From the NCBI GenBank assembly GCA_964527235.1, contig CAZGNC010000001.1, forward strand, positions 170,344 through 234,343: a stretch of DNA of 64,000 nt. Reading direction: 5' to 3'. The position numbers were made by a program, and so were the translations under genes. The notes below the pieces were generated by a model. The model was not told the origin of the DNA. It did no database searches and saw nothing but the letters and a program-made list of their open reading frames with translations. Source of the DNA: an uncultured Candidatus Saccharibacteria bacterium (GTDB taxonomy: Bacteria > Patescibacteriota > Minisyncoccia > Phycocordibacterales > UBA9973). This document shows, piece after piece, positions 1 through 64,000 of this stretch; positions within the stretch are counted from its first letter, which is position 1; the number at the start of each line of letters is the position of its first letter.

Positions 1-608
1 GTGCTCACATTGAACAAGGCTTAACTGGTGTTGCCAATAAGCTTTCCGTCGAAAAAGAAAAATTAGGACAAGAACGCCACGTGGATTCTTTGACCGGACT
101 TTCTAACGACGTAAAGCCCACACTCGATAGATTAATTAAAGAATTAAGTTTCTCTAAAACAGGGGAAGGCCAACGCCCCTCAAGGCTAGCTGCTGTTATG
201 GTTGTAGCTATGGACTTGAATCGTTTTAAAGAGCTAAACGATACACACGGCCACCAAGCCGGGGATAATGCTCTTGTATTATTTGCTGACAGGGTAAGGT
301 CTTCAACAAGAGAAGGGCATGATATGGTATTTAGGTCCAACAAAAAAGGAGATGAATTTTTAGTAGTTTTACCGATCGAGACAGATCAAGACATCGATCT
401 TCAAAGCTTAGAAGCACTTTTTCAAAAATTAAAACGTGAAATCAATTCTGGGCTTTTCCTTGAGATAGATGACAAGACAACATTTGATTTTTCTGCTGCT
501 ATGGGATATTCAGTTCTTACAAGAAGTGGCCGAGAAAAATCAGTAGAAGACCTACTAGTAAAGGCTGATGAGGAGATGTATAAAGATAAAAGATCATCTA
601 AAAAATAA
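1..608 (+). CDS. GGDEF-domain protein (diguanylate cyclase-like), 5'-partial; signature reads KKGDEF rather than GG(D/E)EF
   Basis: Reading frame is open from the window start; motifs DLNRFKELNDTHGHQAGDNAL and RSNKKGDEFLVVLP match the GGDEF fold; a GTG at 81 is only an internal start. Confidence 0.6.
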   Translation, partial: AHIEQGLTGVANKLSVEKEKLGQERHVDSLTGLSNDVKPTLDRLIKELSFSKTGEGQRPSRLAAVMVVAMDLNRFKELNDTHGHQAGDNALVLFADRVRSSTREGHDMVFRSNKKGDEFLVVLPIETDQDIDLQSLEALFQKLKREINSGLFLEIDDKTTFDFSAAMGYSVLTRSGREKSVEDLLVKADEEMYKDKRSSKK

Positions 609-646
609 ACCTTTTATTTTATTAAATATTGTGATATAAATATACC

Positions 647-886
647 GTGGATCCACAATCCAAAAAGTTATTAGAGGACACTTATGCTCTTGTAGAAGAG
701 AATAATAAGATATTGCAGGGTCTACGTCGCCACATGCGAACTCAGCGTGTGATTAGTGTGATTTACTGGGTATTCATCATAGGTTCTGCAGTTGGCGCGT
801 ATTACTTTATACAGCCTTATGTGGACCACTTGATAACACTGTACAAGAACGCTGGTGACGTACTAAAAAACTTGAAACCTTTATAG
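647..886 (+). CDS. small hypothetical membrane protein (79 aa, one TM helix)
   Basis: ORF with host-like AT-rich composition; hydrophobic segment VISVIYWVFIIGSAVGAYYFI; no recognisable family. Confidence 0.35.
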   Translation: MDPQSKKLLEDTYALVEENNKILQGLRRHMRTQRVISVIYWVFIIGSAVGAYYFIQPYVDHLITLYKNAGDVLKNLKPL

Positions 887-908
887 ATTTCTGTTTAAAT
901 ATAAATTC

Positions 909-981
909 GCTCAGGTAGCTCAGTTGGTAGAGCATTCCCCTGAAGAGGGAAGGGTCCCCAGTTCGATCCTGGGCCTGAGCA
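909..981 (+). tRNA. tRNA-Phe (anticodon GAA)
   Basis: Cloverleaf folds by hand: acceptor GCTCAGG/CCTGAGC, D-arm AGTTGGTA, anticodon loop CTGAAGA, T-loop TTCGATC. Confidence 0.85.
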
Positions 982-992
982 CATCGATATAA

Positions 993-1469
993 CTAGATAG
1001 ACTTTACCTTAATGGTATTCTTTTTCCCTTTGTCTACTTTCTGAAGTCGTATAGTTAGAAGTCCGTGTCTTTCTGTAGCTTCTGCTTCCTCGGGTTCTAC
1101 TTCTTGAGGTAGGAGTATAGTGCGAGAGAATTTGCCCCAGTAGAGTTCTTGGGTAAAGTAGTTGTCTTCATCGATATTTTTATTCTCATCTCTTTTGCCG
1201 TGTATAGTTATTACGTCTCTAGCGATACTAAGATCCAAGTCCTCAGGTTTTACTCCTGCTACCATGGTTTGTATGACTATATCAGTTGGAGTTTGATATA
1301 CATCCACAGCAAGCTCAGCTTCATTTGATTCTTCTTCCATCCAAGCGCCCTTGTCTTTCTTCTCTCCTTTAACTGGAAGCTTGATAGACTCTTCTTCGGT
1401 GTTGTCATCGTCATTTATACTACCTGTGATTCTTCCCCAAAACCCCATTTTTTTATTTTGTGAACTCAT
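993..1469 (-). CDS. Hsp20/alpha-crystallin family small heat shock protein
   Basis: 158 aa; alpha-crystallin domain pattern (DVYQT..., GLLTIRLQK) with acidic N-terminal tail. Confidence 0.75.
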   Translation of the reverse strand: MSSQNKKMGFWGRITGSINDDDNTEEESIKLPVKGEKKDKGAWMEEESNEAELAVDVYQTPTDIVIQTMVAGVKPEDLDLSIARDVITIHGKRDENKNIDEDNYFTQELYWGKFSRTILLPQEVEPEEAEATERHGLLTIRLQKVDKGKKNTIKVKSI

Positions 1470-1492
1470 ATTTTTTAAAATTATTCTTTTAA

Positions 1493-2176
1493 TTAAGTCA
1501 TTCTTCTTAGTTTTTCAAAAAGTAGCATGATGATTATGGTGACTACCCATAAAAAACTGAACACTCTCAAAAAGTCATTACCGTTGTCTCTAATTATAAA
1601 AAAATTAAACGCACTATGCAAGGCGATTGCTATTATAAGTCCCATTAACAGGTAGAATTTTTGCTTCCAAGCTCCAAGATGAAACGAAAGTCCTAGCATC
1701 ATTCCAACCATACCACTAGCAACAGTGTGTAGTAGTGTTGAACCCAAGAATCTAAGCTGTCCTGTGAGTAGTCCTACTGTTGTTTGGTTGGTTGCAAATG
1801 GTTCTCGTAGGAATAGTGCATTTTCTAGTGCTGCAAAGCCAAGTGCTGAGGTGATCATATATATAGGCCAGTCGATAGGTTCGTCTATCTGGGAAGTACC
1901 TAAAAGTATTATTAATACGGCTATGTATTTTATTACCTCTTCGGCGCTAGCCCACAGTACAAGCTGGACAGATTCAGAAACAAATAGCTCTCTTATGAGC
2001 TTCTGAATTGGCAAGACGAACATCACTGTTATCATACCCATGATAAACACGATAGCGAGGAGGCCTCTAGGTTCAGGTCGTTTCTTGTCTTCTTTTAGCC
2101 AAAACCACAACCACAAAAATGATGGAATTATTCCCGCGACTAAAGATATGGCTAAAACTTCTGGGTCGTTAATCAT
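1493..2176 (-). CDS. PrsW-family intramembrane metalloprotease
   Basis: 227-aa polytopic membrane protein with PrsW signature motifs EEvxK (AEEVIKY), FxxxE (FAALENALF) and HxxxN (HSAFNF). Confidence 0.6.
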   Translation of the reverse strand: MINDPEVLAISLVAGIIPSFLWLWFWLKEDKKRPEPRGLLAIVFIMGMITVMFVLPIQKLIRELFVSESVQLVLWASAEEVIKYIAVLIILLGTSQIDEPIDWPIYMITSALGFAALENALFLREPFATNQTTVGLLTGQLRFLGSTLLHTVASGMVGMMLGLSFHLGAWKQKFYLLMGLIIAIALHSAFNFFIIRDNGNDFLRVFSFLWVVTIIIMLLFEKLRRMT

Positions 2177-4312
2177 TTAAAATTTAGGCCATTTCTCTAT
2201 TATTAATAAATTTTTCCTGTTAGGTATCATTGACCAGATTTCTTCTGTTACAAATGGCATAAAGGGATGCAGAACTGTAAGTAGGGTAGTCAGATGAGAA
2301 AAGAGCAGGGTCTTTGCAGAATCCGCATTTTTGCCTTCTATTATTTTTTTCTTCGACCTCTCTATTATAACATCTGCGAAGGTGTGCCAGAAATAATGAT
2401 ATGTTTTCTCAGCAACAATATAGAATTTGAATTCATCCATCTCTTTGGTTATTTCCTCGACGAAATTTCTTAATTCTTCGTCTGACTTAGCATCTTCTTC
2501 ATCATAAGTTGCAGGAGTGAAGTCTTTGGTTTGTTCTAGGACGAAACGCGTCGCATTCCAGATTTTATTTGCGAATTTTCCATAGCCTCTAATTCTATCT
2601 TCGGCGAGTGCTAGTGATGTGCCAGGAGTGTTGCCTACAACCATCCCGAGGCGGAAGGCGTCGGTGCCGTATTTCTCAGTGAGAACTATCGGGTCTATCA
2701 CGTTACCTTTACTCTTGCTCATCTTTTGTCCTTTAGCATCGAGCACCATGCCATGTAGGTATACGTTTTTAAAAGGAATCTCGCCAGTTACATATAGCCC
2801 GAGCATTATCATGCGAGATACCCAAAAGAATATGATATCTCCTGCTGTCTCCATGACGTCGGTTGAGTAGAATGTCTTGAAGTCTTTAGAGTCTGGGTAG
2901 CCTAGGGTTGCAAACGGCCACTGGCCCGAAGAGAACCATGTGTCGAATGTGTCTTGGTCTTTTACCACGTCGCCTCCGCATTTAGCGCAGGAAGATATTT
3001 TATTTTCTAGATCTGCCATGCCGTGTCCGCATTTGGTGCAGAGTTTAGCTGGTATTGGGATACCCCAGACTATTTGTCTCGAGATATTCCAGTCCATTAT
3101 GTTTTCTAACCAATAAGTAGTTATTTTCTTGAAATGTTCTGGGATGTATTTTATTTCTTCTGCCTGTATTTTCGCTAAAGCTTTCTCGGCGAGGGGCTTC
3201 ATTTTGACGAACCACTGATTTTTAATCTGAGGCTCTATGATAGTGCCACACTTGTAGCATGTTCTGACTACGTGTTTGTAATCCTCTTCTATTTTTTCTA
3301 CCAAGCCTTTTGCCTGCAGTTTCTCTATTATCAATGGTCGAGCTTTCTTGATGTGTAGTCCTGCGAATTCTCCAGCGATAGGTAAGAGCTTGCCGTTCTC
3401 GTCTATTATTTGTTCTTTCTCTAGGTTGTGTCTTTCTGCGATATCAAAGTCAGCATTGTCGTGCCAAGGAGTGATAGTCATCACTCCTGTACCGAATTCC
3501 ATCTCAACACATTCGTCTTTTATAACTGTTGCGGTTAGTGGGCCGTTGATCCATTCTAGTTCTATTTTCTGTCCATCGGTGTATTCTTTATAGCGTTCGT
3601 CTTTAGGATGCATGACTACGTACTTGTCGCCGAATTTTGTCTCAGGTCGGGAGGTTGCAATAGTGAATGGCCCGTATTTTAGATAATAAAGACTTTCTAC
3701 GCGTTCTTCGTCTTTGATTTCTAGGTCAGAGAAAGAAGTCTGATGTTTCGAACACCAAGATACAATTCTGTTGCCTCGATAAATGAGGTCGTCTTTGTAC
3801 ATGCGGTCGAAAGTTTGGTGCACGGTTTTAACTATGTCCTGGTCTAGGGTAAATTTCTCTCGAGACCAATCGCAAGATGCTCCCATTTTTCTAATCTGGG
3901 ATTTTATGTGAGTGGAGTTGGTGAGAGTGAAGTCTAGAATTTCTTTATAAAGTTCGTCTCTGTCCATGCCGAATCTTGTGCGACCTTCTTTCTCTAATTT
4001 CTTTTCGTAAACTACTTGAGTCTCGAATCCTGCATGGTCGAGTCCTGGGAGCCAGAGAGTTTTAAATCCCTGCATTCTTTTATATCGGACCATTATGTCT
4101 TCTATAGTCATCACCAGCCCGTGTCCTGCGTGGAGTGAGCCGTTGGCGTTTACCGGAGGCATAATCATAGTGAAAGTTTCTTTTCTCTCGCCGGGTAGTG
4201 TGTCAGGATTAAAAAAACCGCTCTCTTCCCAGAGCTTGTATATTTTCTCTTCAGTTGCTTTCGGGTCGTAAGGTTTCAGTAACTTCTCATCCATACACCC
4301 CAATAATATCAC
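2177..4312 (-). CDS. valS: valine--tRNA ligase (class I aminoacyl-tRNA synthetase)
   Basis: 711 aa; HIGH-like NANGSLHAGHG and KMSKS (KMSKSKGNV) motifs; editing-domain-like insert; abuts the PrsW gene on the same strand. Confidence 0.7.
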   Translation of the reverse strand: MILLGCMDEKLLKPYDPKATEEKIYKLWEESGFFNPDTLPGERKETFTMIMPPVNANGSLHAGHGLVMTIEDIMVRYKRMQGFKTLWLPGLDHAGFETQVVYEKKLEKEGRTRFGMDRDELYKEILDFTLTNSTHIKSQIRKMGASCDWSREKFTLDQDIVKTVHQTFDRMYKDDLIYRGNRIVSWCSKHQTSFSDLEIKDEERVESLYYLKYGPFTIATSRPETKFGDKYVVMHPKDERYKEYTDGQKIELEWINGPLTATVIKDECVEMEFGTGVMTITPWHDNADFDIAERHNLEKEQIIDENGKLLPIAGEFAGLHIKKARPLIIEKLQAKGLVEKIEEDYKHVVRTCYKCGTIIEPQIKNQWFVKMKPLAEKALAKIQAEEIKYIPEHFKKITTYWLENIMDWNISRQIVWGIPIPAKLCTKCGHGMADLENKISSCAKCGGDVVKDQDTFDTWFSSGQWPFATLGYPDSKDFKTFYSTDVMETAGDIIFFWVSRMIMLGLYVTGEIPFKNVYLHGMVLDAKGQKMSKSKGNVIDPIVLTEKYGTDAFRLGMVVGNTPGTSLALAEDRIRGYGKFANKIWNATRFVLEQTKDFTPATYDEEDAKSDEELRNFVEEITKEMDEFKFYIVAEKTYHYFWHTFADVIIERSKKKIIEGKNADSAKTLLFSHLTTLLTVLHPFMPFVTEEIWSMIPNRKNLLIIEKWPKF

Positions 4313-4328
4313 AAAAAATAAGTGTTTT

Positions 4329-5456
4329 CTAGCCGAGTTTCAGGTCGCCTTGGGCTTTAAGCTTTGAGGGTTTTATGATGTTTTTCTTGTTTTGGCTGTA
4401 TCTCAAGTACCCGACCATGCCAATCATTATAGAGTTGTCGCGGGAGAGTTCTTTGGTGGGTATTAGTAGGCTTTTGCCTTTAGTTATTTTCTTGAGCTCT
4501 CTTTTTAAATGCTTATTCGCCGAGACTCCACCTCCGACTATAAGAGTTTCTGCCTTGTACTCGTCGATTGCTTTCTTGGTTTTGTAAACTAGTGTTTCTA
4601 CTACCGCATTTTCGAATTCCATTGCAACTTTAGATTTATCTACACTTGGGTTATCTTTTAGAAAATACAGTACAGCCGTCTTGAGCCCAGAGAAAGAAAA
4701 GTCCAAGTTTTTACTTTTTAGCATTGGGCGGGGAAAAGTAAAAGAAAAATCTTGCGTTTCAAGAGTACGGATATTTTTCTGCTGAAAAATTCCTCGTGCT
4801 CGCGCCGTCGCGCTCCCAAGTCTCTTGAAACGCAAGATTTTTCTCTGAGATTCAGCTAGACGTGAAATATGTGCTCCGCCTGGGTAGGGTAGTCCCAACA
4901 TGCGTGCCACCTTGTCATAGGCTTCACCCGCAGCGTCGTCTAGGGTCTTGCCTATGATTTTGTGTTTTAGGTTTTTCTCAGTGAGTACGAGCTCTGTGTG
5001 GCCTCCAGATACAAGCAGAGAAAGAACAGGGAGCTTCATCTTGTTGATAGTGAAGGAGCCTTTATTTTTGCCAAAAACTGAGAAGATGTGACCTTCCATA
5101 TGGTTGACTGGGATTATCGGGACACCCCACTTCTTCGAAAGTTCTTGAGCGAACACTATACCGGTCCAGAGTGCGGGCTCGAGACCTGGGCCATAAGTCA
5201 CAGCTATTAGATCAACTGGTTTAGATTTTTTGTTCAGCTTGCTTTGTTTGAGAACTTTTTCGAGAAGTATCGGTAGATTCTTCGTATGTTCCTTTTTAGC
5301 CAAAGCAGGGAAGACTCCACCGTACTCTGCGTGGATTGTTTGAGACGCTAGTGAGTCGGCAAGAACTTTATAAGAAGGCTTCGTGAGCCCACCCTTTGCT
5401 TCTAGTATTGTTATGCCTGTATCATCACAGGAGGTTTCTATTGAAAGTATTTTCAT
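4329..5456 (-). CDS. tsaD: tRNA N6-adenosine threonylcarbamoyltransferase TsaD (Kae1/Gcp), carrying a ~33-aa in-frame insertion
   Basis: 375 aa; Kae1/TsaD motifs HMEGH, GGVSANK and DFSFSGLKTAV; extra segment between ISRLA and FPRPM coincides with the palindromic element at 4745-4842. Confidence 0.85.
   Translation of the reverse strand: MKILSIETSCDDTGITILEAKGGLTKPSYKVLADSLASQTIHAEYGGVFPALAKKEHTKNLPILLEKVLKQSKLNKKSKPVDLIAVTYGPGLEPALWTGIVFAQELSKKWGVPIIPVNHMEGHIFSVFGKNKGSFTINKMKLPVLSLLVSGGHTELVLTEKNLKHKIIGKTLDDAAGEAYDKVARMLGLPYPGGAHISRLAESQRKILRFKRLGSATARARGIFQQKNIRTLETQDFSFTFPRPMLKSKNLDFSFSGLKTAVLYFLKDNPSVDKSKVAMEFENAVVETLVYKTKKAIDEYKAETLIVGGGVSANKHLKRELKKITKGKSLLIPTKELSRDNSIMIGMVGYLRYSQNKKNIIKPSKLKAQGDLKLG
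4745..4842. repeat. ~98-bp palindromic element, copy A, in-frame inside tsaD; perfect 21-bp terminal inverted repeats flank a ~58-bp conserved core
   Basis: IRs aaaaatcttgcgtttcaagag (4745-4765) / ctcttgaaacgcaagattttt (4822-4842); core acggatatttttctgctgaaaaattcctcgtgctcgcgccgtcgcgctcccaagtctc recurs near 48289. Confidence 0.6.
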
Positions 5457-5458
5457 TG

Positions 5459-5531
5459 TGGGCGATACAGGATTCGAACCTGTGGCCTACCCCACGTCAA
5501 GGGGTCGCTCTACCAACTGAGCTAACCGCCC
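5459..5531 (-). tRNA. tRNA-Val (anticodon GAC)
   Basis: Reverse complement folds as a cloverleaf: acceptor GGGCGGT/ATCGCCC, anticodon loop TTGACGT, T-loop TTCGAAT. Confidence 0.85.
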
Positions 5532-5561
5532 GGTTATTAAATGATATTACATTTTTTAGAA

Positions 5562-6305
5562 TTATCTGGCAAATTTCTCTAGTGTTTCTAGCTCTTCTTT
5601 TGTGTTAGCGCCGAGGGCTTCATGAGGTTTGATTTTAACTGTTTCTATTTTTTCACGATTTTCGAACGCGATATGAAATAGGTCAGTGAGGTAGTATTCT
5701 TTCTGAGAATTTTCGTTTTTGATTTTACCTAGATTGTGCCATAGCCACTTCGCATCGAAAATATAGCATCCTGTATTTACCTCTTTAATATTTTTCTCTT
5801 CTTCGCTAGCGTCTTTGTATTCACGGATGCCGACGACTTCGCCATCTTCGCGTAGAATTCTGCCGTAGGCCATGAAAGCCTTTCTCCAGTCGAAGAAGTC
5901 AGGTAAGTCTGTGGTAGTGAAAGTTATTTTTGCGCGTGATCGGATGTGCTTGTCGATTAAATTCTTTATTGTATTAAGTTCTATGAAAGGCTGATCCCCA
6001 GAGAGCACCACTATGTGTTCAGCATCTTTGCATTCTTCTTTCGCACAAGATACTGCATGCCCTGTGCCGAGGAGCTCTTTCTGCACAGCGTAGACGCATA
6101 GATCTCCGAGCTCGCCCTGAACTAGCTCCTTTTTATGCCCGACTATGGCTATAGGCTTATCATTGAAGACCCCTACCAACGGCTCTAGTACGTGCCTAAT
6201 CATAGGCTTGCCAGCAAGTGGCATAAGTACTTTCGGCAGGTCGCTACCCATTCTTTTACCTTGCCCTGCGGCCAATATAACTATTTTTATTCCTTCGTTT
6301 TCCAT
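5562..6305 (-). CDS. sugar-1-phosphate nucleotidyltransferase (GlmU N-terminal uridyltransferase-like domain only)
   Basis: 247 aa; N-terminus VILAAGQGKRMGSDLPKVLMPLAGKPMI matches the pyrophosphorylase P-loop of GlmU/RmlA-type enzymes; no acetyltransferase LbH domain. Confidence 0.65.
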   Translation of the reverse strand: MENEGIKIVILAAGQGKRMGSDLPKVLMPLAGKPMIRHVLEPLVGVFNDKPIAIVGHKKELVQGELGDLCVYAVQKELLGTGHAVSCAKEECKDAEHIVVLSGDQPFIELNTIKNLIDKHIRSRAKITFTTTDLPDFFDWRKAFMAYGRILREDGEVVGIREYKDASEEEKNIKEVNTGCYIFDAKWLWHNLGKIKNENSQKEYYLTDLFHIAFENREKIETVKIKPHEALGANTKEELETLEKFAR

Positions 6306-6327
6306 GTCACGAAATTATACATTAAGT

Positions 6328-6909
6328 TTAACGTTTTTCAATTTCTTTTAAAATTTTAGGTATCTTCTTAAAGTCTGTTATTAGCGTCTCACGCATACCG
6401 CCGTTGTATAGCGCTGCTGCGGGGTGATAGAGTGCGAAGAAATATTTGGTAGGCATTCCTGCGAATTGTTTGATTAGGAGTTTGCCATGAGCTTGAGAAA
6501 TTTGTTCAGCAGGGAAGAAGTTGTTCATTGCGTGTCGTCCTAGGAATACTATAAGCTTGGGTTCTATCATCTTCAGTTCTTCTAGAAGCCATTCTCGACA
6601 ATCAGTCTTTTCTTGGGGTAATGGATCGCGATTATTTGGAGGGCGGTATTTTACTATGTTGGTGATGTATATATCTTCACGTTTTAATTTTATTTCTGCG
6701 AGCATTTCTCCCAAGAATTTCCCCGCAGCGCCGACGAAGGGTATACCTTTCTCATCTTCGTTTCGGCCAGGTGCTTCACCGATGAAAACAATTTCAGCCT
6801 CGGCACTACCATCTCCGGGGACTGCTTGCTTGGCAGTTTTCCTAAGTTCGCATTTGCATTCTGCAATCCATTTCTGATTTAGTTGATCGAGTTTTTCTTT
6901 TTTAGTCAC
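6328..6909 (-). CDS. uracil-DNA glycosylase, family 4; probable GTG start, leaderless
   Basis: Motifs ECKCEL (Fe-S Cys pair), GEAPG and HPAAALY; the upstream 90 codons of the 291-aa track ORF are read-through into the GC-rich island; TATAAT sits 7 nt upstream of the GTG. Confidence 0.65.
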   Translation of the reverse strand: MTKKEKLDQLNQKWIAECKCELRKTAKQAVPGDGSAEAEIVFIGEAPGRNEDEKGIPFVGAAGKFLGEMLAEIKLKREDIYITNIVKYRPPNNRDPLPQEKTDCREWLLEELKMIEPKLIVFLGRHAMNNFFPAEQISQAHGKLLIKQFAGMPTKYFFALYHPAAALYNGGMRETLITDFKKIPKILKEIEKR

Positions 6910-6947
6910 GTGATAAATTATACCAATTTCTGTATATAAAAGACGTA

Positions 6948-6976
6948 GCCCCGCGGTAGCAGGGCTACGCGCGGGG
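6948..6976 (-). terminator. GC-rich hairpin plus T-run on the minus strand (terminator of the 56-aa island gene)
   Basis: gccccgcggtagc-agg-gctacgcgcgggg followed on the minus strand by cgtctttta. Confidence 0.45.
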
Positions 6977-6988
6977 CTGGTGATCAGA

Positions 6989-7159
6989 TCAACGCCAGTG
7001 TGCCTGGCCGTTGTAGCCACGGCGTTCGAGCGCGCGGCCTTCGTCTGGGGGCATCTTGAATGCGCCGAGGCTGGTGTAGGCGGTTGCCACTTCAGGTCGT
7101 GGCTGTTCGCCTGGGATGGTTGGCACGACCTTGTTTTCGGATGTGGTGCTGTCGGACAT
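6989..7159 (-). CDS. hypothetical small protein (56 aa) in GC-rich island 1
   Basis: SD GGAGGA 6 nt upstream of ATG; TTGACA-N18-CATAAT promoter upstream; hairpin terminator downstream; no family recognised (MSDSTTSENKVVPTIPGEQPRPEV...). Confidence 0.4.
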   Translation of the reverse strand: MSDSTTSENKVVPTIPGEQPRPEVATAYTSLGAFKMPPDEGRALERRGYNGQAHWR

Positions 7160-7202
7160 TGTGATCCTCCATGGGGAACGGGGTGGGGGTGTTCTGTGCT
7201 CA

Positions 7203-7262
7203 ATTATGCATATATAAGTACATATTGTCAAAGCTTGCCAAGTGGCGAAAAGAGTGTATAAA
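7203..7262. promoter_or_regulatory. divergent promoter region of island 1 (minus: TTGACA-N18-CATAAT; plus: TTGCCA-N16-TATAAA)
   Basis: AT-rich 60-bp gap between two divergent GC-rich ORFs; overlapping -35 elements tgtcaa/ttgcca. Confidence 0.35.
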
Positions 7263-7308
7263 TAAAAAAGGCGCAGGTGGGGTTCACTCTGACTTAGGAG
7301 GCGATTTC

Positions 7309-7617
7309 ATGTATGTATTGCTGAGGCAACCAGCGTTCGCGTTGGTGCAACACCCGAAGGGTATCGGGGATCCTGAAACTGCGAGGATCATCGAGTTCTT
7401 TCAGGCTCACCCGGGCGTAATGGTGATCCTGGTCAGGATCGGGTCTGTTCAGGAGAAAGAGCTTCGGAGTGTTTCTGAACAGACAGGCAAAGGGACGTTG
7501 GTTGTCGTACTCGAGTACAGTATGATTGGCAAGTCTCAGTACGTGACTAGCGCAATCAACCCAAGTGACGAAGTCCTCGCACAATACCTCCGAGACTATT
7601 TCGAGGGTGGGATGTAG
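7309..7617 (+). CDS. hypothetical protein (103 aa) in GC-rich island 1
   Basis: SD TAGGAGG 7 nt upstream of ATG; internal start of the 148-aa track ORF; MYVLLRQPAFALVQHPKGIGDPETARIIEFF...; no family recognised. Confidence 0.45.
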   Translation: MYVLLRQPAFALVQHPKGIGDPETARIIEFFQAHPGVMVILVRIGSVQEKELRSVSEQTGKGTLVVVLEYSMIGKSQYVTSAINPSDEVLAQYLRDYFEGGM

Positions 7618-8054
7618 TCTGGGCTTCTGCGTACCTCCCGTCGTCGAAGTAAGACGGCGGGAGGGGAAGGGAATGGTTCTTTTGTAAAAGTTAAATAGTG
7701 TGTTATCGCGGCCTCGGGAATTTATTCTCGGGGTTTTTTGGTGGAAAAATTTTGTACGCTGTTTGTGTGGTCTGGAAACAATCAAAAAGCGCCACTCCGA
7801 GGAGCGGCGCCGTACGACCGTTTGAAGGCTGGTCGTCTTACCTTTGCGCGAGCTTGTCAGCGCCATCGCCCGGTGAGGTATGGGAGACTCATACCCAGCA
7901 ACCGACCATAGGAGTAGTAGTAGTCGTGGGCATATTCCACCTCGCGGTTGCCCCTGACTTGCCAACTACGCAATGTGACAATCATTGTTACTTCCCACAC
8001 CACTATCATTCTTGCCTCCGGGTAGGGGGGGGTGAGTGAGAGTTCGCTACTGGC

Positions 8055-8252
8055 TCATTGAGCGATGAGGCCCCACAGACGAGTCAGAGCGAAATAGAAG
8101 ATACCAACCACCACGACAATGATGAGCAGTACTGCTAAACCCGCAGTCATGTCTTTGGCGGCCCTCTCGGCATCTTCTCCACAGAACCCCAGCATGCCGG
8201 GAATAAGTAAGGCGGGACATCCCGCCATCGCGAAAACCCAGAACCAGTACAT
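8055..8252 (-). CDS. small membrane protein (65 aa, two hydrophobic helices) in GC-rich island 1
   Basis: SD GGAGGG 4 nt upstream of ATG (MYWFWVFAMAGCPALL...LAVLLIIVVVVGIFYFAL); TTGACT-N17-CAATAT promoter at ~8290-8330. Confidence 0.45.
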   Translation of the reverse strand: MYWFWVFAMAGCPALLIPGMLGFCGEDAERAAKDMTAGLAVLLIIVVVVGIFYFALTRLWGLIAQ

Positions 8253-8381
8253 TAGCCCTCCAGGTAGATTAGTGGGATTGGGATGCACTACAATCTAGTT
8301 CATATATTGTCACATTTATACATAAAAGTCAAGTTAAACGAAACTGCAGGGGGCGCGAGAAAGCTTGCGGGGATTTGCATG

Positions 8382-8426
8382 CTTCGTACGCTGAGTTTAC
8401 GTGGGCCACAAAAGCCCTACAGAGAA
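8382..8426. repeat. partial third copy of the tRNA-Glu-associated conserved block, fused to a 12-nt tRNA-Glu 3'-end-like fragment
   Basis: cttcgtacgctgagtttacgtgggccacaa matches copies at 8970 and 30749 with 4 mismatches; ccctacagagaa matches the tRNA-Glu 3' region at 30913-30924. Confidence 0.4.
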
Positions 8427-8457
8427 ACGCGAGTACGCTTTCGGGAGGCTGGGTACG

Positions 8458-8853
8458 CTATAGGGTTACCTCTTTTTTGACTGCTTGCTCAACTTTTTGA
8501 AGAAAACCCTCGGGGATTTCTTCTGCAGTATCAATTTCTGAGAAAACATGTTTGAGGCGTTCTATTTTTTCTCTAACTTCTTGTGCCTTTTGGGCCTCTC
8601 CAGCTTCTTCGTAGTATGTAATGTTAACTTTCAACAGACGCAAAATAGAATCAAGTGATGCCTTTACATCTTTTATAGGCCAAGGTTTATATTCGTCGGG
8701 AATAGCAATGATCATTCCTCTTACTAATACTTTCATGCTTGTTAATACAGCACCATTAGTATCTCTAACGTACTCAGCTAGTTTGTCTGGTGTGTAGTCA
8801 GGAATGTGTTCAGATTTTTGCGGGGTCATCGGAGGTCTTTCGAATTTATCCAT
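8458..8853 (-). CDS. hypothetical protein (131 aa)
   Basis: AT-rich host-like ORF with no recognisable domain; flanked by copies 1 and 3 of the conserved block. Confidence 0.5.
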   Translation of the reverse strand: MDKFERPPMTPQKSEHIPDYTPDKLAEYVRDTNGAVLTSMKVLVRGMIIAIPDEYKPWPIKDVKASLDSILRLLKVNITYYEEAGEAQKAQEVREKIERLKHVFSEIDTAEEIPEGFLQKVEQAVKKEVTL

Positions 8854-8969
8854 AAATTTAGTGTTATTTAATTTATTATTAATAAATAATTTTATAATAT
8901 GTAAAAAATGATGTCAATTTATCTAAACACCAGTAGAAGTCAGAATGTTGCAAGATACAATAAAATTTT

Positions 8970-9047
8970 GAGTGCTTCGCACGCAGAGTTTGTGTGGGCC
9001 ACAATAATTTGCTCGTCGTCACTCGCAAATTTTCCAGCCCCGGACTC
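8970..9047. repeat. conserved 78-nt block, copy 1 (3' side of tRNA-Glu-TTC)
   Basis: gagtgcttcgcacgcagagtttgtgtgggccacaataatttgctcgtcgtcactcgcaaattttccagccccggactc; 77/78 identical to 30749-30826; further similarity at ccgtcttcacaaa. Confidence 0.5.
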
Positions 9048-9096
9048 AGTTGTTTTTCTTGCTAGAAAAACATACTTCCGTCTTCACAAAGCACAG

Positions 9097-9124
9097 AAAA
9101 AGAGCACAGCAGTGTGCTCTTTTT
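9097..9124 (-). terminator. bidirectional intrinsic terminator hairpin after tRNA-Glu
   Basis: aaaaa-gagcaca-gcag-tgtgctc-ttttt: perfect 7-bp stem with A/T runs on both sides. Confidence 0.6.
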
Positions 9125-9139
9125 CATGTACGTGCTTTG

Positions 9140-9211
9140 TGACCCCACAGAGAATCGAACTCTGATTACCGCCTTGAAAAGGCGATGTCCTAACCGTTAG
9201 ACGATGGGGCC
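9140..9211 (-). tRNA. tRNA-Glu (anticodon TTC)
   Basis: Reverse complement GGCCCCATCGTCTAACGGTTAGGACATCGCCTTTTCAAGGCGG...TTCGATTC...TGGGGTCA folds as a cloverleaf with anticodon loop TTTTCAA. Confidence 0.85.
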
Positions 9212-9279
9212 GTATGGCCAAGTGTTTTACTTAGCAGAAATATAATAACATTTTTTATCTAAATTGCAAAAATGCGAAA

Positions 9280-9309
9280 CCCCCACCCGGCGTATTGCGC
9301 GGGCGGGGG
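9280..9309 (-). terminator. hairpin plus T-run terminating the CheY/2-TM operon on the minus strand
   Basis: cccccacccg-gcgtattgcg-cgggcggggg (9 of 10 bp paired), followed on the minus strand by tttcgcattttt. Confidence 0.45.
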
Positions 9310-9329
9310 CTGTGATGATTCCTGCTTGG

Positions 9330-9704
9330 CTAGCAGGGGGGTTGAGGGTTGATGATCGCCTCGATCTTCTCCTTGAGCAGATGTGGTGTGAACGGCTTGA
9401 CGATGTAGTTGTTCACGCCTGCCTGGACCGCCGCGATGATGTCTTCTTTCGCGCTGCTGGTAGTTACCAGCAGTATGGGTACCGACTTGCCGTCGGGACG
9501 AGCACGGAGCTTGCGAATGCACTCGATGCCGGACATGACTGGCATGTTCCAGTCGACGATGACGAAATCAATCGTCTTGTCGAACTTCGTGAGTGCTTCG
9601 AAGCCATTGCTGGCCTCGACGAAATCGACGTAGCCGATCTTCTCGAGCGAGGTGGTGATGATTCGGCGCATTGTGGCGGAATCATCAACGACGAGGAATT
9701 TCAT
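9330..9704 (-). CDS. CheY-like single-domain response regulator receiver protein (GC-rich island 2)
   Basis: 124 aa; canonical receiver residues DD (7-8), phospho-acceptor D in VIVDWNMP, T in LLVTT, K in IVKPF; no output domain. Confidence 0.75.
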   Translation of the reverse strand: MKFLVVDDSATMRRIITTSLEKIGYVDFVEASNGFEALTKFDKTIDFVIVDWNMPVMSGIECIRKLRARPDGKSVPILLVTTSSAKEDIIAAVQAGVNNYIVKPFTPHLLKEKIEAIINPQPPC

Positions 9705-9729
9705 GTTCTTCTCCTGTTGATGAGTGGCC

Positions 9730-9933
9730 TCAGCTCTTCTTCTTGAACAAACCCCATGCGGTCAGTCCAATCGCGATTACCGCCATGACGGTGAACAAGA
9801 TCGCTAGATCGACGGCGGGCTCTTTTTTGGTCTTGATTGCAAGGTGCCAAATCAATGCTGCCGTCGCCACGAGACATCCCGCAATCCATCCCATCAATAG
9901 AACACTGATGTTCTTGTTCGTCAATTTCGGCAT
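9730..9933 (-). CDS. small 2-TM membrane protein (67 aa), co-transcribed upstream of the CheY gene
   Basis: SD AGGAGG 7 nt upstream of ATG (MPKLTNKNISVLLMGWIAGCLVATAALIW...VMAVIAIGLTAWGLF); internal start of the 99-aa track ORF. Confidence 0.45.
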   Translation of the reverse strand: MPKLTNKNISVLLMGWIAGCLVATAALIWHLAIKTKKEPAVDLAILFTVMAVIAIGLTAWGLFKKKS

Positions 9934-10000
9934 GAATACTCCTCCTGGTTGTCGAAGGGGACAGGTCAGGGTGACCAATTCCCAGGTGCTTCCGATGTAA

Positions 10001-10029
10001 AGTATAGCACATTTTGACCCTTTTGTCAA
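10001..10029 (-). promoter_or_regulatory. sigma70-like promoter TTGACA-N17-TATACT (minus strand) with a palindrome over the -35 element
   Basis: Minus-strand TTGACAaaagggtcaaaatgtgcTATACT; inverted repeat TTGAC-aaaaggg-GTCAA overlaps the -35. Confidence 0.4.
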
Positions 10030-10136
10030 AGGGTATTTTATGGAAAAATTATAACCTTATGGTATAAAGAAAGTGAGTATTAGATAGTTCTGTTGGTGTA
10101 GGCAATCACCCCGCACAAGCATGGAGGTATTACGTC

Positions 10137-10322
10137 ATGCATCACGATCTTCCGGCAGGGCAAGAACACAAACGTTGCGAGCGTTGCGCTCGCAGTACTT
10201 TGCACGACGAGAATGTCTGCCAGGAGTGTGGACTTTCTGCCCCTTCAGGGCAAGTGCATGGGGCATCAATTTCCGGTGGCCAGGCGACTGCCTGGTCAAA
10301 TGGATCCGCAACCGACCAATGA
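10137..10322 (+). CDS. small zinc-ribbon-like protein (61 aa; CxxC...CxxC)
   Basis: SD GGAGGT 8 nt upstream of ATG; CERCARSTLHDENVCQECG. Confidence 0.4.
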   Translation: MHHDLPAGQEHKRCERCARSTLHDENVCQECGLSAPSGQVHGASISGGQATAWSNGSATDQ

Positions 10323-10332
10323 GGAAGAGAAG

Positions 10333-10527
10333 ATGGCTGACAGCAAGAATTCCGAAGGCGATGCGGTGAGAGGAGAGATCGAATCTTTGCGTGCAGATCT
10401 AGCGTCGTCTCCCAAGGATCCGATCGTGATTCCATCGCTCGATATCATTGGGCGATCACACCCTTTGCACCCTGATTTTGAGCCGACGGCTGTGTCGCTC
10501 ACCAATGATCGTCGTCTCACCAAGTGA
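10333..10527 (+). CDS. hypothetical acidic small protein (64 aa)
   Basis: SD GAGGAAGAG upstream of an internal ATG of the 104-aa track ORF; MADSKNSEGDAVRGEIESLRADL... Confidence 0.3.
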   Translation: MADSKNSEGDAVRGEIESLRADLASSPKDPIVIPSLDIIGRSHPLHPDFEPTAVSLTNDRRLTK

Positions 10528-10536
10528 GGTGATCGC

Positions 10537-10743
10537 ATGCCCCCACATTCGCACAAGAAAGGCAATAAGCCTCGCCGCGGAAAGAGGGAGCGCAGAGAGG
10601 CGAAACTGCAGGCCAAGCGATATGAAGAAGCAGCTCGGCGTCTTCGTGAACAAGGCCACAGCGGGAATATGAACGACGGCAGTCGGACGTACCAGGGTCC
10701 CACCTGGGGTCATCAAAGCCGGCGAAGGAGTAATTCGAAGTAG
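10537..10743 (+). CDS. highly basic small protein (68 aa, Lys/Arg-rich)
   Basis: SD GAGGTGA 5 nt upstream of ATG; MPPHSHKKGNKPRRGKRERREAKLQAKRYEEAARRLRE... Confidence 0.4.
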   Translation: MPPHSHKKGNKPRRGKRERREAKLQAKRYEEAARRLREQGHSGNMNDGSRTYQGPTWGHQSRRRSNSK

Positions 10744-10756
10744 AGGGAGAATCGAA

Positions 10757-10800
10757 GCGAGGGGCGTCAAACAACCGACGCCACCTCGCTTTTCCTTTTT
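10757..10800 (+). terminator. intrinsic terminator of the island-2 plus-strand operon
   Basis: gcgaggggcgtc-aaacaacc-gacgcc(a)cctcgc followed by ttttcctttttt. Confidence 0.55.
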
Positions 10801-10827
10801 TATGTGGCGTGTTAGTTTTATTAATAC

Positions 10828-10914
10828 GGAGGCGTGGCTGAGTGGTTGAAGGCACCGGTTTCGAAAACCGGCATTGGGGAAACCTAATCGTGAGTTCAAA
10901 TCTCACCGCCTCCG
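10828..10914 (+). tRNA. tRNA-Ser (anticodon CGA)
   Basis: GGAGGCG...CGCCTCC acceptor; anticodon stem-loop CCGGT-TTCGAAA-ACCGG; long variable arm; T-loop TTCAAAT. Confidence 0.85.
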
Positions 10915-10917
10915 CTT

Positions 10918-11844
10918 TTATTTCGTATGTATCGCCAGATATATATCTTCTAGCGCACGAACTGCATCACCTGCGGCTATGTTGTTCTGGTGATACAGGA
11001 TATCTGTGCAGTCACCAGCGGCCCAGATGCCTGGGGTTTCTGTCTTCTGATTCAAGGGGTTTATTTTTATGCGATTTTGTTCGTCCATAGGTACTACACC
11101 TTTCGCAAATCCTGTGTTCGGTATTTGCCCGATTTCTACGAATATTCCAGTAGCTTGCAGCTCTACAGTCTCGCCGGTGGTTTTGTCTTTATAGATTATA
11201 CCGTTGACGAATTGATCTCCAGTGACTTCTAGAATATCTACATTCTTTACTGCTTTCATTTTTGGATTCTTGAGAACTTTCTCAACAGTGACTTCGTCTG
11301 CTCTAAATTCTTCACTGCGATGAAGTAGTGTTACAGAATTGCAGTATGCTAGTAGTTGCGCAGCGCTTTCAAATCCTGCATTGCCTCCACCGATCACAAC
11401 TACGTCTTGCCCGTCGAAAAGTGGCCCATCACAAGAAGCACAGTAAGTTAGTCCCTTGTGTTCGAATTTATCTGCATTCTTAGCTTCAAGTTTGCGACGT
11501 CCACTACCGGCAGCTATGAGTATGGTTTTTGTATCAAAAGTTTTCCCTGATTCGATGCCCACAGTAAAAAGCTCACCATTCTTAGTGATAGAAGTGGCTT
11601 TCTCTCCTTGCTGTATTTCTAGGCTTTCTCCTGCGTTGGCTTCTACGTGTTTTCTTAAGTTCTCGGCGAGTTCGTTACCAGCGATAGATACCGAGCCTAT
11701 CCAGTTATATATCTTCTCAGACACGACAGATTGCCCACCCCATTCAGAAGTGATGAGTAATGTTTTTAGCTTTTTACGTGCAGCATAAACCGCCGCAGAA
11801 GTGCCGGCAGGTCCACCGCCAACTATTATCAAATCATGGGTCAT
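10918..11844 (-). CDS. trxB: thioredoxin-disulfide reductase
   Basis: 308 aa; FAD motif GGGPAG; redox-active CASCDG (CxxC); NAD(P)-binding GGGNAG. Confidence 0.85.
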   Translation of the reverse strand: MTHDLIIVGGGPAGTSAAVYAARKKLKTLLITSEWGGQSVVSEKIYNWIGSVSIAGNELAENLRKHVEANAGESLEIQQGEKATSITKNGELFTVGIESGKTFDTKTILIAAGSGRRKLEAKNADKFEHKGLTYCASCDGPLFDGQDVVVIGGGNAGFESAAQLLAYCNSVTLLHRSEEFRADEVTVEKVLKNPKMKAVKNVDILEVTGDQFVNGIIYKDKTTGETVELQATGIFVEIGQIPNTGFAKGVVPMDEQNRIKINPLNQKTETPGIWAAGDCTDILYHQNNIAAGDAVRALEDIYLAIHTK

Positions 11845-11883
11845 TTCTGTATTATAGCAGATACGTCAAGAACGTAGAAATTT

Positions 11884-13125
11884 TTATTTTTTATTTCTGC
11901 GTAGAAAAGCAGGTACAGCGCTCCAGTCGCCACCATCGTCATCGATTATTATTTCCTCGATAGGTTCTGGCTTTTTCTCAGTTCTCTTTATGAATTCGTT
12001 GTTTAGGTTTGTGGTGGTGTTGATTGTAGGGGTAGGGGTGACAGGTGCTGAAGTGTTTTGCTGGATAGTGTTATGAATTTCTTTTTTGATTACTGCAGGG
12101 GCTTCGTCTTTAACTAGTGTCTGAGTAGCTATAGTGCCGTTGCCTCCAAATAGGTTCTTGCGAGGAGCCTCACCGCCGAAACTTGTAGCGATGACAGTAA
12201 CGCGTAGTTCACCCTTCTTTAATTTCTCATCGCGGATAGTACCGAATATAACTTTCGCATCTTTGTCGATTGACTCGGTTATTATTTTCGCAGCTTCTTG
12301 AATTTCGTGAATTGTTACATCGTCGCCACCAGATATTGCGAATAGTACGCCCTTAGCGCCGTGGATAGAGACTTCAAGTAGGGGAGAATTGATAGCTTGC
12401 AATGCTGCTTTCTCTGCGCGCTTCTCACCTGAAGCAGAGCCTACACCCATGAGTGCGCTACCTGCGTCAGCCATGATGGCCTTGATGTCAGCGAAGTCTA
12501 CGTTGATAACACCCGGAGTAGTAATAAGGTCTGAAATTCCTTCTACAGCTTGGCGTAATACGTCGTCGCATCTTGAGAAAGCGTCTTTGAAGTTGGTGTC
12601 TTTGTCTGCGAGCTGTATTAGCTTGTCGTTAGGTATGGTGATGATAGCGTCGACTTCCTTGGCAAGTTCTTCGATGCCTTTCTCAGCGATTCGCATTCTC
12701 TGAGTACCTTCGAAGAAGAAAGGTTTAGTAGTAACTGCGACAGTAAGTATACCTTGTTCTTTTGCAGCGCGAGCAACTATCGGGGATGCTCCAGTTCCTG
12801 TACCTCCGCCCATTCCGCACGCGATGAATATCATATCAGCACCCTTTATAACGTCTTGAATTTCTGCTTTAGTTTCTTCTGCAGCTTTTTTACCAATCTC
12901 AGGATTCATACCAGCACCGAGACCTTTGGTTAGGTTTTTTCCGATATGAATTTTCTTTTCAGCGAGTGAGTGATGCAAGTCCTGAGTATCTGTGTTCATA
13001 CAGATAAAAGATATGCCTTTTACTTTAGAATTGATCATGTGGTTGACCGCGTTTTTGCCTGATCCACCGACACCGATGACCACAATTCGAGCGAAGCTTT
13101 CTATTACTGGATTTACTTTTGGCAT
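11884..13125 (-). CDS. ftsZ: cell division GTPase FtsZ
   Basis: 413 aa; tubulin signature GGGTGTG in ACGMGGGTGTGASPIVA; GVGGSGKNAVN N-terminal motif. Confidence 0.9.
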   Translation of the reverse strand: MPKVNPVIESFARIVVIGVGGSGKNAVNHMINSKVKGISFICMNTDTQDLHHSLAEKKIHIGKNLTKGLGAGMNPEIGKKAAEETKAEIQDVIKGADMIFIACGMGGGTGTGASPIVARAAKEQGILTVAVTTKPFFFEGTQRMRIAEKGIEELAKEVDAIITIPNDKLIQLADKDTNFKDAFSRCDDVLRQAVEGISDLITTPGVINVDFADIKAIMADAGSALMGVGSASGEKRAEKAALQAINSPLLEVSIHGAKGVLFAISGGDDVTIHEIQEAAKIITESIDKDAKVIFGTIRDEKLKKGELRVTVIATSFGGEAPRKNLFGGNGTIATQTLVKDEAPAVIKKEIHNTIQQNTSAPVTPTPTINTTTNLNNEFIKRTEKKPEPIEEIIIDDDGGDWSAVPAFLRRNKK

Positions 13126-13234
13126 AGTTTTTATGTGAAATTAATGACTAAACTTGTATATTTTATACACTACCACCCAGGGGTAAAAAAAGCAAAATTT
13201 CGTTTTTTAAGACGAAATACTATAGTACAACAGT

Positions 13235-14398
13235 CTAGGGCATTAGCTGTTTTATGCCTGCTTTTATTGTACTTTTTAGGTCTTTTAGCATATTTGCGAA
13301 GGATCCCGTAGGTACACCTTCACTATCTATATTGGAATTAATCAAGCCCAGGGTGGTGAACCATGCTGGGTCTCTAAGTTTGGTCTTGTTGTTGCCGAAC
13401 ATGTCAGTAGTAGCGACTCTTGATGGTAATTTCAATGATTCTTTAGAATAAGTTGCCAGTCCTGGGATATTTGCACTACCACCGATGAATACTATACCCG
13501 CTGGTAGGAGTTCGTTCCTTTTTATTTTCTTTAAATGATTTTCTATTAGTTCGAAAATATCAGAAAGTCTTGCTTCGATTATTTCATCCAATTTTTTCTT
13601 AGAATAATCTTCTACACCATTTCCTAGTTTTAGATTCTCTGCTTCTTCTAGTGAAATCTTGAGTCCAAGCGCGATGTCGTTGGTGACGTCACCACCTCCG
13701 ATAGAGAAAGTGTGAAGCGATACCAATGAACCGTTTTCAAATACCGCAAGCGATACTGTCTCAGAACCGATGTTTACTAATGCAGAGCCAGCAATCTTTT
13801 GTTTTGGAGAGAGCGCAATGTGGCTAGAGGCAATAGGGGAAGGTATCACATCTATGGGCTTTACTCCGGCCTCGGTAATGACTGAAAGTAGGTCATCTAG
13901 GTGCTGGCTAGAGCAGGTTACGAAAAGGGTTTTGACCTCGAGCTTGGTGCCCTTCATGCCCTCTGGTCGGCCTAGGATTTCCTTGCCGTCGAGTTTAAAC
14001 GACATAGGGAATACTTGGATAACTTTCTTATTATTTAAGCTTAAATTGTCTTCTGAGTCTTCTATGGCTCTCTCTATATCTAGGTGGGTGACTTCGCCGT
14101 CGGCCTTAGAAACTATCGCTTCACCGGTGCTGAGGTCTCCTCGTAGTGTTACTCCACCTACTGCCACGAAGGCGCGTCTAATTTTAATATCTGAAGTTTT
14201 CTCTGCGATAGCGACTGCTTGTTTGACTGAATGTACTGCGAGTGATGAGTCTACGATATAGCCATGGCGCATGCCCTCGGTTGGAGCTTCTCCAACGCCA
14301 ATAACTTTAGGATCTTTTTCTCCCTTTAGAAATTCTGCTACCACTACTCTCGTTACCGAGGACCCCACGTCGATCCCGATAGAAATATTTCTTATCAT
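13235..14398 (-). CDS. ftsA: cell division protein FtsA (actin-like ATPase)
   Basis: 387 aa; N-terminus IGIDVGSSVTRVVVAE and actin-fold motifs; lies directly upstream of ftsZ on the same strand. Confidence 0.85.
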   Translation of the reverse strand: MIRNISIGIDVGSSVTRVVVAEFLKGEKDPKVIGVGEAPTEGMRHGYIVDSSLAVHSVKQAVAIAEKTSDIKIRRAFVAVGGVTLRGDLSTGEAIVSKADGEVTHLDIERAIEDSEDNLSLNNKKVIQVFPMSFKLDGKEILGRPEGMKGTKLEVKTLFVTCSSQHLDDLLSVITEAGVKPIDVIPSPIASSHIALSPKQKIAGSALVNIGSETVSLAVFENGSLVSLHTFSIGGGDVTNDIALGLKISLEEAENLKLGNGVEDYSKKKLDEIIEARLSDIFELIENHLKKIKRNELLPAGIVFIGGSANIPGLATYSKESLKLPSRVATTDMFGNNKTKLRDPAWFTTLGLINSNIDSEGVPTGSFANMLKDLKSTIKAGIKQLMP

Positions 14399-14741
14399 AT
14401 TTTTGTTCTGCTCTTTCCATTATACTGCCATGTTGCATTCCTTTCAAATGAAGCATTCCGTGGATAACTAAAAATCCTAAAAGTTCATCGTAATTTTTAT
14501 CAAATTTTTTTTCTTTTACTTCTTTTTTTACAACTTCGGGGCAGATGATAAGTTCGCCTTCTTTTTTAGAAAAATAAAAAGACAGAACGTTGGTAGGTTT
14601 GTCTTTCTGGCGGTACTGTTTATTTATTTTGCGAGACTGTGTAGGGGAGACGAAGGCAAAGGATAAATCATAATCCTTGCCTAGGATATCGTTCTTGAGA
14701 GTTTCGATAAGACTATTCCATTTTTTACTTAATCTTTCCAA
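14307..14741 (-). CDS. ybeY: rRNA maturation endoribonuclease YbeY
   Basis: 144 aa; zinc motif HGMLHLKGMQHG (HxxxHxxxxxH); the 3' end overlaps the ftsA start by ~92 nt in a different frame. Confidence 0.7.
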   Translation of the reverse strand: MERLSKKWNSLIETLKNDILGKDYDLSFAFVSPTQSRKINKQYRQKDKPTNVLSFYFSKKEGELIICPEVVKKEVKEKKFDKNYDELLGFLVIHGMLHLKGMQHGSIMERAEQKYDKKYFYRDRRGVLGNESSGSRISKGRKRS

Positions 14742-14952
14742 GTTTGCGGAGCTTTTCGATTTCCTTGCGATGGCCCATTCTCTTTAGAGCACTTTTCTTT
14801 ACTTTAAGCTTAGATTCTTTTCTTTCGTTATATCGGGAGTTCTTTACTTTGTGGATTATGCCTGATTCCTGAATTCGGCGAGAAAAACGGCGCAATACGC
14901 TTGCGTTGTTTTCATTGTTGTTCTTCTTTACTTCGATTACTGTTTTTGCCAT
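14725..14952 (-). CDS. rpsU: 30S ribosomal protein S21 (bS21)
   Basis: 75 aa, very basic; MAKTV...VLRRFSRRIQESGII...ALKRMGHRKE matches bS21. Confidence 0.8.
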   Translation of the reverse strand: MAKTVIEVKKNNNENNASVLRRFSRRIQESGIIHKVKNSRYNERKESKLKVKKSALKRMGHRKEIEKLRKLGKIK

Positions 14953-15121
14953 ATAGTTTAATTCGCCCCTCGGGAACTCCTAGGGACTAGAATAGAATAT
15001 CATAAAAAAAATTTATAGCAAGCCGAGGAATTGCTATAACGACGTACTGAGCAAAGCTCTGCGATCGTGCATGGGTGCTCTAAAATTGACTATTGGCCTA
15101 AAAAAAGATAAAATTTCCTTT

Positions 15122-15595
15122 ATGAAACAAGACAAAACTGTGAATTATATAACGGCGGAAAAGAAAAAAGAGCTTGAAGCAGAACTTACAGACCTAAAAG
15201 GACCTAAAAGGAAGGCTATATTAGAAGCCCTAGAATATGCGAAGTCTCTTGGCGATTTGTCTGAAAACGCTGAATACCACCAGACTCGAGAGGATCAGGG
15301 CAAGCTCGAAGAGCGTATCGCGAAAATAGAGAATGTCCTACAGTCTTCTCTGGTAGTATCTTCCAAAGGTGGCGACGAGATAGGCGTTGGCTCTAAGGTA
15401 GTTGTGCAGAAAGTCGGCACTAAAGAAGAAAAGTCATATCAGATCGTAGGTAGTGAAGAAGCAGACATGGCTCAAGGTAAAATTTCTAACCGCTCTCCAT
15501 TCGGCGAGGCAATCTTCGGCAAGAAAAAGGGAGAAAGTTTCTCTTTCAAAACTCCAAGTGGAACTGTTGATTACAAAATAATAAGTGTTGCTTAA
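15122..15595 (+). CDS. greA: transcription elongation factor GreA
   Basis: Coiled-coil N-terminus (ITAEKKKELEAELTDLKG) and C-terminal FKBP-like domain (SPFGEAIFGKKKGESFSFKTPSGTVDYKI); start chosen at the internal Met of the 174-aa track ORF. Confidence 0.8.
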   Translation: MKQDKTVNYITAEKKKELEAELTDLKGPKRKAILEALEYAKSLGDLSENAEYHQTREDQGKLEERIAKIENVLQSSLVVSSKGGDEIGVGSKVVVQKVGTKEEKSYQIVGSEEADMAQGKISNRSPFGEAIFGKKKGESFSFKTPSGTVDYKIISVA

Positions 15596-15605
15596 ATTAA
15601 TTTAA

Positions 15606-17090
15606 ATGTCTTCAATTGATGAAATTAGAGATGTTAGACTCGCAAAATTAGAAATTCTAAAACAGAAAGGTGTGAATCCTTACCCGTCCGAGTCTAAGAG
15701 AGAGATGTCTCTGATTGATGCTATAAAAGATTTTGAAAAATTAGAAAAAGAAGGTGTAGATAAATGGGTCTCTGGGCGTGTGATGTCTATCCGTGGGCAA
15801 GGAGCCATAGTTTTCATTACTCTATATGATGGTACTGCGTCCTTTCAGGCATTACTCAAGAAAGATGTTTTAGGAGAAGATAAGCTTGCATTCTGGGGTG
15901 AGGTTGCCGATATCGGAGACTTCGTAGAAGTGCAGGGTAAATTCTTCACTACTCAAAGAGGCGAGAAGACAGTCGAGGTCAAGGATTGGCGTATGTTATC
16001 TAAGAGTTTGCGACCATTGCCTGAGAAATGGCATGGGCTTGTTGACGAAGAAACTAAATTCCGCAAAAGATATCTCGATATCCTAACTGATCCTAAGACT
16101 AAAGAAATTTTCATACAGAAAAATATTTTCTGGGCATCCTTTAGAGACTTCATGGTTCGTAAAGGATTCCTAGAACTCGAAATGCCCGTACTCGAGTCGA
16201 CTCCTGGTGGAGCAGAGGCGGAACCATTCAAGACCCATCACAACGCTCTCGATGAAGATTTCTATTTGCGTATATCTTTAGAGCTACCACTTAAGAAAAT
16301 GCTAGTGGCGGGTTATGAGAAAGTTTTTGAAATAGGAAGAATCTTTCGTAACGAAGGAATATCTGCAACACATTTGCAAGACTATACTCAGATGGAATTT
16401 TACTGGGCTTATTCAGACTTCGATGAGTTGATGAGTTTCTCTGAAGAGATGTATCAATACGTAATAGAGAAGACCTTCGGCACCCTAACCATAACCGCTA
16501 AAGACGAGACCATAGACTGGAGTGGTAAATGGGATAGAGTGAACTACGTAGATTTGTTTAAGGAAAATACAGGTATCGACCTTGAGACTGCCAGCGACAA
16601 GGATTTGAAAGATTACTTAGACAAGAATCATGTGAAGTACGAAGACTTCGTGAAGCGCGGACGATTGATAGATCTAGTTTTCAAAGATATTCGCAAGAAG
16701 GGTATCAAGTGGCAGGGTGCGAAACCAAACAAGCCGTTCTTCTTGATCAATCAACCAATAGAGCTTGAGCCACTTGCGAAGAAAGATGAAAAGAATCCAA
16801 AGCTCGTGCAGAGAATGCAGATTATTGCTTATGGCACAGAACTCGGTAAAGGTTTCGGTGAATTAAATGATCCTATTGATCAACGCGATAGATTTGAATC
16901 TCAAATGAAACTTCGTGAAGCAGGGGACGTAGAGGCGCAGATTCTTGATGAGGACTATGTAGAGGCTATGGAATACGGCATGCCACCATGCGTAGGCTTT
17001 GGCGTAAGTGAAAGACTATTTAGTGTACTTAAAGATATATCAGTTAGGGAAGGAGTGATATTCCCAACGATGAAGTCTAGGAAGGATTAG
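15606..17090 (+). CDS. lysS: lysine--tRNA ligase (class II)
   Basis: 494 aa; N-terminal OB anticodon-binding domain plus class II motifs (FRNEGISATHLQDYTQMEFY..., GFGVSERL). Confidence 0.9.
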   Translation: MSSIDEIRDVRLAKLEILKQKGVNPYPSESKREMSLIDAIKDFEKLEKEGVDKWVSGRVMSIRGQGAIVFITLYDGTASFQALLKKDVLGEDKLAFWGEVADIGDFVEVQGKFFTTQRGEKTVEVKDWRMLSKSLRPLPEKWHGLVDEETKFRKRYLDILTDPKTKEIFIQKNIFWASFRDFMVRKGFLELEMPVLESTPGGAEAEPFKTHHNALDEDFYLRISLELPLKKMLVAGYEKVFEIGRIFRNEGISATHLQDYTQMEFYWAYSDFDELMSFSEEMYQYVIEKTFGTLTITAKDETIDWSGKWDRVNYVDLFKENTGIDLETASDKDLKDYLDKNHVKYEDFVKRGRLIDLVFKDIRKKGIKWQGAKPNKPFFLINQPIELEPLAKKDEKNPKLVQRMQIIAYGTELGKGFGELNDPIDQRDRFESQMKLREAGDVEAQILDEDYVEAMEYGMPPCVGFGVSERLFSVLKDISVREGVIFPTMKSRKD

Positions 17091-17539
17091 ATAAATATCC
17101 TTCTCCTCGTTGCTTCAAAAATCATCGCAAGCCATAGAGCTTTGTCTTTTTCCCTGTTTTCTTTTATGGAAGACAAAAACCAGCTTCTTATCTGCTCGTC
17201 ATTGTATGTTTCTATTAGTTCTTTCTTATACTCCGCTACTTTTCTAGCTTCGCTTTCTGATAGGGGAGTTTTGAGTAGGATATCTTCGAGTTCTTGAAAT
17301 ATTTGTAAGAAAATTTTAGATTCTATTTGTTTTTGTTGGTATGTGTAAAAATTACCACCCTCGAATCTACCTTCACCTCTTTTATTTCTTTCATCTATTT
17401 TTTTTCTTAAATCAATTACCCCCTCAAGGTCTTCAGGGGTGGGTTTTTCCTTAGGAGTTTTATCTTCAGGTTTTTCTTCATTTTTATGGTTGCCAGGAAA
17501 CTTTATTTCATTGTCTCTTTCTCCACCGTTTTCTTTCAT
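17087..17539 (-). CDS. hypothetical protein (150 aa, charged, Lys/Glu-rich N-terminus)
   Basis: ORF with host-like composition; no recognisable domain; stop overlaps the lysS stop by 4 nt (convergent). Confidence 0.4.
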   Translation of the reverse strand: MKENGGERDNEIKFPGNHKNEEKPEDKTPKEKPTPEDLEGVIDLRKKIDERNKRGEGRFEGGNFYTYQQKQIESKIFLQIFQELEDILLKTPLSESEARKVAEYKKELIETYNDEQIRSWFLSSIKENREKDKALWLAMIFEATRRRIFI

Positions 17540-17686
17540 GGGTAAATTTTAGCATAAAGTAAAACAAACCAACACTAAAAGGGTTAAATCCTGTTTATTT
17601 TTCAGGATTTTTGTCTGTTTCTAATATTTCTGAGAAAGTCTTAAGTTATCCACACATTTTGTTTGGTGGCGGGGGAATGATTAGCG

Positions 17687-17728
17687 TATAATATACCAAG
17701 TGGGAAAAAGTGGGAAATGAAGTGGTAA
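17687..17728 (+). promoter_or_regulatory. mraZ promoter region with three GTGG(G) direct repeats spaced ~10 bp apart (MraZ-box-like)
   Basis: cgTATAATatacc -10 element, then caaGTGGGaaaaaGTGGGaaatgaaGTGGtaat directly upstream of the mraZ ATG. Confidence 0.45.
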
Positions 17729-17737
17729 TAAAATTTT

Positions 17738-18172
17738 ATGCTCATCGGCGAATATATTCACACAATTGATGAAAAGAACAGAATTTCCTTGCCGGCAAAA
17801 TTCCGAAAGGAAATGGGTAAAAAAGTTATCATCACTCCAGGTCTTGATAACTGTTTGTTCGTTTTCACAATTGCAGAATGGAAGAAAGTTTCTGAGAGAC
17901 TTGCGGGAAGTGGGGCTGACCTATCATTCCTAAAAGCAGATCAGAGAACATTCAGCAGAAATATGTTCGGTCAGGCTATGGATGTCGATGTTGATTCCAT
18001 CGGTAGAATTTTGATCCCGGATTATTTGAAAGAAAGAGTGAAGCTTTCAGGCTCTGCTGCACTCATCGGGGTTCAGGATCGAGTCGAGGTGTGGAATGAC
18101 AAGGTGTGGAAGGAGACCAAGGCTAAAGCCGAGAGACAAGCAGAAGAATTAGCAGAGAAATTGGCAAGATAG
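17738..18172 (+). CDS. mraZ: transcriptional regulator MraZ
   Basis: 144 aa; tandem MraZ domains, each with a DxxxR motif (IDEKNRISLP..., VDSIGRILIP...). Confidence 0.85.
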   Translation: MLIGEYIHTIDEKNRISLPAKFRKEMGKKVIITPGLDNCLFVFTIAEWKKVSERLAGSGADLSFLKADQRTFSRNMFGQAMDVDVDSIGRILIPDYLKERVKLSGSAALIGVQDRVEVWNDKVWKETKAKAERQAEELAEKLAR

Positions 18173-18178
18173 CCCATT

Positions 18179-19075
18179 ATGAAAAGCGTCCATCAGTCAG
18201 TTCTTTTAAATGAAACCATAGAAGGCTTGAACTTGAGAGATGGTTCTGTCGTGGTTGATGGCACATTCGGTGGAGGTGGGCACAGTGCCGAAGTTTGTCG
18301 TCGGTCTAAGGGAGTGAAGATTATCGCCATAGATCAGGACAAGAGTGCGCTTGCGAAAGCCGAAGATAAGTTCGAGGGGTTAGAGTGTGATTTGAATTTT
18401 GTAAACGGTAACTTCAGAGAGATTGCAGAAATTTTACAAAAGGAGAAGGTGGAGAAAGTGTCTGGAATTATTTTAGACTTAGGACTTTCTTCAGATCAGT
18501 TAGAGAATTCCGGTCGGGGATTTTCTTTTATGAAATCGGAGCCATTGCTCATGACCATGAAAGAAAATCCGCGCCCAGAAGATTTAACGGCGCAGGACAT
18601 CGTAAATACTTGGGGCGAGCAGAGTCTCGCTGACATTATCTACGGTTATGGTGAGGAGAGGTATGCCAAGAGGATAGCCAGAGGCATCATCGAGGCAAGG
18701 AAGAAGGTAAAGATAGAGACGACTTTCGACTTGGTGCAAATCATAAAGGATTCTGTGCCAGGCTCATATGCGAAAGGTCGCATCAGTCCCGCTACCAAGA
18801 CTTTTCAAGCACTGCGCATAGCAGTCAACGACGAGTTGGGGGCCTTAGAGATGGGGCTTAGGGAAGGTTTCAAAGTTTTAGAGAAAGGTGGCAGGATGTG
18901 CGTTATTTCTTTTCATAGTCTAGAAGACAGGATAGTGAAAAGATTTTTTAAAGAATTGGCGACAGAGGGCAATGCGAAGCTCGTAAACAAGAAACCGATT
19001 ACAGCTTCTGCGGAAGAATTAAAAGCAAACCCAAGAGCACGAAGTGCAAAGTTAAGAATTTTAGAAAAAATATGA
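18179..19075 (+). CDS. rsmH: 16S rRNA (cytosine1402-N4)-methyltransferase RsmH
   Basis: 298 aa; SAM-binding VVDGTFGGGGHS and the conserved FHSLEDRIVK motif. Confidence 0.85.
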   Translation: MKSVHQSVLLNETIEGLNLRDGSVVVDGTFGGGGHSAEVCRRSKGVKIIAIDQDKSALAKAEDKFEGLECDLNFVNGNFREIAEILQKEKVEKVSGIILDLGLSSDQLENSGRGFSFMKSEPLLMTMKENPRPEDLTAQDIVNTWGEQSLADIIYGYGEERYAKRIARGIIEARKKVKIETTFDLVQIIKDSVPGSYAKGRISPATKTFQALRIAVNDELGALEMGLREGFKVLEKGGRMCVISFHSLEDRIVKRFFKELATEGNAKLVNKKPITASAEELKANPRARSAKLRILEKI

Positions 19076-19428
19076 AACACGTAGGATTACAAATAAAGAC
19101 ATATGCAGGAAGTGTAAGCATAGTTGATAGTGGCAACCTCGAGAAGAGGGCGTTGTCTTTGATGTTGATGTCCTTCGGCGTGTTGGCGGTTTTCTATATG
19201 TTGATTTTAGGTAACATGGTTTGGAACATTATTGAGCGTAAGTCATTAGAGGCTAATGCCCGAGTACTGCTTTCTGAGATAGGGGAGCTAGAGCTTAATT
19301 ACTTAACTCTGTCTTCTAAGATAGATCCTAATCTAGGGCTCTCGATGGGCTTCAAAGAAGCTGAGACAAAACAGTTCGCTACACGCCGATCTGTGGGAAG
19401 TTTAAAACTAGTTAAAAATGAATTATAG
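19072..19428 (+). CDS. ftsL: FtsL/septum-formation-initiator-like single-pass membrane protein
   Basis: 118 aa; one TM helix followed by a coiled-coil; position between rsmH and ftsI in the dcw cluster. Confidence 0.45.
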   Translation: MKHVGLQIKTYAGSVSIVDSGNLEKRALSLMLMSFGVLAVFYMLILGNMVWNIIERKSLEANARVLLSEIGELELNYLTLSSKIDPNLGLSMGFKEAETKQFATRRSVGSLKLVKNEL

Positions 19429-21148
19429 TTTTTCGCATTCTCCTTCTAGGGTAAAGATTGTATCTTTTTTTATTATTTCGTTTGCTCTTGTTTTAGTATT
19501 AAAACTTTTTTTCGTACAAGTAGTACACAGTAGTTCGTACAGCGAACGTGCAGATCGTCAGTATGCGACACCGTCTTCTAGTATTTTCGAAAGAGGTACT
19601 ATATTTTTTGAGCGTAAGGACGGGCACTTGGTTTCTGCCGCGACCCAAGTATCCGGATTCAAGCTTACCATAGATGCTACTAAAATTTTAAACAAAGAAG
19701 ATGTCTACAACAACTTAGCCGACATCGTCGACTTAAATCAGGAGGATTTTCTAACTAAAGCTAGTAAGTCTAAAGACGTTTATGAAGAAGTTGCACACAG
19801 ACTTACCAAAGAGCAGGCAGATGCGATTTCAGCTCTCAAGATTCCTGGCGTTTCTATATTTAAAGAAAAATGGCGATTCTATCCAGGGGAGAATCTTGCC
19901 TCCCATGTGCTCGGCTTCGTGGGTTATAACGGCAACGAACTCGACGGCCGTTACGGGCTCGAGAGGCAATTCGACGTGAATTTATCGCAAGACAAGAACA
20001 GTCCTTATGTTAACTTCTTTGCTGAAGTTTTCTCAAATATTCGTGATACGTTATTTAAAAGTGAAGAGCAGAGCGGGAATATCGTGACTACTATCGAACC
20101 AGTGGTGGCAGATATTCTAGAGAAGAAGCTTGAAGAAGTGAAGGCGAAATATAATGCATCCTCAGTGGGCGGTATCATTATGAATCCTAAAGACGGCTCT
20201 ATATATGCGATGTCAGTAAAGCCCGACTTTGATCCCAATAATTTCTCGAAAGTTGATAAGACTTCTGTTTTCTCAAACCCAATAGTAGAAAACGTTTTCG
20301 AATTCGGTTCGGTGGTCAAGCCTCTGGTTATGGCCGCGGGGCTAGATACTGGGGTGGTGACTGCAGGGACAATGTATGACGATAAGGGCTCAGTGACTGT
20401 GGAGAAAAAAATAATAAACAACTTCGACAAGAAAGCTCGTGGGGTAGTAGATATGCAAGAAGTTCTCGGGCAGTCACTCAACACAGGTATGGTATTCGTA
20501 TATCAGAAACTTGGCAAACAGAGAATGCATGACTACATGATGGCATATGGCATTGGGGAGAAAACAGGAATAGATTTACCTAACGAGACTAGTGGCCTGG
20601 TATCTAACCTTACTTCGAATTTAAAAAATGCACGTGCGATAGAATACACCAACGCTTCTTTCGGTCAGGGTATCGCACTCACTCCTATCGAGATGGTGCG
20701 AGCACTGGCTTCACTCGGGAACGGTGGCAACCTGGTAACTCCGCACGTAGTAAAGTCTATCAAGTATGATACGGGTCTAGAAAAAAAGTTTACCTATGAG
20801 ACAAAGCCCACCAAGATCTCTCCTGCAACTTCTGAAGAAATTACCCGCATGCTGGTGAAAGTTTTAGATAAATCTCTTTCAGAAGGTAAACAGAAGATGG
20901 AGCATTATTCTATCGCAGTAAAAACCGGAACAGCGCAAGTTGCGAAAGACGGTGGCGGAGGATATTATGAAGACAAGCATATGCATTCGTTCTTCGGATA
21001 TTTCCCAGCACATGACCCGAAGTTCATCGTTTTCCTTTATGCTATTGACCCGAGAGGTGTGCTGTATGCGTCGCAGACTTGGACTACACCGTTTATGGAC
21101 ATTACTAAATTCCTGCTCAACTATTACGAAGTTCCTCCTGACAGATAG
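19418..21148 (+). CDS. ftsI: penicillin-binding protein (class B transpeptidase, FtsI/PBP2-like)
   Basis: 576 aa; N-terminal TM; transpeptidase motifs SVVKP (SxxK), SLN (SxN) and KTGTA (KTG). Confidence 0.8.
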   Translation: MNYSFSHSPSRVKIVSFFIISFALVLVLKLFFVQVVHSSSYSERADRQYATPSSSIFERGTIFFERKDGHLVSAATQVSGFKLTIDATKILNKEDVYNNLADIVDLNQEDFLTKASKSKDVYEEVAHRLTKEQADAISALKIPGVSIFKEKWRFYPGENLASHVLGFVGYNGNELDGRYGLERQFDVNLSQDKNSPYVNFFAEVFSNIRDTLFKSEEQSGNIVTTIEPVVADILEKKLEEVKAKYNASSVGGIIMNPKDGSIYAMSVKPDFDPNNFSKVDKTSVFSNPIVENVFEFGSVVKPLVMAAGLDTGVVTAGTMYDDKGSVTVEKKIINNFDKKARGVVDMQEVLGQSLNTGMVFVYQKLGKQRMHDYMMAYGIGEKTGIDLPNETSGLVSNLTSNLKNARAIEYTNASFGQGIALTPIEMVRALASLGNGGNLVTPHVVKSIKYDTGLEKKFTYETKPTKISPATSEEITRMLVKVLDKSLSEGKQKMEHYSIAVKTGTAQVAKDGGGGYYEDKHMHSFFGYFPAHDPKFIVFLYAIDPRGVLYASQTWTTPFMDITKFLLNYYEVPPDR

Positions 21149-21194
21149 TCTGTGATGAGAAAGAGTGAACCATTAATTTTAACTTTAACTATTC

Positions 21195-22490
21195 ATGAGG
21201 ACAGCAACCAAAAAAATACTTTCATATGTTTTGCAATTAGAATCACGTTTGATACTTTGGAGATATAAGCCGAAGATAGTAGCTATTACTGGCTCAGTCG
21301 GCAAGACTTCAACCAAAGATGCAGTCTATGCTGTGCTCTCTAAGGTAACTTATGTCCGCAAGAGCGAGAAGAGCTACAACAGCGAGCTTGGGTTGCCACT
21401 GACAGTAATGGGTTGTCCTAATGGTTGGAATAGCCCTACGCTATGGGCACGCAATCTTCTACGAGGATTGTGGATTTTCATATATCCTCATAAATACCCT
21501 AAATGGCTAGTTCTCGAGGTGGGAGTTGGCAAACCTGGAGATATGGATATTACTGCATCTTGGCTTAAGACTGATGCGGTTATTATAACTGCGATAGGTG
21601 AAACCCCAGCACACATAGAATTTTTCGAATCCAAGAAGCATGTTATCGAAGAGAAGAGTAAACTCATCAAGACTTTGAAGCCTGACGGATTCCTGATTTT
21701 AAATGCTGATGACCCGAACGTTATAGGACTTAAATCTAAAACTAAAAATCGCCTAGTAACTTTCGGATTCACGGAGAATTCTGACGTATGTGCTTCGACT
21801 GAGAGTATTCTGTATGAGAAAGACGGGACGCCGGCTGGTATGGCTTTTAGGGTTGATGAGGACGCGCGCAGTCTGCCAGTGATAATAGAAGGCGTGTTCG
21901 GGACAAACCACATATATGCTTCGCTTGGGGCGCTGGCTTTTGCCTCAGGATTGAAATTAAATATTCTAAACGCTATCGATGCACTCAAGAACTATGATGT
22001 GCCACCAGGACGCATGCGATTACTCAAGGGTATCAATCAGACACTCATTCTCGATGATACTTATAACTCTTCACCGACAGCTTCGAGGTCTGCGCTCTTC
22101 ACACTCGGAGGGGTAAAGTCCAAAGGACGCAAGATTGCAGTCTTAGGCGACATGCTTCAGTTGGGCAAACACACAGAAGAAGCACACAAGAGTATCGGCA
22201 CCGCCGTGAAAGATATTGCTGACGTGCTTATGGTGGTAGGTATGCGTGCGAAGTCTATAGCGCTAGGAGCGCATGAGGCGGGCATGGATGCAAAAAATAT
22301 TATTGAATTCACAAACTCCAAAGAAGCGGGGGAATTCTTGAAAAACTTTATACATAAAAATGATTTTATTTTAATAAAAGGCTCGCAGGGTATGCGCATG
22401 GAGCGAGCAGTCGAAGCCATACTAGAAGATCAAGCACACAAGAGCACGCTACTAGTCAGACAAGATGCCGAGTGGCTCAAAAAGGCGTAA
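21195..22490 (+). CDS. murF: Mur ligase family protein (MurF-like UDP-MurNAc-peptide ligase)
   Basis: 431 aa; P-loop ITGSVGKTSTKD; Mur ligase middle and C-terminal domains; dcw position after ftsI. Confidence 0.6.
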   Translation: MRTATKKILSYVLQLESRLILWRYKPKIVAITGSVGKTSTKDAVYAVLSKVTYVRKSEKSYNSELGLPLTVMGCPNGWNSPTLWARNLLRGLWIFIYPHKYPKWLVLEVGVGKPGDMDITASWLKTDAVIITAIGETPAHIEFFESKKHVIEEKSKLIKTLKPDGFLILNADDPNVIGLKSKTKNRLVTFGFTENSDVCASTESILYEKDGTPAGMAFRVDEDARSLPVIIEGVFGTNHIYASLGALAFASGLKLNILNAIDALKNYDVPPGRMRLLKGINQTLILDDTYNSSPTASRSALFTLGGVKSKGRKIAVLGDMLQLGKHTEEAHKSIGTAVKDIADVLMVVGMRAKSIALGAHEAGMDAKNIIEFTNSKEAGEFLKNFIHKNDFILIKGSQGMRMERAVEAILEDQAHKSTLLVRQDAEWLKKA

Positions 22491-22510
22491 AAGGTTTTCC
22501 ACATTTTGTT

Positions 22511-22539
22511 TTGACTAAAATTTTCTAAATATACATAAT
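22511..22539 (+). promoter_or_regulatory. sigma70-like promoter TTGACT-N17-CATAAT driving GC-rich island 3
   Basis: ttgactaaaattttctaaatatacataat, followed by a 5'-UTR hairpin tctccag...ctggaga (22546-22579). Confidence 0.4.
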
Positions 22540-22604
22540 TAAAGTTCTCCAGCATTCTCGAACTGGTTGAGACTGGAGATTCGCTCTTTCGTCGGAGGTT
22601 TCTC

Positions 22605-22703
22605 ATGGCCGCGAAGCTGAAGATGAGTCGGAAACACGGTGTCATCACCTGTGGCCGGAACCATCAGTGCGTCGGCGCCAAGCGCAATCGCCGCAACCGC
22701 TGA
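22605..22703 (+). CDS. basic 32-aa peptide with two Cys (MAAKLKMSRKHGVITCGRNHQCVGAKRNRRNR)
   Basis: SD GGAGGT 8 nt upstream of ATG; strong GC3 bias; followed by a 9-bp-stem hairpin agaccaccg...cggtggtct (22776-22805). Confidence 0.3.
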   Translation: MAAKLKMSRKHGVITCGRNHQCVGAKRNRRNR

Positions 22704-22831
22704 TGCCGCGGATCAACCAAAGGGAACGTTCGCCCCCGAACGCTCCGCCCTGGTAAGGGGAATCATGGGGGGTACAGACCACCGTCGCTTCGGCGCCGGT
22801 GGTCTCTCTCATTTATGGGAGATTTTAAATA

Positions 22832-22863
22832 TAAAAACAAACGCCGGCTCGAGGTGAGCCGGC
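22832..22863 (-). terminator. hairpin plus T-run terminator of the island-3 minus-strand gene
   Basis: gccggctc-gaggt-gagccggc with, on the minus strand, gtttgttttt downstream. Confidence 0.45.
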
Positions 22864-22894
22864 GGGACGCGATGGGGTTCGGTAGGCGTGGTGC

Positions 22895-23083
22895 CTACTT
22901 TTTTTTGTGGACAAACGACACGATCCACATGAGCCCTCCTAGGATCGCAAGGATTCCCAGGAGGAAAAAGTGCCAGAATGTGCCCAATGAGAACTTCGTC
23001 GGGCCGGGGATTGGGCTGTGCGGGCCCTGGTTGAGCTTTGAGTTGATGTTCTCAAACGGCACGTGATCCAGACGCATGTTCAC
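22895..23083 (-). CDS. small C-terminally anchored membrane protein (62 aa) in GC-rich island 3
   Basis: SD GAGGTGA 4 nt upstream of ATG; ...TFWHFFLLGILAILGGLMWIVSFVHKKK; terminator immediately after the stop. Confidence 0.45.
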   Translation of the reverse strand: MNMRLDHVPFENINSKLNQGPHSPIPGPTKFSLGTFWHFFLLGILAILGGLMWIVSFVHKKK

Positions 23084-23168
23084 CTCAGGTTGGGGTGCGA
23101 GTCTTTTCTTACTTTGACATAAAAAGCTTAAAAATCAAAACCCTTAGAGGTTTTCCACAGCTGACTAG

Positions 23169-23206
23169 TTGACTCTAGATACCCTATACCCTATAGTATA
23201 GGGTAT
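23169..23206 (+). promoter_or_regulatory. csoR promoter (TTGACT-N17-TATAGT) overlapping a perfect CsoR-type operator palindrome that reaches the start codon
   Basis: ATACCCTATA-g-TATAGGGTAT (23186-23206; 10-bp arms) preceded by a partial repeat ataccctat; the ATG follows ~8 nt after the -10, so likely leaderless. Confidence 0.55.
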
Positions 23207-23492
23207 GAAACACATACATAAACATAGTGCACAGAAGCATGGTGAGCCGAACGACAAGGCTCGTAAAGTTATAAATATGGCTAGTGGTAGTTTGGCGAAG
23301 ATTCCAGGAATGGTAGATGAGAATCGTTATTGCCCAGACATTATTCAGCAGATCGATAGTGTTGTCGGCCTACTTCACAGTGCTCGCAAAGAACTTCTCA
23401 AGGGTCATCTTGATTCTTGTATTGTTGAACAACTAAAAAGTGACAAAGATGGCGCGGTGAAAGAGCTATTGAAAATTTATAATATGCAATAA
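23205..23492 (+). CDS. csoR: copper-sensing transcriptional repressor CsoR (CsoR/RcnR family)
   Basis: 95 aa; NRYCPDIIQQIDSVVGLLHSARKELLKGHLDSCI contains the Cys-His-Cys Cu(I) ligand pattern of CsoR. Confidence 0.8.
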   Translation: MKHIHKHSAQKHGEPNDKARKVINMASGSLAKIPGMVDENRYCPDIIQQIDSVVGLLHSARKELLKGHLDSCIVEQLKSDKDGAVKELLKIYNMQ

Positions 23493-23493
23493 T

Positions 23494-25797
23494 TTGAAAC
23501 CTATGAATAATCCCAAGATTTTTAAAATAAAAGGAATGCATTGTGCCTCATGCGCTGGGATAATAGAAAGAACTTTCAAGAAAGAAGATGGTGTTATTTC
23601 TGCTGAGGTGAATTATGGAACCGAGACAGCTAAAGTCTCTTATGATGAATCCAAAACTGATCCGCACACACTGTCTTCTCATATAGAACACCTAGGATAC
23701 TCTTTAGTGATGCCTTCTGCTAGTGAAATGGGAATGTCTCAAGATGAGCATAGTGCACATCTAGGTTTAAGCCAGTCCAAAGAAGAAAAACTTGCTGAGC
23801 TTAAAGAAATGCGAACCAAGATACTCACCGCTATACCTTTGGCTATTGTGAGTATTTTAATGATGACGTATGAAATTTTAGCGAAATATCAGAAAGTTCC
23901 AGAAATGAGTATGGTGTTTGAAGAATTTTTCCATCATCTTTTACCTTTGTTCGCGACCTATATGCTTTTCGTGGTGGGTAAGCCTTATCTCTTAGGGTTT
24001 TATAGATTTTTGCGTTATGGCAAGGCCAATATGGATACACTCATAGGTATCGGTACAGTCTCTGCATATTTATATAGTTTTCTTATCTCAGCTTTTGAAG
24101 GACCACTGAGTAAATTTATAAATGTTGAAGCATCGTATTACGATGTGACTATAGTTGTTATTACTTTCATTGCTCTCGGTAAATATTTAGAAACAAAATC
24201 AAAAATAAAGACAGGAGATGCGATAGAAAAGTTGCTAAATCTACAGGCCAAGACCGCACTCGTTAGGAGGGATGGTAGAGAAATAGAAATCTCTATCACT
24301 GAAGTCGTGCATGGAGATCTGATTATCATCAAGCCCGGGGCGAAAATCCCTGTAGATGGAGTTATCACCGAAGGAGAGTCTTTTGTTGATGAAGCTTTAG
24401 TTACAGGGGAGCCGATGCCAGTAAAGAAGAAATCTGGAGACAGTGTGGTGGGAGGAACTATCAATACTAGTGGCGCATTTGTGTTCAAGGCGACCAAGGT
24501 AGGCGATGAGACTTTACTTGCTCAGATAATAACTATGGTAGAAGAAGCACAAGGAAGCCGAGCCCCTATTCAAGCACTAGCAGATAAGATTTCTGCGATT
24601 TTCGTACCGATAGTTATCGGCATCGCGTTTGTTGCGTTGGCTTTGTGGCTTGTGTTGGGAGCTGGCTCGCTTGGATTTGCTCAAGCTCTATCTTATGGTC
24701 TTGTATCTTTCGTGGGAGTGTTGGTTATTGCTTGTCCATGTGCGCTCGGTCTCGCTACTCCGACAGCTATTATCGTTGGAGTAGGCAAGGGAGCGAAAGA
24801 AGGAATCCTTATTAAAGACGCAGCGACACTACAAAAATTACATAAAGTAGATACTGTTGTTGTTGATAAGACGGGGACCATTACCATAGGCAAGCCAACT
24901 CTGGTGGATATAGAGAATTTCTCTTCGCTCGAAGATCAACAGCTGATATCGATTCTCGCTTCACTTGAAAGAAAATCCGAACATCCTATCGCGCACGCTA
25001 TTTTGAATTATGCAGAGGCCAAGAATATCACGACACAAGATGTTTTAAATTTCGAAGGCCTACAAGGTAAGGGGCTTAAAGGCAAGATTGATGGGCAAGA
25101 ATATTTCGCTGGCAATCTAAAACTCGTCCAGGATTTAGGTATTGCTTTCGATATCAAAGAAATCGAAAAATATACCATGGAAGGTAAAACCCCGGTTATT
25201 ATTGCTACAACAACGAAAGTCCTGGGCTTTGTAACAGTATCTGATGAAATAAAAACTGAGTCCAAGAAAGCTGTAGTAGATTTGCAGAAACTCGGAATCA
25301 ACGTCGTCATGTTAACCGGGGATGATGAAAAAGCTGCGAAGTACATGGCGTCACTGGTTGGGATTTCTGATGTGGTGCCGAATGTTCTACCCCAAGATAA
25401 ATTAGAAAAAATTAAAAAATTGCAGGCTCAAGGACGGGTAGTGGCGATGGCGGGAGACGGTGTCAACGACGCCCCAGCGCTTGCCCAAGCAGATGTGGGC
25501 GTGGCGATGTCTACTGGGACTGATGTTGCCATAGAGTCTGCGGGGATTACGTTGCTTCATGGCGACATTTCTAGATTAGTTAAAGCCATCAAGTTGTCCA
25601 AGATGACTATGCGAGGCATCAAGCAAAATCTCTTCTGGGCTTTCGTGTACAATATAGTCGGCATACCTTTAGCTGCGGGATTGTTTTACCCGATATTTGG
25701 CTGGTTGCTCTCTCCGGTATTTGCTGGTTTCGCTATGGCAATGTCTAGTGTTTCAGTTGTCGGAAATTCACTTCGTATTAAAAGTAAAAAATTATAA
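23494..25797 (+). CDS. copA: copper-translocating P1B-type ATPase
   Basis: 767 aa; N-terminal HMA GMHCASCAG; TM CPC motif (ACPCALG); DKTGTIT phosphorylation site; GDGVNDAPAL hinge. Confidence 0.9.
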   Translation: MKPMNNPKIFKIKGMHCASCAGIIERTFKKEDGVISAEVNYGTETAKVSYDESKTDPHTLSSHIEHLGYSLVMPSASEMGMSQDEHSAHLGLSQSKEEKLAELKEMRTKILTAIPLAIVSILMMTYEILAKYQKVPEMSMVFEEFFHHLLPLFATYMLFVVGKPYLLGFYRFLRYGKANMDTLIGIGTVSAYLYSFLISAFEGPLSKFINVEASYYDVTIVVITFIALGKYLETKSKIKTGDAIEKLLNLQAKTALVRRDGREIEISITEVVHGDLIIIKPGAKIPVDGVITEGESFVDEALVTGEPMPVKKKSGDSVVGGTINTSGAFVFKATKVGDETLLAQIITMVEEAQGSRAPIQALADKISAIFVPIVIGIAFVALALWLVLGAGSLGFAQALSYGLVSFVGVLVIACPCALGLATPTAIIVGVGKGAKEGILIKDAATLQKLHKVDTVVVDKTGTITIGKPTLVDIENFSSLEDQQLISILASLERKSEHPIAHAILNYAEAKNITTQDVLNFEGLQGKGLKGKIDGQEYFAGNLKLVQDLGIAFDIKEIEKYTMEGKTPVIIATTTKVLGFVTVSDEIKTESKKAVVDLQKLGINVVMLTGDDEKAAKYMASLVGISDVVPNVLPQDKLEKIKKLQAQGRVVAMAGDGVNDAPALAQADVGVAMSTGTDVAIESAGITLLHGDISRLVKAIKLSKMTMRGIKQNLFWAFVYNIVGIPLAAGLFYPIFGWLLSPVFAGFAMAMSSVSVVGNSLRIKSKKL

Positions 25798-25799
25798 TT

Positions 25800-26807
25800 A
25801 TGAAAAATTACACATTTCACGTTTCCGGTACGCATTGCGCATCTTGTAAAATCTTAATCGAGGATGTATTAGGCGAGCAGGATTTTGTAAAGAAAGTTAA
25901 GGTTGACCTAGAAAATAAAGTTGTTGAAGTTGTCTCAGAGATGGAACACACTCCAGAAGAGTTAGCTCAAATGCTTACAGACAAAATCAAGAACAACGGA
26001 TATGTTCTTTCTATTGAAAAAAAATTAGGGTTAAAAAAAGACGAAGAAGTTATCTGGACGGCTTTGCCTATCGGTCTTGCTGTTTTGGCGCTTTTCTTTT
26101 TACTTCAGAAGTCTGGCTTGCTTAGTTTAGGTATCAACGGTAAAGCTACCCCGACTACGAGCTTTATCATAGGTTTAGTAGCTTCAGTTTCGAGTTGCTT
26201 GGCAATCGTTGGGGGGTTGGTGCTTTCTATATCTGCGAAAATTTCTCAAGATGAAAAAAGTGATACTCGCACTTTCATTTTATTCCATATCGGGAGACTT
26301 GCGAGCTTTGCATTGCTAGGTGGAGTTCTCGGGATGTTGGGTGGAGCTATCGGGATCAATTTCACGTTGGCTACTATTTTAGGGATACTAGCTTCAGTCG
26401 TTATGATAATCTTGGGGCTAAACCTAGTAGGTGTTTTTGAGAAAAATAAAATCACCCTACCATCAGGTATATTTAGTTTCTTTCGCAAGGTAGAACATCA
26501 GACTTTCACTCCGCTGCTAGTTGGTTTCGGTACTTTCTTCCTGCCTTGTGGATTTACTCAGTCAATGCAGATTGCAGCTCTAAGTAGTGGGTCTTTCATC
26601 TCAGGATTCTTGATTATGTTTGCTTTCGCGTTAGGTACTTTGCCGGTGTTGTCTCTGCTTTCTTTCGGCTCATCATCTTTCGCGGGGAGTAAGCATGCGC
26701 CACTTTTCTTCAAATCTTCTGGTATAGTAGTTATAGGGCTAGGACTCTTTGCTTTATTCTCTGCGCTAGTCGCTCTTGGAATTATTAATCCCATTTTTAG
26801 CATTTAA
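25800..26807 (+). CDS. heavy-metal-associated (HMA, CxxC) domain fused to a polytopic membrane protein; putative metal permease or chaperone-linked transporter
   Basis: 335 aa; N-terminus GTHCASCKILIE (MxCxxC), then ~6 TM helices with conserved Cys (ASVSSCLAIV, FFLPCGFTQSM); co-operonic with copA. Confidence 0.55.
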   Translation: MKNYTFHVSGTHCASCKILIEDVLGEQDFVKKVKVDLENKVVEVVSEMEHTPEELAQMLTDKIKNNGYVLSIEKKLGLKKDEEVIWTALPIGLAVLALFFLLQKSGLLSLGINGKATPTTSFIIGLVASVSSCLAIVGGLVLSISAKISQDEKSDTRTFILFHIGRLASFALLGGVLGMLGGAIGINFTLATILGILASVVMIILGLNLVGVFEKNKITLPSGIFSFFRKVEHQTFTPLLVGFGTFFLPCGFTQSMQIAALSSGSFISGFLIMFAFALGTLPVLSLLSFGSSSFAGSKHAPLFFKSSGIVVIGLGLFALFSALVALGIINPIFSI

Positions 26808-26822
26808 AATAATATTTAAATT

Positions 26823-27230
26823 ATGAATAAATCAGTTTTAATCATTATAACTTTTGGACTTATCGTTGCTCTGGGAATTATTTTCTCGAGTAGTTCTCGT
26901 CCTGGTGGTTCTCAAGCAGGGGCGAACCTGAAAGAAGGACAAAATGTTGAAATACGAGAAGACGGTATTCAGTATATTACTGTGAATGCTGTGGGTGGCT
27001 ACTGGCCCGAGGTCTCTAATGCGAAAGCGGGGATTCCTACTAAACTTGTGGTGAAGACAGAAGGCGCTTTTGATTGCTCTTCATCTCTCATAATTCGCTC
27101 GATAAATTACCAGAAAGTTTTAGATCAAAATAGTGAAGAGGTGATAGACCTAGGCACACCCAAAGTCGGTCAGGTAACTCAGGGAGTCTGCAGTATGGGG
27201 ATGTATAGTTTCAAACTTAATTTTAACTAA
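26823..27230 (+). CDS. secreted/membrane-anchored small protein with a cupredoxin-like fold (putative copper-binding)
   Basis: 135 aa; N-terminal signal/TM; beta-rich; Cys/Met cluster GVCSMGMYSF; last gene of the cop operon. Confidence 0.4.
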   Translation: MNKSVLIIITFGLIVALGIIFSSSSRPGGSQAGANLKEGQNVEIREDGIQYITVNAVGGYWPEVSNAKAGIPTKLVVKTEGAFDCSSSLIIRSINYQKVLDQNSEEVIDLGTPKVGQVTQGVCSMGMYSFKLNFN

Positions 27231-27258
27231 AACGAAAACCCCACGATCGACTGTGGGG
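27231..27258 (-). terminator. hairpin plus T-run terminator (minus strand) of the island-4 gene
   Basis: aaaacgaaaa-ccccac-gatcgact-gtgggg; on the minus strand the stem is followed by ttttcgtttt. Confidence 0.45.
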
Positions 27259-27276
27259 TCTCTCGTGGGGAGAGGT

Positions 27277-27471
27277 TTACTTTGAGTAATCCTCACCACT
27301 GATGGTGCTTTGGTGCGAGTGGTTTCTTCTCCACTCTACAGCGAAGATCGAAATGACCGCCAGGAGGCCAATTTCTATCAACCCAACACTGCCAATCATC
27401 CTGGCTATTAGAACCCAGGAGCCAATCGTCGCAGCCACGAAGAGCACGTATACAACAACTGCGGAGATCAT
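27277..27471 (-). CDS. small 2-TM membrane protein (64 aa) in GC-rich island 4
   Basis: SD AGGAGG 6 nt upstream of ATG; MISAVVVYVLFVAATIGSWVLIARMIGSVGLIEIGLLAVISIFAVEW... Confidence 0.45.
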   Translation of the reverse strand: MISAVVVYVLFVAATIGSWVLIARMIGSVGLIEIGLLAVISIFAVEWRRNHSHQSTISGEDYSK

Positions 27472-27504
27472 GAGAGCCTCCTGGATGTGAAGGACGTTTA
27501 TATA

Positions 27505-27533
27505 ATTATATTCTTGTGCTTTTTGCGCGTCAA
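27505..27533 (-). promoter_or_regulatory. sigma70-like promoter TTGACG-N17-TATAAT (minus strand) for the island-4 gene
   Basis: Minus-strand TTGACGcgcaaaaagcacaagaaTATAAT; the -35 abuts the nitroreductase stop codon. Confidence 0.4.
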
Positions 27534-28184
27534 TTAGACAAACTCTATAACCTCGTTGAAAGCTCTGCGGACTTTAGGTCGAGCGCTGGCAGGGTCTTCG
27601 CCTCGGTAGCCGAGGGCGAGCATCGTCACTGATTTTAAATTTTTTTCTTTGAGTCCCAGTATTTCGTCTACCTTTTCTGGCGTGAAGCCCTCCATTGGCC
27701 CAGCATCAACGTGAAGCAGTGCTGCCGTCTCTAGCATGATACCGAGCGGTATGTATGCCTGGTGAGCCACCCAGCTCTCTAGGGTGCCGTTATCTAGCTT
27801 TTTTGCTACAGTGGCTTCTAATGACTTTTTCAAACCTTCAAGATCTTTAGGGTCTTGATTTTGGATTTTGGCGGTACGATCGACTCGTTCTTTAGCTAAG
27901 CTTTCGATAGCGTCAGTGCGGTATGCTATGACTATCAAGTGTGAAGCGTCGGTTATCTTAGGTTGGTTGTCTCCGACTGCGCGGATCTTAGCTCTGATTT
28001 CGGGATTTTGAACAACAATGAACTTCCACATCTCACTGCCGTTGGCGCTAGGGGATAGGCGAGCAGATTCGAGTATCGTATGTAAGTCATTTTCGGATAC
28101 ATTCTTTTCAGGGTTGAAAACTTTCACAGCATAACGCCAGTTTAATGCTTTTATTATTTCTTCGTTTATGGTGTGATTTTTCAT
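27534..28184 (-). CDS. nitroreductase family protein (NAD(P)H-flavin oxidoreductase)
   Basis: 216 aa; nitroreductase fold motifs (RYAVKVF, SPSANGSE, MLALGYRGE). Confidence 0.7.
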   Translation of the reverse strand: MKNHTINEEIIKALNWRYAVKVFNPEKNVSENDLHTILESARLSPSANGSEMWKFIVVQNPEIRAKIRAVGDNQPKITDASHLIVIAYRTDAIESLAKERVDRTAKIQNQDPKDLEGLKKSLEATVAKKLDNGTLESWVAHQAYIPLGIMLETAALLHVDAGPMEGFTPEKVDEILGLKEKNLKSVTMLALGYRGEDPASARPKVRRAFNEVIEFV

Positions 28185-28280
28185 AAATTTGACTTTAATT
28201 AATTATGGGTATATATTCATAATATACTAGGTCGAGGTTAAAAGCAAGTTTTTTTGTGTATAATTATAGGAATAATATTT

Positions 28281-28562
28281 ATGGTCAGACCAAAATGCGA
28301 CAAGAAGGTAGACTTTTGTCCTAAATTCACTGAATTTAAGCCAGAAGGTTGCCCGACTAAAATGAAACTGGTTGAGATAGAGCCCGAAGAAGCCGAAGCG
28401 CTTCGGCTGAAGAATATCGAGAATCTCGATCAGAACTCCGCTGCTAAGAAAATGGGAATTTCCCAGAGTACCTTTCAGCGTATTTTGTCTTCTGCCTATA
28501 AAAAAGTTTCGCATGCGTTAATCGCGGGAAACATTATTAAGTTAAAAGAAAATAATAAATAA
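28281..28562 (+). CDS. DUF134/UPF0251-family small DNA-binding protein (sigma-70 region-4-like HTH)
   Basis: Starts at MVRPKC; CxxC...C pattern then a HTH-like segment (LDQNSAAKKMGISQSTFQRILSSAYKKV). Confidence 0.55.
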   Translation: MVRPKCDKKVDFCPKFTEFKPEGCPTKMKLVEIEPEEAEALRLKNIENLDQNSAAKKMGISQSTFQRILSSAYKKVSHALIAGNIIKLKENNK

Positions 28563-28568
28563 AATCAT

Positions 28569-28928
28569 ATGGAAAATACAAAAGATTTAGTTTTGGATTT
28601 ATTGAAGATGGTTGGTGAAGGCAAAATGTTAGAAGCATTTGAGAAGTACTATGCTGACAACGTAACTATGCAGGAGAACGAGACTGCGCCAAGAGTTGGT
28701 AAAGATGCCAATCGTGCATTTGAGCAGGCTTTCGTCGGAGGTATCACTGAATTTCGAGAATCTAAGGTTCTAGGTGTTACTTGGGGAGATAATATCTCTA
28801 TGTATGAGTCATACATGGATGCTACTCATAAGGACTGGGGAGTTATGAAGAAGACTCAAGTTGCGGTGCAGAGATGGGAGAACGGCAAAATCGTAAGTGA
28901 GAAGTTCTATTACGATACAGCGAAATAA
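28569..28928 (+). CDS. SnoaL-like/NTF2-fold small protein
   Basis: 119 aa; alpha+beta cone pattern typical of ketosteroid-isomerase-like proteins; low confidence. Confidence 0.4.
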   Translation: MENTKDLVLDLLKMVGEGKMLEAFEKYYADNVTMQENETAPRVGKDANRAFEQAFVGGITEFRESKVLGVTWGDNISMYESYMDATHKDWGVMKKTQVAVQRWENGKIVSEKFYYDTAK

Positions 28929-28949
28929 AATTTCATAGTATGAATAATC

Positions 28950-28975
28950 AAAAAGCCCCATTGTTGGGGCTTTTT
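28950..28975. terminator. bidirectional intrinsic terminator
   Basis: aaaaa-gcccca-ttgt-tggggc-ttttt. Confidence 0.6.
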
Positions 28976-28988
28976 GATTGGGATGATC

Positions 28989-29546
28989 TTAATTTAATTC
29001 TTTCCTTTCGATGATCAGTGCTACGAATACACCGAAGGCGATTATAGCTAGGTATGAGGCGATTATGAATTGGTAGCTCATCGCTAGTCTGTTTAACACA
29101 CCCAGAGTGCAGACTGCGACCCATGAGATAACCGAGACAGCCCCGCAAGCGAAAGCCACTCTGCGAGTATTGCGTTCTGCAACAGATGTAAAGAATTCTT
29201 CACGAAGCATTCGAGGCCAGACGTATTTGTTCAAGATGTAGCCGTTCACTAGGAGAACTAGCAAGATGCTCATCTTGGCTAGGAATTTTTCAGAACTTGC
29301 GTACTTCTCTACATCAGAGAGGAATATTACTCCTCCTGAGAGTACGATAAGTATCAAACCGTAGAAGACTATGTTTTTAAGAATAGAAAGGGTGGAGATT
29401 TCGGTTTCATTTAGCTTTTTATCTTTGCTAAAGAAATTGAAAAGTATATCAGATACCAGTGCTGCACCCATCCCTAAGACCACAGAGAGCACATGCACCA
29501 CTATCGCGGGATTTTTAATGTATTGAAATATGTCGATGGTTTCCAT
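28989..29546 (-). CDS. hypothetical polytopic membrane protein (185 aa, ~5 TM)
   Basis: Host-like AT-rich ORF with multiple hydrophobic helices and no recognisable family. Confidence 0.45.
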   Translation of the reverse strand: METIDIFQYIKNPAIVVHVLSVVLGMGAALVSDILFNFFSKDKKLNETEISTLSILKNIVFYGLILIVLSGGVIFLSDVEKYASSEKFLAKMSILLVLLVNGYILNKYVWPRMLREEFFTSVAERNTRRVAFACGAVSVISWVAVCTLGVLNRLAMSYQFIIASYLAIIAFGVFVALIIERKELN

Positions 29547-29644
29547 GGGTATATTCTAGCATACCGACTAAAATAAATTTCTTTGCTGACATCGTGTGGA
29601 GTTAATTGTGGAGGATTGGGGGAGGATTTTGAAGAGGAGGGGTT

Positions 29645-30682
29645 TTACTTTTTAAATACTCTAATTATTTCAGAAAGAAGGGTGTCCATGTTCGGTTGAA
29701 AGCTTACTTGTGTTTTACTTGGAAGTATCTCTTTATTGCGTATAGGGGTGTGAAGATATGAATCAGATATTTTTCTAGATGAAACATCCAAGGGTAAAAT
29801 TATATCTCTAAAACTCTTAGTGCCATAATTGTTGACAACTTCTGTAAATGTTTTTTTCTCAAAGATAGGTGGTATATGGTCTAAAATTGACCGAATAAGC
29901 ATTCCGCTGGCTAAGTAGTTACCTAAACTATAATTATCGTTGAGCTCCTTACACATTTGTATAAGTTTGGTTAAATCATATTTCTCAGATTTTATTTGAG
30001 ACAATCCAAGTATTATTGAGCTCTCAATGTAATAAGATTCTTTTGCAGTTTCACTCGTAAAACTTTTTTTGTTTTTAGGTTTACTTATTTCTTTTTCAAA
30101 CTCAAAAGAGAAACTCTTTAACTGACTAGGCATACTTATAATATATTTTGATATAGATTCCCAATAAATATGGGGTGCGATATAATATCCTGAAGCAGAT
30201 TCCGTATCCCTAGTCATGAACTTTGTTGGAAATAAGTCATGAAAATAATCAGTTGCACTTTTAAGAGTAAATTTTTCAATTCTTGAAATATCTGAAGAAC
30301 TTTCTTTTGATAGATATATAATTATTTCTCTTTGAATATCTTGAAATTCAGTTTCTAATTCTAATGCAAAAACTTTAGCCTTATCTAGAGATACACCAGA
30401 ATCTTTTTCAATCTTTGCTCGCACCTCTTCTTCACTTTTTTCTCCCCAGCCATCTGGGATTCCGTGAATTAAACCCCACTCAATACTAAAACGATTCATG
30501 GCACTTGGTTCTCGAAAATCCTCATAAAAAAACTTTGCATGTCCAACAAAGGATGAACCACTCCATGCCTTCGCTATTTCATGGCAAACGTCAGTAACTT
30601 TTTCGGCCTCTGATTTAAAACTACTGGCTTTCTTGACAAGCTCATTAAGTTTTTCTCTGAAGTTCTCAATTTCCGTACTCAT
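29645..30682 (-). CDS. hypothetical protein (345 aa) next to the tRNA-Glu and conserved block
   Basis: Host-like composition; no recognised domain; C-terminal R-x7-H segment (RKISDSYLH) is only loosely HEPN-like. Confidence 0.45.
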   Translation of the reverse strand: MSTEIENFREKLNELVKKASSFKSEAEKVTDVCHEIAKAWSGSSFVGHAKFFYEDFREPSAMNRFSIEWGLIHGIPDGWGEKSEEEVRAKIEKDSGVSLDKAKVFALELETEFQDIQREIIIYLSKESSSDISRIEKFTLKSATDYFHDLFPTKFMTRDTESASGYYIAPHIYWESISKYIISMPSQLKSFSFEFEKEISKPKNKKSFTSETAKESYYIESSIILGLSQIKSEKYDLTKLIQMCKELNDNYSLGNYLASGMLIRSILDHIPPIFEKKTFTEVVNNYGTKSFRDIILPLDVSSRKISDSYLHTPIRNKEILPSKTQVSFQPNMDTLLSEIIRVFKK

Positions 30683-30748
30683 GACCGAATTGTATCACAA
30701 TCATTAAAAATAGAAGATTTAGAAATTGGGGTCAGGTACTATTTATTT

Positions 30749-30826
30749 GAGTGCTACGCACGCAGAGTTTGTGTGGGCCACAATAATTTGCTCGTCGTCA
30801 CTCGCAAATTTTCCAGCCCCGGACTC
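30749..30826. repeat. conserved 78-nt block, copy 2 (3' side of tRNA-Glu-CTC)
   Basis: 77/78 identical to 8970-9047; same orientation and same position relative to its tRNA-Glu. Confidence 0.5.
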
Positions 30827-30909
30827 GGCTATTCACGTACTCGTGAATTATGCCTCCGTCTTCACAAAACGCTCATAAATAAAGCAGTTTATTTACTTTG
30901 CGCGTTTTG

Positions 30910-30981
30910 TGACCCTACAGAGAATCGAACTCTGATTTGATCCTTGAGAAGGATCCGTCCTAGCCGTTAGACGATAGGGCC
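30910..30981 (-). tRNA. tRNA-Glu (anticodon CTC)
   Basis: Reverse complement GGCCCTATCGTCTAACGGCTAGGACGGATCCTTCTCAAGGATC...TTCGATTC...TAGGGTCA; anticodon loop TTCTCAA. Confidence 0.85.
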
Positions 30982-31087
30982 ATATAAAACATCTAGACCT
31001 ATCGTCCTGAAAACCTGAACGGGCGATAGGCCCAATAAGGAAAAGATAACATTTTTAAAATAAAAATCAAAAGCAGGGAAGGTGTGT

Positions 31088-31116
31088 TTGACTTTTGGGT
31101 AATATACTATATAATA
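31088..31116 (+). promoter_or_regulatory. sigma70-like promoter TTGACT-N16-TATAAT driving the island-5 plus-strand operon
   Basis: ttgacttttgggtaatatactatataat ~80 nt upstream of the first island ORF. Confidence 0.45.
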
Positions 31117-31197
31117 TTATACAGTATATGTAGGTACATTGTAAGACCAGTCGGCCACAAACGGTTGATTGGAACCTGAACACAGGAGTCGCACCGC

Positions 31198-31386
31198 ATG
31201 ATGAGGGTTGTTATGAAGCCGAGAAAGACAACTCAAGAAACAATCACGTTTCTTCGAGAGGGGGTAGAAATCACTTTATCCTCTCCGGTTGTTGCCATCG
31301 TTCCCGACGAGGAACGGCTGGAGTTTCTTTCTGACTCGCGCGTCGTTATCAGTCCCCGCGTCGATATTGCGACGCTTGTGAGTTGA
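31198..31386 (+). CDS. hypothetical small protein (62 aa) in GC-rich island 5
   Basis: SD AGGAG 9 nt upstream of ATG; MMRVVMKPRKTTQETITFLREGVEITLSSPVVAIVPDEERLEFL... Confidence 0.4.
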   Translation: MMRVVMKPRKTTQETITFLREGVEITLSSPVVAIVPDEERLEFLSDSRVVISPRVDIATLVS

Positions 31387-31396
31387 ATCGCCACCT

Positions 31397-31420
31397 GGCC
31401 CCCGCGACGTCGCGGGGGCC
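31397..31420. repeat. perfect 24-nt palindrome GGCCCCCGCGACGTCGCGGGGGCC in the intercistronic gap (operator or RNA hairpin candidate)
   Basis: Self-complementary over all 24 nt; no T-run follows; sits 23 nt upstream of the next SD. Confidence 0.5.
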
Positions 31421-31443
31421 TCACTGCTTAAGGAGGATATCAC

Positions 31444-31689
31444 ATGCAGACCAGGATTGAAGTAACTATCCTCAGTGACGGGCGGGTGCAGGTGGATGAG
31501 AACGGGCAGAAGTCCGTGATCACTCCACAGTCGAATGGGTTCATGTTCGCGATGAATATCAACGGGGACTACTCCCTGACCATCAGCGATCCGAAGCCGG
31601 AGCCGGCGATCCTTCCACGTGTGCCCTTGTCGAGTCTCAGTTGCTTCGACGGGGGGTTGCTTTTTCCGGAGGGAGGTGGCAACCCATGA
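31444..31689 (+). CDS. hypothetical protein (81 aa) in GC-rich island 5
   Basis: SD AAGGAGGA 7 nt upstream of ATG; MQTRIEVTILSDGRVQVDENGQKSVITPQSNGFMFAMNINGDYSL...; stop overlaps the next start (ATGA). Confidence 0.45.
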   Translation: MQTRIEVTILSDGRVQVDENGQKSVITPQSNGFMFAMNINGDYSLTISDPKPEPAILPRVPLSSLSCFDGGLLFPEGGGNP

Positions 31690-31775
31690 TCCTGCTCTTG
31701 ATGTGGGTCATCGTGGCAATCTTCGGCGGGTGGCTCGTCATGCACTCTGCCGAGTGCAAGTGGGCCGACGAGTAG
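31686..31775 (+). CDS. 29-aa hydrophobic membrane peptide (MILLLMWVIVAIFGGWLVMHSAECKWADE), translationally coupled to the upstream gene
   Basis: ATGA start/stop overlap with the upstream ORF; single TM helix; below the 60-aa threshold of the ORF track. Confidence 0.35.
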   Translation: MILLLMWVIVAIFGGWLVMHSAECKWADE

Positions 31776-31791
31776 GTGTCGGCATGCAGTA

Positions 31792-31829
31792 GGGGTCTCG
31801 CGTTCGCGCGAGGCCCCGTTTTTGTTTTT
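31792..31829 (+). terminator. intrinsic terminator of the island-5 plus-strand operon
   Basis: ggggtctcgcg-ttcg-cgcgaggcccc followed by gtttttgttttt. Confidence 0.6.
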
Positions 31830-31884
31830 ATTTATTTTATATTAAAATTAATTTGGAACAATCAACCACCAACGGAGGTGCCAC

Positions 31885-32013
31885 ATGTTGGAGACGATAG
31901 TTGGTGTCCTGTTCGTGGCATCCTTGTGTGCCATTGTCCTGTATTTTCTGAGACGTGGTTGGCAGTTACTGAAAGAGATTGGGGATGCTCTTGAGCATCC
32001 GTTCAATGAATGA
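31885..32013 (+). CDS. 42-aa membrane peptide (MLETIVGVLFVASLCAIVLYFLRRGWQLLKEIGDALEHPFNE)
   Basis: SD GGAGGT 7 nt upstream of ATG; one TM helix; a weak hairpin plus T-rich stretch follows near 32036-32075. Confidence 0.35.
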   Translation: MLETIVGVLFVASLCAIVLYFLRRGWQLLKEIGDALEHPFNE

Positions 32014-32191
32014 CATCTTGAGGAATCGGCCCTGGCGCAAGCTAGGGCTTTCTCGTATAAAAATAAAACGCCTCACAGCTCAGAGAGCGCGAGGTGTTCT
32101 TGTGACGTAGTAAGACGTCGGCTTGATCTTGCCCGCCGAGCAATGGCTACGACGGGGTTGCGCGAGGTGCAAATAGCTTGCGAGATGTGAA

Positions 32192-32500
32192 CTATCCCAA
32201 GGCTTTCTTTACGAGAGCGCTCAAGATGATCACACCTGCGGCGACAATGAAGATCAGAGTCAGTGTTGCCGTTTCCGAAGCCTTGGGCTTGGTTTGGTTC
32301 ACAGGCTCCGGCTCTTTGTCTTCGCCGTTCCACCAGTCGTTTCCGAACACTGGTGCCTCCTTCTTGTCAGGGGTCTTCGTTACACGGTGTTCACCTGTAC
32401 TCCGCAGATGTTCTTCGAAGCCTTTCGGTCTGAGGTTCGTAACTTCAAGACCGAACGGTATTCTTCTTCTTTTTACCTTTCCCTTCTTCCTTTTTTTCAT
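32192..32500 (-). CDS. 102-aa protein with a Lys/Arg-rich N-terminus and a C-terminal TM anchor (tail-anchored)
   Basis: SD GGGAGGGA upstream of an internal ATG of the 118-aa track ORF; MKKRKKGKVKRRRIPFGLEV...ATLTLIFIVAAGVIILSALVKKALG. Confidence 0.4.
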   Translation of the reverse strand: MKKRKKGKVKRRRIPFGLEVTNLRPKGFEEHLRSTGEHRVTKTPDKKEAPVFGNDWWNGEDKEPEPVNQTKPKASETATLTLIFIVAAGVIILSALVKKALG

Positions 32501-32580
32501 CTGTATCCCTCCCGGCAGGGATGCGATTGACTTGCCCCGTCGGTACACGATTCGCCGGCGGGGTTGCTATGTCGGTGTGT

Positions 32581-32712
32581 TCATACTGAGCAACTTTGCA
32601 TCCACACCACGATGCAAACCACGACCAGAAGTCCGATCACGTACCCTGTGCTCACCGGCATGTTGTTGTACATCCATGAGAATGCTTTCTGGGCTTTCTG
32701 GATCTGAGTCAC
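32581..32712 (-). CDS. 43-aa TM peptide, GTG start (VTQIQKAQKAFSWMYNNMPVSTGYVIGLLVVVCIVVWMQSCSV)
   Basis: SD AGGAG 9 nt upstream of GTG; GC3-rich frame; preferred over the overlapping 113-aa Arg/Ser-rich track ORF. Confidence 0.3.
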   Translation of the reverse strand: MTQIQKAQKAFSWMYNNMPVSTGYVIGLLVVVCIVVWMQSCSV

Positions 32713-32742
32713 AATTCCTACTCCTGGTGTCTAGTGAAGGAG

Positions 32743-32811
32743 TCAGGACAGCAGACTGAAAAGTAGCCCTACTCCTAGGCCGACGGCCACCACGGTTCCG
32801 AGAATCTTCAT
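32743..32811 (-). CDS. 22-aa hydrophobic peptide (MKILGTVVAVGLGVGLLFSLLS); may extend to a 41-aa form starting at 32868
   Basis: Hydrophobic ORF between two TM-peptide genes on the minus strand; no clear SD; tentative. Confidence 0.2.
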   Translation of the reverse strand: MKILGTVVAVGLGVGLLFSLLS

Positions 32812-32904
32812 CAACGGTGTCTTGGTATTGACGCGGGTCTGCTGGAGTCTGTCTTGTGGCAACCTCATTCGGCGCCGGGGGGGCGCCCTCTTGGAGTGGT
32901 TCGG

Positions 32905-33069
32905 TCATGACTTCCTCTCCTTTGTTGAAGTGGTCCCAAAGAAGGCGCTAGGTGCCTCTCCGGGGTGGAGCACTTGCCACGAACCGTAGATCGTGGCGAA
33001 GCACAGCGTGATGAGCGCAATCGCGGTGAGAGCGCTCCTGAACAGGAACCCGCCAATCTGTTCTTTCAT
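32905..33069 (-). CDS. 54-aa TM protein (MKEQIGGFLFRSALTAIALITLCFATIYGSWQVLHPGEAPSAFFGTTSTKERKS)
   Basis: Strong GC3 bias; TTGACA-N16-TAATCA promoter-like sequence upstream; weak SD; ATGA overlap with the next downstream frame. Confidence 0.35.
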   Translation of the reverse strand: MKEQIGGFLFRSALTAIALITLCFATIYGSWQVLHPGEAPSAFFGTTSTKERKS

Positions 33070-33137
33070 TGGAAGGTGCTCGCTTTTTTGGATTCAATAA
33101 AATGATTACGTTTTCAACGCCTTTTGTCAATAGCTGG

Positions 33138-34214
33138 CTAATCTTCGAGTTTGGTCTTCTCAGTCTCGAGAAGTGAGAATTCTGGGGAGCTACCAGATAT
33201 ACGCAAGACGTCTTTGTCTATTTTCTTTAATTCTTTGTTCGAAGAGTTGTAGTGGTTGCTGACTGTATTTATCGCGTTGCCGAGTTTGGTGTGATATTCG
33301 CTGTAGGCATTGAGGTGTTTGCCCAGGTCTTCGACTTTTTTGATTATTTCTTTTGCAGATTCTTCTATTTTGAAAGCTTTAAATCCATAGAGTACTGACT
33401 GCAGATACGCCATGAAGGTCGTAGGGGAGATGATTATGACTTTCTTCTCGTTGTAGGCGTAGTCTATGAGGTTCCTAGTGTTTACTTTTATCGAGCCGAC
33501 TTCGTTGACTAGTAGATCGTAATATATCGCCTCTGCTGGGATATACATAAATGCGAATGGCAAAGTGTTCTCATCAGGGCGAACGTATTTCGCAGTTTCG
33601 TCGATGCGTTTCTTGAGATCGTTTTTAAATTCTTTTTCTAATTCTTCTCTCTGTCTGTCGTCCATAGCGTGCACAACTCGGTCGTAGTTGTCGAGAGAGA
33701 ATTTCGCATCTATCGGGATGATGCCTTCTTTAGTGATGATGACAGCGTCGACGACTTCTTTGTTTTTAAATTCATACTGCATCTTGTACTGGCCGGGCGC
33801 AAGAGTGTTCGAAAGTATGAGCTCAAGCGATGCTTCACCCCAGTTGCCTCGTTGTTTCTGGTGCTTGAGAGTCTTCTCGAGACTGCCGAGCTTCTCGGCA
33901 ATGTTTACGAATTCACGAGTGGCTTCGTTCGCCTTGGTTTGCTCGCGGGTGACGTCGATGAGGCTCTTGTTCATCTGCTCATTTATATCTTTAATTAATT
34001 TCTGCGAATCAGAGAACTGCGCACGCACAGCGTCCTGCATGTCACGGCGAGACTCTGTGAGTTTAGAGTCGAGCGCTCGAGCGAGCTCAGACATTTGTTG
34101 CTGAAGTAGGGAGAAGGATTGGTCCCCAGTAGAACTTTTCCCTTTATTTAGAAAAAGGTAAACAATAACACCACCTACCGCTACTCCTAAAATTATATAA
34201 ATTATGTTTTCCAT
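33138..34214 (-). CDS. rmuC: DNA recombination protein RmuC
   Basis: 358 aa; N-terminal TM then coiled-coil; RmuC C-terminal nuclease-like region (YIPAEAIYYDLLV...). Confidence 0.75.
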   Translation of the reverse strand: MENIIYIILGVAVGGVIVYLFLNKGKSSTGDQSFSLLQQQMSELARALDSKLTESRRDMQDAVRAQFSDSQKLIKDINEQMNKSLIDVTREQTKANEATREFVNIAEKLGSLEKTLKHQKQRGNWGEASLELILSNTLAPGQYKMQYEFKNKEVVDAVIITKEGIIPIDAKFSLDNYDRVVHAMDDRQREELEKEFKNDLKKRIDETAKYVRPDENTLPFAFMYIPAEAIYYDLLVNEVGSIKVNTRNLIDYAYNEKKVIIISPTTFMAYLQSVLYGFKAFKIEESAKEIIKKVEDLGKHLNAYSEYHTKLGNAINTVSNHYNSSNKELKKIDKDVLRISGSSPEFSLLETEKTKLED

Positions 34215-34266
34215 TTAGTAGATATTTTAGCATTTTTTTATAAGAAAAACTTTTATAAAACGAAAG

Positions 34267-34303
34267 AGCCACACGATGGTCGGTGTGACTCAATCGTGTG
34301 GCT
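34267..34303 (-). terminator. 11-bp-stem hairpin terminator downstream of the island-9 gene (minus strand)
   Basis: agccacacgat-ggtcggtgtgactca-atcgtgtggct with a T-rich run following on the minus strand (cttt cgttttat). Confidence 0.5.
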
Positions 34304-34324
34304 TTGTTTCTTTGTGAAGATGCC

Positions 34325-34639
34325 CTAGTTGTCGTCGGGCGTCTGGAGGGGGGCGTCGTGTTCGACGTCCTCCTTCTGCTTGGCGAGGGCGATTACTTCC
34401 GCCCACTTTTCGCCGAATTCACCATCTGCTTCGAGGCCCTCGACGGGAACCTCGAACTTGATGGCTGTCTTGATGTACACGTTGACCTGCGATGGGTCAA
34501 CCTCGGCGAGCTCGACCGTCTTGTCGAATTGTTCTCCGGCGACTCCATCCAGCTCGATGTCTTCCCACTCGATGTCGTCGTACGACGCTCCAAGTACGAG
34601 AACGGCGTTGACGAACTCCTTCCTTCTTGCCCAGTTCAT
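34325..34639 (-). CDS. acidic hypothetical protein (104 aa) in GC-rich island 9
   Basis: TTGACA-N17-TAATTT promoter inside the 3' end of the upstream exonuclease gene; MNWARRKEFVNAVLVLGASYDDIEWEDIELDGVAGEQ...; no family recognised. Confidence 0.4.
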   Translation of the reverse strand: MNWARRKEFVNAVLVLGASYDDIEWEDIELDGVAGEQFDKTVELAEVDPSQVNVYIKTAIKFEVPVEGLEADGEFGEKWAEVIALAKQKEDVEHDAPLQTPDDN

Positions 34640-34705
34640 GCGGGTTCCTGTGTTGAGGGTGAGGTACTTCAAAAACAAATTAACATACCATTGTGAGTCT
34701 GTCAA

Positions 34706-35422
34706 TTACCTATTTAAAAAATGTTTAAGCGTATAAATCCAGTCTTCGTCGATGCCGTCGCCGTTGAGTTTCTGCTCTAGGAGCCAGTCCAAGTAGCCAC
34801 GATCGGTCTTTACGACTTCCTCTATTCTTTTTCCGTTGTATTTACCAAATTTAAATGTGTGAAGTATCGAAGGGTGTGAAGATATCTCCATCATACGCTC
34901 GAGTGCGTCGCTTTCTTCTATGTTTTCTTTCTCCATGATTTTCTTCTTCAAGCGTTCGAAGAGCTTCTCGAGTACCAGCACGTCGCCGAGAGCGTCGTGG
35001 GCTTGAGCCTCGACTTCTATCTCGAGTAAGTAACGAAGGTATTGCAGGTTGTATTTTGCTATTTTCTCTTCAGGGTCGAGATGTCTGACGACGCGAAGTG
35101 TGCAGATGAAGTTCTTGGGCTCGATGCCTTCTTTTTTAAACATTACTAAATCAAATGGTGCGTTGTGGGCGACGACTATAGAGTTGGTATCTTCGAAAAG
35201 TTCTTTGATTTTTTCCTTGTCGCCACTTTCGGCAAATGATGGTTTATCCGCGATCATCTTGTTTGAGATGTGGTGCACAGCTGATGCTTCGGGTGGGATT
35301 TTAATCGGGGGTTTGTATAGTGCTTCGAAAGTTTCTTCGCCCGTCTTGTAAGCTATCTGACATAGGAAATCTTTTTCCGTGTTTCCGGTGGTTTCTGTAT
35401 CAAAAAAGATTATTTTTGGCAT
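34706..35422 (-). CDS. DnaQ-like 3'-5' exonuclease (DEDDh family)
   Basis: 238 aa; Exo I FFDTETTG, Exo II VVAHNAPFD, Exo III HDALGDV. Confidence 0.7.
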   Translation of the reverse strand: MPKIIFFDTETTGNTEKDFLCQIAYKTGEETFEALYKPPIKIPPEASAVHHISNKMIADKPSFAESGDKEKIKELFEDTNSIVVAHNAPFDLVMFKKEGIEPKNFICTLRVVRHLDPEEKIAKYNLQYLRYLLEIEVEAQAHDALGDVLVLEKLFERLKKKIMEKENIEESDALERMMEISSHPSILHTFKFGKYNGKRIEEVVKTDRGYLDWLLEQKLNGDGIDEDWIYTLKHFLNR

Positions 35423-35457
35423 TTCATTATTTTATCATAATTTGTTACAATCTGTGT

Positions 35458-35907
35458 ATGTTGCACGAACAAATAAAAAACCAAATAAAAGAAGCCATGA
35501 TGGCGAAAGACACAGTAAGACTCGAGACTCTTCGAGGTATGTCTGCAGCTTTTACTAACGACCTGGTGGCTAAAGGCAAGAAGCCCAACGAGATGCTCTC
35601 TGATGAGGAAGCTCTCGCGGTTATCACTCGACTTTCAAAGCAACGCAAAGACTCTATCGAGCAGTTCAAAAATGGCGGTCGCGAGGATCTCGTAGCCGAA
35701 GAGAGCGCTCAGCTTGCGATACTCGAGACTTATTTGCCTAAGATGATGGATAAATCTGAGGTAGAGAAAATAGTAAAAGCCAAGAAAGAAGAACTTGGCA
35801 TAACTGATGCAACTAAAAAGGGTATGCTGATGGCGGGTGTTATGAAAGACCTCAAGGGTAAAGCAGACGGCACCGTGGTTAAAGAAGTGGTAGATTCTCT
35901 ATTCTAA
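35458..35907 (+). CDS. GatB/YqeY-domain protein
   Basis: Starts at MLHEQIKNQIKEAMMAKD; YqeY-like helical domain (DLVAEESAQLAILETYLPKMM); track ORF extended upstream spuriously. Confidence 0.65.
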   Translation: MLHEQIKNQIKEAMMAKDTVRLETLRGMSAAFTNDLVAKGKKPNEMLSDEEALAVITRLSKQRKDSIEQFKNGGREDLVAEESAQLAILETYLPKMMDKSEVEKIVKAKKEELGITDATKKGMLMAGVMKDLKGKADGTVVKEVVDSLF

Positions 35908-36809
35908 TGTTTTCGTTTAAGAAGAAAATAAAATTAGTTACACACAATGGGTCATTTCACACAGATGATATTTTTGCTTGTGCGTCTTTGTCTTTGCTTT
36001 TAGAAAAAAGAGGTGAGAAATTCGAAATCGTGCGTACTCGTGATGCAGAAATTATAAAATCTGGAGATTTTGTTTTCGATGTTGGGGGCGTGTATGATGC
36101 AGGTAGCAATAAGTTCGATCACCATCAGAAAGATTTCGCCGAGAAGAGGGAAAACGGCATAACTTATTCTTCTTTTGGTTTAATTTGGAAGAAATTTGGC
36201 GTAGAAATTTGTGGTAGAGATAAGGTTGCCGAGTTTCTAGATAAGAAATTAGTTGCTCCAGTAGACGCCGGAGACAACGGCATAGACTTGATAAGTAGCA
36301 CTCACGAGGTGGCGCCGTATTTGTTGCACAATTTCTTTTATGCAATGCATCCGACATGGAAAGAAACAACCAACGACGATGTGGTATTTAAAAAATGTGT
36401 TGAATTAGCCAAAACTGTCCTTCTAAGAGAGATAAAACAATCAGAAGATGCTCTCTCGGCTGAAGAATCTATAAATAATATTTACAACAATGCGTTAGAC
36501 AAGAGAATTATCGTGCTTGATGACAATTATCCGTTTGAATATTTTCTGCATAATTTTCCCGAGCCATTGTTTGCGATATATCCCAGGAAGACTGATGGCT
36601 CTTGGGGAGTGAAGGCTATTCGTGAAGATATGAAGACTTTTAAAAATCGAAAAGATCTTCCATCTGCCTGGGGAGGACTAGATAAAGAAGCATTACAAAA
36701 AGTTTCTGGCGTAGACGATGCAGTCTTCTGCCATCGGGGACTTTTCTTGGCGGCGGCTAAGTCTAAGGAGGGGGCTATCAAATTAGCTCAAATTGCGGTA
36801 GAATCCTAA
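35907..36809 (+). CDS. MYG1/UPF0160-family metal-dependent hydrolase
   Basis: 300 aa; N-terminal THNGSFHTDD and DHHQ motifs typical of the MYG1 family. Confidence 0.6.
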   Translation: MFSFKKKIKLVTHNGSFHTDDIFACASLSLLLEKRGEKFEIVRTRDAEIIKSGDFVFDVGGVYDAGSNKFDHHQKDFAEKRENGITYSSFGLIWKKFGVEICGRDKVAEFLDKKLVAPVDAGDNGIDLISSTHEVAPYLLHNFFYAMHPTWKETTNDDVVFKKCVELAKTVLLREIKQSEDALSAEESINNIYNNALDKRIIVLDDNYPFEYFLHNFPEPLFAIYPRKTDGSWGVKAIREDMKTFKNRKDLPSAWGGLDKEALQKVSGVDDAVFCHRGLFLAAAKSKEGAIKLAQIAVES

Positions 36810-36813
36810 ATAT

Positions 36814-37827
36814 ATGGCTTTTATAGATGAAATGACAATAGAAGCTTCGGCTGGCCGAGGCGGTGATGGCGTGGTCAGATGGCGACAGGAAAAATTTGTT
36901 CCGAAAGGTGGTCCTGCGGGGGGAGACGGCGGACGCGGAGGGGATTTCTACGTGAAAGCTGTTCGTGACATACATATACTTTCTAAATATAGTGGCAAGA
37001 AAAGTTTCGATGCGGGTCGTGGTGAGGACGGCGGTAAGAAAAGTCTGCATGGCAAGAAGGGTGATGATTTCTTCTTGGAGCTTCCTATTGGCTCTATCAT
37101 CACCAACCTAAATACCGAAGAAAAATGGCAACTCAATACTGAAGGTGAGCAGATAATGTTGCTTAAAGGTGGTTACGGAGGATTCGGTAATGAGCATTTC
37201 AAAAGTTCAGTAAACACTACTCCGAAAGAATCACGTCCTGGCCAAGACGGCGAGACTGCACGTTTCAAAATCGAGCTCGAGCTTTTCGCAGATATCGGTC
37301 TTATTGGTTTGCCGAATGCAGGTAAGTCATCACTACTTAACTCTATTACAAATGCTGAAGCTAAAGTTGGAGATTATGCCTTCACTACTCTTGATCCTAA
37401 CTTGGGGAATTTCTATGGCTACACTATCGCTGACATCCCAGGACTTATCGAAGGCGCGAATACTGGTAAAGGCTTGGGAGTGAAATTCTTAAGACACATT
37501 AAGCGCACCAAGATGCTTGCGCATTTAGTTTCGTTTGAGAATCTTTCTACTAGCAAGCTCGGTATGATGAAAGTCTACAAACAGATTCGTAAAGAATTAG
37601 AAAAGTATGACAAGAAGTTAGGAGTTAAGGGTGATGGGCTCGCAGATAAAGAAGAAATAATAATCCTCACAAAGTCTGACGTCGTACAAGATCCCAAGGT
37701 TGTAAAAAAGCTCGTTGCTGATTTTAAGAAATTAAAGAAAAAAGTTTTCGTGTTGTCGCTTTTTGATGATAAATCTATCAAAGAACTTCAAGACGGCTTC
37801 ACCAAACTGCTCGCAAAAAGTAAGTAA
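36814..37827 (+). CDS. obg: GTPase Obg/CgtA
   Basis: 337 aa; glycine-rich Obg fold N-terminus (AGRGGDGVVRWRQEKFVPKGGPAGGDGGRGGD); G1 GLPNAGKSS; G3 DIPG. Confidence 0.9.
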   Translation: MAFIDEMTIEASAGRGGDGVVRWRQEKFVPKGGPAGGDGGRGGDFYVKAVRDIHILSKYSGKKSFDAGRGEDGGKKSLHGKKGDDFFLELPIGSIITNLNTEEKWQLNTEGEQIMLLKGGYGGFGNEHFKSSVNTTPKESRPGQDGETARFKIELELFADIGLIGLPNAGKSSLLNSITNAEAKVGDYAFTTLDPNLGNFYGYTIADIPGLIEGANTGKGLGVKFLRHIKRTKMLAHLVSFENLSTSKLGMMKVYKQIRKELEKYDKKLGVKGDGLADKEEIIILTKSDVVQDPKVVKKLVADFKKLKKKVFVLSLFDDKSIKELQDGFTKLLAKSK

Positions 37828-37832
37828 TTAAA

Positions 37833-39314
37833 GTGTTTGGTTTACTAGGTTTTTCGTGCTATAATATGCGTAATATGATGAATAAAATAAGTGATTTGTA
37901 TACAAAATACAAGAAGTATTTCTGGATTGGCTTGGGAATTCTGATTCTCGTGCTTATCTTGTCAGGGGTTTTCTCTAAAAATGCCAGCAAAACAGGCAAT
38001 GAGTACATAGTTGCTAAGGCTAATATTGAGCAATCTGTTGAACTTTCTGGAAAAGTAGAGACCAGTGATCGCGCAGACCTCGGATTTGCCGCTTCTGGAC
38101 GTCTAGAAAGAATTTACGTTAAAAATAATGAAAAGGTAACCACAGGTAGGGCGCTCGCTCAGCTTGAAATAGGGGACTTACTGGCTGAATTAAAGATTAA
38201 ACAGGCCAATTCACAGACTTCTAGTATAGACCTTCAATCAGCAAAAGATGAATTGTCTAAAGTAACAAAACAAGAAGATACCAAAGTTGCCAATGCTTTC
38301 CGAACAATGCTTTCTGAGGGTTTAGAATTAGTACCAAGTTCTAGTATTTATGATGTTGAGCCACCTACTTTGGGTGGGATTTATGATGGCGCTCCGGGAC
38401 AATATAAAATCCGCATACTCAAGAAATCAGTTACGTCTTCGGATTTTGAAATTCTTACTTTCAATCTCGAAACAACAAAAACAGTGATTGATGAAGAAGG
38501 CCAGACTCCTCTCGGCACAAGGGGGCTCTATATCTCTTTCGGCGGTGCAGATCTAAATGATTACGATGATACAGTTTGGTATCTTGATATTCCTAATAAA
38601 GCTAGCTCATCATATCTAGCTAACTTGAATGCTTACAATGAAGCCAAGAATGCTAGAGACCTCGCCATTAAAGATGCACAGTCTGCTTATGACAAGCTTC
38701 TTGCTGAAGACGGTGGAGGATCTTCTGTGGCTCAAGCTGAAATTCAGAAAATAAATGCAGAGATAAGAAAGAATACAATATACGCGCCTTTCTCTGGCAT
38801 AGTGACCAACATAGAGAAAGAAGTCGGAGAAAATGCTTCTACCGGTGAAACTATTATTTCTATCTTAGGTGAAGAGCAACTCGAAGTAGTTCTGCAAGTA
38901 TCTGAGCTTGATGTTTCGAAATTAATTCCAGGTATGAGTATTAAGGTAAATCTTGATGCTTTCCCGGGAGAGGATTTCTATGGAACTTTGAAAACTGTAA
39001 ACTCAAAAGAGACTACCATCGACGGAGTGCCTGTGTATGAAGCATTTGTCGAGCTTTCTTCAAGCGAGCGAATCAAGACCGGCATGAGTGCTAGTGGGTC
39101 TGTGGTTTTAGACAAGAGAGAAAATGTGTTGGTTATACCATCTTATTTCGTTAAGAAAGTAGATGGCAAGGATGTTGTAGATATTGTAGATGAAAAAGGT
39201 AAAACTACTGAAAAACAAGTTACTCTTGGCCTCCTAGGTTCTGACAACATGGTTGAAGTACTTTCTGGGCTTACAGAAGGAGATAAAATAATGTCTACGA
39301 CTGTTAAGAAATAA
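37833..39314 (+). CDS. efflux periplasmic adaptor (HlyD/MacA-like membrane fusion protein)
   Basis: 493 aa; N-terminal TM; long coiled-coil; beta-barrel/lipoyl-like C-terminal region; precedes the ABC permease and ATPase. Confidence 0.6.
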   Translation: MFGLLGFSCYNMRNMMNKISDLYTKYKKYFWIGLGILILVLILSGVFSKNASKTGNEYIVAKANIEQSVELSGKVETSDRADLGFAASGRLERIYVKNNEKVTTGRALAQLEIGDLLAELKIKQANSQTSSIDLQSAKDELSKVTKQEDTKVANAFRTMLSEGLELVPSSSIYDVEPPTLGGIYDGAPGQYKIRILKKSVTSSDFEILTFNLETTKTVIDEEGQTPLGTRGLYISFGGADLNDYDDTVWYLDIPNKASSSYLANLNAYNEAKNARDLAIKDAQSAYDKLLAEDGGGSSVAQAEIQKINAEIRKNTIYAPFSGIVTNIEKEVGENASTGETIISILGEEQLEVVLQVSELDVSKLIPGMSIKVNLDAFPGEDFYGTLKTVNSKETTIDGVPVYEAFVELSSSERIKTGMSASGSVVLDKRENVLVIPSYFVKKVDGKDVVDIVDEKGKTTEKQVTLGLLGSDNMVEVLSGLTEGDKIMSTTVKK

Positions 39315-39316
39315 TA

Positions 39317-40624
39317 ATGCAAGAAAAAATAGAAAGTTCACATAAAAATAAGACATCTGGCCTTAAGAAATGGATCAATGTTTTTTCTGTCGGTTGGTTC
39401 TTGGCTAAAAGGCAAATCAAAGGCTCCAGCAAGGCCACGACTTTTCTTATTGTTTTCATCATGATGCTGACTTTCCTAAACCTGGTTGTTGTGTCTGGTA
39501 TTTTGATTGGTCTTATAGAAGGAGGTAATAGAGCAAATAAAGAACAGTACACTGGAGATGTAATTATCACTACTTTGGCTGGTAAAAATGGTATAGAGAA
39601 TACTTATGAAATAGAAAACACTCTAAGAAAGATGCCTGGCGTTTCTAATATTAGTATTCGATATGCTGAGTCCGGGCAAGCAGAGGCTAACTACAAAACT
39701 CGTAGAGATTTCAGTATCTTACAAGATATAGTTGGTACACAGATGGTGGGGATAGACCTTGAAGAAGAAAACCAACTATCAGGATTAAAGAAATTCGTTG
39801 TAGAAGGAGAGTTCTTAGATGAAAAAGAAAGTGGTTATATATTGATGGGAGCAAATCTTCTGCGTAGATATTCTTCTGGTTTTGGAGATTTCTTCGCTTC
39901 TCTTGAAGGAGTGTATCCTGGAGAGGAGGTCAAGATAACTCTCGATGGTAAAACAAAAACATTTATCGTAAAGGGGATAGTCGATACAAAAGTAGATGCG
40001 GTGTCGATGAGAATTTTCATGACTAAGGCAGATTTCTGGAGGCTTGTAGATCGTCCGACATTAAGTGCAAACGAGATATCAATTAGACTAGATTCTAACA
40101 CCTTAGTAACTCCTGACGATGTGAAGGCGAATTTAGTAAAAGCAGGATTTGCGACAGATGGTAAAATACAAACTGCGACAGAGGCTATCCCAGAATTTCT
40201 AAATCAAATTAAAATAGCGTTCGGGCTTCTCGGGAACGTCATTGGGCTTATCGGTATCGTTGTGGCATCTATTACTATATTTATCGTCATTTTCATCAAC
40301 GCTGTGACTCGCAGGAAGTATATCGGCATCATGAAGGGTATCGGCATCTCAGAGAAAGCCATTGAAATATCTTATATATTGCAGTCTATCTTCTACGCTT
40401 CGTTTGGAGGACTACTTGGCACGTTGATTATTTACACTATGTTGGTCCCTCTCTTTAATGCGCATCCCTTAGACTTTCCTTTCTCTGACGGTATTCTAGT
40501 GGCTCCAATCCAAGGAACTTCTATTAGATTTTTCTTACTTCTCATTGTTACACTGATTGCTGGATATATTCCTGCGAGGATGATTGTTAAGAAGAATACA
40601 CTGGATAGTATTTTAGGAAGATAA
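39317..40624 (+). CDS. ABC transporter permease (FtsX/MacB-like)
   Basis: 435 aa; N-terminal TM, large extracytoplasmic domain, C-terminal 3-TM FtsX-like module. Confidence 0.7.
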   Translation: MQEKIESSHKNKTSGLKKWINVFSVGWFLAKRQIKGSSKATTFLIVFIMMLTFLNLVVVSGILIGLIEGGNRANKEQYTGDVIITTLAGKNGIENTYEIENTLRKMPGVSNISIRYAESGQAEANYKTRRDFSILQDIVGTQMVGIDLEEENQLSGLKKFVVEGEFLDEKESGYILMGANLLRRYSSGFGDFFASLEGVYPGEEVKITLDGKTKTFIVKGIVDTKVDAVSMRIFMTKADFWRLVDRPTLSANEISIRLDSNTLVTPDDVKANLVKAGFATDGKIQTATEAIPEFLNQIKIAFGLLGNVIGLIGIVVASITIFIVIFINAVTRRKYIGIMKGIGISEKAIEISYILQSIFYASFGGLLGTLIIYTMLVPLFNAHPLDFPFSDGILVAPIQGTSIRFFLLLIVTLIAGYIPARMIVKKNTLDSILGR

Positions 40625-40628
40625 ATTT

Positions 40629-41297
40629 ATGATAAAGATCAAAGATTTAAAAAAGTCATTCGTAACTAAGGATACTGAAACTCACGTTCTGCGTGGGATT
40701 GATTTAGAAGTTAAGTCTGGAGAATTCTTGGGCATAATGGGTAAATCTGGCGCGGGTAAATCGACTCTGATGTATCAGATCAGTATGCTAGACCACCCAA
40801 CCAGTGGGGAAATTATTTTGAATGGCATAAATACCGAAGAACTGTCCATGGAAGAGCGTACTCAGATGAGACTATTTGAGCTTGGATATGTTTTCCAAGA
40901 CTATGCACTTATCCCAGAGCTTACTGCAGTCGAGAATGTAATGATACCTCTTTTGATGCAAGATAATTCTTTCGCTGAAGCGAGGAAAATCGCCGAAGGT
41001 GTGCTTGAGAGAGTGGGACTGCTTCACCGTAAAGATAACAAGCCAAGCCAGCTTTCTGGTGGAGAACAGCAGAGAGTGTCTATCGCTCGAGCTATTGCTC
41101 ACAATCCAAAGATTTTATTTGCTGACGAACCAACCGCGAACCTCGACAGTGTTTCTGGTAGATCTATCATTGAACTTTTCGAAGAATTACACAAAAAAGG
41201 GCAGACCATCGTAATGGTGACCCACGAGCCTGAGTATGCGAAATACTGCAACCGTATCGTGTATCTAGAAGATGGAAAAATCGTGAGGGAGAGTTAA
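40629..41297 (+). CDS. ABC transporter ATP-binding protein (MacB/LolD-like)
   Basis: 222 aa; Walker A GKSGAGKST; signature LSGGEQQRVSIARA; Walker B ILFADEPT. Confidence 0.85.
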   Translation: MIKIKDLKKSFVTKDTETHVLRGIDLEVKSGEFLGIMGKSGAGKSTLMYQISMLDHPTSGEIILNGINTEELSMEERTQMRLFELGYVFQDYALIPELTAVENVMIPLLMQDNSFAEARKIAEGVLERVGLLHRKDNKPSQLSGGEQQRVSIARAIAHNPKILFADEPTANLDSVSGRSIIELFEELHKKGQTIVMVTHEPEYAKYCNRIVYLEDGKIVRES

Positions 41298-41307
41298 GAT
41301 AGAAGAT

Positions 41308-41335
41308 TTGACAGTATTTTTTTATATAGTAATCT
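41308..41335 (+). promoter_or_regulatory. sigma70-like promoter TTGACA-N16-TAATCT upstream of the island-6 gene
   Basis: ttgacagtatttttttatatagtaatct in the AT-rich gap after the ABC ATPase stop. Confidence 0.35.
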
Positions 41336-41382
41336 CAGATTAGGTTTCAAGTCCCTTTACTCAATGACACGGAGCGTGGGTT

Positions 41383-41826
41383 ATGAATGGCATCGTCCGC
41401 ATCGACAGAGAGCTTGTGGTGTCTGTTCACCCAATCGTCGTAGAGTTTCTTTCCCCCGAGATACAGAATACTGGGCCGGCAGAGTATCGTGTTGCATCTC
41501 TGTGGGGGGAGCTCGGTTTCGGTCGAGAGAGGTTGTCTGGAGATGATATACTGAAGATGTTGACCGAACTAGGGCTGATCAACTCCTGTCTTCGGTATCG
41601 TGATTTGCTTTTGATACAAAATACGGGCCCTGCATTCTTTCGACATGTGGCGCCCAAGGACCAAGAGCAAATCTCGGCTTGGGCATCTGCGTTTCGTGGC
41701 AAAGGTGGTCACACGTACGTTCCGTATTTGAGGTTGGATCGTGGCCCCGAGTTGCGTATTGGCTTCATGGACAGCAAGGTGAAGATATGGAACCAGGAAC
41801 GAGGGATCCATCGTTTCCGGGGGTGA
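41383..41826 (+). CDS. hypothetical protein (147 aa) in GC-rich island 6, with an internal sequence repeat
   Basis: SD GGAGCG ~10 nt upstream of ATG; repeat EIQNTGPAEYR vs LIQNTGPAFFR; no family recognised. Confidence 0.45.
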   Translation: MNGIVRIDRELVVSVHPIVVEFLSPEIQNTGPAEYRVASLWGELGFGRERLSGDDILKMLTELGLINSCLRYRDLLLIQNTGPAFFRHVAPKDQEQISAWASAFRGKGGHTYVPYLRLDRGPELRIGFMDSKVKIWNQERGIHRFRG

Positions 41827-41859
41827 ACCTCCTTATCTGTGAATAGTAGTTTGTAGTCA

Positions 41860-41900
41860 GACCCGGACAGGCGATAGCTTGTCCGGGTCGCTGTTTTATT
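41860..41900 (+). terminator. intrinsic terminator of the island-6 gene
   Basis: gacccggacagg-cgatag-cttgtccgggtc (11-12 bp stem) followed by gctgttttatt. Confidence 0.6.
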
Positions 41901-41930
41901 AATTATGGTTTGTATGATAAAATCCAAATT

Positions 41931-43358
41931 ATGTCGAAAACATATTACCCGACAATAGGTTTAGAAGTTCACGCAGAGCTCAAGACAAACACTAAGATGT
42001 TTTGTGCTTGCAAGAACGATCCTGACGAAGAGAATCCTAATACCAATATCTGCCCAGTCTGCATGGCGCATCCTGGGGCTTTGCCTGTTATCAATAAAAG
42101 GGCAGTGGAGAATGTTATCAAAGTCGGTCTTGCTATAAATGGCAAGATTGCAGACTTTACTGAATTTGATCGTAAGAATTATTTCTACCCTGATATACCT
42201 AAGGGCTATCAGATTTCTCAATACAAGTATCCTATAGTTTCTGTTGGGCGATTGGCGAACTTCGATGTGACCCGAGTGCATTTAGAGGAAGATACTGCTA
42301 ACAACAAACACGAAGCAGATGCTTCACTTATAGATTTCAATCGCGCAGGCGTGCCGTTGATGGAGCTTGTGACCGAGCCTCACACCTTCGACAACGCTGA
42401 GACTACAGCGAAAGCGGCTACGAATTTCGCGAAAGAGCTACAGCTTGTGCTCTGGTATCTAGGAGTTTCTGAAGCGAACATGGAGAAAGGTGAGATGCGT
42501 GTAGAGGCAAATATTTCTGTGTCTCCAGATAAGAGTAAATTTGGCACAAAAGTTGAAGTTAAAAATTTAAATTCTTTTAGAAGTGTAGAACGTGCTATCA
42601 AATACGAACTCGAGAGAATGATTGAGTTATGGGAAGAAGGCAAGGAAAGTGAAATAGTCCAGGAGACTCGTGGTTGGGATGAAGGCAAGCAGAAGACTTT
42701 CTCTCAGAGAAAGAAAGAATCAAGCGAAGACTATCGATATTTCCCAGATCCAGACTTACCGAAGCTCAAGCTTCACCAGGCTTTTAACCTAGATGAAATG
42801 AAGCAGGCCTTGCCTGAACTTCCAGAAGCCAAACGTGCTAGGTATAAAAATGATTTTGGAATCAAAGATGAAGACGTCGAAGTCTTCGTGAATGATGTTG
42901 GGTTGGGTGAGTGGTTTGAAAGTGTGGCAAATATTCTTAAAGATACCGAAAAGATAAAAACTGCTTCAAATTATACTACTTCTGATTTTATCGGGTTACG
43001 AAAAGCAAATCCTGATGCGAAGATGCCAATCGATAAGAATTTCGCTGAACTAATAAATCTAGTGGCGGGTGGAGATATTTCTTCTCGCGCCGCGAAAGAC
43101 ATACTTGCGATGATTGTGGTCAAAGATGAGTCTCCTGAGAAAATTGCAAAAGAGAAGAATCTTCTACAGAGTAACGACGAAGGAGCGCTGAAAGCTATTG
43201 TTGAGAAAATAATAAACGAAAACCCTGAAGTCGTCGCTACTTACAAGGGTGGTAAAGAGAACGCTATCATGTCGCTTGTTGGTAAAATAATAAAAGAGTC
43301 CAACGGCTCTGCTAACCCGCAGATAGTTATTAAATTGCTCAAAGAAATGTTAAAATAG
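41931..43358 (+). CDS. gatB: aspartyl/glutamyl-tRNA(Asn/Gln) amidotransferase subunit B
   Basis: Starts MSKTYYPTIGLEVHAELKTNTKMFCACKN, the canonical GatB N-terminus; C-terminal YqeY-like helical domain. Confidence 0.85.
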   Translation: MSKTYYPTIGLEVHAELKTNTKMFCACKNDPDEENPNTNICPVCMAHPGALPVINKRAVENVIKVGLAINGKIADFTEFDRKNYFYPDIPKGYQISQYKYPIVSVGRLANFDVTRVHLEEDTANNKHEADASLIDFNRAGVPLMELVTEPHTFDNAETTAKAATNFAKELQLVLWYLGVSEANMEKGEMRVEANISVSPDKSKFGTKVEVKNLNSFRSVERAIKYELERMIELWEEGKESEIVQETRGWDEGKQKTFSQRKKESSEDYRYFPDPDLPKLKLHQAFNLDEMKQALPELPEAKRARYKNDFGIKDEDVEVFVNDVGLGEWFESVANILKDTEKIKTASNYTTSDFIGLRKANPDAKMPIDKNFAELINLVAGGDISSRAAKDILAMIVVKDESPEKIAKEKNLLQSNDEGALKAIVEKIINENPEVVATYKGGKENAIMSLVGKIIKESNGSANPQIVIKLLKEMLK

Positions 43359-43364
43359 TCACAT

Positions 43365-44240
43365 ATGACAAATGTGAAAACACTGCGTGAGTGTGTGAGA
43401 GATGCTGAGGAGAGAGGTGTGGCTATAGGCCACTTTAATATTTCAAATTTAGAAGGGCTCCACGCTATCTATAGTGCTGCTAGTAAATTAAATGTGCCAG
43501 TAATCATTGGTCTCTCTGAAGGTGAAGAGTCTTTTGTAGGGCGAAGTGAGGCTGTTGCACTAGTGCGGGCTATTCGTGAGCGAGATAGCTACCCAATATT
43601 TCTAAATGCTGATCATCATGGTAGTTTTGAGTCTGTGAAAAAGGCTATAGATGAAGGATTTGATTCTGTAATTATCGATGTTGCGAAATTAAGCTTCGAA
43701 GAAAATGTAAAAATTACAAAAGAGTGTGTGGACTATGCACGAAAAGTTTCGAAAGAAACCGGACGCGATATCTTAGTCGAAGGCGAGCTTGGGTATATTG
43801 GTTCAGGATCAAATATCAAAGACACTATCCCCGAAGGTGCCGGAGTCCTTACCAAGCCCGAGGAAGCACAGAAATTCGTAGAGCTTACGGGTATAGATAT
43901 GCTAGCTCCGTCTGTAGGGAGCATCCACGGGCTCATAAAGAGCGGTAAACCGCATATTAATGCAGAACTGGTCAAAGAGATCAGGCAGACCGCTGGCGTG
44001 CCCCTAGTGCTCCACGGTGGCTCTGGGCTACGAGATGTAGATTTCACCAATGCGATCTCTGCAGGTATCGGTATCGTGCACATAAACACAGAGATAAGGA
44101 TTGCATTTGCTGATGGAGTGAAGGAATCAATATCAAAAAATCCTGATGAAGTTGTTCCGTATAAAATTATGCAACCTGCTCAAGACGCTATCGAGAAAGT
44201 TGTAGAAGAGAGGTTAAAGTTATTTAATAACTTGCAATAG
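43365..44240 (+). CDS. fba: class II fructose/tagatose-bisphosphate aldolase
   Basis: 291 aa; HFNISNLEG, LNADHHGS (zinc ligands), LVLHGGSG. Confidence 0.8.
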   Translation: MTNVKTLRECVRDAEERGVAIGHFNISNLEGLHAIYSAASKLNVPVIIGLSEGEESFVGRSEAVALVRAIRERDSYPIFLNADHHGSFESVKKAIDEGFDSVIIDVAKLSFEENVKITKECVDYARKVSKETGRDILVEGELGYIGSGSNIKDTIPEGAGVLTKPEEAQKFVELTGIDMLAPSVGSIHGLIKSGKPHINAELVKEIRQTAGVPLVLHGGSGLRDVDFTNAISAGIGIVHINTEIRIAFADGVKESISKNPDEVVPYKIMQPAQDAIEKVVEERLKLFNNLQ

Positions 44241-45911
44241 ATGAAAGAAGAAATACAGAAAATATTTAAAGGAGACGTTGAGGATTCTGAAGAAGTTCTG
44301 ACGAAATACTCTCGTGATGCGAGTCTTCTTTTGATACGTCCACAGGTTGTGGTTTTTCCGAAAGACAGTGCTGATGTGCAGAGTTTAGTGAAATGGGTAA
44401 ATGACAATAAAGAAAAGTATCCTGAACTAGCCATAACTGCGAGATGTGCCGGCACCGATATGTCGGGGGCGGCGATAGGTGAATCCATAATTATGGATTT
44501 TTCGCGTTACATGAACAAACTCATAAAGTTCGAAGGTGATGTGATAACAGTCGAGCCGGGGATGTTCTATCGAGATTTTGAGAAGATAACATTAGAGAGA
44601 GGTTTGATTCTGCCTTGCTATACAGCTTCTAAGAGCCTAAATGCTATGGGTGGTATGTATGGTAATAACTCGGCAGGTGAGAAGACTTTAAAGTATGGTA
44701 AGACAGAAAGATATATAGAGGAAGCCAAGGTGGTGTTCGCTGATGGTAACGAATATATAGTTAAGAATTTATCTCTTGATGAATTGGCTGAAAAGAAAAA
44801 GAAAAGAAATTTCGAAAGCAAAATGTATAAAGGTGTTTTTGATTTAATAGAAAAAAACAAAGAAGAGATCACACATGCTAAACCTCAAGTTAGCAAAAAC
44901 GCAGCCGGGTATTATGTTTGGAATGTTCTCGATGAGAATAATTTTGACCTCAACAAGCTTCTTGTTGGTTCTCAGGGATCTCTCGGCATCGCTACTGAGA
45001 TCAGCTTCAAGCTTTTACCCAATCCGAAATACTCCAAGCTCGTTGCGGTTTTTATAAATGATCTCTCACCTCTAGGCTCATTAGTGGATTCCATACTAGA
45101 ATTAAAGCCAGAAACACTCGAAGCATACGACGACAAGACCATGAAGCTGGCGGTGCGGTTTTTCCCGGATTTCTTAAAGAACAAAGGTGTGATAGGTATG
45201 ATTAAGTTCTTGCTGAGTTTCTTACCAGAAGCATTCTTGATGGCACTCTCTGGAGGATTCCCTAAGCTCATTCTCTTGGTTGAGTTTGCTGGATATGATA
45301 ATGCTGATGCTGACAAAAAGTGCCTAGAATTAGTTCAGAAAATTGCTAATTTCAAACTTAAAACCCATATCACTGAGAGCCAAGAAGAAGCTAACAAGTA
45401 TTGGGATATTCGTAGAGAAAGTTTCAGTCTTTTGCGCAAGCATGTGAACAAGAAGCACACTGCTCCATTTATCGACGACATAATAGTTCGCCCAGAATTC
45501 CTGCCCAAATTTATTCCAGAACTCAATGCAATTCTTGGTAAATATAAACTTACCTATACTATTGCCGGGCATGCTGGTGATGGCAATTTTCACATTATTC
45601 CGCTCATGGATTTCTCTCGAGATGATACTGCGAGAATAATAATGGAACTTTCCGAGTCCGTGTATGATTTAGTGGCACGATACCAGGGGTCAATCACAGC
45701 AGAGCATAATGACGGCATTATTCGCACACCGTTTCTACCCAAAATGTATAATCCCAAAGTCATATCAATATTCAAAGATATCAAGGAAATATTTGACCCA
45801 AAGAATATATTTAATCCTGGTAAAAAGGTAGCACTAGAAAAGGGTGCAGGAACTAAAGAGTATATAACCCTTCACGTTGCTCGAGAGCATACCCTAACTC
45901 ACAAGGTTTAA
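44241..45911 (+). CDS. FAD-linked oxidase (GlcD/D-lactate dehydrogenase-like)
   Basis: 556 aa; FAD_binding_4 N-terminal domain (VVFPKDSADVQSLVKW..., CAGTDMSGAAIG); C-terminal FAD-oxidase domain (GSITAEHNDG). Confidence 0.65.
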   Translation: MKEEIQKIFKGDVEDSEEVLTKYSRDASLLLIRPQVVVFPKDSADVQSLVKWVNDNKEKYPELAITARCAGTDMSGAAIGESIIMDFSRYMNKLIKFEGDVITVEPGMFYRDFEKITLERGLILPCYTASKSLNAMGGMYGNNSAGEKTLKYGKTERYIEEAKVVFADGNEYIVKNLSLDELAEKKKKRNFESKMYKGVFDLIEKNKEEITHAKPQVSKNAAGYYVWNVLDENNFDLNKLLVGSQGSLGIATEISFKLLPNPKYSKLVAVFINDLSPLGSLVDSILELKPETLEAYDDKTMKLAVRFFPDFLKNKGVIGMIKFLLSFLPEAFLMALSGGFPKLILLVEFAGYDNADADKKCLELVQKIANFKLKTHITESQEEANKYWDIRRESFSLLRKHVNKKHTAPFIDDIIVRPEFLPKFIPELNAILGKYKLTYTIAGHAGDGNFHIIPLMDFSRDDTARIIMELSESVYDLVARYQGSITAEHNDGIIRTPFLPKMYNPKVISIFKDIKEIFDPKNIFNPGKKVALEKGAGTKEYITLHVAREHTLTHKV

Positions 45912-45968
45912 GGTATCGGTGGAAAGCCTTAGGTTGCATTTTTTATTTTTTCCTATATAATATCCCTC

Positions 45969-46619
45969 ATGTTTGTAATTAAAGCAAAAAAGCGAGATCC
46001 TAGTATAAAACTAGATGTTCTAAGAAAAGGGGGAGAAATCCCTGCTGTTTTTTACGGGGCAGGAAAGGCTTCAACCCCTATCTCTATCAACAACGTTGAA
46101 TTCAAGAAAATCTGGTACAAATCAGGTGAATCTTCTACTGTTAAAATCTCTACTCCAGACGGAGAAATAGATGCTCTTATTCACGAAGTGCAAGTCGATC
46201 CTGTTACTGATGAGCCTATACACGTAGACTTACTAGCTATCGACATGACCAAGAAACTTCGCGTAGGAGTGAGTCTTGAATTTACTGGAGTTTCAAATGC
46301 TGTGAAAAGTGGCGTTGGTACTTTGGTTAAAGTTCTCCACGAAATCGAAGTTGAAGCTTTGCCGAAAGACCTCCCTCACGGATTGACTGTTGATATCTCC
46401 ACATTGCAAAATATTAAAGATCAAATTCTTGTTTCTGACATCAAGCTTCCTGAAGGTGTTGTTGCTATCACAGGCCCTGAAGAAGTAGTCTGCTCTATCG
46501 CTGAACAAAAAGAAGAAAAAGAAGAAGAGGCCGCTCCAGTTGACCTATCTGCTATCGAAGTAGAGAAGAAAGGTAAGAAAGAAGAAGAAGGAGCTCCTAC
46601 AGCAGAAGCTGCTGCTTAA
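45969..46619 (+). CDS. rplY: 50S ribosomal protein L25/general stress protein Ctc (bL25)
   Basis: 216 aa; N-terminal L25 beta-barrel (IPAVFYG...), Ctc-type C-terminal extension, acidic tail. Confidence 0.75.
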   Translation: MFVIKAKKRDPSIKLDVLRKGGEIPAVFYGAGKASTPISINNVEFKKIWYKSGESSTVKISTPDGEIDALIHEVQVDPVTDEPIHVDLLAIDMTKKLRVGVSLEFTGVSNAVKSGVGTLVKVLHEIEVEALPKDLPHGLTVDISTLQNIKDQILVSDIKLPEGVVAITGPEEVVCSIAEQKEEKEEEAAPVDLSAIEVEKKGKKEEEGAPTAEAAA

Positions 46620-46661
46620 AGATAGAATTCTCCTAAAAGAATATGCTATAATACTAATTCC

Positions 46662-48017
46662 ATGAAAGGAAGAATTTTTTTATTTTTATTTTTGATAATT
46701 TTTAGTGTATTTGGATTTCAGCCTTATAGATTAGAGGCTTTTGATTGTTTAACTATTAGCACTTCATCACCCCAGAGCGATAAAGATTACTGCAAGAAAG
46801 AGCTCTCTCAGATTGAAGCTGAGCTTGCAAAGCTTATAGAACTTCAGAAAGAACAGCAGAAGAAAACAGGCACCATCGCCGGAGATGTTAATTATTTGAC
46901 CAGCCAGATAAACGCGCTAAAGACGAAAGTCAAAGCTCGGTCTTTGGCTATTGCTCAGCTCAAGGTGGCTATAGTCGAGAAGAACTCAACCATTAAGTCT
47001 CTTAATCAAAAGATAGATCGCGAATACGAGTCTATCGCTCAGCTTCTTCGTGATACCAATAGGTATGACAATGAAACTTTAGTGCATATGATGCTTTCTG
47101 ACCAGAGTATCTCGAATTTCTATAATGACTTAGAAGCTTATGCATCAATAAAAGCAGCCGTTAAGGAATCAGTTGATAGAATTCGTGGCATCAAGACTCT
47201 TACCGAAACCCAGAAGCAAGATTTAGAAAAGAAACAAAACGCTGAGACTGATGCCAAGGTAGAGCTTGAGAACGCGCAGAAAAAAGTCGCCCAGACAGAA
47301 GCAGAGAAGAAGCAACTTCTTGCTGTTTCAAAACAAGCCGAAAGCGCATACCAGAAATTAGCTGCTGAGAAGAAAGCTCGAGCAGATAGAATTCGTAGCG
47401 CTCTTTTCCCACTAGCAGGAACAACTCAAAAGATAGAATTCGGTACAGCACTTCAGTACGCGAACGAAGTGAGTAAACTCACAGGAGTAGAGCCCGCATT
47501 TCTTCTAGCAATATTAACTCAAGAGAGTAACCTAGGCGCCAACGTTGGTCAGTGTTATCTAACTAACCCAGATACTGGTGCTGGTGTGGGTAAAAATACA
47601 GGTACGCCTTTCTGGAATGTGATGAAGCCTACTCGTGACGTGGGTCCGTTTTTGGAAATAACTACAGCTTTGAAATTGAATGCCTTCCAGACCGCGGTGT
47701 CTTGTCCTATTGCTGGAGTTGCGGGTTGGGGAGGTGCGATGGGTCCTGCACAGTTCATTCCTTCTACTTGGAAAATCTTTGAGAAGCGTTTGGAGAGCGC
47801 TTTGGGACACTTTGCTAACCCTTGGGCTCCTAAAGACGCATTCTTGGCTTCTGCTATGTACCTTACCGACCTTGGGGCTGTTGGTACCAGTGCCACAGCT
47901 CAGAGTATCGCGGCATGTAGGTACTATGGTTCGGGTGGGGCGACTTGTCAGTACGGTAAAAGTGTTGCTAACTTGAAGAACACCATACAGGCAAACATAG
48001 ATTTGCTTTCCAATTAA
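46662..48017 (+). CDS. secreted coiled-coil protein with a C-terminal MltB-like lytic transglycosylase domain
   Basis: 451 aa; signal/TM; long coiled-coil; catalytic-region motifs ILTQESNLG and GAMGPAQFIPSTW. Confidence 0.55.
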   Translation: MKGRIFLFLFLIIFSVFGFQPYRLEAFDCLTISTSSPQSDKDYCKKELSQIEAELAKLIELQKEQQKKTGTIAGDVNYLTSQINALKTKVKARSLAIAQLKVAIVEKNSTIKSLNQKIDREYESIAQLLRDTNRYDNETLVHMMLSDQSISNFYNDLEAYASIKAAVKESVDRIRGIKTLTETQKQDLEKKQNAETDAKVELENAQKKVAQTEAEKKQLLAVSKQAESAYQKLAAEKKARADRIRSALFPLAGTTQKIEFGTALQYANEVSKLTGVEPAFLLAILTQESNLGANVGQCYLTNPDTGAGVGKNTGTPFWNVMKPTRDVGPFLEITTALKLNAFQTAVSCPIAGVAGWGGAMGPAQFIPSTWKIFEKRLESALGHFANPWAPKDAFLASAMYLTDLGAVGTSATAQSIAACRYYGSGGATCQYGKSVANLKNTIQANIDLLSN

Positions 48018-48040
48018 AATCGTGTTAATCTACCCTAGTT

Positions 48041-48259
48041 ATGAAAAAAGAGATACACCCAGAATTTAATACTAAAACTACAGCTACCTGTGCTTGCGGA
48101 GCTACTTTTCTAGTTGGTTCTACTGCAAAGGAAATAAAGATGGAAATCTGCAGTAACTGCCACCCTTTCTATACAGGAAACGAAAAAATAATGGATACTA
48201 CAGGACGAGTTGAGAGATTCAACAAGCGTAAGGCTGCAACTGCTAAGGCTAAGAAGTAG
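48041..48259 (+). CDS. rpmE: 50S ribosomal protein L31 (zinc-ribbon type A)
   Basis: 72 aa; MKKEIHPEF...CACG...CSNCHPFYTG. Confidence 0.85.
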   Translation: MKKEIHPEFNTKTTATCACGATFLVGSTAKEIKMEICSNCHPFYTGNEKIMDTTGRVERFNKRKAATAKAKK

Positions 48260-48265
48260 ATACCT

Positions 48266-48364
48266 TCTAGATATACTTTTCTGGAGCACGGATATTTTTC
48301 TGGTGAAAAATTCCTCGTGCTCGCGCCGGTCGCGCTCGCAAGTCTCCCAAAAAGTATATCTAGA
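48266..48364. repeat. ~99-bp palindromic element, copy B, intergenic between rpmE and prfA; perfect 15-bp terminal inverted repeats flank the same ~58-bp core as in tsaD
   Basis: IRs tctagatatactttt / aaaagtatatctaga; core acggatatttttctggtgaaaaattcctcgtgctcgcgccggtcgcgctcgcaagtctc (about 55/59 identical to the tsaD copy). Confidence 0.6.
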
Positions 48365-48376
48365 GAATACTTATAC

Positions 48377-49342
48377 ATGGATTTAGACGCACTTAAAAAA
48401 GATCATCGTACAAGCTATCTCGCAGAAATGTTGGAGAAACTTTTGCGTGAAGAAGCAGAAGTGCGTGAGATGCTTGCAAGTGACGACACTCTACACGAAA
48501 TGGCTGCCAAAGAGCTCAAGTATATCCAAGAGCAAAAGGACGGAGTAGAGAAACAAATCCAAGATATTTTAGATAAAGATAAAGAGGAGGAAGAATTCCC
48601 CAATGAAATAGTGCTCGAAGTTAGAGCAGGCGCTGGCGGAGACGAGGCCTCGCTTTTTGCATGGGAGATAGCTCACATGTACGAGAAATATGCTGAAAAG
48701 CAGAAGTGGGACTGGAAGACCAACTATGAGTCCAAGAGCGACATCGCTGGCTACAAAGAGGCGAGTTTTGAAATACGAGGCAAGGACGTTTATAAAAAGA
48801 TGCGTTACGAGACTGGCGTGCATCGCGTGCAGAGAATCCCTGCAACTGAGAAGAATGGTAGAGTCCATACCTCGACTGCGTCTGTGGCTGTACTACCGAT
48901 AAAGAAGAAAGTAAACTTTGAAATAAATCCTGCTGATATAGATATGGAGTATTCTCGTTCTGGTGGTAAGGGCGGGCAGAACGTGAACAAAGTCGAGACT
49001 GCAGTTCGCCTGATTCACAAGCCTACTGGCATAGATGTGCGTTCTACTAATCAACGCAGTCAGATGGCGAACCGCGAACAAGCTATGAATATTCTATTAG
49101 CCAAACTTTCGGCTTTAAAAGAAGAAGAGGAGGCGAAGAAGTATGCCGGTGAACGAAAAGGCCAGATCGGCACAGGGGACAGATCAGAGAAGATTCGAAC
49201 CTATAACTTCCCCCAAGACCGTCTAACCGACCACAGAATCAAGAAATCTTGGCATAACCTACCTAAAATCATGGAAGGCGATATGGGTGAAATCATAGCT
49301 TCTGTTGAGTCTGGCGAAGTAGGTAGTGAAGACGAGGAGTAA
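48377..49342 (+). CDS. prfA: peptide chain release factor 1
   Basis: GGQ motif ([11 protein letters not shown]); PAT tripeptide (RF1-type PxT); start at MDLDALKK, downstream of the palindromic element and not at the track's 48317. Confidence 0.85.
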
Positions 49343-49518
49343 GATTGCTTTTTTCGCTACTTTGTGCTATACTACTAGGGTAGGTTTCTCCAAGAGCTTT
49401 TTTGTTTCCATTGTGAGTTTCGATTTCTATGCATCAAGAAGACTTCGAGCGGTAAGAGCATCTACGCATTATAATTAGTTTTTGCCCGGTTTTTCAAAAA
49501 CGGGAGAAGTAAAATAAT

Positions 49519-49842
49519 ATGGCTACAAAGCTATATGTAGGGGGACTCCCTTACAGTACACAGGAAGATGCTCTACGTGAGTATTTTTCAACAGCAGGAA
49601 ACGTTACATCTGCTGTAATTATTATGGACAAGATGTCTGGTCGCTCAAAGGGTTTTGGATTCGTTGAAATGGCCTCAGATGAGGAAGCACAAAATGCTAT
49701 TTCTATGTTTAACGACAAAGAATTTGAAGGACGCAAATTGACCGTTAATGAAGCTCGTCCTATGGAAGCTCGCCCACCTCGAACAGGAGGCAGCAACGGA
49801 GGATACGGAGGTGGTTCACGTGGTGGACGCCGAGAATACTAA
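49519..49842 (+). CDS. RRM-domain RNA-binding protein with a Gly/Arg-rich C-terminal tail
   Basis: 107 aa; RNP2 LYVGGL; RNP1 KGFGFVEM; C-terminal GGSNGGYGGGSRGGRREY. Confidence 0.75.
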   Translation: MATKLYVGGLPYSTQEDALREYFSTAGNVTSAVIIMDKMSGRSKGFGFVEMASDEEAQNAISMFNDKEFEGRKLTVNEARPMEARPPRTGGSNGGYGGGSRGGRREY

Positions 49843-50018
49843 TTTCTTAAATTAGATATTAAAACAAAAAATCGCTCTAAGTTTCGGCTTGGGCGATTTT
49901 TTGTTTGCTCAAATCAAGATTTTTTGGTATAGTTTTTTGACTGCGTTTGTAGTTCCCTCGGCCGTAGCCTATGGGCGAGGCAGTGGTAGTATTTGAGTTT
50001 TTATCGAAAAATAAGTTT

Positions 50019-50090
50019 GCGTCTGTAGTTCAGTGGTAGAACGCTGTCCTGATAAGACAGAGGTCGATGGTTCGATTCCATCCAGACGCA
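50019..50090 (+). tRNA. tRNA-Ile (anticodon GAT)
   Basis: Acceptor GCGTCTG/CAGACGC; anticodon stem-loop CTGTC-CTGATAA-GACAG; T-loop TTCGATT. Confidence 0.85.
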
Positions 50091-50094
50091 CTAT

Positions 50095-50123
50095 TTGCAT
50101 CGTTTTAGTCTTTCGCATATAAT
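50095..50123 (+). promoter_or_regulatory. sigma70-like promoter TTGCAT-N17-TATAAT upstream of the ATP synthase operon
   Basis: ttgcatcgttttagtctttcgcatataat immediately after tRNA-Ile. Confidence 0.45.
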
Positions 50124-50162
50124 ACCTGAAAGCCTCAAGGGTGCATTTTTGGCTTTATTTTT

Positions 50163-50438
50163 GTGGATGAAGACAAGAAAAACTTGAAAGAAGCTTGGTG
50201 GAAGCAGGGTGTAACCTTGTTTTCTGAAGTTTCTTCTTGGATTGTCGGACCGATTATCTTGGCTCTTATCTTCGGTAAGATGCTTGATAATCATTATGGT
50301 ACCAAACCCTGGATATTTTTAGGTTTGACCGGATTGAGTTTCCTGGTTTCTTGTTACGGTATTTTCAAGATTGTTAGTAGGTATATGAAATCCATAGAAG
50401 AGTCGCAAAAATCAGATCAAGGAAAAAATATAGAATAA
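50163..50438 (+). CDS. ATP synthase protein I/AtpZ-like small membrane protein
   Basis: 91 aa with two TM helices; first gene of the atp operon. Confidence 0.4.
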   Translation: MDEDKKNLKEAWWKQGVTLFSEVSSWIVGPIILALIFGKMLDNHYGTKPWIFLGLTGLSFLVSCYGIFKIVSRYMKSIEESQKSDQGKNIE

Positions 50439-50441
50439 TTT

Positions 50442-51368
50442 ATGGCAACGCAAGAAAAAGTATTAGAAAAGGAAATAGAACATGAGGCTTCGACTCAAGA
50501 AGTTCATGAAAAAGCAGAAGGACACGAAGAGCTGGTTCACGAGGTGACTCTTTTTGCTGAGCCTGTTTTGCATTTTGGTAATTTTACAGTTACTAATGCA
50601 CTTTTGACTTCTTGGGTTGTGGTTCTGATAGTAATAATAATTTCAGGAGTGTTGCGTTCGAAGCTGAAAGAAGTTCCAGGTAAATTTCAGCACTTGTTTG
50701 AGATAGTTTTAGAAGGGGCACTGTCTTTATGTGACCAGGTTACCAATAGCCGAGCACTCACTTTGAGAATATTCCCTGTGGCTATTTCTGCTTTCTTTTT
50801 TATACTATTAAACAACTGGCTAGGCATCATGCCAATAGGTGGATTCGGCTTGATTGAGAACACCGAACACGGTAAGGCATTTATACCTTATTTCAGAGGG
50901 GGAACTGCAGATATAAATACAACAATTGCGCTTTCTGTGATGGCGGTTGTAGGGGCGAATCTATTCGGGATATTTTCTATCGGTGTCTGGAAAACCTTTA
51001 ATAAATATGTTAATATAAAGGCGCTCGGGGGGATATTTACCAAGGTAAAACATGATCCAACCGTGATTATCGTAGCTCCGATAACGTTTTTTGTGGGCTT
51101 GATAGAAATAGTTGGTGAATTTGCTAAGATAGCCTCTCTTTCTTTCCGTCTATTTGGTAACGTTTTTGCTGGGGAAGTACTGCTTGCATCTATGGCAGCA
51201 CTTATGGCTTACGTTGTTCCTATACCGTTTCTCTTCTTAGAAATACTTGTAGGAGTAATTCAGGCTCTCATATTCTCGATATTGCTTGTGGTTTACTTTA
51301 CGATTTCGGCGAGTGACCACGATGAGCATGAAGAGCATGGGGAAAGTCATGAGGTGGCCCATGCTTAA
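50442..51368 (+). CDS. atpB: F0F1 ATP synthase subunit a
   Basis: 308 aa; conserved Arg in LSFRLFGNVFAGE; hydrophilic acidic N-terminal extension and His-rich C-terminal tail. Confidence 0.85.
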   Translation: MATQEKVLEKEIEHEASTQEVHEKAEGHEELVHEVTLFAEPVLHFGNFTVTNALLTSWVVVLIVIIISGVLRSKLKEVPGKFQHLFEIVLEGALSLCDQVTNSRALTLRIFPVAISAFFFILLNNWLGIMPIGGFGLIENTEHGKAFIPYFRGGTADINTTIALSVMAVVGANLFGIFSIGVWKTFNKYVNIKALGGIFTKVKHDPTVIIVAPITFFVGLIEIVGEFAKIASLSFRLFGNVFAGEVLLASMAALMAYVVPIPFLFLEILVGVIQALIFSILLVVYFTISASDHDEHEEHGESHEVAHA

Positions 51369-51472
51369 AACATAGAAGCATACCTCTTTTGTATATGAAG
51401 AGTTTAGTCATTCGTATATAAAAGAGATCTGCTCCCGAAGAGAAGATCATTATTATTAATTATGCCGTGTAA

Positions 51473-51694
<222 letters not shown>

Positions 51695-51785
51695 TAGCAA
51701 TAGCTACTAGCTTCTCCTAGCTATCTTTTTAGCTGAGAGAAGCTAGTTGCTATGTCACTAGTAAATTTAAAATAAAATTATATTT

Positions 51786-52277
51786 ATGGAGTCAATCATT
51801 GAAACATTTCACATAGATTGGAAAATAATTGTAGCTCAGGCAGTGAACTTCGCTGTGGTTTTCCTCGTTCTGTATGTTTATGCGCTTAAACCACTCAGTA
51901 AGCTTATGGCTGAAAGAGGAGATAAGATTGCTAAAGGTTTAGACGATGCAAAGTCTAGTGCACTAAGACTTAAAGAAGCTGAAACAATAAAAGAAGAAAT
52001 GCTTACCAAGGCCCGCGCAGAAGCACAAACTATTTTTATGACTGGCAAGAAAGAAGCTGAAACCAAAAAAGCCGAAATGATGGAAGAAGCAAAGGCTGAG
52101 TTCGACAAGATAGTAAACAATGGTAAGAAAATCCTAGAAGCTGAAAAGGTGAAGATCTTGGAAGATGCCAAGAAAGAAATAGTCGCATTATCTATGGCCT
52201 CTGTAGAGAAATTGCTTGGACATAAAGCCGAAGGACTTTTCGACGAAAAGGCGATAAAAGATCTGCATAATATTTAA
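51786..52277 (+). CDS. atpF: F0F1 ATP synthase subunit b
   Basis: 163 aa; N-terminal TM then a long charged helix. Confidence 0.75.
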   Translation: MESIIETFHIDWKIIVAQAVNFAVVFLVLYVYALKPLSKLMAERGDKIAKGLDDAKSSALRLKEAETIKEEMLTKARAEAQTIFMTGKKEAETKKAEMMEEAKAEFDKIVNNGKKILEAEKVKILEDAKKEIVALSMASVEKLLGHKAEGLFDEKAIKDLHNI

Positions 52278-52282
52278 AATAT

Positions 52283-52693
52283 ATGGCTACAACATCCAAC
52301 AACACCATAGCGCACGCAATCTACGAAGTCACTAAAGGTAAATCTGGTGGCGAGCTAACGAGTGCGATGGGGGATGTTATGAAATTTTTAGTAAGAAAAA
52401 GGTTGCTTTCTAGGTCACCCGGTATAGTAACTTCTTTAGAGAAAATAATAAATAAAGAAGAAGGTGTGGTGAAAGCAAAAGTTCTAAGCGCCAGAAAACT
52501 AGATCACGATATCAAAACAAAGATAATTCAAGATTTAGAAAAACGATACGGAGCTAAAAAGATAATCTTAGAAGAAGAAATAAATGAAAAGTTGTTAGGC
52601 GGAGTAAAGATAGAGATAGGGGATGAAGTAATAGATTTAACACTGAAAAATAAAATTAACAAATTACAAGAACACTTAACCAGAATCAAATGA
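52283..52693 (+). CDS. atpH: F0F1 ATP synthase subunit delta (OSCP), short form
   Basis: 136 aa; operon position between atpF and atpA; ATGA overlap with atpA. Confidence 0.6.
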
Positions 52694-54186
52694 GTAACCA
52701 CATTGTAGACAATTTAAAAAAGGAGATAGAGAGCTTTACTTTGGCGAGCAAGATTGAAAAAGTCGGAAAGGTAGTAGAAGTTTTCGACGGTATTGCTAAG
52801 GTCACCGGTCTTGCTGATGTGCGTTCTTCTGAAATGGTTACTTTCGCTAATGGCGAGAGAGGTGTGGCGCTAAACCTCGAAGATGATATGGTTGGTGTTA
52901 TTATTCTCGGAGATTTCTCTAAGATTAAAGAAGGCGATGAAGTGAAAGCTACTGGTAGAATTCTCGAAGTTCCAGTTTCTGATAAAATCTTAGGCCGAGT
53001 GGTGAATGCGCTTGGTATGCCTATCGACGGCAAGGGGGCTATAGCAACTGAGAAAACTTATCCGATAGAAAAAGTTGCTCCTGGAGTCGTTACTCGTCAG
53101 GGAGTAGATCAGCCAGTTTCAACTGGTATCAAAGTTATTGATGCCATCATTCCTGTTGGCCGTGGTCAGCGTGAGCTTATCATCGGAGATCGTCAGACTG
53201 GTAAGACTGCTATCGCTATCGATACTATCCTAAATCAGAAAGGTCAGAATATGATTTGTGTGTATGTATCTATTGGTCAGAAAGATTCTAAATTAAGAAA
53301 ACTCCAAGTTCGCCTTGAAGAAGGTGGAGCTATGGATTATACCGTTATCGTTTCTGCTGGAGCATCAGAACCTGCACCGATGAGTTATATCGCTCCTTAC
53401 ACTGGAGTTGCTATTGCAGAATACTTCATGGATCAAGGCAAAGATGTTCTTATCGTTTACGATGATCTTTCTAAGCACGCAGTTGCTTACCGTGAAATCT
53501 CGCTTCTTCTTCGCCGTCCACCAGGTCGTGAAGCATACCCTGGAGACGTTTTCTACCTACACTCAAGATTACTAGAGCGTGCTTGCCGAAGAAATAAACA
53601 ATACGGTGGAGGCTCTATAACAGCTTTGCCTATCATTGAAACTCAAGCAGGCGACATCTCAGCATATATTCCTACTAACGTCATCTCTATTACTGATGGA
53701 CAGATATTCCTAGAGACTGATCTATTCTACAAAGGTATCCGTCCTGCTATCAGTGTCGGCGCATCTGTTTCTCGTGTGGGTTCTAGTGCACAGATTAAAG
53801 CTATGAAGAAAGTTGCAGGAACACTTAAGCTCGACTTGGCGCAGTATCGTGAGCTTGAAGCTTTCGCTCAGTTCGGCTCAGATTTGGATGAAAGTACCAA
53901 GAAACAACTTGAGAGAGGAAAACGTTCTGTGGAAATGCTCAAGCAGTTACAATACGCTCCTATCAAGACTGAGCACCAAGTTGTTGCTCTATATGCTCTT
54001 GTTAAGGGTTATATGGATGATGTGCCTGTTGAGAAGATCAAAGAGTTCGAGCAGGGGCTAGTTGATTATTCAGAAAATCATGCAAAGAAATTCCACAAGG
54101 AAGTACGAGAGACCAATATGTGGACTGACGCTGGAGAAGCAGAGCTTAAGAAAGCTATTGAAGATTTCAAAACGTCTTTTAAATAA
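52690..54186 (+). CDS. atpA: F0F1 ATP synthase subunit alpha
   Basis: 498 aa; P-loop GDRQTGKT; family-typical conservation throughout. Confidence 0.95.
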
Positions 54187-54192
54187 TTATTT

Positions 54193-55098
54193 ATGGCAGG
54201 AACCAAAGAAATTAAAAGAAGAATAAAGAGTATAAAAAACACCAAGAAAATCACGAAAGCGATGGAATTGGTGGCGGCTTCTAAGATGAAGCGCGCAGTT
54301 TCTTCTACTTTGGCATCACGCCTGTACGCAGAATATTCTTGGCAAGTTCTTACATCTATCGCGAAAAATATTGAAGAAAATAAATCCCCATTATTTGAGG
54401 CTCGTGAGATAAAGAATATCTTGCTTGTGCTGATAACTTCTAACCGTGGACTTTGCGGAGCGTATAATGCGCAGATAATAAAAAAAGCCCTAGCGTTATT
54501 TAAGGAAAATACGAATGCCAATATCAATGTCATAGCGATAGGTAAGAGAGGAGATTCTGGCATGCGTAGAATCGGTCGCAATGTGGTTGCGACATTTGTC
54601 GAACTCCCAGACAGCATAGAGCTCTCTGACGTGTTGCCGATATCTAAGCTAGTGAATGATGAGTATATCAACAAAACTTATGATCAGGTGTTAGTCGCTT
54701 ACACTGATTTCAAATCTGCCCTAGTCCAGAAACCGAACATTAAACAAATCCTTCCAGTCTCCAAAGAAGTGATAGAAGAATTAAAGACGATGGCTTTCGA
54801 AGAAAGTATTGATAAAGGAGAAGACATTAAAGAAAATAAAATAGATTATGTTTTCGAAGGAGATGTGGATAGGTTGACTGAGATGCTGGCAGAGAAGATT
54901 ACTAGAATGCAGATGTACCAGATGATACTTGAGTCGAATGCTTCTGAACAATCTGCTCGAATGATAGCTATGAAGAATGCTAGTGAGGCTTCAGGAGAAA
55001 TGATTGACGACTTAACACTGGTATTTAACAAAGCAAGACAGAGTAATATTACCAGAGAGATTTCAGAGATAAGTGCGGGTATGGCAAGTGTGACTTAA
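54193..55098 (+). CDS. atpG: F0F1 ATP synthase subunit gamma
   Basis: 301 aa; N-terminus MAGTKEIKRRIKSIKNTKKITKAMELVAASKM; C-terminal ITRE...EI helix. Confidence 0.85.
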   Translation: MAGTKEIKRRIKSIKNTKKITKAMELVAASKMKRAVSSTLASRLYAEYSWQVLTSIAKNIEENKSPLFEAREIKNILLVLITSNRGLCGAYNAQIIKKALALFKENTNANINVIAIGKRGDSGMRRIGRNVVATFVELPDSIELSDVLPISKLVNDEYINKTYDQVLVAYTDFKSALVQKPNIKQILPVSKEVIEELKTMAFEESIDKGEDIKENKIDYVFEGDVDRLTEMLAEKITRMQMYQMILESNASEQSARMIAMKNASEASGEMIDDLTLVFNKARQSNITREISEISAGMASVT

Positions 55099-55119
55099 AT
55101 TTATTATAAAAATTATTAA

Positions 55120-56490
<1,371 letters not shown>

Positions 56491-56499
56491 AAAACTTAG

Positions 56500-56943
56500 A
56501 TGACCAAAAAATTGAAATTAAAAATCGTTACCCCTGAAAGGCTGATCCTAGAGGATTGGGTTGATCAGGTGAGTATCCCCACTACTAAGGGTGAAATAAC
56601 CGTTCTGCCAGACCATATACCGCTTATAGCCGAGGTTGCTTCGGGTGATGTGGTGGCAGTGTCATTAGGAGAATCTATTCCTATGGCTATTTCGGGTGGC
56701 TTTTTGGAAATTAAGAAAAATGCTGAAACTACAGAAGTCGCAATCCTGGCTGACTTCGCAGAGCATATGCGCGAACTCTCTGACGAGAAGATTGCACAAG
56801 CTAAAGCTCGCGCAGAAGAACTTCGCAAGCAGATGGAGAACAAAGAAATCGTGGACTTCGAACATTTCGCTACAGAGCTAGAACGCTCACTAACTAGAGT
56901 CAAAGTTGCTGATAAGTGGAGAACTAAGAAATATAGAAAGTAG
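56500..56943 (+). CDS. atpC: F0F1 ATP synthase subunit epsilon
   Basis: 147 aa; N-terminal beta-sandwich plus C-terminal helical hairpin; last gene of the operon. Confidence 0.8.
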   Translation: MTKKLKLKIVTPERLILEDWVDQVSIPTTKGEITVLPDHIPLIAEVASGDVVAVSLGESIPMAISGGFLEIKKNAETTEVAILADFAEHMRELSDEKIAQAKARAEELRKQMENKEIVDFEHFATELERSLTRVKVADKWRTKKYRK

Positions 56944-56975
56944 TATGAAGAGGTGTTTGTAATTCAAAGTTTTAC

Positions 56976-57005
56976 TTGACTTTTAAGTATTTAGTATGGT
57001 ATACT
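56976..57005 (+). promoter_or_regulatory. sigma70-like promoter TTGACT-N18-TATACT upstream of the island-7 gene
   Basis: ttgacttttaagtatttagtatggtatact in the AT-rich gap after atpC. Confidence 0.35.
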
Positions 57006-57052
57006 GAAAAAGAAGTAGAACCACCTTCACCACCACAACTTGCGAGGTGATT

Positions 57053-57298
57053 ATGCCAGATGAGAATGAGGTCAACCACAACCCACCACTCCGACTGGAG
57101 AGCGGCACGGACGACTCGGTGGGATTTTCCGAGCTGATGGAGCTCTCGTACGGCTTAGATGAAAGAGAGTTCGTCACGTTGCTTGAGGTAACGGGAATTG
57201 TTCCTCCTCTGCCGGCCGGCATTTCCGAAGACGACGTGCTCGCGCTGGGCAGGCGCGCCGGTGAAGCAGCGCTGAAGAGAGTGAACAGACAGCGTTAA
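57053..57298 (+). CDS. acidic hypothetical protein (81 aa) in GC-rich island 7
   Basis: SD GAGGTG 3 nt upstream of ATG (MPDENEVNHNPPLRLESGTDDSVGFSELMEL...); a GTG at 57047 is an alternative start. Confidence 0.4.
   Translation: MPDENEVNHNPPLRLESGTDDSVGFSELMELSYGLDEREFVTLLEVTGIVPPLPAGISEDDVLALGRRAGEAALKRVNRQR
57086..57106 (+). repeat. 21-bp direct repeat, copy 1 (within codons ~12-18 of the island-7 ORF)
   Basis: ccactccgactggagagcggc; 20/21 identical to 57302-57322, which lies 4 nt after the ORF stop. Confidence 0.5.
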
Positions 57299-57301
57299 CT
57301 G

Positions 57302-57322
57302 CCACTCCGACTAGAGAGCGGC
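57302..57322 (+). repeat. 21-bp direct repeat, copy 2 (immediately after the island-7 ORF stop)
   Basis: ccactccgactagagagcggc; the two copies bracket almost exactly the ORF body. Confidence 0.5.
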
Positions 57323-57346
57323 TGTGGGGTGCTGTTAGTCACATAA

Positions 57347-57385
57347 AAGCCCGCATGACGATGTCTAGCGGGCTTCTGCTTTTCT
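57347..57385 (+). terminator. intrinsic terminator of the island-7 gene
   Basis: aagcccgc-atgacgatgtcta-gcgggctt followed by ctgcttttct. Confidence 0.6.
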
Positions 57386-57417
57386 AAAATTAAAAATATG
57401 CTAGAGTTTAAACCATT

Positions 57418-58092
57418 ATGTCTAAATTTTATGTCGTGGCGACGCCAATAGGAAACCTGGGAGATATAACTCTGCGGGCTATCGACACGCTCAAAAGTGT
57501 CGATGTTATTTTGTGCGAAGACACACGCGAGACGAAAAAGCTTTTAGATAAATACAATATCAAAAAAGAAACAATGAGCTATCATGCTCAGAGCAAGCTT
57601 TCTAAAACCGATAAAATTTTTGAGTTATTGAGAGATGGTAAAGACTTGGCATTAGTTTCAGATGCGGGTACTCCTACAATATCAGACCCTGGAGCTATGC
57701 TCGTGTCTAAAATACGCGAAGAATTTGGAAGTGAAGTCGAAGTAATGCCTGTGCCTGGTGCCTCGGCGGTTATAGCTGCACTTTCGGCTTCGGGGTTGCC
57801 AACTCATGAATTTACTTTCTTAGGATTTCTACCACACAAAAAGGGAAGAGAAACACTTTTTAAAGAAATAGCATCGTCTGACCGCACTATGGCGTTCTAT
57901 GAGTCACCACATAGAATACTAAAGACACTAGAATCACTGGTTAAATTTTGCCCAGAGAAAAAGGTTTGCATTGCTCGTGAACTTACAAAAATATACGAAG
58001 AATTTAAAACCGGTTCTCCAGCGGAAGTTTTGCAATACTTAGAAACAAATAAAGAAAAGCAAAGAGGGGAGTTTGTGGTTTTGGTAGCATAA
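57418..58092 (+). CDS. rsmI: 16S rRNA (cytidine1402-2'-O)-methyltransferase RsmI
   Basis: 224 aa; tetrapyrrole-methylase fold; N-terminus MSKFYVVATPIGNLGDITLRAIDTLKSVDVILCEDTR. Confidence 0.85.
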   Translation: MSKFYVVATPIGNLGDITLRAIDTLKSVDVILCEDTRETKKLLDKYNIKKETMSYHAQSKLSKTDKIFELLRDGKDLALVSDAGTPTISDPGAMLVSKIREEFGSEVEVMPVPGASAVIAALSASGLPTHEFTFLGFLPHKKGRETLFKEIASSDRTMAFYESPHRILKTLESLVKFCPEKKVCIARELTKIYEEFKTGSPAEVLQYLETNKEKQRGEFVVLVA

Positions 58093-58134
58093 AAGAGAAA
58101 CCGCCTAAAGAAGCGCGGTCGCTTCTCTAGGCGG
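58093..58134 (-). terminator. hairpin terminator oriented for the minus-strand island-8 gene (its stop codon lies inside the stem)
   Basis: ccgcctaaagaagcg-cggtc-gcttctctaggcgg (one mismatch); on the minus strand followed by tttctctttt. Confidence 0.5.
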
Positions 58135-58372
58135 TGGTACGATTCCCCAAGTTGGTGGGGTATTCCTCGTCTGAGGTGCCAACCCAGACGAAGAGCTTTC
58201 CTTCGAGCCGGTAGCGTTGGGTTCTACCCAACACTCTGCTGTCTTCTCCTCCGCGGGGTTGAGCGCCTGCTCTGAGCAATGTCAGAGCTTCAGCGGTGGA
58301 GACTTCCACCGCGCCGTCCAAGGTTTCTTGGGCGGCTAGCAGCTCATTCAAAGATCGATGGCCTTTCTGCAC
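58127..58372 (-). CDS. hypothetical protein (81 aa, GTG start) in GC-rich island 8
   Basis: SD AGGAGC 6 nt upstream of GTG; VQKGHRSLNELLAAQETLDGAVEVSTAEALTLLRAGAQPRGGEDSRVLG...; no family recognised. Confidence 0.4.
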   Translation of the reverse strand: MQKGHRSLNELLAAQETLDGAVEVSTAEALTLLRAGAQPRGGEDSRVLGRTQRYRLEGKLFVWVGTSDEEYPTNLGNRTTA

Positions 58373-58430
58373 GTTTAGGCTCCTGGCTGTAATTTACAGG
58401 TAGAGTACCACAAAAATATTAAAAAGTCAA

Positions 58431-59963
58431 TTACACAAAACCTGGGAAGAAATCAGTCTTTATATGGCTTCCTGGTACGCCCATTTTTGAAAGTGTTTCT
58501 TGGAATATGGTGACCATTATGTGTGGGCCTGAGATATAGAAAATTCTTTCTTTGAAGTCCGGCATGTGTTTCTTGATCATATCTGCCGTTACGAATCCCT
58601 TTTCGCCTTGCCAATTCTCTGGTACGGTCTTTTCCTCAGAGAGAACATAAACAGTTTTCATACCTAATTCTTTTTCGGCGTTTTCGAATGTTTCTTTATA
58701 GGCAATATCTTTTTCTGTGCGACAGGAATAAAACATAACAATATCCCTTTTTTGTTTTTTGGTGAGCATGTAGTTGGTCATACTTTCGAAAGGAGTAACA
58801 CCGATACCACCGGCGATGAAGCATAATTTCGTGTTTTTATTTTCAGGCATGGTGAAATCTCCTGCTCTCTGTGATGCTACTACCACATCACCAGGCTCCA
58901 TCGAGAGAAGTTTTTTCTTAAAACTACTAGAATTGGGATAGAATTTTACTCCCATACGCAAATATTCTTCTATCGGGCTAGAAGCGATAGTGAAATACCT
59001 TCGATTGCCTCTGTTGTCCGGTTTGTCATGTTCAAGAGTCCATTCTAAGTATTGTCCTGGTTTAAATGCGAAATCAGTCTTGTTGGCTTCAAAAGAAAAG
59101 TCGTATACGCCATCAGCTATTTCTTTTTTCTCTTTTAGTTTCAGTATGTATTTTTCTTTAGGGCTGACCATATATGAAAACAAATTACCTACTACCAAAG
59201 CGAGCTCAGGAGTTGAGTATACTGAACCGATACGAATCATCGGGTCAAACAAAACTCCAACGATAGCACCGTAATACATTCGTAGTTTTTTTGTCGGTGG
59301 AGTGGTGAGAGGTTCTGTGAGCATTACAAAGGAGAAGAACAATGTAGGTGAGCTAACCAAAGAACTCCATATAAGTTGTGGGATTTGAGATATCCCATTG
59401 AAGTGGTTTATGACCGTTCCAACAAGAGAAACAGCGATGAAAGAAAGCGCCATATCAAATCTTCTAATTTTGCGAACTATCAGGAGACCGCCTACTAGGA
59501 TGAAAGGTGTCATAACTGTGGTGCTTATCCACCAGCTGGCGCTTTGGTTGATAGAAAACGCTGTTATGACTACTGCGATAGCTACTGGGTTAAAGATATG
59601 CTTCTTGCCTATAGCCATTATGTACTTTGAAGCCATAGCCCATATAGCAACCCAGAGTATAAAAAAGAAGTAGCTTAAGTCGTTAAATGATTCAGGCGGG
59701 GTGACTATCAGAGCTAGAATTAGAGCAGTAATATATAGAGATTCGTTGTTGGTCGGCGCGTTAAATGCTTTTGAGAAAGCCCAGTTTACTACGAAACACA
59801 CTAGAAGAATTATCGCAGTTGAGAGAAGCAACATACTGGGATCATAATGTAATATATCAAGATAGGAAAAGATGCTGGCGATTATAACTAGAGAGAAAAG
59901 GAAGTATAGCACCAAGCGATACATAGTTATCTGATTTAAAAAGTTGTCTATATGTTTAAGCAT
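58431..59963 (-). CDS. polytopic membrane protein fused to a C-terminal ferredoxin-NADP reductase-like FAD/NAD(P)-binding oxidoreductase domain
   Basis: 510 aa; ~8-10 N-terminal TM helices; C-terminal FNR-like motifs (RRYFTIASSP flavin-binding RxYS/T-like; FIAGGIGVTPFESM NAD-binding). Confidence 0.6.
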   Translation of the reverse strand: MLKHIDNFLNQITMYRLVLYFLFSLVIIASIFSYLDILHYDPSMLLLSTAIILLVCFVVNWAFSKAFNAPTNNESLYITALILALIVTPPESFNDLSYFFFILWVAIWAMASKYIMAIGKKHIFNPVAIAVVITAFSINQSASWWISTTVMTPFILVGGLLIVRKIRRFDMALSFIAVSLVGTVINHFNGISQIPQLIWSSLVSSPTLFFSFVMLTEPLTTPPTKKLRMYYGAIVGVLFDPMIRIGSVYSTPELALVVGNLFSYMVSPKEKYILKLKEKKEIADGVYDFSFEANKTDFAFKPGQYLEWTLEHDKPDNRGNRRYFTIASSPIEEYLRMGVKFYPNSSSFKKKLLSMEPGDVVVASQRAGDFTMPENKNTKLCFIAGGIGVTPFESMTNYMLTKKQKRDIVMFYSCRTEKDIAYKETFENAEKELGMKTVYVLSEEKTVPENWQGEKGFVTADMIKKHMPDFKERIFYISGPHIMVTIFQETLSKMGVPGSHIKTDFFPGFV

Positions 59964-60708
59964 TTATTTTTTGATAGTTTTTAAAACCTTGGGTCATAGT
60001 AGCAGTTCCGTTTTTATCCACTACATAGCCTTCGAAACCAGGTAGATTCTCTATAAAGAATATACCATTTTCTCCCATCGCAAAAGCAGCGGTAGCAAAT
60101 CTATCTGCTTCGTAAATATTAGGACCTATGACCGTTAAACTCACAATGTCCGCGACTGCATCTTTTTTATTGAGAGGGTCGTATATGTGATTGCCTCTTA
60201 TATAGTTGCCAGAAGTCGCGACACCTTTGTTTTCTACTTCTAAGATTTTTATTAATTCATCGGTATTGAATGGATTTCTGATGCCTATAGTCCAGGGCTT
60301 TCCTTCTTTATTTTTGCCAAAAGTTTCTATATCACCCCCAGCTTCAATATAAAAATTTTTATATCCTTTCTCTTTTAAAATATTTGAGGCATTGTGTATA
60401 GCCCAGCCTTTAACTAGACCAGAAGGGTCGAACAATCCATTGGGCTTCTTGATATCGAAATAGTCGTCAGTTTCGCGTTTGGTTTTTTCTGAGAGCGCAA
60501 AGACCTCCTGCATTTCTTTGCTGTATTTTTCCTCGTTAATTAACCCCATATTTATTTGGGATATTTCGCTTTCTTTTTTATACGTGCTGAATTTGTTATC
60601 AATATATGTAAAGTACTCAAAGATTACATCAAGAGATTCCTGATCTGCGCCAGCGTCAACTATCTCAACTGTAATGGGCATACCCATTATGATTCGAGTT
60701 TCTTTCAT
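59956..60708 (-). CDS. apbE: FAD:protein FMN transferase (ApbE family), short form
   Basis: 250 aa; ApbE-family pattern (GMPITVEIVD..., GIRNP..., SGNYIRGNHIYDP); stop overlaps the downstream gene start. Confidence 0.7.
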   Translation of the reverse strand: MKETRIIMGMPITVEIVDAGADQESLDVIFEYFTYIDNKFSTYKKESEISQINMGLINEEKYSKEMQEVFALSEKTKRETDDYFDIKKPNGLFDPSGLVKGWAIHNASNILKEKGYKNFYIEAGGDIETFGKNKEGKPWTIGIRNPFNTDELIKILEVENKGVATSGNYIRGNHIYDPLNKKDAVADIVSLTVIGPNIYEADRFATAAFAMGENGIFFIENLPGFEGYVVDKNGTATMTQGFKNYQKINA

Positions 60709-60718
60709 TGCTTTAGAT

Positions 60719-61297
60719 TTAAGTTCTAGCCTTCGATAGAGCAGAGGTTAAGGATTTCATAAAAGCTCTACTGGTATATGTTGCCCCAGAAACTATGTCG
60801 ACTTGGGAGCTCTGAGTACTGATTGCTTCAGAGATGAGAATTGGCATTGCGTGCTTACTTTTCTGGAGGGATGTCGATCTATCGTTAGGATAAGATAGGA
60901 AAACAATATCTACGATTTTCCCGTTTGAGATTTTAGCTTGTACCTGGACATCTCCATATGAAGCATCAGTTACGTTCCCTGTAAAAGTTCCATCCTTAAG
61001 ACCATTGGTGGTTTTGGGAGTGCTTGTTGTGGGTGTGGTGGTTGCAGGGGGTTTTACAACAGGTTTTACGGGAGTAGTGGTTGTAGGGGTAGTTGGTTTA
61101 GGCTTTACAGTCGTTGTGGTCGGCTTAGGTTCTGTAGTCGGCACTTCTTCTACAACAGTAGTGGTTTGCTTCTCTTCAGTGTTAGATGCAATTATCGGGG
61201 CAGGGTCTTTTTGAGCCAGTTCTTCGCTGGATTTTATAAGAAATGTATAAAATGCAAACAAAACAATAACTGCACCAGACAGTAAATATTTTTTCAT
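60719..61297 (-). CDS. membrane-anchored FMN-binding-domain protein (NqrC/RnfG/PplA-like), predicted flavinylation substrate
   Basis: 192 aa; N-terminal TM; Thr/Pro-rich linker; FMN_bind domain with the flavinylation-site-like motif DIVSGATYTSRAF. Confidence 0.65.
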   Translation of the reverse strand: MKKYLLSGAVIVLFAFYTFLIKSSEELAQKDPAPIIASNTEEKQTTTVVEEVPTTEPKPTTTTVKPKPTTPTTTTPVKPVVKPPATTTPTTSTPKTTNGLKDGTFTGNVTDASYGDVQVQAKISNGKIVDIVFLSYPNDRSTSLQKSKHAMPILISEAISTQSSQVDIVSGATYTSRAFMKSLTSALSKART

Positions 61298-61344
61298 ATT
61301 ATACTCTGTATTATACCATGAAAATTCAAATAGGTTACAAACAG

Positions 61345-63306
61345 CTAAAGTAGATCTTCAGGATCTACAGATACCTCGAATTCTCTAGGTAAAGATTTTA
61401 TTTTCGATAATAGTTTTTCATCCACAGAAGATGCGTATAAAAGCTCAGGGGTAGACCACTTAGTCGTTTCGACTTTTATCAGAGCATTTGTGACGTATTT
61501 GTTTTTGAGCTTAGAAACAAATCCGCTAAATATATCTGGATTATACTCTGCGAACATTTCTTCTAGCATTGTTTTGACTTGTGCGACGTCTTCTTTTTCT
61601 CCTAGATGGGTTATTTTTATAAACCTTACGTAGGGTGGGTATCCTAGAGTTAGTCGGTCTCTTAATTCTTCTCGAATGAAGGATATCAGATCATCTCTTT
61701 GAATAGCGAGTATTGCTTTGTTTCTTAGATTCTTGGTTTGAATTATTAAATTCTCGCTGGTTCTACTAATTATAGAGATTAGAAGTTGTATAATTTTCTC
61801 ACCCATTTTAAAGTTTGGAATACTCCACAACGAATCAAATGATGCGATAATCGAAGTGTGGACTTTTTCTTTGAGATAAAATAATGCCATTTCTGTGCCG
61901 ACGAGAATAGCTCGATGGCTGTTCTCAAATTCTTCTATTATTTTCTCGGCCTCTTTGGCGTTTCGAGCGGACTCTTTATCTAGGCGGAAAATCTTTACCT
62001 TTTCTTCTGAGTTTTCAAGGATTTCTTTGAGTTCAGATAGGACTGTTTCCGTACCGATGCCAAATGGCATTAGATTCCAACTACCGCATCGGCTACAAAT
62101 TGTGTTCGGGTCTTTCTCAGTGCTACATCTATTGCAAATAAACATTCTCTTTTTGCCATCCCTAGAAGAGTACAGCACAACAGGGGATAAGCAGTTATCA
62201 CACATTACGGTTTCGCCACAATCTCTACAGATTGTCATTGTGGCTAATCCTTTCCTTAAAGCGAAAACAAAAATATTTTTACCTTTCGATAATGTTTCGC
62301 GGATTTTATGTGTATTTTCTGTGGTGAATATTTTGAAACCATTTCTAATTTCAGGCAATTTCTTGTTGCCATCACTTTCACCCTCTATGTGTATGTCTCC
62401 ATCGAAGTTTACCTTGAAAGACATCGATCGGACCAAGGATAACCCCTCACTTTCTTTTCGGTTTATTGTTTCAAAGCGTAGCAGGGTGTCAGCCAGAATC
62501 AATCTAGTGCCAGTCTTGGCTGCGAATACTTCTACGAATATTCGAAGATCAAAGTATGGCCTGCTTAAAGTTTTATATGCGCTGCTACTTTCGTTCTCTA
62601 ATATAATCGTGCCTAGGTCTTTACGGGGAATAGCAAGAAATGGTGCCGTCCCAATGATAAGTACTGGATGATCGCATCCGAGCATTTTCTCTATTTTTTC
62701 TAGATTTTTCTTTGGGCTCAATCCGCCATGCATTAGAAAGGAGAAATTTTCAATACCCTTGGAAAGTGATTGGTGGAATATGTCGATACTGTGTTCTGTT
62801 GGCAAGATCACGAATACAGACTTCTTCTGGGCAAATGATCCGCGGATTAATGTTTTATAGTATGAAATACGCTCTTCTGTCGGTGCCTGAAAAAGCAATT
62901 TCTCTGCTTTAGCATTGTTCGTTTGATTTACGAATGTTTCAGTTTCGTTTTTAAAGTTTGCTACTTTATCATATTCATCTCTTAGTATTGATGGAATGAG
63001 TGATGGGATTACTCCAGCTCCAGCTTGGGCGAAATACTTATTGACTATGAAAACTGAGTCCCAAAATTCTTTTCGAAAAATAGAATTTTTTTTCTTTTCA
63101 ATAACTTTCTTTAAATTAAATTGCATATTCTTGATGTCGGATTTCATCGAAGATGCATCTTGTACTGAAGCAACCAAACCAAGGATTTTTTTATTTCTTA
63201 TGGGTATTTCTACTACGTCACCGCTGTCCATTTCTTGGCTAGTAAAATAGGTCAAATCACCGTTAAAGACTCCCTTTTTTAGAGGCATGACCGTCACAAT
63301 TTTCAT
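61345..63306 (-). CDS. priA: primosomal protein N' (replication restart helicase PriA)
   Basis: 653 aa; superfamily-2 helicase motifs; paired Cys4 zinc-binding insert (CRDCGETVMCDNC...CNRCSTEK...CSRCGS). Confidence 0.85.
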   Translation of the reverse strand: MKIVTVMPLKKGVFNGDLTYFTSQEMDSGDVVEIPIRNKKILGLVASVQDASSMKSDIKNMQFNLKKVIEKKKNSIFRKEFWDSVFIVNKYFAQAGAGVIPSLIPSILRDEYDKVANFKNETETFVNQTNNAKAEKLLFQAPTEERISYYKTLIRGSFAQKKSVFVILPTEHSIDIFHQSLSKGIENFSFLMHGGLSPKKNLEKIEKMLGCDHPVLIIGTAPFLAIPRKDLGTIILENESSSAYKTLSRPYFDLRIFVEVFAAKTGTRLILADTLLRFETINRKESEGLSLVRSMSFKVNFDGDIHIEGESDGNKKLPEIRNGFKIFTTENTHKIRETLSKGKNIFVFALRKGLATMTICRDCGETVMCDNCLSPVVLYSSRDGKKRMFICNRCSTEKDPNTICSRCGSWNLMPFGIGTETVLSELKEILENSEEKVKIFRLDKESARNAKEAEKIIEEFENSHRAILVGTEMALFYLKEKVHTSIIASFDSLWSIPNFKMGEKIIQLLISIISRTSENLIIQTKNLRNKAILAIQRDDLISFIREELRDRLTLGYPPYVRFIKITHLGEKEDVAQVKTMLEEMFAEYNPDIFSGFVSKLKNKYVTNALIKVETTKWSTPELLYASSVDEKLLSKIKSLPREFEVSVDPEDLL

Positions 63307-63343
63307 GTTTTTATTCTAACATAACTTGTGATATATTTACTTT

Positions 63344-64000
63344 ATGGGGCTTTTTTCCAAAAAACTAGGAATCGATTTAGGGACTGCGAATACTTTGGTT
63401 TTTCTACCCGGAAAAGGCGTAGTACTAAACGAGCCATCTGTGGTAGCGGTATCAGAGCAAACGAATAAAATCTTAGCTATCGGATTCGAAGCCAAAGACA
63501 TGATAGGCAAGACCCCAGAATCTATCATCACTTACTGCCCCATGAAAGATGGGGTTATTGCTGATTACAGAGTGACCGAGGCAATGCTCCACTATTTCAT
63601 CAGTAAGGCAATGGGTAAATGGAATATTTTCAAACCTGATGTGATGATATCTGTACCAGCAGGTGTAACTTCGACCGAGCGACGTGCTGTCGTAGAGGCG
63701 GCAGTTCGCGCTGGGGCTAGGAATGCATACGTGGTTAAAGAGCCCATTCTAGCGGCCATTGGTGCAGGTATTCCTATTAATGAATCTAAGGGTCACATGG
63801 TGGTTGATATCGGTGGTGGTACTACAGACGTTGCAGTGATTTCTCTTGGAGGGATAGTTGCTTCCACCTCGGTGAAATGTGCAGGTACTAAGATAGACCA
63901 ATCTATCGCGGACTATATTAAGAAAACATTCAACTTAGCTATTGGAGATAAAACAGCCGAAGAGGTTAAAATCAAAATAGGTGCCGCTGTGCCTCTCGAA
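63344..64000 (+). CDS. mreB: rod shape-determining protein MreB (3'-partial, runs off the window end)
   Basis: Actin-fold motifs LGIDLGTANTLV, GVITSTERRAVVEA, MVVDIGGGTTDVAV; the ORF is still open at position 64000. Confidence 0.85.
   Translation, partial: MGLFSKKLGIDLGTANTLVFLPGKGVVLNEPSVVAVSEQTNKILAIGFEAKDMIGKTPESIITYCPMKDGVIADYRVTEAMLHYFISKAMGKWNIFKPDVMISVPAGVTSTERRAVVEAAVRAGARNAYVVKEPILAAIGAGIPINESKGHMVVDIGGGTTDVAVISLGGIVASTSVKCAGTKIDQSIADYIKKTFNLAIGDKTAEEVKIKIGAAVPLE

What the first reader, a model, noticed from the sequence alone, without database searches (positions are those of the whole stretch)
8382..9211. Conserved 78-nt block on the 3' side of both tRNA-Glu genes, plus a third partial copy fused to a tRNA-Glu 3'-end-like fragment (att-site-like remnant)
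Seen in sequence. Positions 8970-9047 and 30749-30826 are 77/78 identical, with further similarity extending to ccgtcttcacaaa. They sit in the same orientation 40-100 nt beyond the 3' ends of tRNA-Glu(TTC) and tRNA-Glu(CTC), and 60-110 nt upstream of the unrelated hypothetical genes 8458-8853 and 29645-30682. A third partial copy (8382-8411, about 26/30 identical) is directly joined to ccctacagagaa, a 12-nt match to the tRNA-Glu 3' region. Copy 3 therefore looks like the junction left when an element bounded by the block and a tRNA 3' end recombined. tRNA 3' ends are the classic attachment sites for integrases (established knowledge). That would make the block the arm of a degraded integrative element, with gene 8458-8853 as cargo. 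Alternatives are a shared 5'-leader or regulatory RNA for the downstream genes, or a tRNA 3'-trailer processing element. The block contains no ORF that is conserved between copies.
Basis: partly seen in the sequence, partly recalled or inferred. Interest (0 to 1): 0.6.

Follow-up and report, generated by a model that had tools for sequence, protein, structure and literature searches.

The report
Structured small RNA trailing tRNA-Glu genes
The repeated 78-base block is most of a previously uncatalogued, tightly folded small RNA of about 175 bases encoded directly behind tRNA genes in many Patescibacteria (tiny uncultured bacteria); it is not a leftover virus-integration site, although the third partial copy does mark a rearranged spot where a small mobile gene was inserted.

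Summary
Blocks 8970-9047 and 30749-30826 are 77/78 identical. Each lies 3' of a minus-strand tRNA-Glu gene. A partial copy (8374-8411) abuts a 12-nt copy of the tRNA-Glu 3' end.

The block is not an att arm. It is the 3' two-thirds of a roughly 170-185-nt structured RNA on the tRNA strand:
- P1 starts at tRNA nucleotide 72/73.
- P2 carries a conserved GGA/GA internal loop.
- P3 is long, with conserved G·U pairs and a GACG loop.
- P4 is a GCGAAGC mini-hairpin.

Homologues occur in about 45 GTDB and 114 metagenome loci, all Patescibacteria where named. Of 29 modelled pairs, 27-29 show compensatory changes, and 95-97% of cells pair against 37-53% in slid controls.

About 58% of copies follow a tRNA, almost always tRNA-Glu. 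Others form tandem arrays joined by a linker that copies the tRNA 3' end. At least eight have their own sigma-70-like promoter at the equivalent start. Rfam 15 has no match. Downstream genes are unrelated and have their own promoters.

Copy 3 is a linker plus the last third of a second unit. The 131-aa gene between them is a mobile cassette flanked by direct repeats. The RNA's function is unknown; I infer a trans-acting RNA released by tRNA 3' processing.

The parts
9242..9270 (-). sigma-70-like promoter (TTTGCA-17-TATTAT, TG-extended) upstream of tRNA-Glu(UUC); the only promoter-like site that can drive copy 1 of the RNA
9140..9211 (-). tRNA-Glu(UUC), no encoded CCA
9085..9141 (-). P1 of copy 1: outer stem 9132-9141 (starts at tRNA C72/A73) pairs with 9085-9094; inner hairpin 9097-9124 has a CUGC tetraloop and is terminator-like here
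9043..9082 (-). P2 of copy 1: GAC/GUC, conserved GGA/GA internal loop, AGU/ACU, then a variable hairpin GUUUUUCU-AGCA-AGAAAAAC
8996..9041 (-). P3 of copy 1: GGGGCUGG.../...UGUGGCCC with G·U pairs, AAUUUGC/GCAAAUU, tandem G·A, GACG tetraloop
8966..8995 (-). 3' tail ACACAAACUCU and P4 mini-hairpin GCGUGCGAAGCAC, followed by an A/U-rich run (probable 3' end of the RNA)
8889..8917 (-). TTGACA-17-TAAAAT promoter of the 131-aa gene, lying between the RNA and that gene
8458..8853 (-). 131-aa gene with no known domain; inserted cassette between RNA unit 1 and the linker
8415..8440 (-). family linker ('tail') AAGCGUACUCGCGUUUCUCUGUAGGG, ending in a copy of the tRNA-Glu T-stem/acceptor 3' strand
8374..8411 (-). 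partial RNA unit (P3 3' strand, tail, P4), 84% identical to 8967-9004; right-hand direct repeat around the cassette
30910..30981 (-). tRNA-Glu(CUC)
30863..30911 (-). P1 of copy 2: CACAAAACGC/GCGUUUUGUG (compensatory relative to copy 1) around an A/U-only hairpin with a CUGC loop
30745..30860 (-). P2 (30822-30860, different hairpin sequence but same fold), P3 (30775-30820), tail and P4 (30751-30774) of copy 2
29645..30682 (-). 345-aa variable gene downstream of copy 2; homologues lie in unrelated neighbourhoods; not part of the RNA

Best explanation
Each block is the conserved 3' part of a roughly 170-185-nt structured small RNA encoded on the minus strand directly behind a tRNA-Glu gene.

Shown:
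- The RNA has four helices, P1 to P4, preserved by compensatory substitutions across Patescibacteria, with conserved G·U pairs and conserved loops.
- P1 begins at tRNA nucleotides 72/73.
- No promoter lies between the tRNA and the RNA.
- In other genomes the same RNA has its own promoter, placed so that transcription would start at the base of P1.

Inferred:
- In this window the RNA is made as a tRNA-Glu-RNA precursor.
- The nuclease that trims the CCA-less tRNA after the discriminator (RNase Z type) creates the RNA's 5' end at the same stroke.
- The RNA then acts in trans, most likely as a ligand for a conserved protein or RNA partner rather than as a regulator of the neighbouring gene.
- Its P3 base and 3' flank (GGCYCA-CA) resemble the tRNA-Glu acceptor end (GGGUCA-CA). 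A role as a mimic of the tRNA 3' end is therefore possible but untested.

On the copies:
- Units can be chained head to tail through a linker that ends in a copy of the tRNA 3' end.
- Copy 3 is such a linker plus the last third of a second unit.
- The 131-aa gene with its own promoter has been inserted between unit 1 and that linker.
For: Fold and covariation:
- Both copies fold far better than shuffles (z = -6.4 and -5.0).
- P1 and the P2 hairpin differ in sequence between the two copies yet keep their pairing.
- In a MAFFT alignment of 16 homologues, 29 pairs were modelled, 21 with compensatory changes, and 96.8% of cells pair against 37-53% when the partners are slid.
- In 46 distinct GTDB copies, 29/29 pairs show compensation and 94.9% of cells pair.
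- In 109 distinct metagenome copies, 27/29 pairs show compensation and 97.3% of cells pair.
- G·U predominates at three P3 pairs (88, 91 and 92 of 109), which fixes the folded strand as the tRNA strand.

Position and context:
- All 45 GTDB hits lie downstream of a same-strand tRNA, 33 of them at 40-98 nt.
- The P1 outer stem of 4-14 bp starts at C72/A73 in nearly all of the 33 tRNA-linked copies and adapts to tRNA-Val and tRNA-Arg.
- Among copies selected by the block's own 21-mer, 62 are tRNA-linked: 61 to tRNA-Glu and 1 to tRNA-Val.
- Eight distinct loci have a sigma-70-like promoter whose -10 ends 49-56 nt before the core.
- The window has a promoter before the tRNA and none between the tRNA and the RNA.

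Databases and neighbours:
- There is no Rfam 15 match, even at E<=10.
- The downstream genes of 131 loci share no family and are 66 same-strand to 65 opposite-strand.
Against: - No expression data exist. Transcription, processing and stability are all predicted.
- In copy 1 the inner P1 hairpin looks like an efficient intrinsic terminator (13 bp plus a U run), which would stop most transcripts before the conserved core. This is not so in copy 2 or in many homologues.
- Several features are also what a selfish repeated element would show: multiple copies, tandem arrays, mosaic subtypes (A1/A2 hybrids such as L108), assembly breaks at the element, and a related palindromic element inserted in frame in tsaD.
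- No partner protein is identified.
- The near-identity of the two window copies in P3-P4 could reflect gene conversion rather than selection.
Confidence: 0.6

Rival explanations
1. Selfish, non-autonomous repeated element (in the manner of REP/BIME, BOX, Correia or Rickettsia palindromic elements). It spreads to positions just after tRNA 3' ends or tRNA-end-like sequences. Its RNA fold is tolerated or mildly useful but has no dedicated cellular function.
For: - There are 2.3 copies in 64 kb.
- Relatives carry arrays of 2-3 units (L068, L173).
- Many metagenome contigs end inside the element.
- Mosaic combinations of modules occur (L108, L060, L070, L022).
- Copies are found behind tRNA-Val, Arg, Trp and Thr, with P1 matched to each.
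- Every unit is preceded by ...TCA|C.
- A module-sharing palindromic element is inserted in frame in tsaD.
- A faint Y1 transposase hit is present in a distant relative.
Against: - There are no terminal inverted repeats or target duplications around most copies.
- Orientation is always that of the upstream tRNA.
- Junction nucleotides, internal loops, tetraloops and G·U pairs are conserved across many genera.
- Some copies have a dedicated promoter.
- No copies were found in viral collections or phage records.
Confidence: 0.2
2. Purely cis-acting tRNA trailer. The structure serves only maturation, termination or protection of the upstream tRNA (for example as an RNase III/RNase Z guide or an exonuclease block) and has no life of its own.
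For: - P1 starts at C72/A73 in nearly every tRNA-linked copy.
- 58% of copies are tRNA-linked.
- The P1 inner hairpin is terminator-like in many copies.
Against: - Promoter-driven copies exist without any tRNA.
- Units in arrays are not preceded by a real tRNA.
- More than 100 nt of conserved P2-P3 architecture is more than a processing signal needs.
- Most tRNAs of the same genomes lack the element; four of the six tRNAs in this window have none.
Confidence: 0.12
3. One reading: the block is the arm of an attachment site left by a degraded integrative element that used the tRNA-Glu 3' end, with gene 8458-8853 as its cargo.
For: - A 12-14-nt copy of the tRNA-Glu 3' end lies at 8415-8428, next to a partial block.
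- 17-20-nt copies of the tRNA 3' end bracket the element in L070, L060 and L104.
- The 131-aa gene is flanked by direct repeats here and in L141.
- Variable or defence genes follow the element in relatives.
Against: - No integrase was found.
- 145 of 176 copies have no distal repeat.
- The block itself shows RNA-type covariation with strand-specific G·U pairs.
- The linker is an old conserved module with a 14-nt insertion relative to the tRNA, not a fresh target duplication.
- The direct repeat that flanks the cassette is the RNA's own 3' third, not the tRNA end (D4).
Confidence: 0.05
4. 5' leader or riboswitch controlling the downstream gene.
For: The element lies 67-117 nt upstream of same-strand genes in both window loci.
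Against: - An 11/12-match promoter lies between the element and gene 8458-8853.
- An extended -10 (TGATACAAT) lies 8 nt before the ATG of gene 30682, read directly from the sequence; the promoter scan did not report it.
- The downstream genes of 131 loci are unrelated and half are on the opposite strand.
- In L024 the next gene is a tRNA.
Confidence: 0.02

Closest known systems
tRNA 3' external-transcribed-spacer small RNAs (e.g. E. coli 3'ETS-leuZ; own knowledge)
   Same: A functional RNA carried in the trailer of a tRNA precursor and released by tRNA 3'-end processing. The RNA is not a regulator of the adjacent gene.
   Different: 3'ETS RNAs are short, weakly structured and act by Hfq-assisted base pairing. 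This RNA is about 175 nt with four covarying helices, also occurs with its own promoter and in tandem arrays, and its processing is only inferred.
Attachment sites of integrative elements in tRNA genes (tyrosine-integrase attL/attR with a duplicated tRNA 3' end; own knowledge)
   Same: A copy of the last 12-20 nt of the tRNA lies distal to the inserted DNA in some loci. Variable genes accumulate next to it.
   Different: There is no integrase. Most copies lack the distal repeat. The conserved sequence is an RNA fold with strand-specific G·U pairs. The repeat-bearing linker is itself a conserved module.
Small interspersed structured repeats (REP/BIME, BOX, ERIC, Correia, Rickettsia palindromic elements; own knowledge)
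   Same: Multi-copy, modular and mosaic, with hairpin-forming modules, tandem arrangements and variable hairpin sequences. A module-sharing relative is inserted in frame in tsaD, as RPEs are.
   Different: Orientation and position behind tRNAs are fixed. Internal loops and junctions are conserved across genera. Some copies have a promoter. No TIR/TSD is present.
tRNA-like processing signals (mitochondrial tRNA punctuation, MALAT1 mascRNA; own knowledge)
   Same: Linkers that copy the tRNA acceptor/T-stem 3' strand sit between RNA units. In L060, L070 and L104 they pair with an upstream antisense segment to form an acceptor/T-like helix ending in ACC(A).
   Different: Cleavage by RNase P/Z at these mimics is untested. 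The window's two full copies have no such mimic, only the real tRNA.
Orphan large structured RNAs often found beside tRNA genes (GOLLD, ROOL; Rfam)
   Same: Elaborately structured RNA of unknown function, frequently adjacent to tRNA genes.
   Different: There is no sequence or model similarity. This RNA is 3-5 times smaller, chromosomal rather than phage-associated, and physically fused to the tRNA 3' end through P1.

Membership tests
Any Rfam 15 family | Covariance-model match at the gathering score, or at least a suggestive E-value | tested here: not met
   Only tRNAs were found in the window and in 30 related loci. E<=10 scans of 6800-10900 and of L208 1150-1900 gave only chance-level hits.
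tRNA-gene att site of an integrative element | Integrase (tyrosine or serine recombinase) gene within or next to the element | tested here: not met
   No H-x-[LMFIV]-R-H-[STAG] motif (the regex H.[LMFIV]RH[STAG]) occurs in any ORF of at least 120 aa in the window or in 125 loci. Pfam on neighbours gave none. The regex is crude, so divergent recombinases could be missed.
tRNA-gene att site of an integrative element | Direct repeat of the tRNA 3' end bounding the inserted DNA | tested here: inconclusive
   Present at 8415-8428 (12-14 nt) and in L070, L060 and L104 (17-20 nt). Absent after 145 of 176 copies, including window copy 2.
tRNA-gene att site of an integrative element | Empty site in close relatives, or a free (attP) form | tested here: inconclusive
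   Contigs of relatives that are 88% identical end before the tRNA-Glu locus. No copy was found in IMG/VR or in phage records.
Riboswitch / 5' leader | Conserved association with a downstream gene family, with no promoter in between | tested here: not met
   The promoter at 8917-8889 lies between the element and the gene. Among 131 downstream genes the largest cluster has 6 members, all near-identical contigs, and strands split 66/65.
MITE / REP-like interspersed repeat | Terminal inverted repeats with target-site duplication, or a REP head plus palindrome; either orientation; many dispersed copies | tested here: not met
   Multi-copy status is met. However, orientation always follows the upstream tRNA, and no TIR/TSD surrounds the units.
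Intrinsic terminator of the tRNA gene | G+C-rich hairpin followed by a U run directly after the gene | tested here: inconclusive
   Met by the P1 inner hairpin of copy 1 (9125-9096). Not met by copy 2 (none found) or by many homologues. In any case it covers only about 30 of about 175 nt.
Structured non-coding RNA (generic) | Helices maintained by compensatory changes beyond phylogenetic and positional controls, with a defined strand | tested here: met
   95-97% of cells pair, against 37-53% for slid controls and 66-82% for shuffles (0/500 reach the observed value). 27-29 of 29 pairs have double changes. In the 16-sequence MAFFT alignment, G·U outnumbers A·C about 37 to 4.
Integron attC site | R''/R' core sites (RYYYAAC ... 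GTTRRRY), a cassette array next to intI | tested here: not met
   Read directly from the sequence, the stems are CACAAA/UUUGUG rather than the attC cores. No integrase was found.
tRNA-trailer-derived sRNA (3'ETS type) | Co-transcription with the tRNA and release by 3'-end processing | not testable with these tools
   Consistent with promoter placement and with P1 starting at C72/A73, but no transcript data are available.

The most novel reading that the evidence does not exclude
The units are a tRNA-processing-dependent RNA element. Each unit would be delimited by a real or mimicked tRNA 3' end (…GGGUCA|CAAA…) and cut out by RNase Z/RNase P. P1 would then act as a splint that brings the unit's 3' end (UCA) and 5' end (CAAAG…) together in one helix for ligation, giving a circular, possibly self-propagating RNA. 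This would be a bacterial counterpart of viroid-like or retrozyme RNAs. Alternatively, the conserved core is a ribozyme or decoy acting on the tRNA-Glu 3' end. Head-to-tail arrays, linkers that copy the tRNA end, and P1 spanning the junction are compatible with this reading but do not demonstrate it.
Probability: 0.07. Interest if true: 0.9.

Novelty: new variant of a known kind. Interest (0 to 1): 0.62.

Why it matters
Patescibacteria are a very large, mostly uncultured part of bacterial diversity, with reduced genomes and few recognised regulatory RNAs. This finding would give them a widespread, well-defined RNA family that can now be searched for.

- It is found in about 160 loci from groundwater, lakes and sludge, and is absent from Rfam.
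- It is physically coupled to tRNA-Glu maturation.
- It offers a concrete case for studying how tRNA 3' processing can be used to produce a second RNA.
- It offers a case for studying how copies of a tRNA end can chain RNA units together.
- It explains assembly breaks and rearrangement-prone, gene-variable spots next to tRNA genes in these genomes.

Tried and rejected
- The exact block pattern TTGTGGCCCACNNAAACTCNGCGT is absent from GTDB genomes and JGI metagenomes. The source species is not in those collections.
- Look-ups of the two downstream proteins returned only Logan contigs under 2 kb, which break inside the repeat.
- Three viral-collection patterns were scanned. Two gave only chance hits, checked with nhmmer and by reading L126; the third gave none.
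- A phage BLAST matched only the tRNA-Glu part.
- I considered a tRNA gene interrupted by a group I intron, as described for Patescibacteria in PMC13011429. I rejected it: there is no second acceptor/T-arm, the element is too short, and there is no Rfam intron hit.
- Box C/D or k-turn, hammerhead, T-box, SRP and 6S resemblances were considered by eye and dropped. The motifs do not fit, and Rfam finds nothing.
- I tested for a specifier-like match between junction or loop triplets and the anticodon of the upstream tRNA. There is no correlation (sequences).
- I tested for a kissing interaction between the CUGC loop and GCAG-like sites or the P2 loop. There is no covariation (sequences).
- I considered a closing helix S0 (UUUGUG/CACAAA) as an alternative to P1. 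Only 4-7 mostly invariant pairs are possible, with one concerted change in L121, so it remains unresolved.
- The three GC-rich ORF-poor segments are not similar to each other or to the GC-rich regions upstream of promoter-driven copies.
- Close relatives fetched through FtsZ did not reach the tRNA-Glu locus.
Full report
OBSERVATION

The window carries six tRNA genes. The two tRNA-Glu genes are on the minus strand: 9140-9211 (anticodon UUC) and 30910-30981 (CUC).

A short second stretch matches at 9072-9101 vs 30850-30879 (D16). A third copy, 8374-8411, is 84% identical to 8967-9004 (D4). A 19-mer from the block occurs three times where none is expected. TCTCTGTAGGG, the 3' strand of the tRNA-Glu(CUC) T-stem and acceptor, lies at 8415-8425, three bases from copy 3.

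Read on the tRNA strand, the block is downstream of each tRNA.

ANATOMY

On the minus strand the sequence from the tRNA end to just past the block folds into four helices in both copies, far better than shuffled sequence (z = -6.4 and -5.0).

- P1. Its outer stem starts at tRNA C72/A73 (9132-9141 with 9085-9094; 30902-30911 with 30863-30872). The sequence differs between the copies but stays complementary (CACAAAGCAC/GUGCUUUGUG vs CACAAAACGC/GCGUUUUGUG). It encloses a hairpin with a CUGC tetraloop.
- P2. It has two 3-bp helices around a conserved GGA/GA internal loop. It is capped by a hairpin whose sequence is entirely different in the two copies (GUUUUUCU-AGCA-AGAAAAAC vs AUUCACG-AGUA-CGUGAAU).
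- P3. This 46-nt irregular hairpin has a G·U-rich base, AAUUUGC/GCAAAUU, a tandem G·A and a GACG loop. It is identical in the two copies.
- Tail and P4. A short tail (ACACAAACUCU) and a GCGAAGC-type mini-hairpin follow.

RELATIVES

The exact block is absent from the GTDB genome and JGI metagenome collections. Scanning GTDB genomes for the 3' end of this tRNA-Glu returned 120 loci, nearly all labelled Patescibacteria/Paceibacteria (Nomura-, Kaiser-, Campbell-, Vogelbacteria and others).

BLAST, nhmmer and a covariance model find the same element in about 45 places there. Two subtypes share P2 and the base of P3 but differ in the middle of P3. A1 is the window's type. A2 has GGGGUCGCGAGCACUUA.../...UUAGUGACUUGUGACC.

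A 21-mer from the block (GAGTCCGGGGCTGGAAAATTT) then retrieved 114 metagenome contigs holding 136 copies. No Rfam 15 family matches the window or the relatives. Viral collections and phage records hold nothing beyond tRNA-Glu itself.

IT IS AN RNA STRUCTURE ON THE tRNA STRAND

Covariation was counted on three alignments.

| Alignment | Sequences | Pairs with compensatory change | Cells paired | Slid controls |
|---|---|---|---|---|
| MAFFT, A1 subtype | 16 | 21 of 29 | 96.8% | 37-53% |
| Model-based, GTDB | 46 distinct | 29 of 29 | 94.9% | 39-47% |
| Model-based, metagenome | 109 distinct | 27 of 29 | 97.3% | 37-51% |

For the MAFFT alignment, shuffled controls paired 76% of cells and 0/500 shuffles reached the observed value. 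The middle pair of the first P2 helix takes all four Watson-Crick forms. The model-fitted alignments lean towards the structure, but the MAFFT alignment gives the same picture.

Three P3 pairs are G·U in 88-92 of 109 sequences. In the 16-sequence alignment G·U outnumbers A·C by about 37 to 4. The folded strand is therefore the tRNA strand. These positions would be mismatches on the other strand or in duplex-DNA terms.

CONTEXT

- In the GTDB set every one of 45 hits lies downstream of a same-strand tRNA, 33 of them at 40-98 nt. The tRNA is mostly tRNA-Glu(UUC/CUC), but also Val, Arg, Trp and Thr. That set was chosen through tRNA-Glu, so it is biased.
- In the metagenome set, chosen through the block itself, 62 of about 106 assessable copies follow a tRNA (61 Glu, 1 Val). 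About 20 follow a tRNA-3'-end-like remnant, usually as second or third units of arrays.
- Eight distinct loci (L161, L160, L214, L200, L211, L208, L250, L194) have a sigma-70-like promoter whose -10 hexamer ends 49-56 nt before the core. That is 5-9 nt before the base of P1.
- The P1 outer stem (4-14 bp) starts at C72/A73 in nearly all of the 33 tRNA-linked copies (31 of 33; in L060 and L096 it is weaker or offset). It changes with the tRNA, for example CGCACAAG/CUUGUGCG behind tRNA-Val and GACACAAAAUAC/GUAUUUUGUGUC behind tRNA-Arg.
- In the window a promoter-like site precedes tRNA-Glu(UUC) (9270-9242), and none lies between the tRNA and the RNA. An 11/12-match promoter (TTGACA-17-TAAAAT, 8917-8889) lies between the RNA and gene 8458-8853.
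- The downstream genes of 131 loci share no family and are on either strand equally. In L024 the next gene is tRNA-Val. In the close relative L086 it is a glmU-like gene.

Taken together, these findings exclude a leader or riboswitch. They point to an RNA gene whose 5' end coincides with the tRNA 3' boundary.

ARRAYS, LINKERS AND COPY 3

L068 has three units in tandem. The first two units end in ...CCUGUAAGGAUCGAUAAGCGUACUCGCGGUCUCUGUAGGGUCA, after which the next P1 (CAAA...) begins; the third ends in a terminator-like hairpin instead. This linker follows the RNA within 120 nt in 13 of about 176 copies, mainly where another unit follows. It is absent from 145.

In L060, L070 and L104 the core or a related insert is nested in a helix. 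That helix is made of an antisense segment and a 17-20-nt sense copy of the upstream tRNA's T-stem/acceptor 3' strand, ending in ACC(A).

Window positions 8415-8440 are an exact instance of the linker motif (AAGCGUACUCGCGUUUCUCUGUAGGG). Positions 8374-8411 are the last third of a second RNA unit. The window is the only case in which the linker is separated from the preceding RNA (by 523 nt), and the gap holds the 131-aa gene with its own promoter.

That gene has a single homologue among 5.8 billion proteins (56% identity). In L141 the homologue is inserted behind a gap gene between 54-nt direct repeats of the gap 3' end. In the window the cassette is likewise flanked by 38-nt direct repeats (8967-9004 and 8374-8411).

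No integrase motif was found in the window or the relatives.

The 345-aa gene behind copy 2 has about 70 full-length homologues in unrelated neighbourhoods. Among the three neighbourhoods examined were toxin-antitoxin-type genes (HicA, NYN) and the Shedu defence gene SduA. In L121 the array is followed by AAA_13 and HEPN_AbiV genes. The DNA just downstream of the RNA is thus a variable spot.

MECHANISM (INFERRED)

The tRNA genes encode no CCA, so an endonuclease of the RNase Z type must cut after A73. That cut would also create the 5' end of the trailing RNA, at the position where promoter-driven copies are predicted to start.

The size, the conserved loops and the G·U pairs suggest a specific partner. 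None is identified, because no gene family co-occurs locally.

The P3 base and its 3' flank (GGCYCA-CA...) resemble the tRNA-Glu acceptor end with its trailer (GGGUCA-CA...). The 3' strands of P1 and P3 are both complementary to that end. Mimicry of, or competition for, the tRNA 3' end is therefore a reasonable but untested idea.

A caveat applies. The inner P1 hairpin of copy 1 looks like a terminator, although copy 2 and many homologues lack the U run.

RIVALS

A selfish repeated element remains a serious alternative, or an additional property. The evidence is multi-copy status, arrays, mosaics, and a module-sharing palindromic element inserted in frame in tsaD. A purely cis-acting tRNA trailer is contradicted by the promoter-driven and array copies. 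The att-arm and leader models are contradicted as described above.

VERDICT

This is a real, widespread and previously uncatalogued structured RNA family of Patescibacteria, coupled to tRNA-Glu genes. It has a recombination-prone linker system that explains the third copy. Its function is open.

Noticed in passing
window 4757-4850 (minus strand, inside tsaD ORF 4329-5456) and 48278-48360 (between rpmE 48041-48259 and prfA): A second small repeat family has a 51-nt core that is 92% identical between the two copies. Its closing inverted repeats differ in sequence (23 nt vs 15 nt) but both pair. One copy is inserted in frame in tsaD and adds about 35 amino acids between conserved motifs, like Rickettsia palindromic elements. 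It shares a GACG-loop hairpin and an AAUUUUUCAGCAGAAAAAU hairpin with the tRNA-trailer RNA, and gives a weak model hit of 19 bits.
   Followed up: partly
window 6900-8457, 9212-10827, 30982-33137: Three G+C-rich segments (50-62% against about 40% for the window) have no convincing long ORF apart from a CheY-like receiver at 9330-9704. They flank both tRNA-Glu loci. They are absent from relative L086, where tRNA-Ser and tRNA-Glu are 74 nt apart, and partly shared with the 88%-identical relative L263. They are not similar to each other. No Rfam hit was found in the window-wide gathering scan or in the E<=10 scan of 6800-10900.
   Followed up: partly
window 10828-10915 vs L263 12435-12522: The 88-nt tRNA-Ser(CGA) gene is inverted relative to its flanks between the window and a relative that is 88% identical. 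In L263 a tRNA-Ser 5' fragment and a CUGC-loop hairpin sit next to it.
   Followed up: no
L141 300-830: The only homologue of the 131-aa protein (56% identity) is inserted after a gap gene and flanked by a 54-nt direct repeat of the gap 3' end (3 mismatches). This suggests a tiny gene cassette that carries or duplicates the 3' end of its target.
   Followed up: partly
window 29645-30682; loci L256-L261: The 345-aa protein has no Pfam or PADLOC hit but about 70 full-length homologues in Paceibacteria, in unrelated neighbourhoods (HicA/NYN/ParB; Shedu SduA; methyltransferases). Its C-terminal ~125 residues recur fused to PIN, integrase and other domains in diverse bacteria.
   Followed up: partly
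L214, L200, L208, L211, L216, L250, L161 (about 300 nt upstream of the promoter-driven RNA copies): A conserved G+C-rich non-coding region (e.g. ...CCCCAGACCCCUCCUGCGCGCG...AGUCGAGGUUUUGCGAAUCC...CCGAGUCCGC...) precedes the promoter of stand-alone copies. It has no Rfam match and was not analysed further.
   Followed up: no
L104, L116, L090, L095, L085, L012, L034, L115 and others (directly 3' of tRNA-Glu): A second trailer type ('B') reads GACCCUAAG - CUGC-loop hairpin - CGUCAGAGAAUCGAA - variable hairpins - GAUCCUGUAAGGAUC - GAUUCUCUGUAGGGUCACC(A). This is an acceptor/T-like helix built from an antisense and a sense copy of the tRNA-Glu 3' end. It is not present in the window.
   Followed up: partly
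L121 2426-5395; L068 1249-2337: AAA_13 ATPase and HEPN_AbiV genes lie directly downstream of an RNA array, and a reverse transcriptase lies 3 kb upstream of another. Defence-type genes cluster near these tRNA-Glu loci.
   Followed up: no
L185 972-1094: A LOOT RNA (Rfam RF03000, 99 bits) lies on a metagenome contig that also carries the tRNA-trailer RNA, about 8.7 kb away.
   Followed up: no

Follow-up and report, generated by a model that had tools for sequence, protein, structure and literature searches.

A flagellar-type CheY receiver in an old, clade-specific accessory locus of Patescibacteria

Five small ORFs, arranged in two divergent operons, lie between the genes of a tRNA-Glu(TTC) and a tRNA-Ser(CGA) in the genome of a member of the Patescibacteria (CPR). 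They were found in a window of 64 kb, the whole stretch of DNA that we inspected out of a contig of 259.7 kb. The window has the content of the housekeeping chromosome of a Patescibacteria MAG: it encodes LeuRS, TsaD, LysRS, MraZ/W, a PBP, a Mur ligase, FtsA/Z, ATP synthase, RF-1, and GatB, and its FtsZ belongs to a cluster that carries the name 'Patescibacteria group bacterium'. A preliminary description, made from the sequence alone, had proposed much of the layout given in Table 1, and most of what it stated holds. ARAGORN and Rfam recover both tRNA genes, a GGAGG-like Shine-Dalgarno precedes each of the five start codons, and the ORFs and hydrophobic peaks fit a minus-strand operon made of a membrane protein with two transmembrane helices followed by a receiver. 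The segment is also of foreign composition, as had been claimed, with a GC content of 0.50-0.60 (100-nt windows) versus about 0.35-0.45 in the flanks. The GC-rich islets of the window, when compared with each other, showed no mutual similarity. The two tRNA genes are divergent, and the locus thus adjoins the 5' end of each. On the right side, the 3' end of the tRNA-Ser touches the stop codon of a thioredoxin-reductase-like gene (TrxR).

Table 1. Features of the locus and its borders, in window coordinates.
Feature	Positions	Strand	Details and basis
tRNA-Glu(TTC), left border	9139-9211	-	ARAGORN; Rfam 61 bits
Promoter-like site 5' of tRNA-Glu	9242-9270	-	TTTGCA-17-TATTAT with TG; consensus scan 9/12, predicted
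GC-rich hairpin terminator, minus operon	9278-9311	-	-28 kcal/mol, z=-5.7
CheY-family single-domain receiver, 124 aa	9330-9704	-	Pfam PF00072
Two-helix membrane protein, 67 aa, upstream of the receiver	9730-9933	-	Two hydrophobic peaks
AT-rich central control region (divergent promoters, 5' leader of minus operon)	9939-10105	.	
Sigma-70-type promoter	10001-10029	-	TTGACA-17-TATACT with TG extension; 11/12 match
Perfect palindrome overlapping the -35 element	10017-10034	.	ACCCTTT-TGTC-AAAGGGT (ACCCTTTTGTCAAAGGGT)
Candidate extended -10 of plus operon	10061-10069	+	TGGTATAAA; sequence reading, putative assignment
Zn-ribbon protein, 61 aa	10137-10322	+	C-x2-C-x3-TLHD-x3-C-x2-CGL motif
'Acidic' ORF, 64 aa, gene status uncertain	10333-10527	+	pI 5.1; Shine-Dalgarno
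Very basic protein, 68 aa	10537-10743	+	pI 11.7, 20 K+R; ORF list
Terminator, plus operon: hairpin (10757-10789) and U-tract	10757-10801	+	-29.5 kcal/mol, z=-6.0
tRNA-Ser(CGA), right border	10828-10915	+	ARAGORN and Rfam
Thioredoxin-reductase-like gene (TrxR)	10918-11844	-	

Orthologous loci with common flanks, i.e., TrxR and the tRNA-Ser on one side and the tRNA-Glu on the other, were found in L091, L093, L094, and L095, which shows that three related Patescibacteria lineages (L091, L093/L094, and L095) have the locus in the same position. The best-conserved part of the locus is the control region, which is 92-93% identical to those of L091, L095, and L096, and this similarity ends at the start codon of the membrane-protein gene. 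The promoter of the minus operon and the palindrome over its -35 element are as announced in the preliminary description, and the promoter is invariant across four lineages. The motif CCCTTYGACAA occurs once inside the palindrome and once at 9949-9959, just before the Shine-Dalgarno. These are two copies in 64 kb where 0.11 are expected, a number reached in 0 of 100 shuffles, and both copies are kept in the relatives, which suggests that the paired sites may serve in regulation. The palindrome of L095 is interrupted by a 1.3-kb insertion. On the side of the plus operon, where the extended -10 is a candidate, the block 10035-10101 is conserved at 84% in L095, L096, and L097. The terminators that had been predicted for the two operons both stand out from shuffled sequences (Table 1). 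The one of the minus operon was equalled in stability by 0 of 200 shuffles and is identical in sequence in L093 and L094, and the one of the plus operon is conserved at 91% in L095. An AT-rich spacer, which contains the predicted promoter-like site of the tRNA-Glu, separates the former terminator from the tRNA. With this anatomy, the strong sigma-70 promoter would drive a small membrane protein that evolves very fast, followed by the receiver, and the other side of the bidirectional promoter region would drive an operon whose products are tiny proteins of the Zn-ribbon kind and a helical basic protein.

The membrane protein starts at an ATG at 9933, preceded by an AGGAGG Shine-Dalgarno. We regard a 99-aa version with a TTG start as spurious because this start falls within the -35 hexamer. 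AlphaFold models the protein as a helical hairpin (H6-34 and H39-66, pLDDT 76.5), and a word-seeded search among 5.8 billion proteins returned only the protein itself. A positional counterpart exists in L091, L093, and L095, with 31% identity over 64 aligned columns, too little to establish homology. The gene is separated from that of the receiver by 25 nt in the window, and an ATGA overlap is seen only in the relatives. On co-transcription only, this protein is the first candidate for a partner of the receiver.

The plus-strand operon had been described as a trio of a CxxC...CxxC Zn-ribbon protein, an acidic protein, and a very basic one. The first and the third fit this description; the second, given its pI, is only mildly acidic. 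The Zn-ribbon protein has weak zinc-ribbon matches in Pfam, all under the cut-off, and two marginal matches in 1.84 billion cluster representatives. The only clear homologue, P0135 (42% identity, E=1.4e-4), is encoded in the orthologous locus L095, and the comparison of the two gives a pN of 0.35 and a pS of 0.78. The basic protein is modelled by AlphaFold as a single long helix (residues 15-40) with disordered tails. Its homologues in L091 and L095 are 46-54% identical, its dN/dS is 0.23-0.33, and a profile search among 5.8 billion proteins added only two members, both of the same clade. No homologue of the small proteins was found in IMG/VR, and contigs of JGI metagenomes matched neither the basic-protein profile nor the DNA pattern of the promoter. 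The membrane, Zn-ribbon, and basic proteins are restricted to this clade and fast-evolving, yet under purifying selection. Searches of Pfam, PHROG, and PADLOC assign the 'acidic' ORF to no family, and it lacks a counterpart in L091 and L095 and is thus unique to the lineage of the window; like the other two genes of the trio, it shows no GC3 coding signal. We considered that it could be a decayed second Zn-ribbon gene and rejected this, as it is dissimilar to the matching stretch of L091 and L095. A CheY-binding peptide of the FliM-N/CheZ-C type within it is likewise unsupported, GEIESLRADL being only a loose match. The sole strict EIDAL-type match in the window is in the ribosomal protein L25, and the CheZ-like tails of Gemmatimonadota read RQALADEIF.

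The receiver is a true CheY-family protein. It matches Pfam PF00072 (Response_reg) from position 2 to position 111 of a profile of 111, with 94.5 bits (cut-off 30.2) and E=5.6e-27, in line with the canonical single-domain CheY-like receiver that had been described. It has the length of E. coli CheY and H. pylori CheY1 and, like them, a single receiver domain. CheY proteins account for 49 of the 50 PDB matches listed, among which the best is H. pylori CheY1 (3gwg, 6e-38), with E-values between 6e-38 and 1e-30 for the solved CheY structures. In NCBIfam, it scores best against the CheY family NF007901, and its 118.3 bits are under the equivalog cut-off of 189 of this model, which was built on enterobacterial-type CheY. 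When aligned with CheY structures, the acidic pair, the phospho-acceptor Asp, the Thr, the Tyr, and the Lys are all in place: D7/D8, D51, T81, Y100, and K103 correspond to D12/D13, D57, T87, Y106, and K109 of E. coli, and the DWNMP and KPFT motifs are shared as well. The alignment thereby settles the presence of the phospho-acceptor, which the preliminary description had set as a check. The acidic pair, the phospho-acceptor Asp, the Thr, and the Lys are also kept in the L095-type orthologues. An addition relative to CheY is the C-terminal tail NPQPPC, which is clade-specific, a tail ending in Cys being found only in this clade.

The codon usage of the receiver is foreign to the host. Its GC3 is 0.77 and that of the membrane-protein gene 0.66, versus 0.30-0.40 for host genes, and most cheY genes of Gemmatimonadota have a GC3 of 0.82-0.97. 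The nearest relatives outside the clade are CheYs of Gemmatimonadota (62-72% identity, and 62-69% for the nearest genomic ones), with which the receiver shares this GC-rich codon style. The best ~33 genome loci are nearly all from this phylum (58-69% identity), and Patescibacteria are absent from the best 80. The relatives at ~70% identity are encoded in fliD-fliS-fliT-flgM-cheY-cheZ-like clusters, and the claim that the receiver is compositionally foreign is thus borne out by both codon usage and relatedness. None of the neighbouring flagellar genes was transferred: flgM lies upstream of cheY in the Gemmatimonadota clusters, whereas the window has a small membrane protein in this place and no cheZ-like gene after the receiver. 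A six-frame comparison with 84 loci (nearly all CheY) found no remnant of donor flagellar genes in the rest of the locus, outside cheY. The preliminary description had also suggested a phylogeny of the receiver as a check. In our neighbour-joining tree the receivers of the clade are monophyletic in 195 of 200 bootstraps, whereas the split of CPR and Gemmatimonadota-type sequences from all others, for a protein of 124 aa, appears in only 65 of 200. The monophyly of the clade is thus well supported and its placement with the Gemmatimonadota-type CheYs only weakly. Taken with the codon usage, these results suggest that a flagellar-type cheY was captured once horizontally, the most probable donor being a flagellated Gemmatimonadota-like bacterium of high GC content, and that this capture would have preceded the split of the known lineages of the clade.

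The history of the locus after this capture can be read from its relatives. The receiver has a dS of 0.74, within the 0.53-1.09 of FtsZ and TrxR, and the locus occupies the same site in three lineages; it is therefore old and vertically inherited, and is a clade-specific accessory locus of a small Patescibacteria group, not a recent insertion. No empty tRNA-Glu/tRNA-Ser site was seen among the three related lineages recovered, which are a small sample. The dN/dS of the receiver is 0.24 against its L095 orthologue, roughly ten times more relaxed than the 0.01-0.02 of housekeeping genes. The sequence comparisons as a whole show a single origin of the receiver within the clade, followed by vertical inheritance under purifying selection. 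The intact phosphorylation pocket and this selection suggest that the receiver is most likely still a working, phosphorylation-dependent single-domain switch, which would receive its phosphate from acetyl phosphate or from a kinase that is not linked to it.

What this switch may act upon is suggested by its surroundings and by its output face. In CheY, the alpha4-beta5-alpha5 face binds FliM, CheZ, and CheA (CheA-P2). We compared the receivers at 70 alignment columns, each of them conserved to 90% or more across 65 Gemmatimonadota-type CheYs. The receiver of the window departs from the consensus at 7 of them and follows it at E. coli positions 95, 103, 105, 106, and 111-113. The L095-type receivers (P0002-4) depart at 14, of which 11 fall within E. 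coli positions 89-113 and include I95V, Y106F, F111I, and T112S. Unlike CheY in its usual setting, the receiver has no CheA, CheW, MCP, CheZ, or FliM nearby, be it in the 64-kb window or in related contigs, and the host phylum is one that is usually described as lacking flagella. Considering the lack of flagellar and chemotaxis genes in view, together with the drift of the face in the sister lineage, the output was probably re-aimed to a non-flagellar partner, and a retained phospho-switch directed at such a partner is the most likely function of the receiver. Our best explanation for the whole, which we hold to be somewhat probable, is that a flagellar-type cheY was captured, vertically kept, and re-aimed within a clade-specific accessory locus.

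The receiver might instead be an ordinary member of a pathway whose cognate kinase is encoded elsewhere, either a Che- or Chp-like one acting on type IV pili or an orphan histidine kinase. We find this unlikely, if worth serious consideration. Bacteria often have single-domain receivers that are unlinked to a kinase, and only a quarter of the contig is in view. A kinase neighbour would be expected of a classical two-component system, and no HisKA or HATPase_c domain was found in any of the window ORFs scanned. More broadly, the large ORFs of the window include none for a histidine kinase, an Hpt or Che protein, or a flagellar component, and the related contigs, over their 4-13 kb, are likewise free of kinase and chemotaxis genes. 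The preliminary description was thus right about the lack of kinase and chemotaxis genes in the window, but not in stating that no output domain occurs anywhere in it, since the left edge cuts through an ORF of the GGDEF (diguanylate-cyclase) type whose end is at 608. Its picture of a genome apparently devoid of two-component signalling reaches beyond the 64 kb that this negative result covers. This signalling protein, 9 kb away, would suit an ordinary pathway, and CheY-like genes have been noted, in general terms, in ultra-small MAGs (PMC9938205). However, the closest relatives of the receiver are flagellar CheYs of another phylum, and not PilG/PilH-type or CPR receivers, its codon usage is foreign, and genes for chemotaxis or flagella are not reported in published descriptions of Patescibacteria genomes (PMC11809585; PMC8080830).

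Rather improbable, in our view, is that the cheY and the small ORFs are functionless passengers, decaying relics that are still open by chance. The dN/dS at ~ten times the housekeeping level, the erosion of the FliM-binding face in the sister lineage, the missing GC3 signal of the trio with its lineage-unique 'acidic' ORF, and the lack of partner genes in the 64-kb window would all suit such relics. Yet at least four sequences, after a dS of ~0.7, still have intact frames and all of the catalytic residues, and the dN/dS of 0.15-0.3 is well under 1. Conservation is stronger in the near-consensus promoter, the leader, and the terminators than in the coding sequences, and the new C-terminal tail is conserved throughout the clade. 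A slow decay of the receiver in one lineage is possible.

The composition and borders of the locus had led to its first being taken for a tRNA-flanked, island-like insertion. It does share with tRNA-associated islands the foreign composition (raised GC and GC3), a tRNA on either side, and a rearranged tRNA-Ser. The latter is inverted in L091 and swapped for a different tRNA-Ser(CGA) in L095, and short remnants of the original 3' end persist in both, which points to a recombination-prone site. In other respects it differs from them: neither the locus nor the whole window contains an integrase or recombinase (Pfam, PHROG, NCBIfam), there are no att repeats, the sole flanking direct repeat being a chance-level 10-mer, and the tRNAs face the locus by their 5' ends and not by a 3' end. 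Apart from cheY itself, nothing in the locus matched phages, plasmids, or contigs of IMG/VR, PHROGs and PADLOC gave nothing significant, and the plasmid matches are restricted to the cheY of Ralstonia megaplasmids. The fixed site in three lineages and the vertical descent at housekeeping dS complete the argument, and a recently integrated mobile genomic island with strain-specific cargo is thus very unlikely.

One could also imagine a host-mimic effector, the epibiotic CPR having kept the cheY of a flagellated, Gemmatimonadota-like host, with a face that in the lineage of the window is still compatible with FliM, to interfere with the switching of its motor. The co-transcribed membrane protein and the Cys-ended tail might be involved in its delivery. 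Faster swimming and more frequent changes of direction have been reported for hosts of the CPR epibiont Vampirococcus (PMC8080830). We give this idea hardly any credit. The loss of the FliM-type face in the sister lineage speaks against it. Least credible of all is an assembly chimera or contamination, i.e., a fragment of a GC-rich soil bacterium joined to the CPR contig through a conserved tRNA sequence: the exact receiver is otherwise found only on a Logan contig of 1,214 bp (window 9223-10436) that ends 12 nt before the tRNA-Glu, and no per-run contig of the same organism spans this junction, but assemblies of SRR14271365 and SRR14271372 run at 100% identity from FtsA/FtsZ/TrxR via the tRNA-Ser into the locus, Logan contigs of other runs cover 9371-15633 and 9835-13786 of the window at 100% identity, L094 and L095 link the receiver terminator to the tRNA-Glu, and L091 and L095 link the small-protein operon to the tRNA-Ser and TrxR.

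Models for a captured and re-aimed cheY exist among orphan single-domain receivers re-used outside flagellar control, such as PilG/PilH, DivK, and CpdR. These stand alone, act through protein-protein contacts, and are often unlinked to a kinase; they differ in belonging to other receiver subfamilies with known kinases, whereas the receiver of the window is a recent offshoot of flagellar CheY. Neither orphan single-domain receivers nor the horizontal transfer of genes into CPR genomes is new, and the locus is a modest example of the borrowing and re-use of a gene, without representing a system of a new kind. CPR bacteria are believed to compensate for massive gene loss with borrowed genes and newly invented small ones, and here the two can be seen side by side. 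A well-understood switch apparently borrowed from another phylum has been kept under selection since the lineages separated, its usual partners being expected to be absent, and tiny, clade-only, very fast-evolving proteins stand behind an almost frozen promoter. This offers a concrete and testable case of how CheY can be re-wired without flagella, and the donor signal may hint at the organisms that these epibionts live with.

Beside the locus, an 88-nt element adjoins the tRNA-Glu(TTC) gene and matches no Rfam family. It recurs next to the other tRNA-Glu gene of the window, a tRNA-Glu(CTC) at 30909-30981, and the two tRNA-Glu genes belong to copies of a duplicated module of ~250 bp.

The segment between tRNA-Glu(TTC) and tRNA-Ser(CGA) holds two divergent operons of small open reading frames, laid out as the preliminary description had them: ARAGORN and Rfam both find the bordering tRNAs there, and a GGAGG-like Shine-Dalgarno motif is visible in the sequence ahead of each of the five ORFs. 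Since the two tRNAs are divergent, the intervening segment meets the 5' end of each. The hairpin terminators proposed for both operons are strong (minus operon, -28 kcal/mol, z=-5.7; plus operon, -29.5 kcal/mol, z=-6.0; no shuffle equally stable). The segment is also compositionally foreign, as had been claimed, with a GC content of 0.50-0.60 against about 0.35-0.45 in the flanks.

Features of the locus between the two tRNA genes (window coordinates)
Feature	Position	Strand	Source
tRNA-Glu(TTC)	9139-9211	-	ARAGORN + Rfam
Receiver ORF	9330-9704	-	
Membrane protein ORF, 67 aa	9730-9933	-	
CxxC...CxxC protein (Zn-ribbon), 61 aa	10137-10322	+	
'Acidic' ORF, 64 aa	10333-10527	+	
Basic protein, 68 aa	10537-10743	+	
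tRNA-Ser(CGA)	10828-10915	+	ARAGORN + Rfam

The receiver gene is the second of its operon, after that of the small membrane protein and behind a predicted near-consensus promoter. This promoter reads TTGACA-17-TATACT, carries a TG extension and agrees with the consensus at 11 of 12 positions, and the palindrome reported over its -35 element, ACCCTTTTGTCAAAGGGT, is present as well. The AT-rich centre (9939-10105, ~165 bp) is the best-conserved part of the locus, at 92-93% identity, and hardly varies between the -35 element and the membrane-protein gene's Shine-Dalgarno sequence. An 11-nt motif, CCCTTYGACAA, is found at just 2 sites in the 64 kb (expected number, 0.11), both on the minus strand (9949-9959 and 10023-10033): one lies in the -35 palindrome, the other directly before the Shine-Dalgarno sequence, and both are kept in relatives. 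They may be paired operator sites, for which the Zn-ribbon and basic proteins of the divergent operon would be candidate regulators.

Three of the four small ORFs are probably genes. The basic protein, whose description as very basic is accurate (pI 11.7), retains the motifs RRGK-ERREA and GH-GNM and a GH pair near its basic tail, and has a dN/dS of 0.23-0.33; in its AlphaFold model, residues 15-40 form a single long helix and the tails are disordered. The Zn-ribbon protein has the pattern C-x2-C-x3-TLHD-x3-C-x2-CGL in common with P0135, its homologue encoded in the locus of a sister lineage (pN 0.35, pS 0.78). The membrane protein has the two hydrophobic helices ascribed to it, both by hydrophobicity and in the AlphaFold model. 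Its positional counterparts are 99 aa long, DNA similarity to the relatives stops exactly at its start codon, and in the relatives its gene and that of the receiver overlap by ATGA. The 'acidic' ORF, a putative gene only, is mildly acidic at most (pI 5.1); no counterpart of it was found anywhere, and it shows no coding signature. Searches of 5.8 billion proteins with the two-helix protein and the basic-protein profile returned nothing outside the clade, a search of 1.84 billion representatives with the Zn-ribbon protein gave a single weak match outside it, and no Pfam, PHROG or PADLOC family was found for the small ORFs. Relative to host proteins, those of the island evolve very fast: identities between lineages are 73-75% for the receiver, 46-54% for the basic protein, 42% for the Zn-ribbon protein and 31% (64 aligned columns) for the membrane protein, against 99% for FtsZ and 97% for the thioredoxin-reductase-like protein (TrxR).

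By its sequence, the receiver is a CheY, more than a generic receiver. It matches Pfam Response_reg with E=5.6e-27, and 49 of the 50 matches listed among all solved structures are chemotaxis CheY, the best of those listed being H. pylori CheY1 (3gwg, 6e-38), followed by the E. coli, Salmonella and Vibrio proteins. The residues aligned with E. coli D12, D13, D57, T87, Y106 and K109 are all kept and the DWNMP and KPFT motifs are both present, which bears out its earlier description as a canonical single-domain CheY-like receiver, phospho-acceptor Asp (D57) included. While sequence and architecture agree with the CheY branch of receivers, the protein differs from a flagellar or chemotaxis CheY in having no che or flagellar genes beside it in the 64-kb window, and its score for its top NCBIfam family, CheY, is 118 bits, where the equivalog cut-off is 189 bits. 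It is safely called a 'CheY-family single-domain receiver of foreign origin'; to call it a 'chemotaxis CheY' would go too far.

Most of the other large ORFs of the window that match a family are housekeeping genes (LeuRS, TsaD, LysRS, MraZ/MraW, PBP, Mur ligase, FtsA/FtsZ, GreA, F-type ATP synthase, RF-1, GatB, Obg and PriA). Its FtsZ falls in a 90%-identity cluster with the GenBank name 'Patescibacteria group bacterium', and the record carrying the window's proteins is a 259,673-bp NCBI contig. Compared with these host genes (GC3 of 0.30-0.40), the codon usage of the receiver gene is foreign (0.77); the value for the membrane-protein gene is 0.66. Among 5.8 billion proteins, many of the receiver's matches below ~75% identity are called CheY by their sources, and where a taxon is given, as for a few, it is Gemmatimonadetes or Gemmatimonadaceae. 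Of the ~33 best receiver loci in GTDB representative genomes, almost all belong to Gemmatimonadota (58-69% identity); Bacteroidota, Ignavibacteria and Kapaibacteria come next (at most 61%), and none of the best 80 is from Patescibacteria. The contigs looked up for the ~70% relatives carry fliD-fliS-fliT-flgM-cheY-cheZ-like clusters. The cheY genes of Gemmatimonadota mostly have a GC3 of 0.82-0.97, so that the copy in the Candidate Phyla Radiation (CPR) looks partly ameliorated. A Gemmatimonadota-type donor is probable, if unproven; the split of CPR and Gemmatimonadota-type receivers from all others was recovered in only 65 of 200 neighbour-joining (NJ) bootstraps, in trees that rest on 124 residues. 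Published descriptions of Patescibacteria genomes report flagellar and chemotaxis genes as absent (PMC11809585; PMC8080830), and a count of CheY-like genes in ultra-small MAGs has been published (PMC9938205).

The receiver has an intact phosphorylation pocket and is under purifying selection, its dN/dS being 0.15-0.27 wherever dS was measurable. In an alignment, 70 columns are at least 90% conserved among 65 Gemmatimonadota-type CheYs. The window receiver differs at 7 of these and the sister-lineage receiver at 14, of which 11 are at E. coli positions 89-113; these face changes include I95V, Y106F, F111I and T112S, and at the same 11 positions the window receiver departs from the consensus at 2. 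Across the clade the receivers have a new C-terminal tail, [NR]-P-x-x-P-C, or in detail [NR]-P-(Q/R)-(P/E)-P-C with a terminal cysteine (9330-9347 in the window; P0002-P0004, the sister-lineage receivers; 158-175 in L095, a sister-lineage contig), and none of the other 116 top receiver homologues has it. We lean slightly towards an explanation in which the locus of a foreign CheY has retained its switch and re-aimed its output; that the protein belongs to the CheY family, that it is of foreign origin, that the linkage is real and that the locus is vertically inherited are each held with much higher confidence. Under this explanation, the receiver would still switch upon phosphorylation, would no longer address the flagellar motor, and would have a clade-specific partner, for which the co-transcribed membrane protein is the first candidate. 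The phosphodonor might be an unlinked kinase; the alternative is acetyl phosphate, which can serve CheY proteins as a donor. Judged from the 64-kb window, it is unlikely that the receiver is simply an ordinary member of an unlinked pathway. A decaying passenger also seems rather improbable: relaxed constraint and the eroded face of one lineage would fit it, but the key residues are intact, dN/dS is well under 1, and the control elements are more strongly conserved than the genes. We give hardly any credence to a host-mimic effector aimed at the motor of a flagellated host.

The locus is neither an artefact nor a fresh insertion. Logan per-run assemblies from two other sequencing runs are 100% identical to window positions 9371-15633 and 9835-13786, and span GreA/FtsA/FtsZ/TrxR through tRNA-Ser into the island. 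An ENA contig from a related genome (L091) has 84-89% nucleotide identity over 11 kb of housekeeping genes and, past TrxR and tRNA-Ser, the same terminator, a basic-protein homologue (54% identity), a Zn-ribbon protein, the central control region (92% identical) and the start of the membrane protein. Two further contigs, L093 and L094, overlap its end and continue with the membrane protein, a receiver 75% identical to that of the window, the identical GC hairpin and tRNA-Glu. In L095 (GCA_964606435.1) the entire locus is on a single contig, in the order tRNA-Glu, receiver, membrane protein, control region, two Zn-ribbon proteins, basic protein, terminator, tRNA-Ser and TrxR. Monophyly of the clade receivers is recovered in 195 of 200 NJ bootstraps. 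Their dS between the window and L095 (0.74, Nei-Gojobori) lies in the same range as those of FtsZ and TrxR (0.53-1.09), which indicates that the gene was already present when the lineages split, three related lineages being compared. The preliminary description had proposed a tRNA-flanked, island-like insertion. This has to be abandoned: PHROG and other family searches found no integrase in the island, there are no att-like repeats beyond a chance-level 10-mer, and related organisms have the same locus in the same place. A recently arrived mobile island is very unlikely, being contradicted by these absences, by the per-run assemblies and same-site orthologues, and by a dS in the housekeeping range. 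An assembly chimera can be dismissed almost entirely, given the 100%-identical per-run assemblies through tRNA-Ser and the same-site loci in relatives.

Precedents are established for orphan single-domain receivers as well as for horizontal transfer into CPR genomes. It is mildly notable that a flagellar-type CheY is kept by a lineage expected to be without flagella, that a near-frozen promoter drives hyper-variable small proteins, and that the locus is a possible pointer to a Gemmatimonadota associate.

The locus failed all defining tests of a tRNA-targeted integrative island except deviant base composition; no phage, IMG/VR or plasmid relatives of the island were found except for cheY itself. 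The tRNA-Ser(CGA) border (10828-10917), beside TrxR, is a rearrangement hot spot. In L091 (12290-12522) the same tRNA-Ser is 100% identical and inverted, with ~20 nt of the old 3' end left at the TrxR stop codon; in L095 (3200-3330) a different tRNA-Ser(CGA) has been substituted and a 12-nt remnant of the original 3' end persists by TrxR. An additional 1.3 kb with host-like composition is inserted in L095 (930-2237); it splits the palindrome between window positions 10031 and 10035 and encodes a 300-aa low-complexity protein, rich in D/Q/E/R and with a hydrophobic N-terminus. The tRNA-Glu beside the receiver has the anticodon CTC in L094 (549-602) and TTC in the window (9158-9211) and L095 (1-51), a difference of one base that may be a sequencing error at the ~1.5x coverage of L094.

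A module of ~250 bp, made of an 88-nt element, a spacer and tRNA-Glu, is duplicated at 8967-9215 and 30746-30985 (TTC at 9139-9211, CTC at 30909-30981). The 88-nt element is 95% identical between copies, has a third, partial copy of 32 nt at 8380-8411, folds moderately on the minus strand (z=-2.8) and matched no Rfam family; the per-run assemblies break within it, at 9007. The earlier statement that no output domain occurs in the window does not hold, since a GGDEF-domain ORF (3-608, plus strand, motif variant KGDEF) lies at its left edge. Its frame is open from the first base, and the N-terminal part beyond the window is possibly a sensor or receiver domain. Four further GC-rich islets (6950-8460, 22500-23100, 31000-33100 and 57000-57400; 0.51-0.56 GC against ~0.40 for the genome) are packed with small ORFs, many hydrophobic-looking by eye. 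They are similar neither to one another nor to the studied island, and their scanned ORFs matched no Pfam family; the islet at 31000-33100 adjoins the second tRNA-Glu on its 5' side. The longest frame of a uracil-DNA-glycosylase-family ORF (6328-7203, minus strand) has an N-terminal extension of ~100 aa, GC-rich in sequence and rich in Pro/Ala/Ser, that reaches the 7000-8500 islet; the glycosylase domain begins at residue 129, and the true start codon is probably internal.
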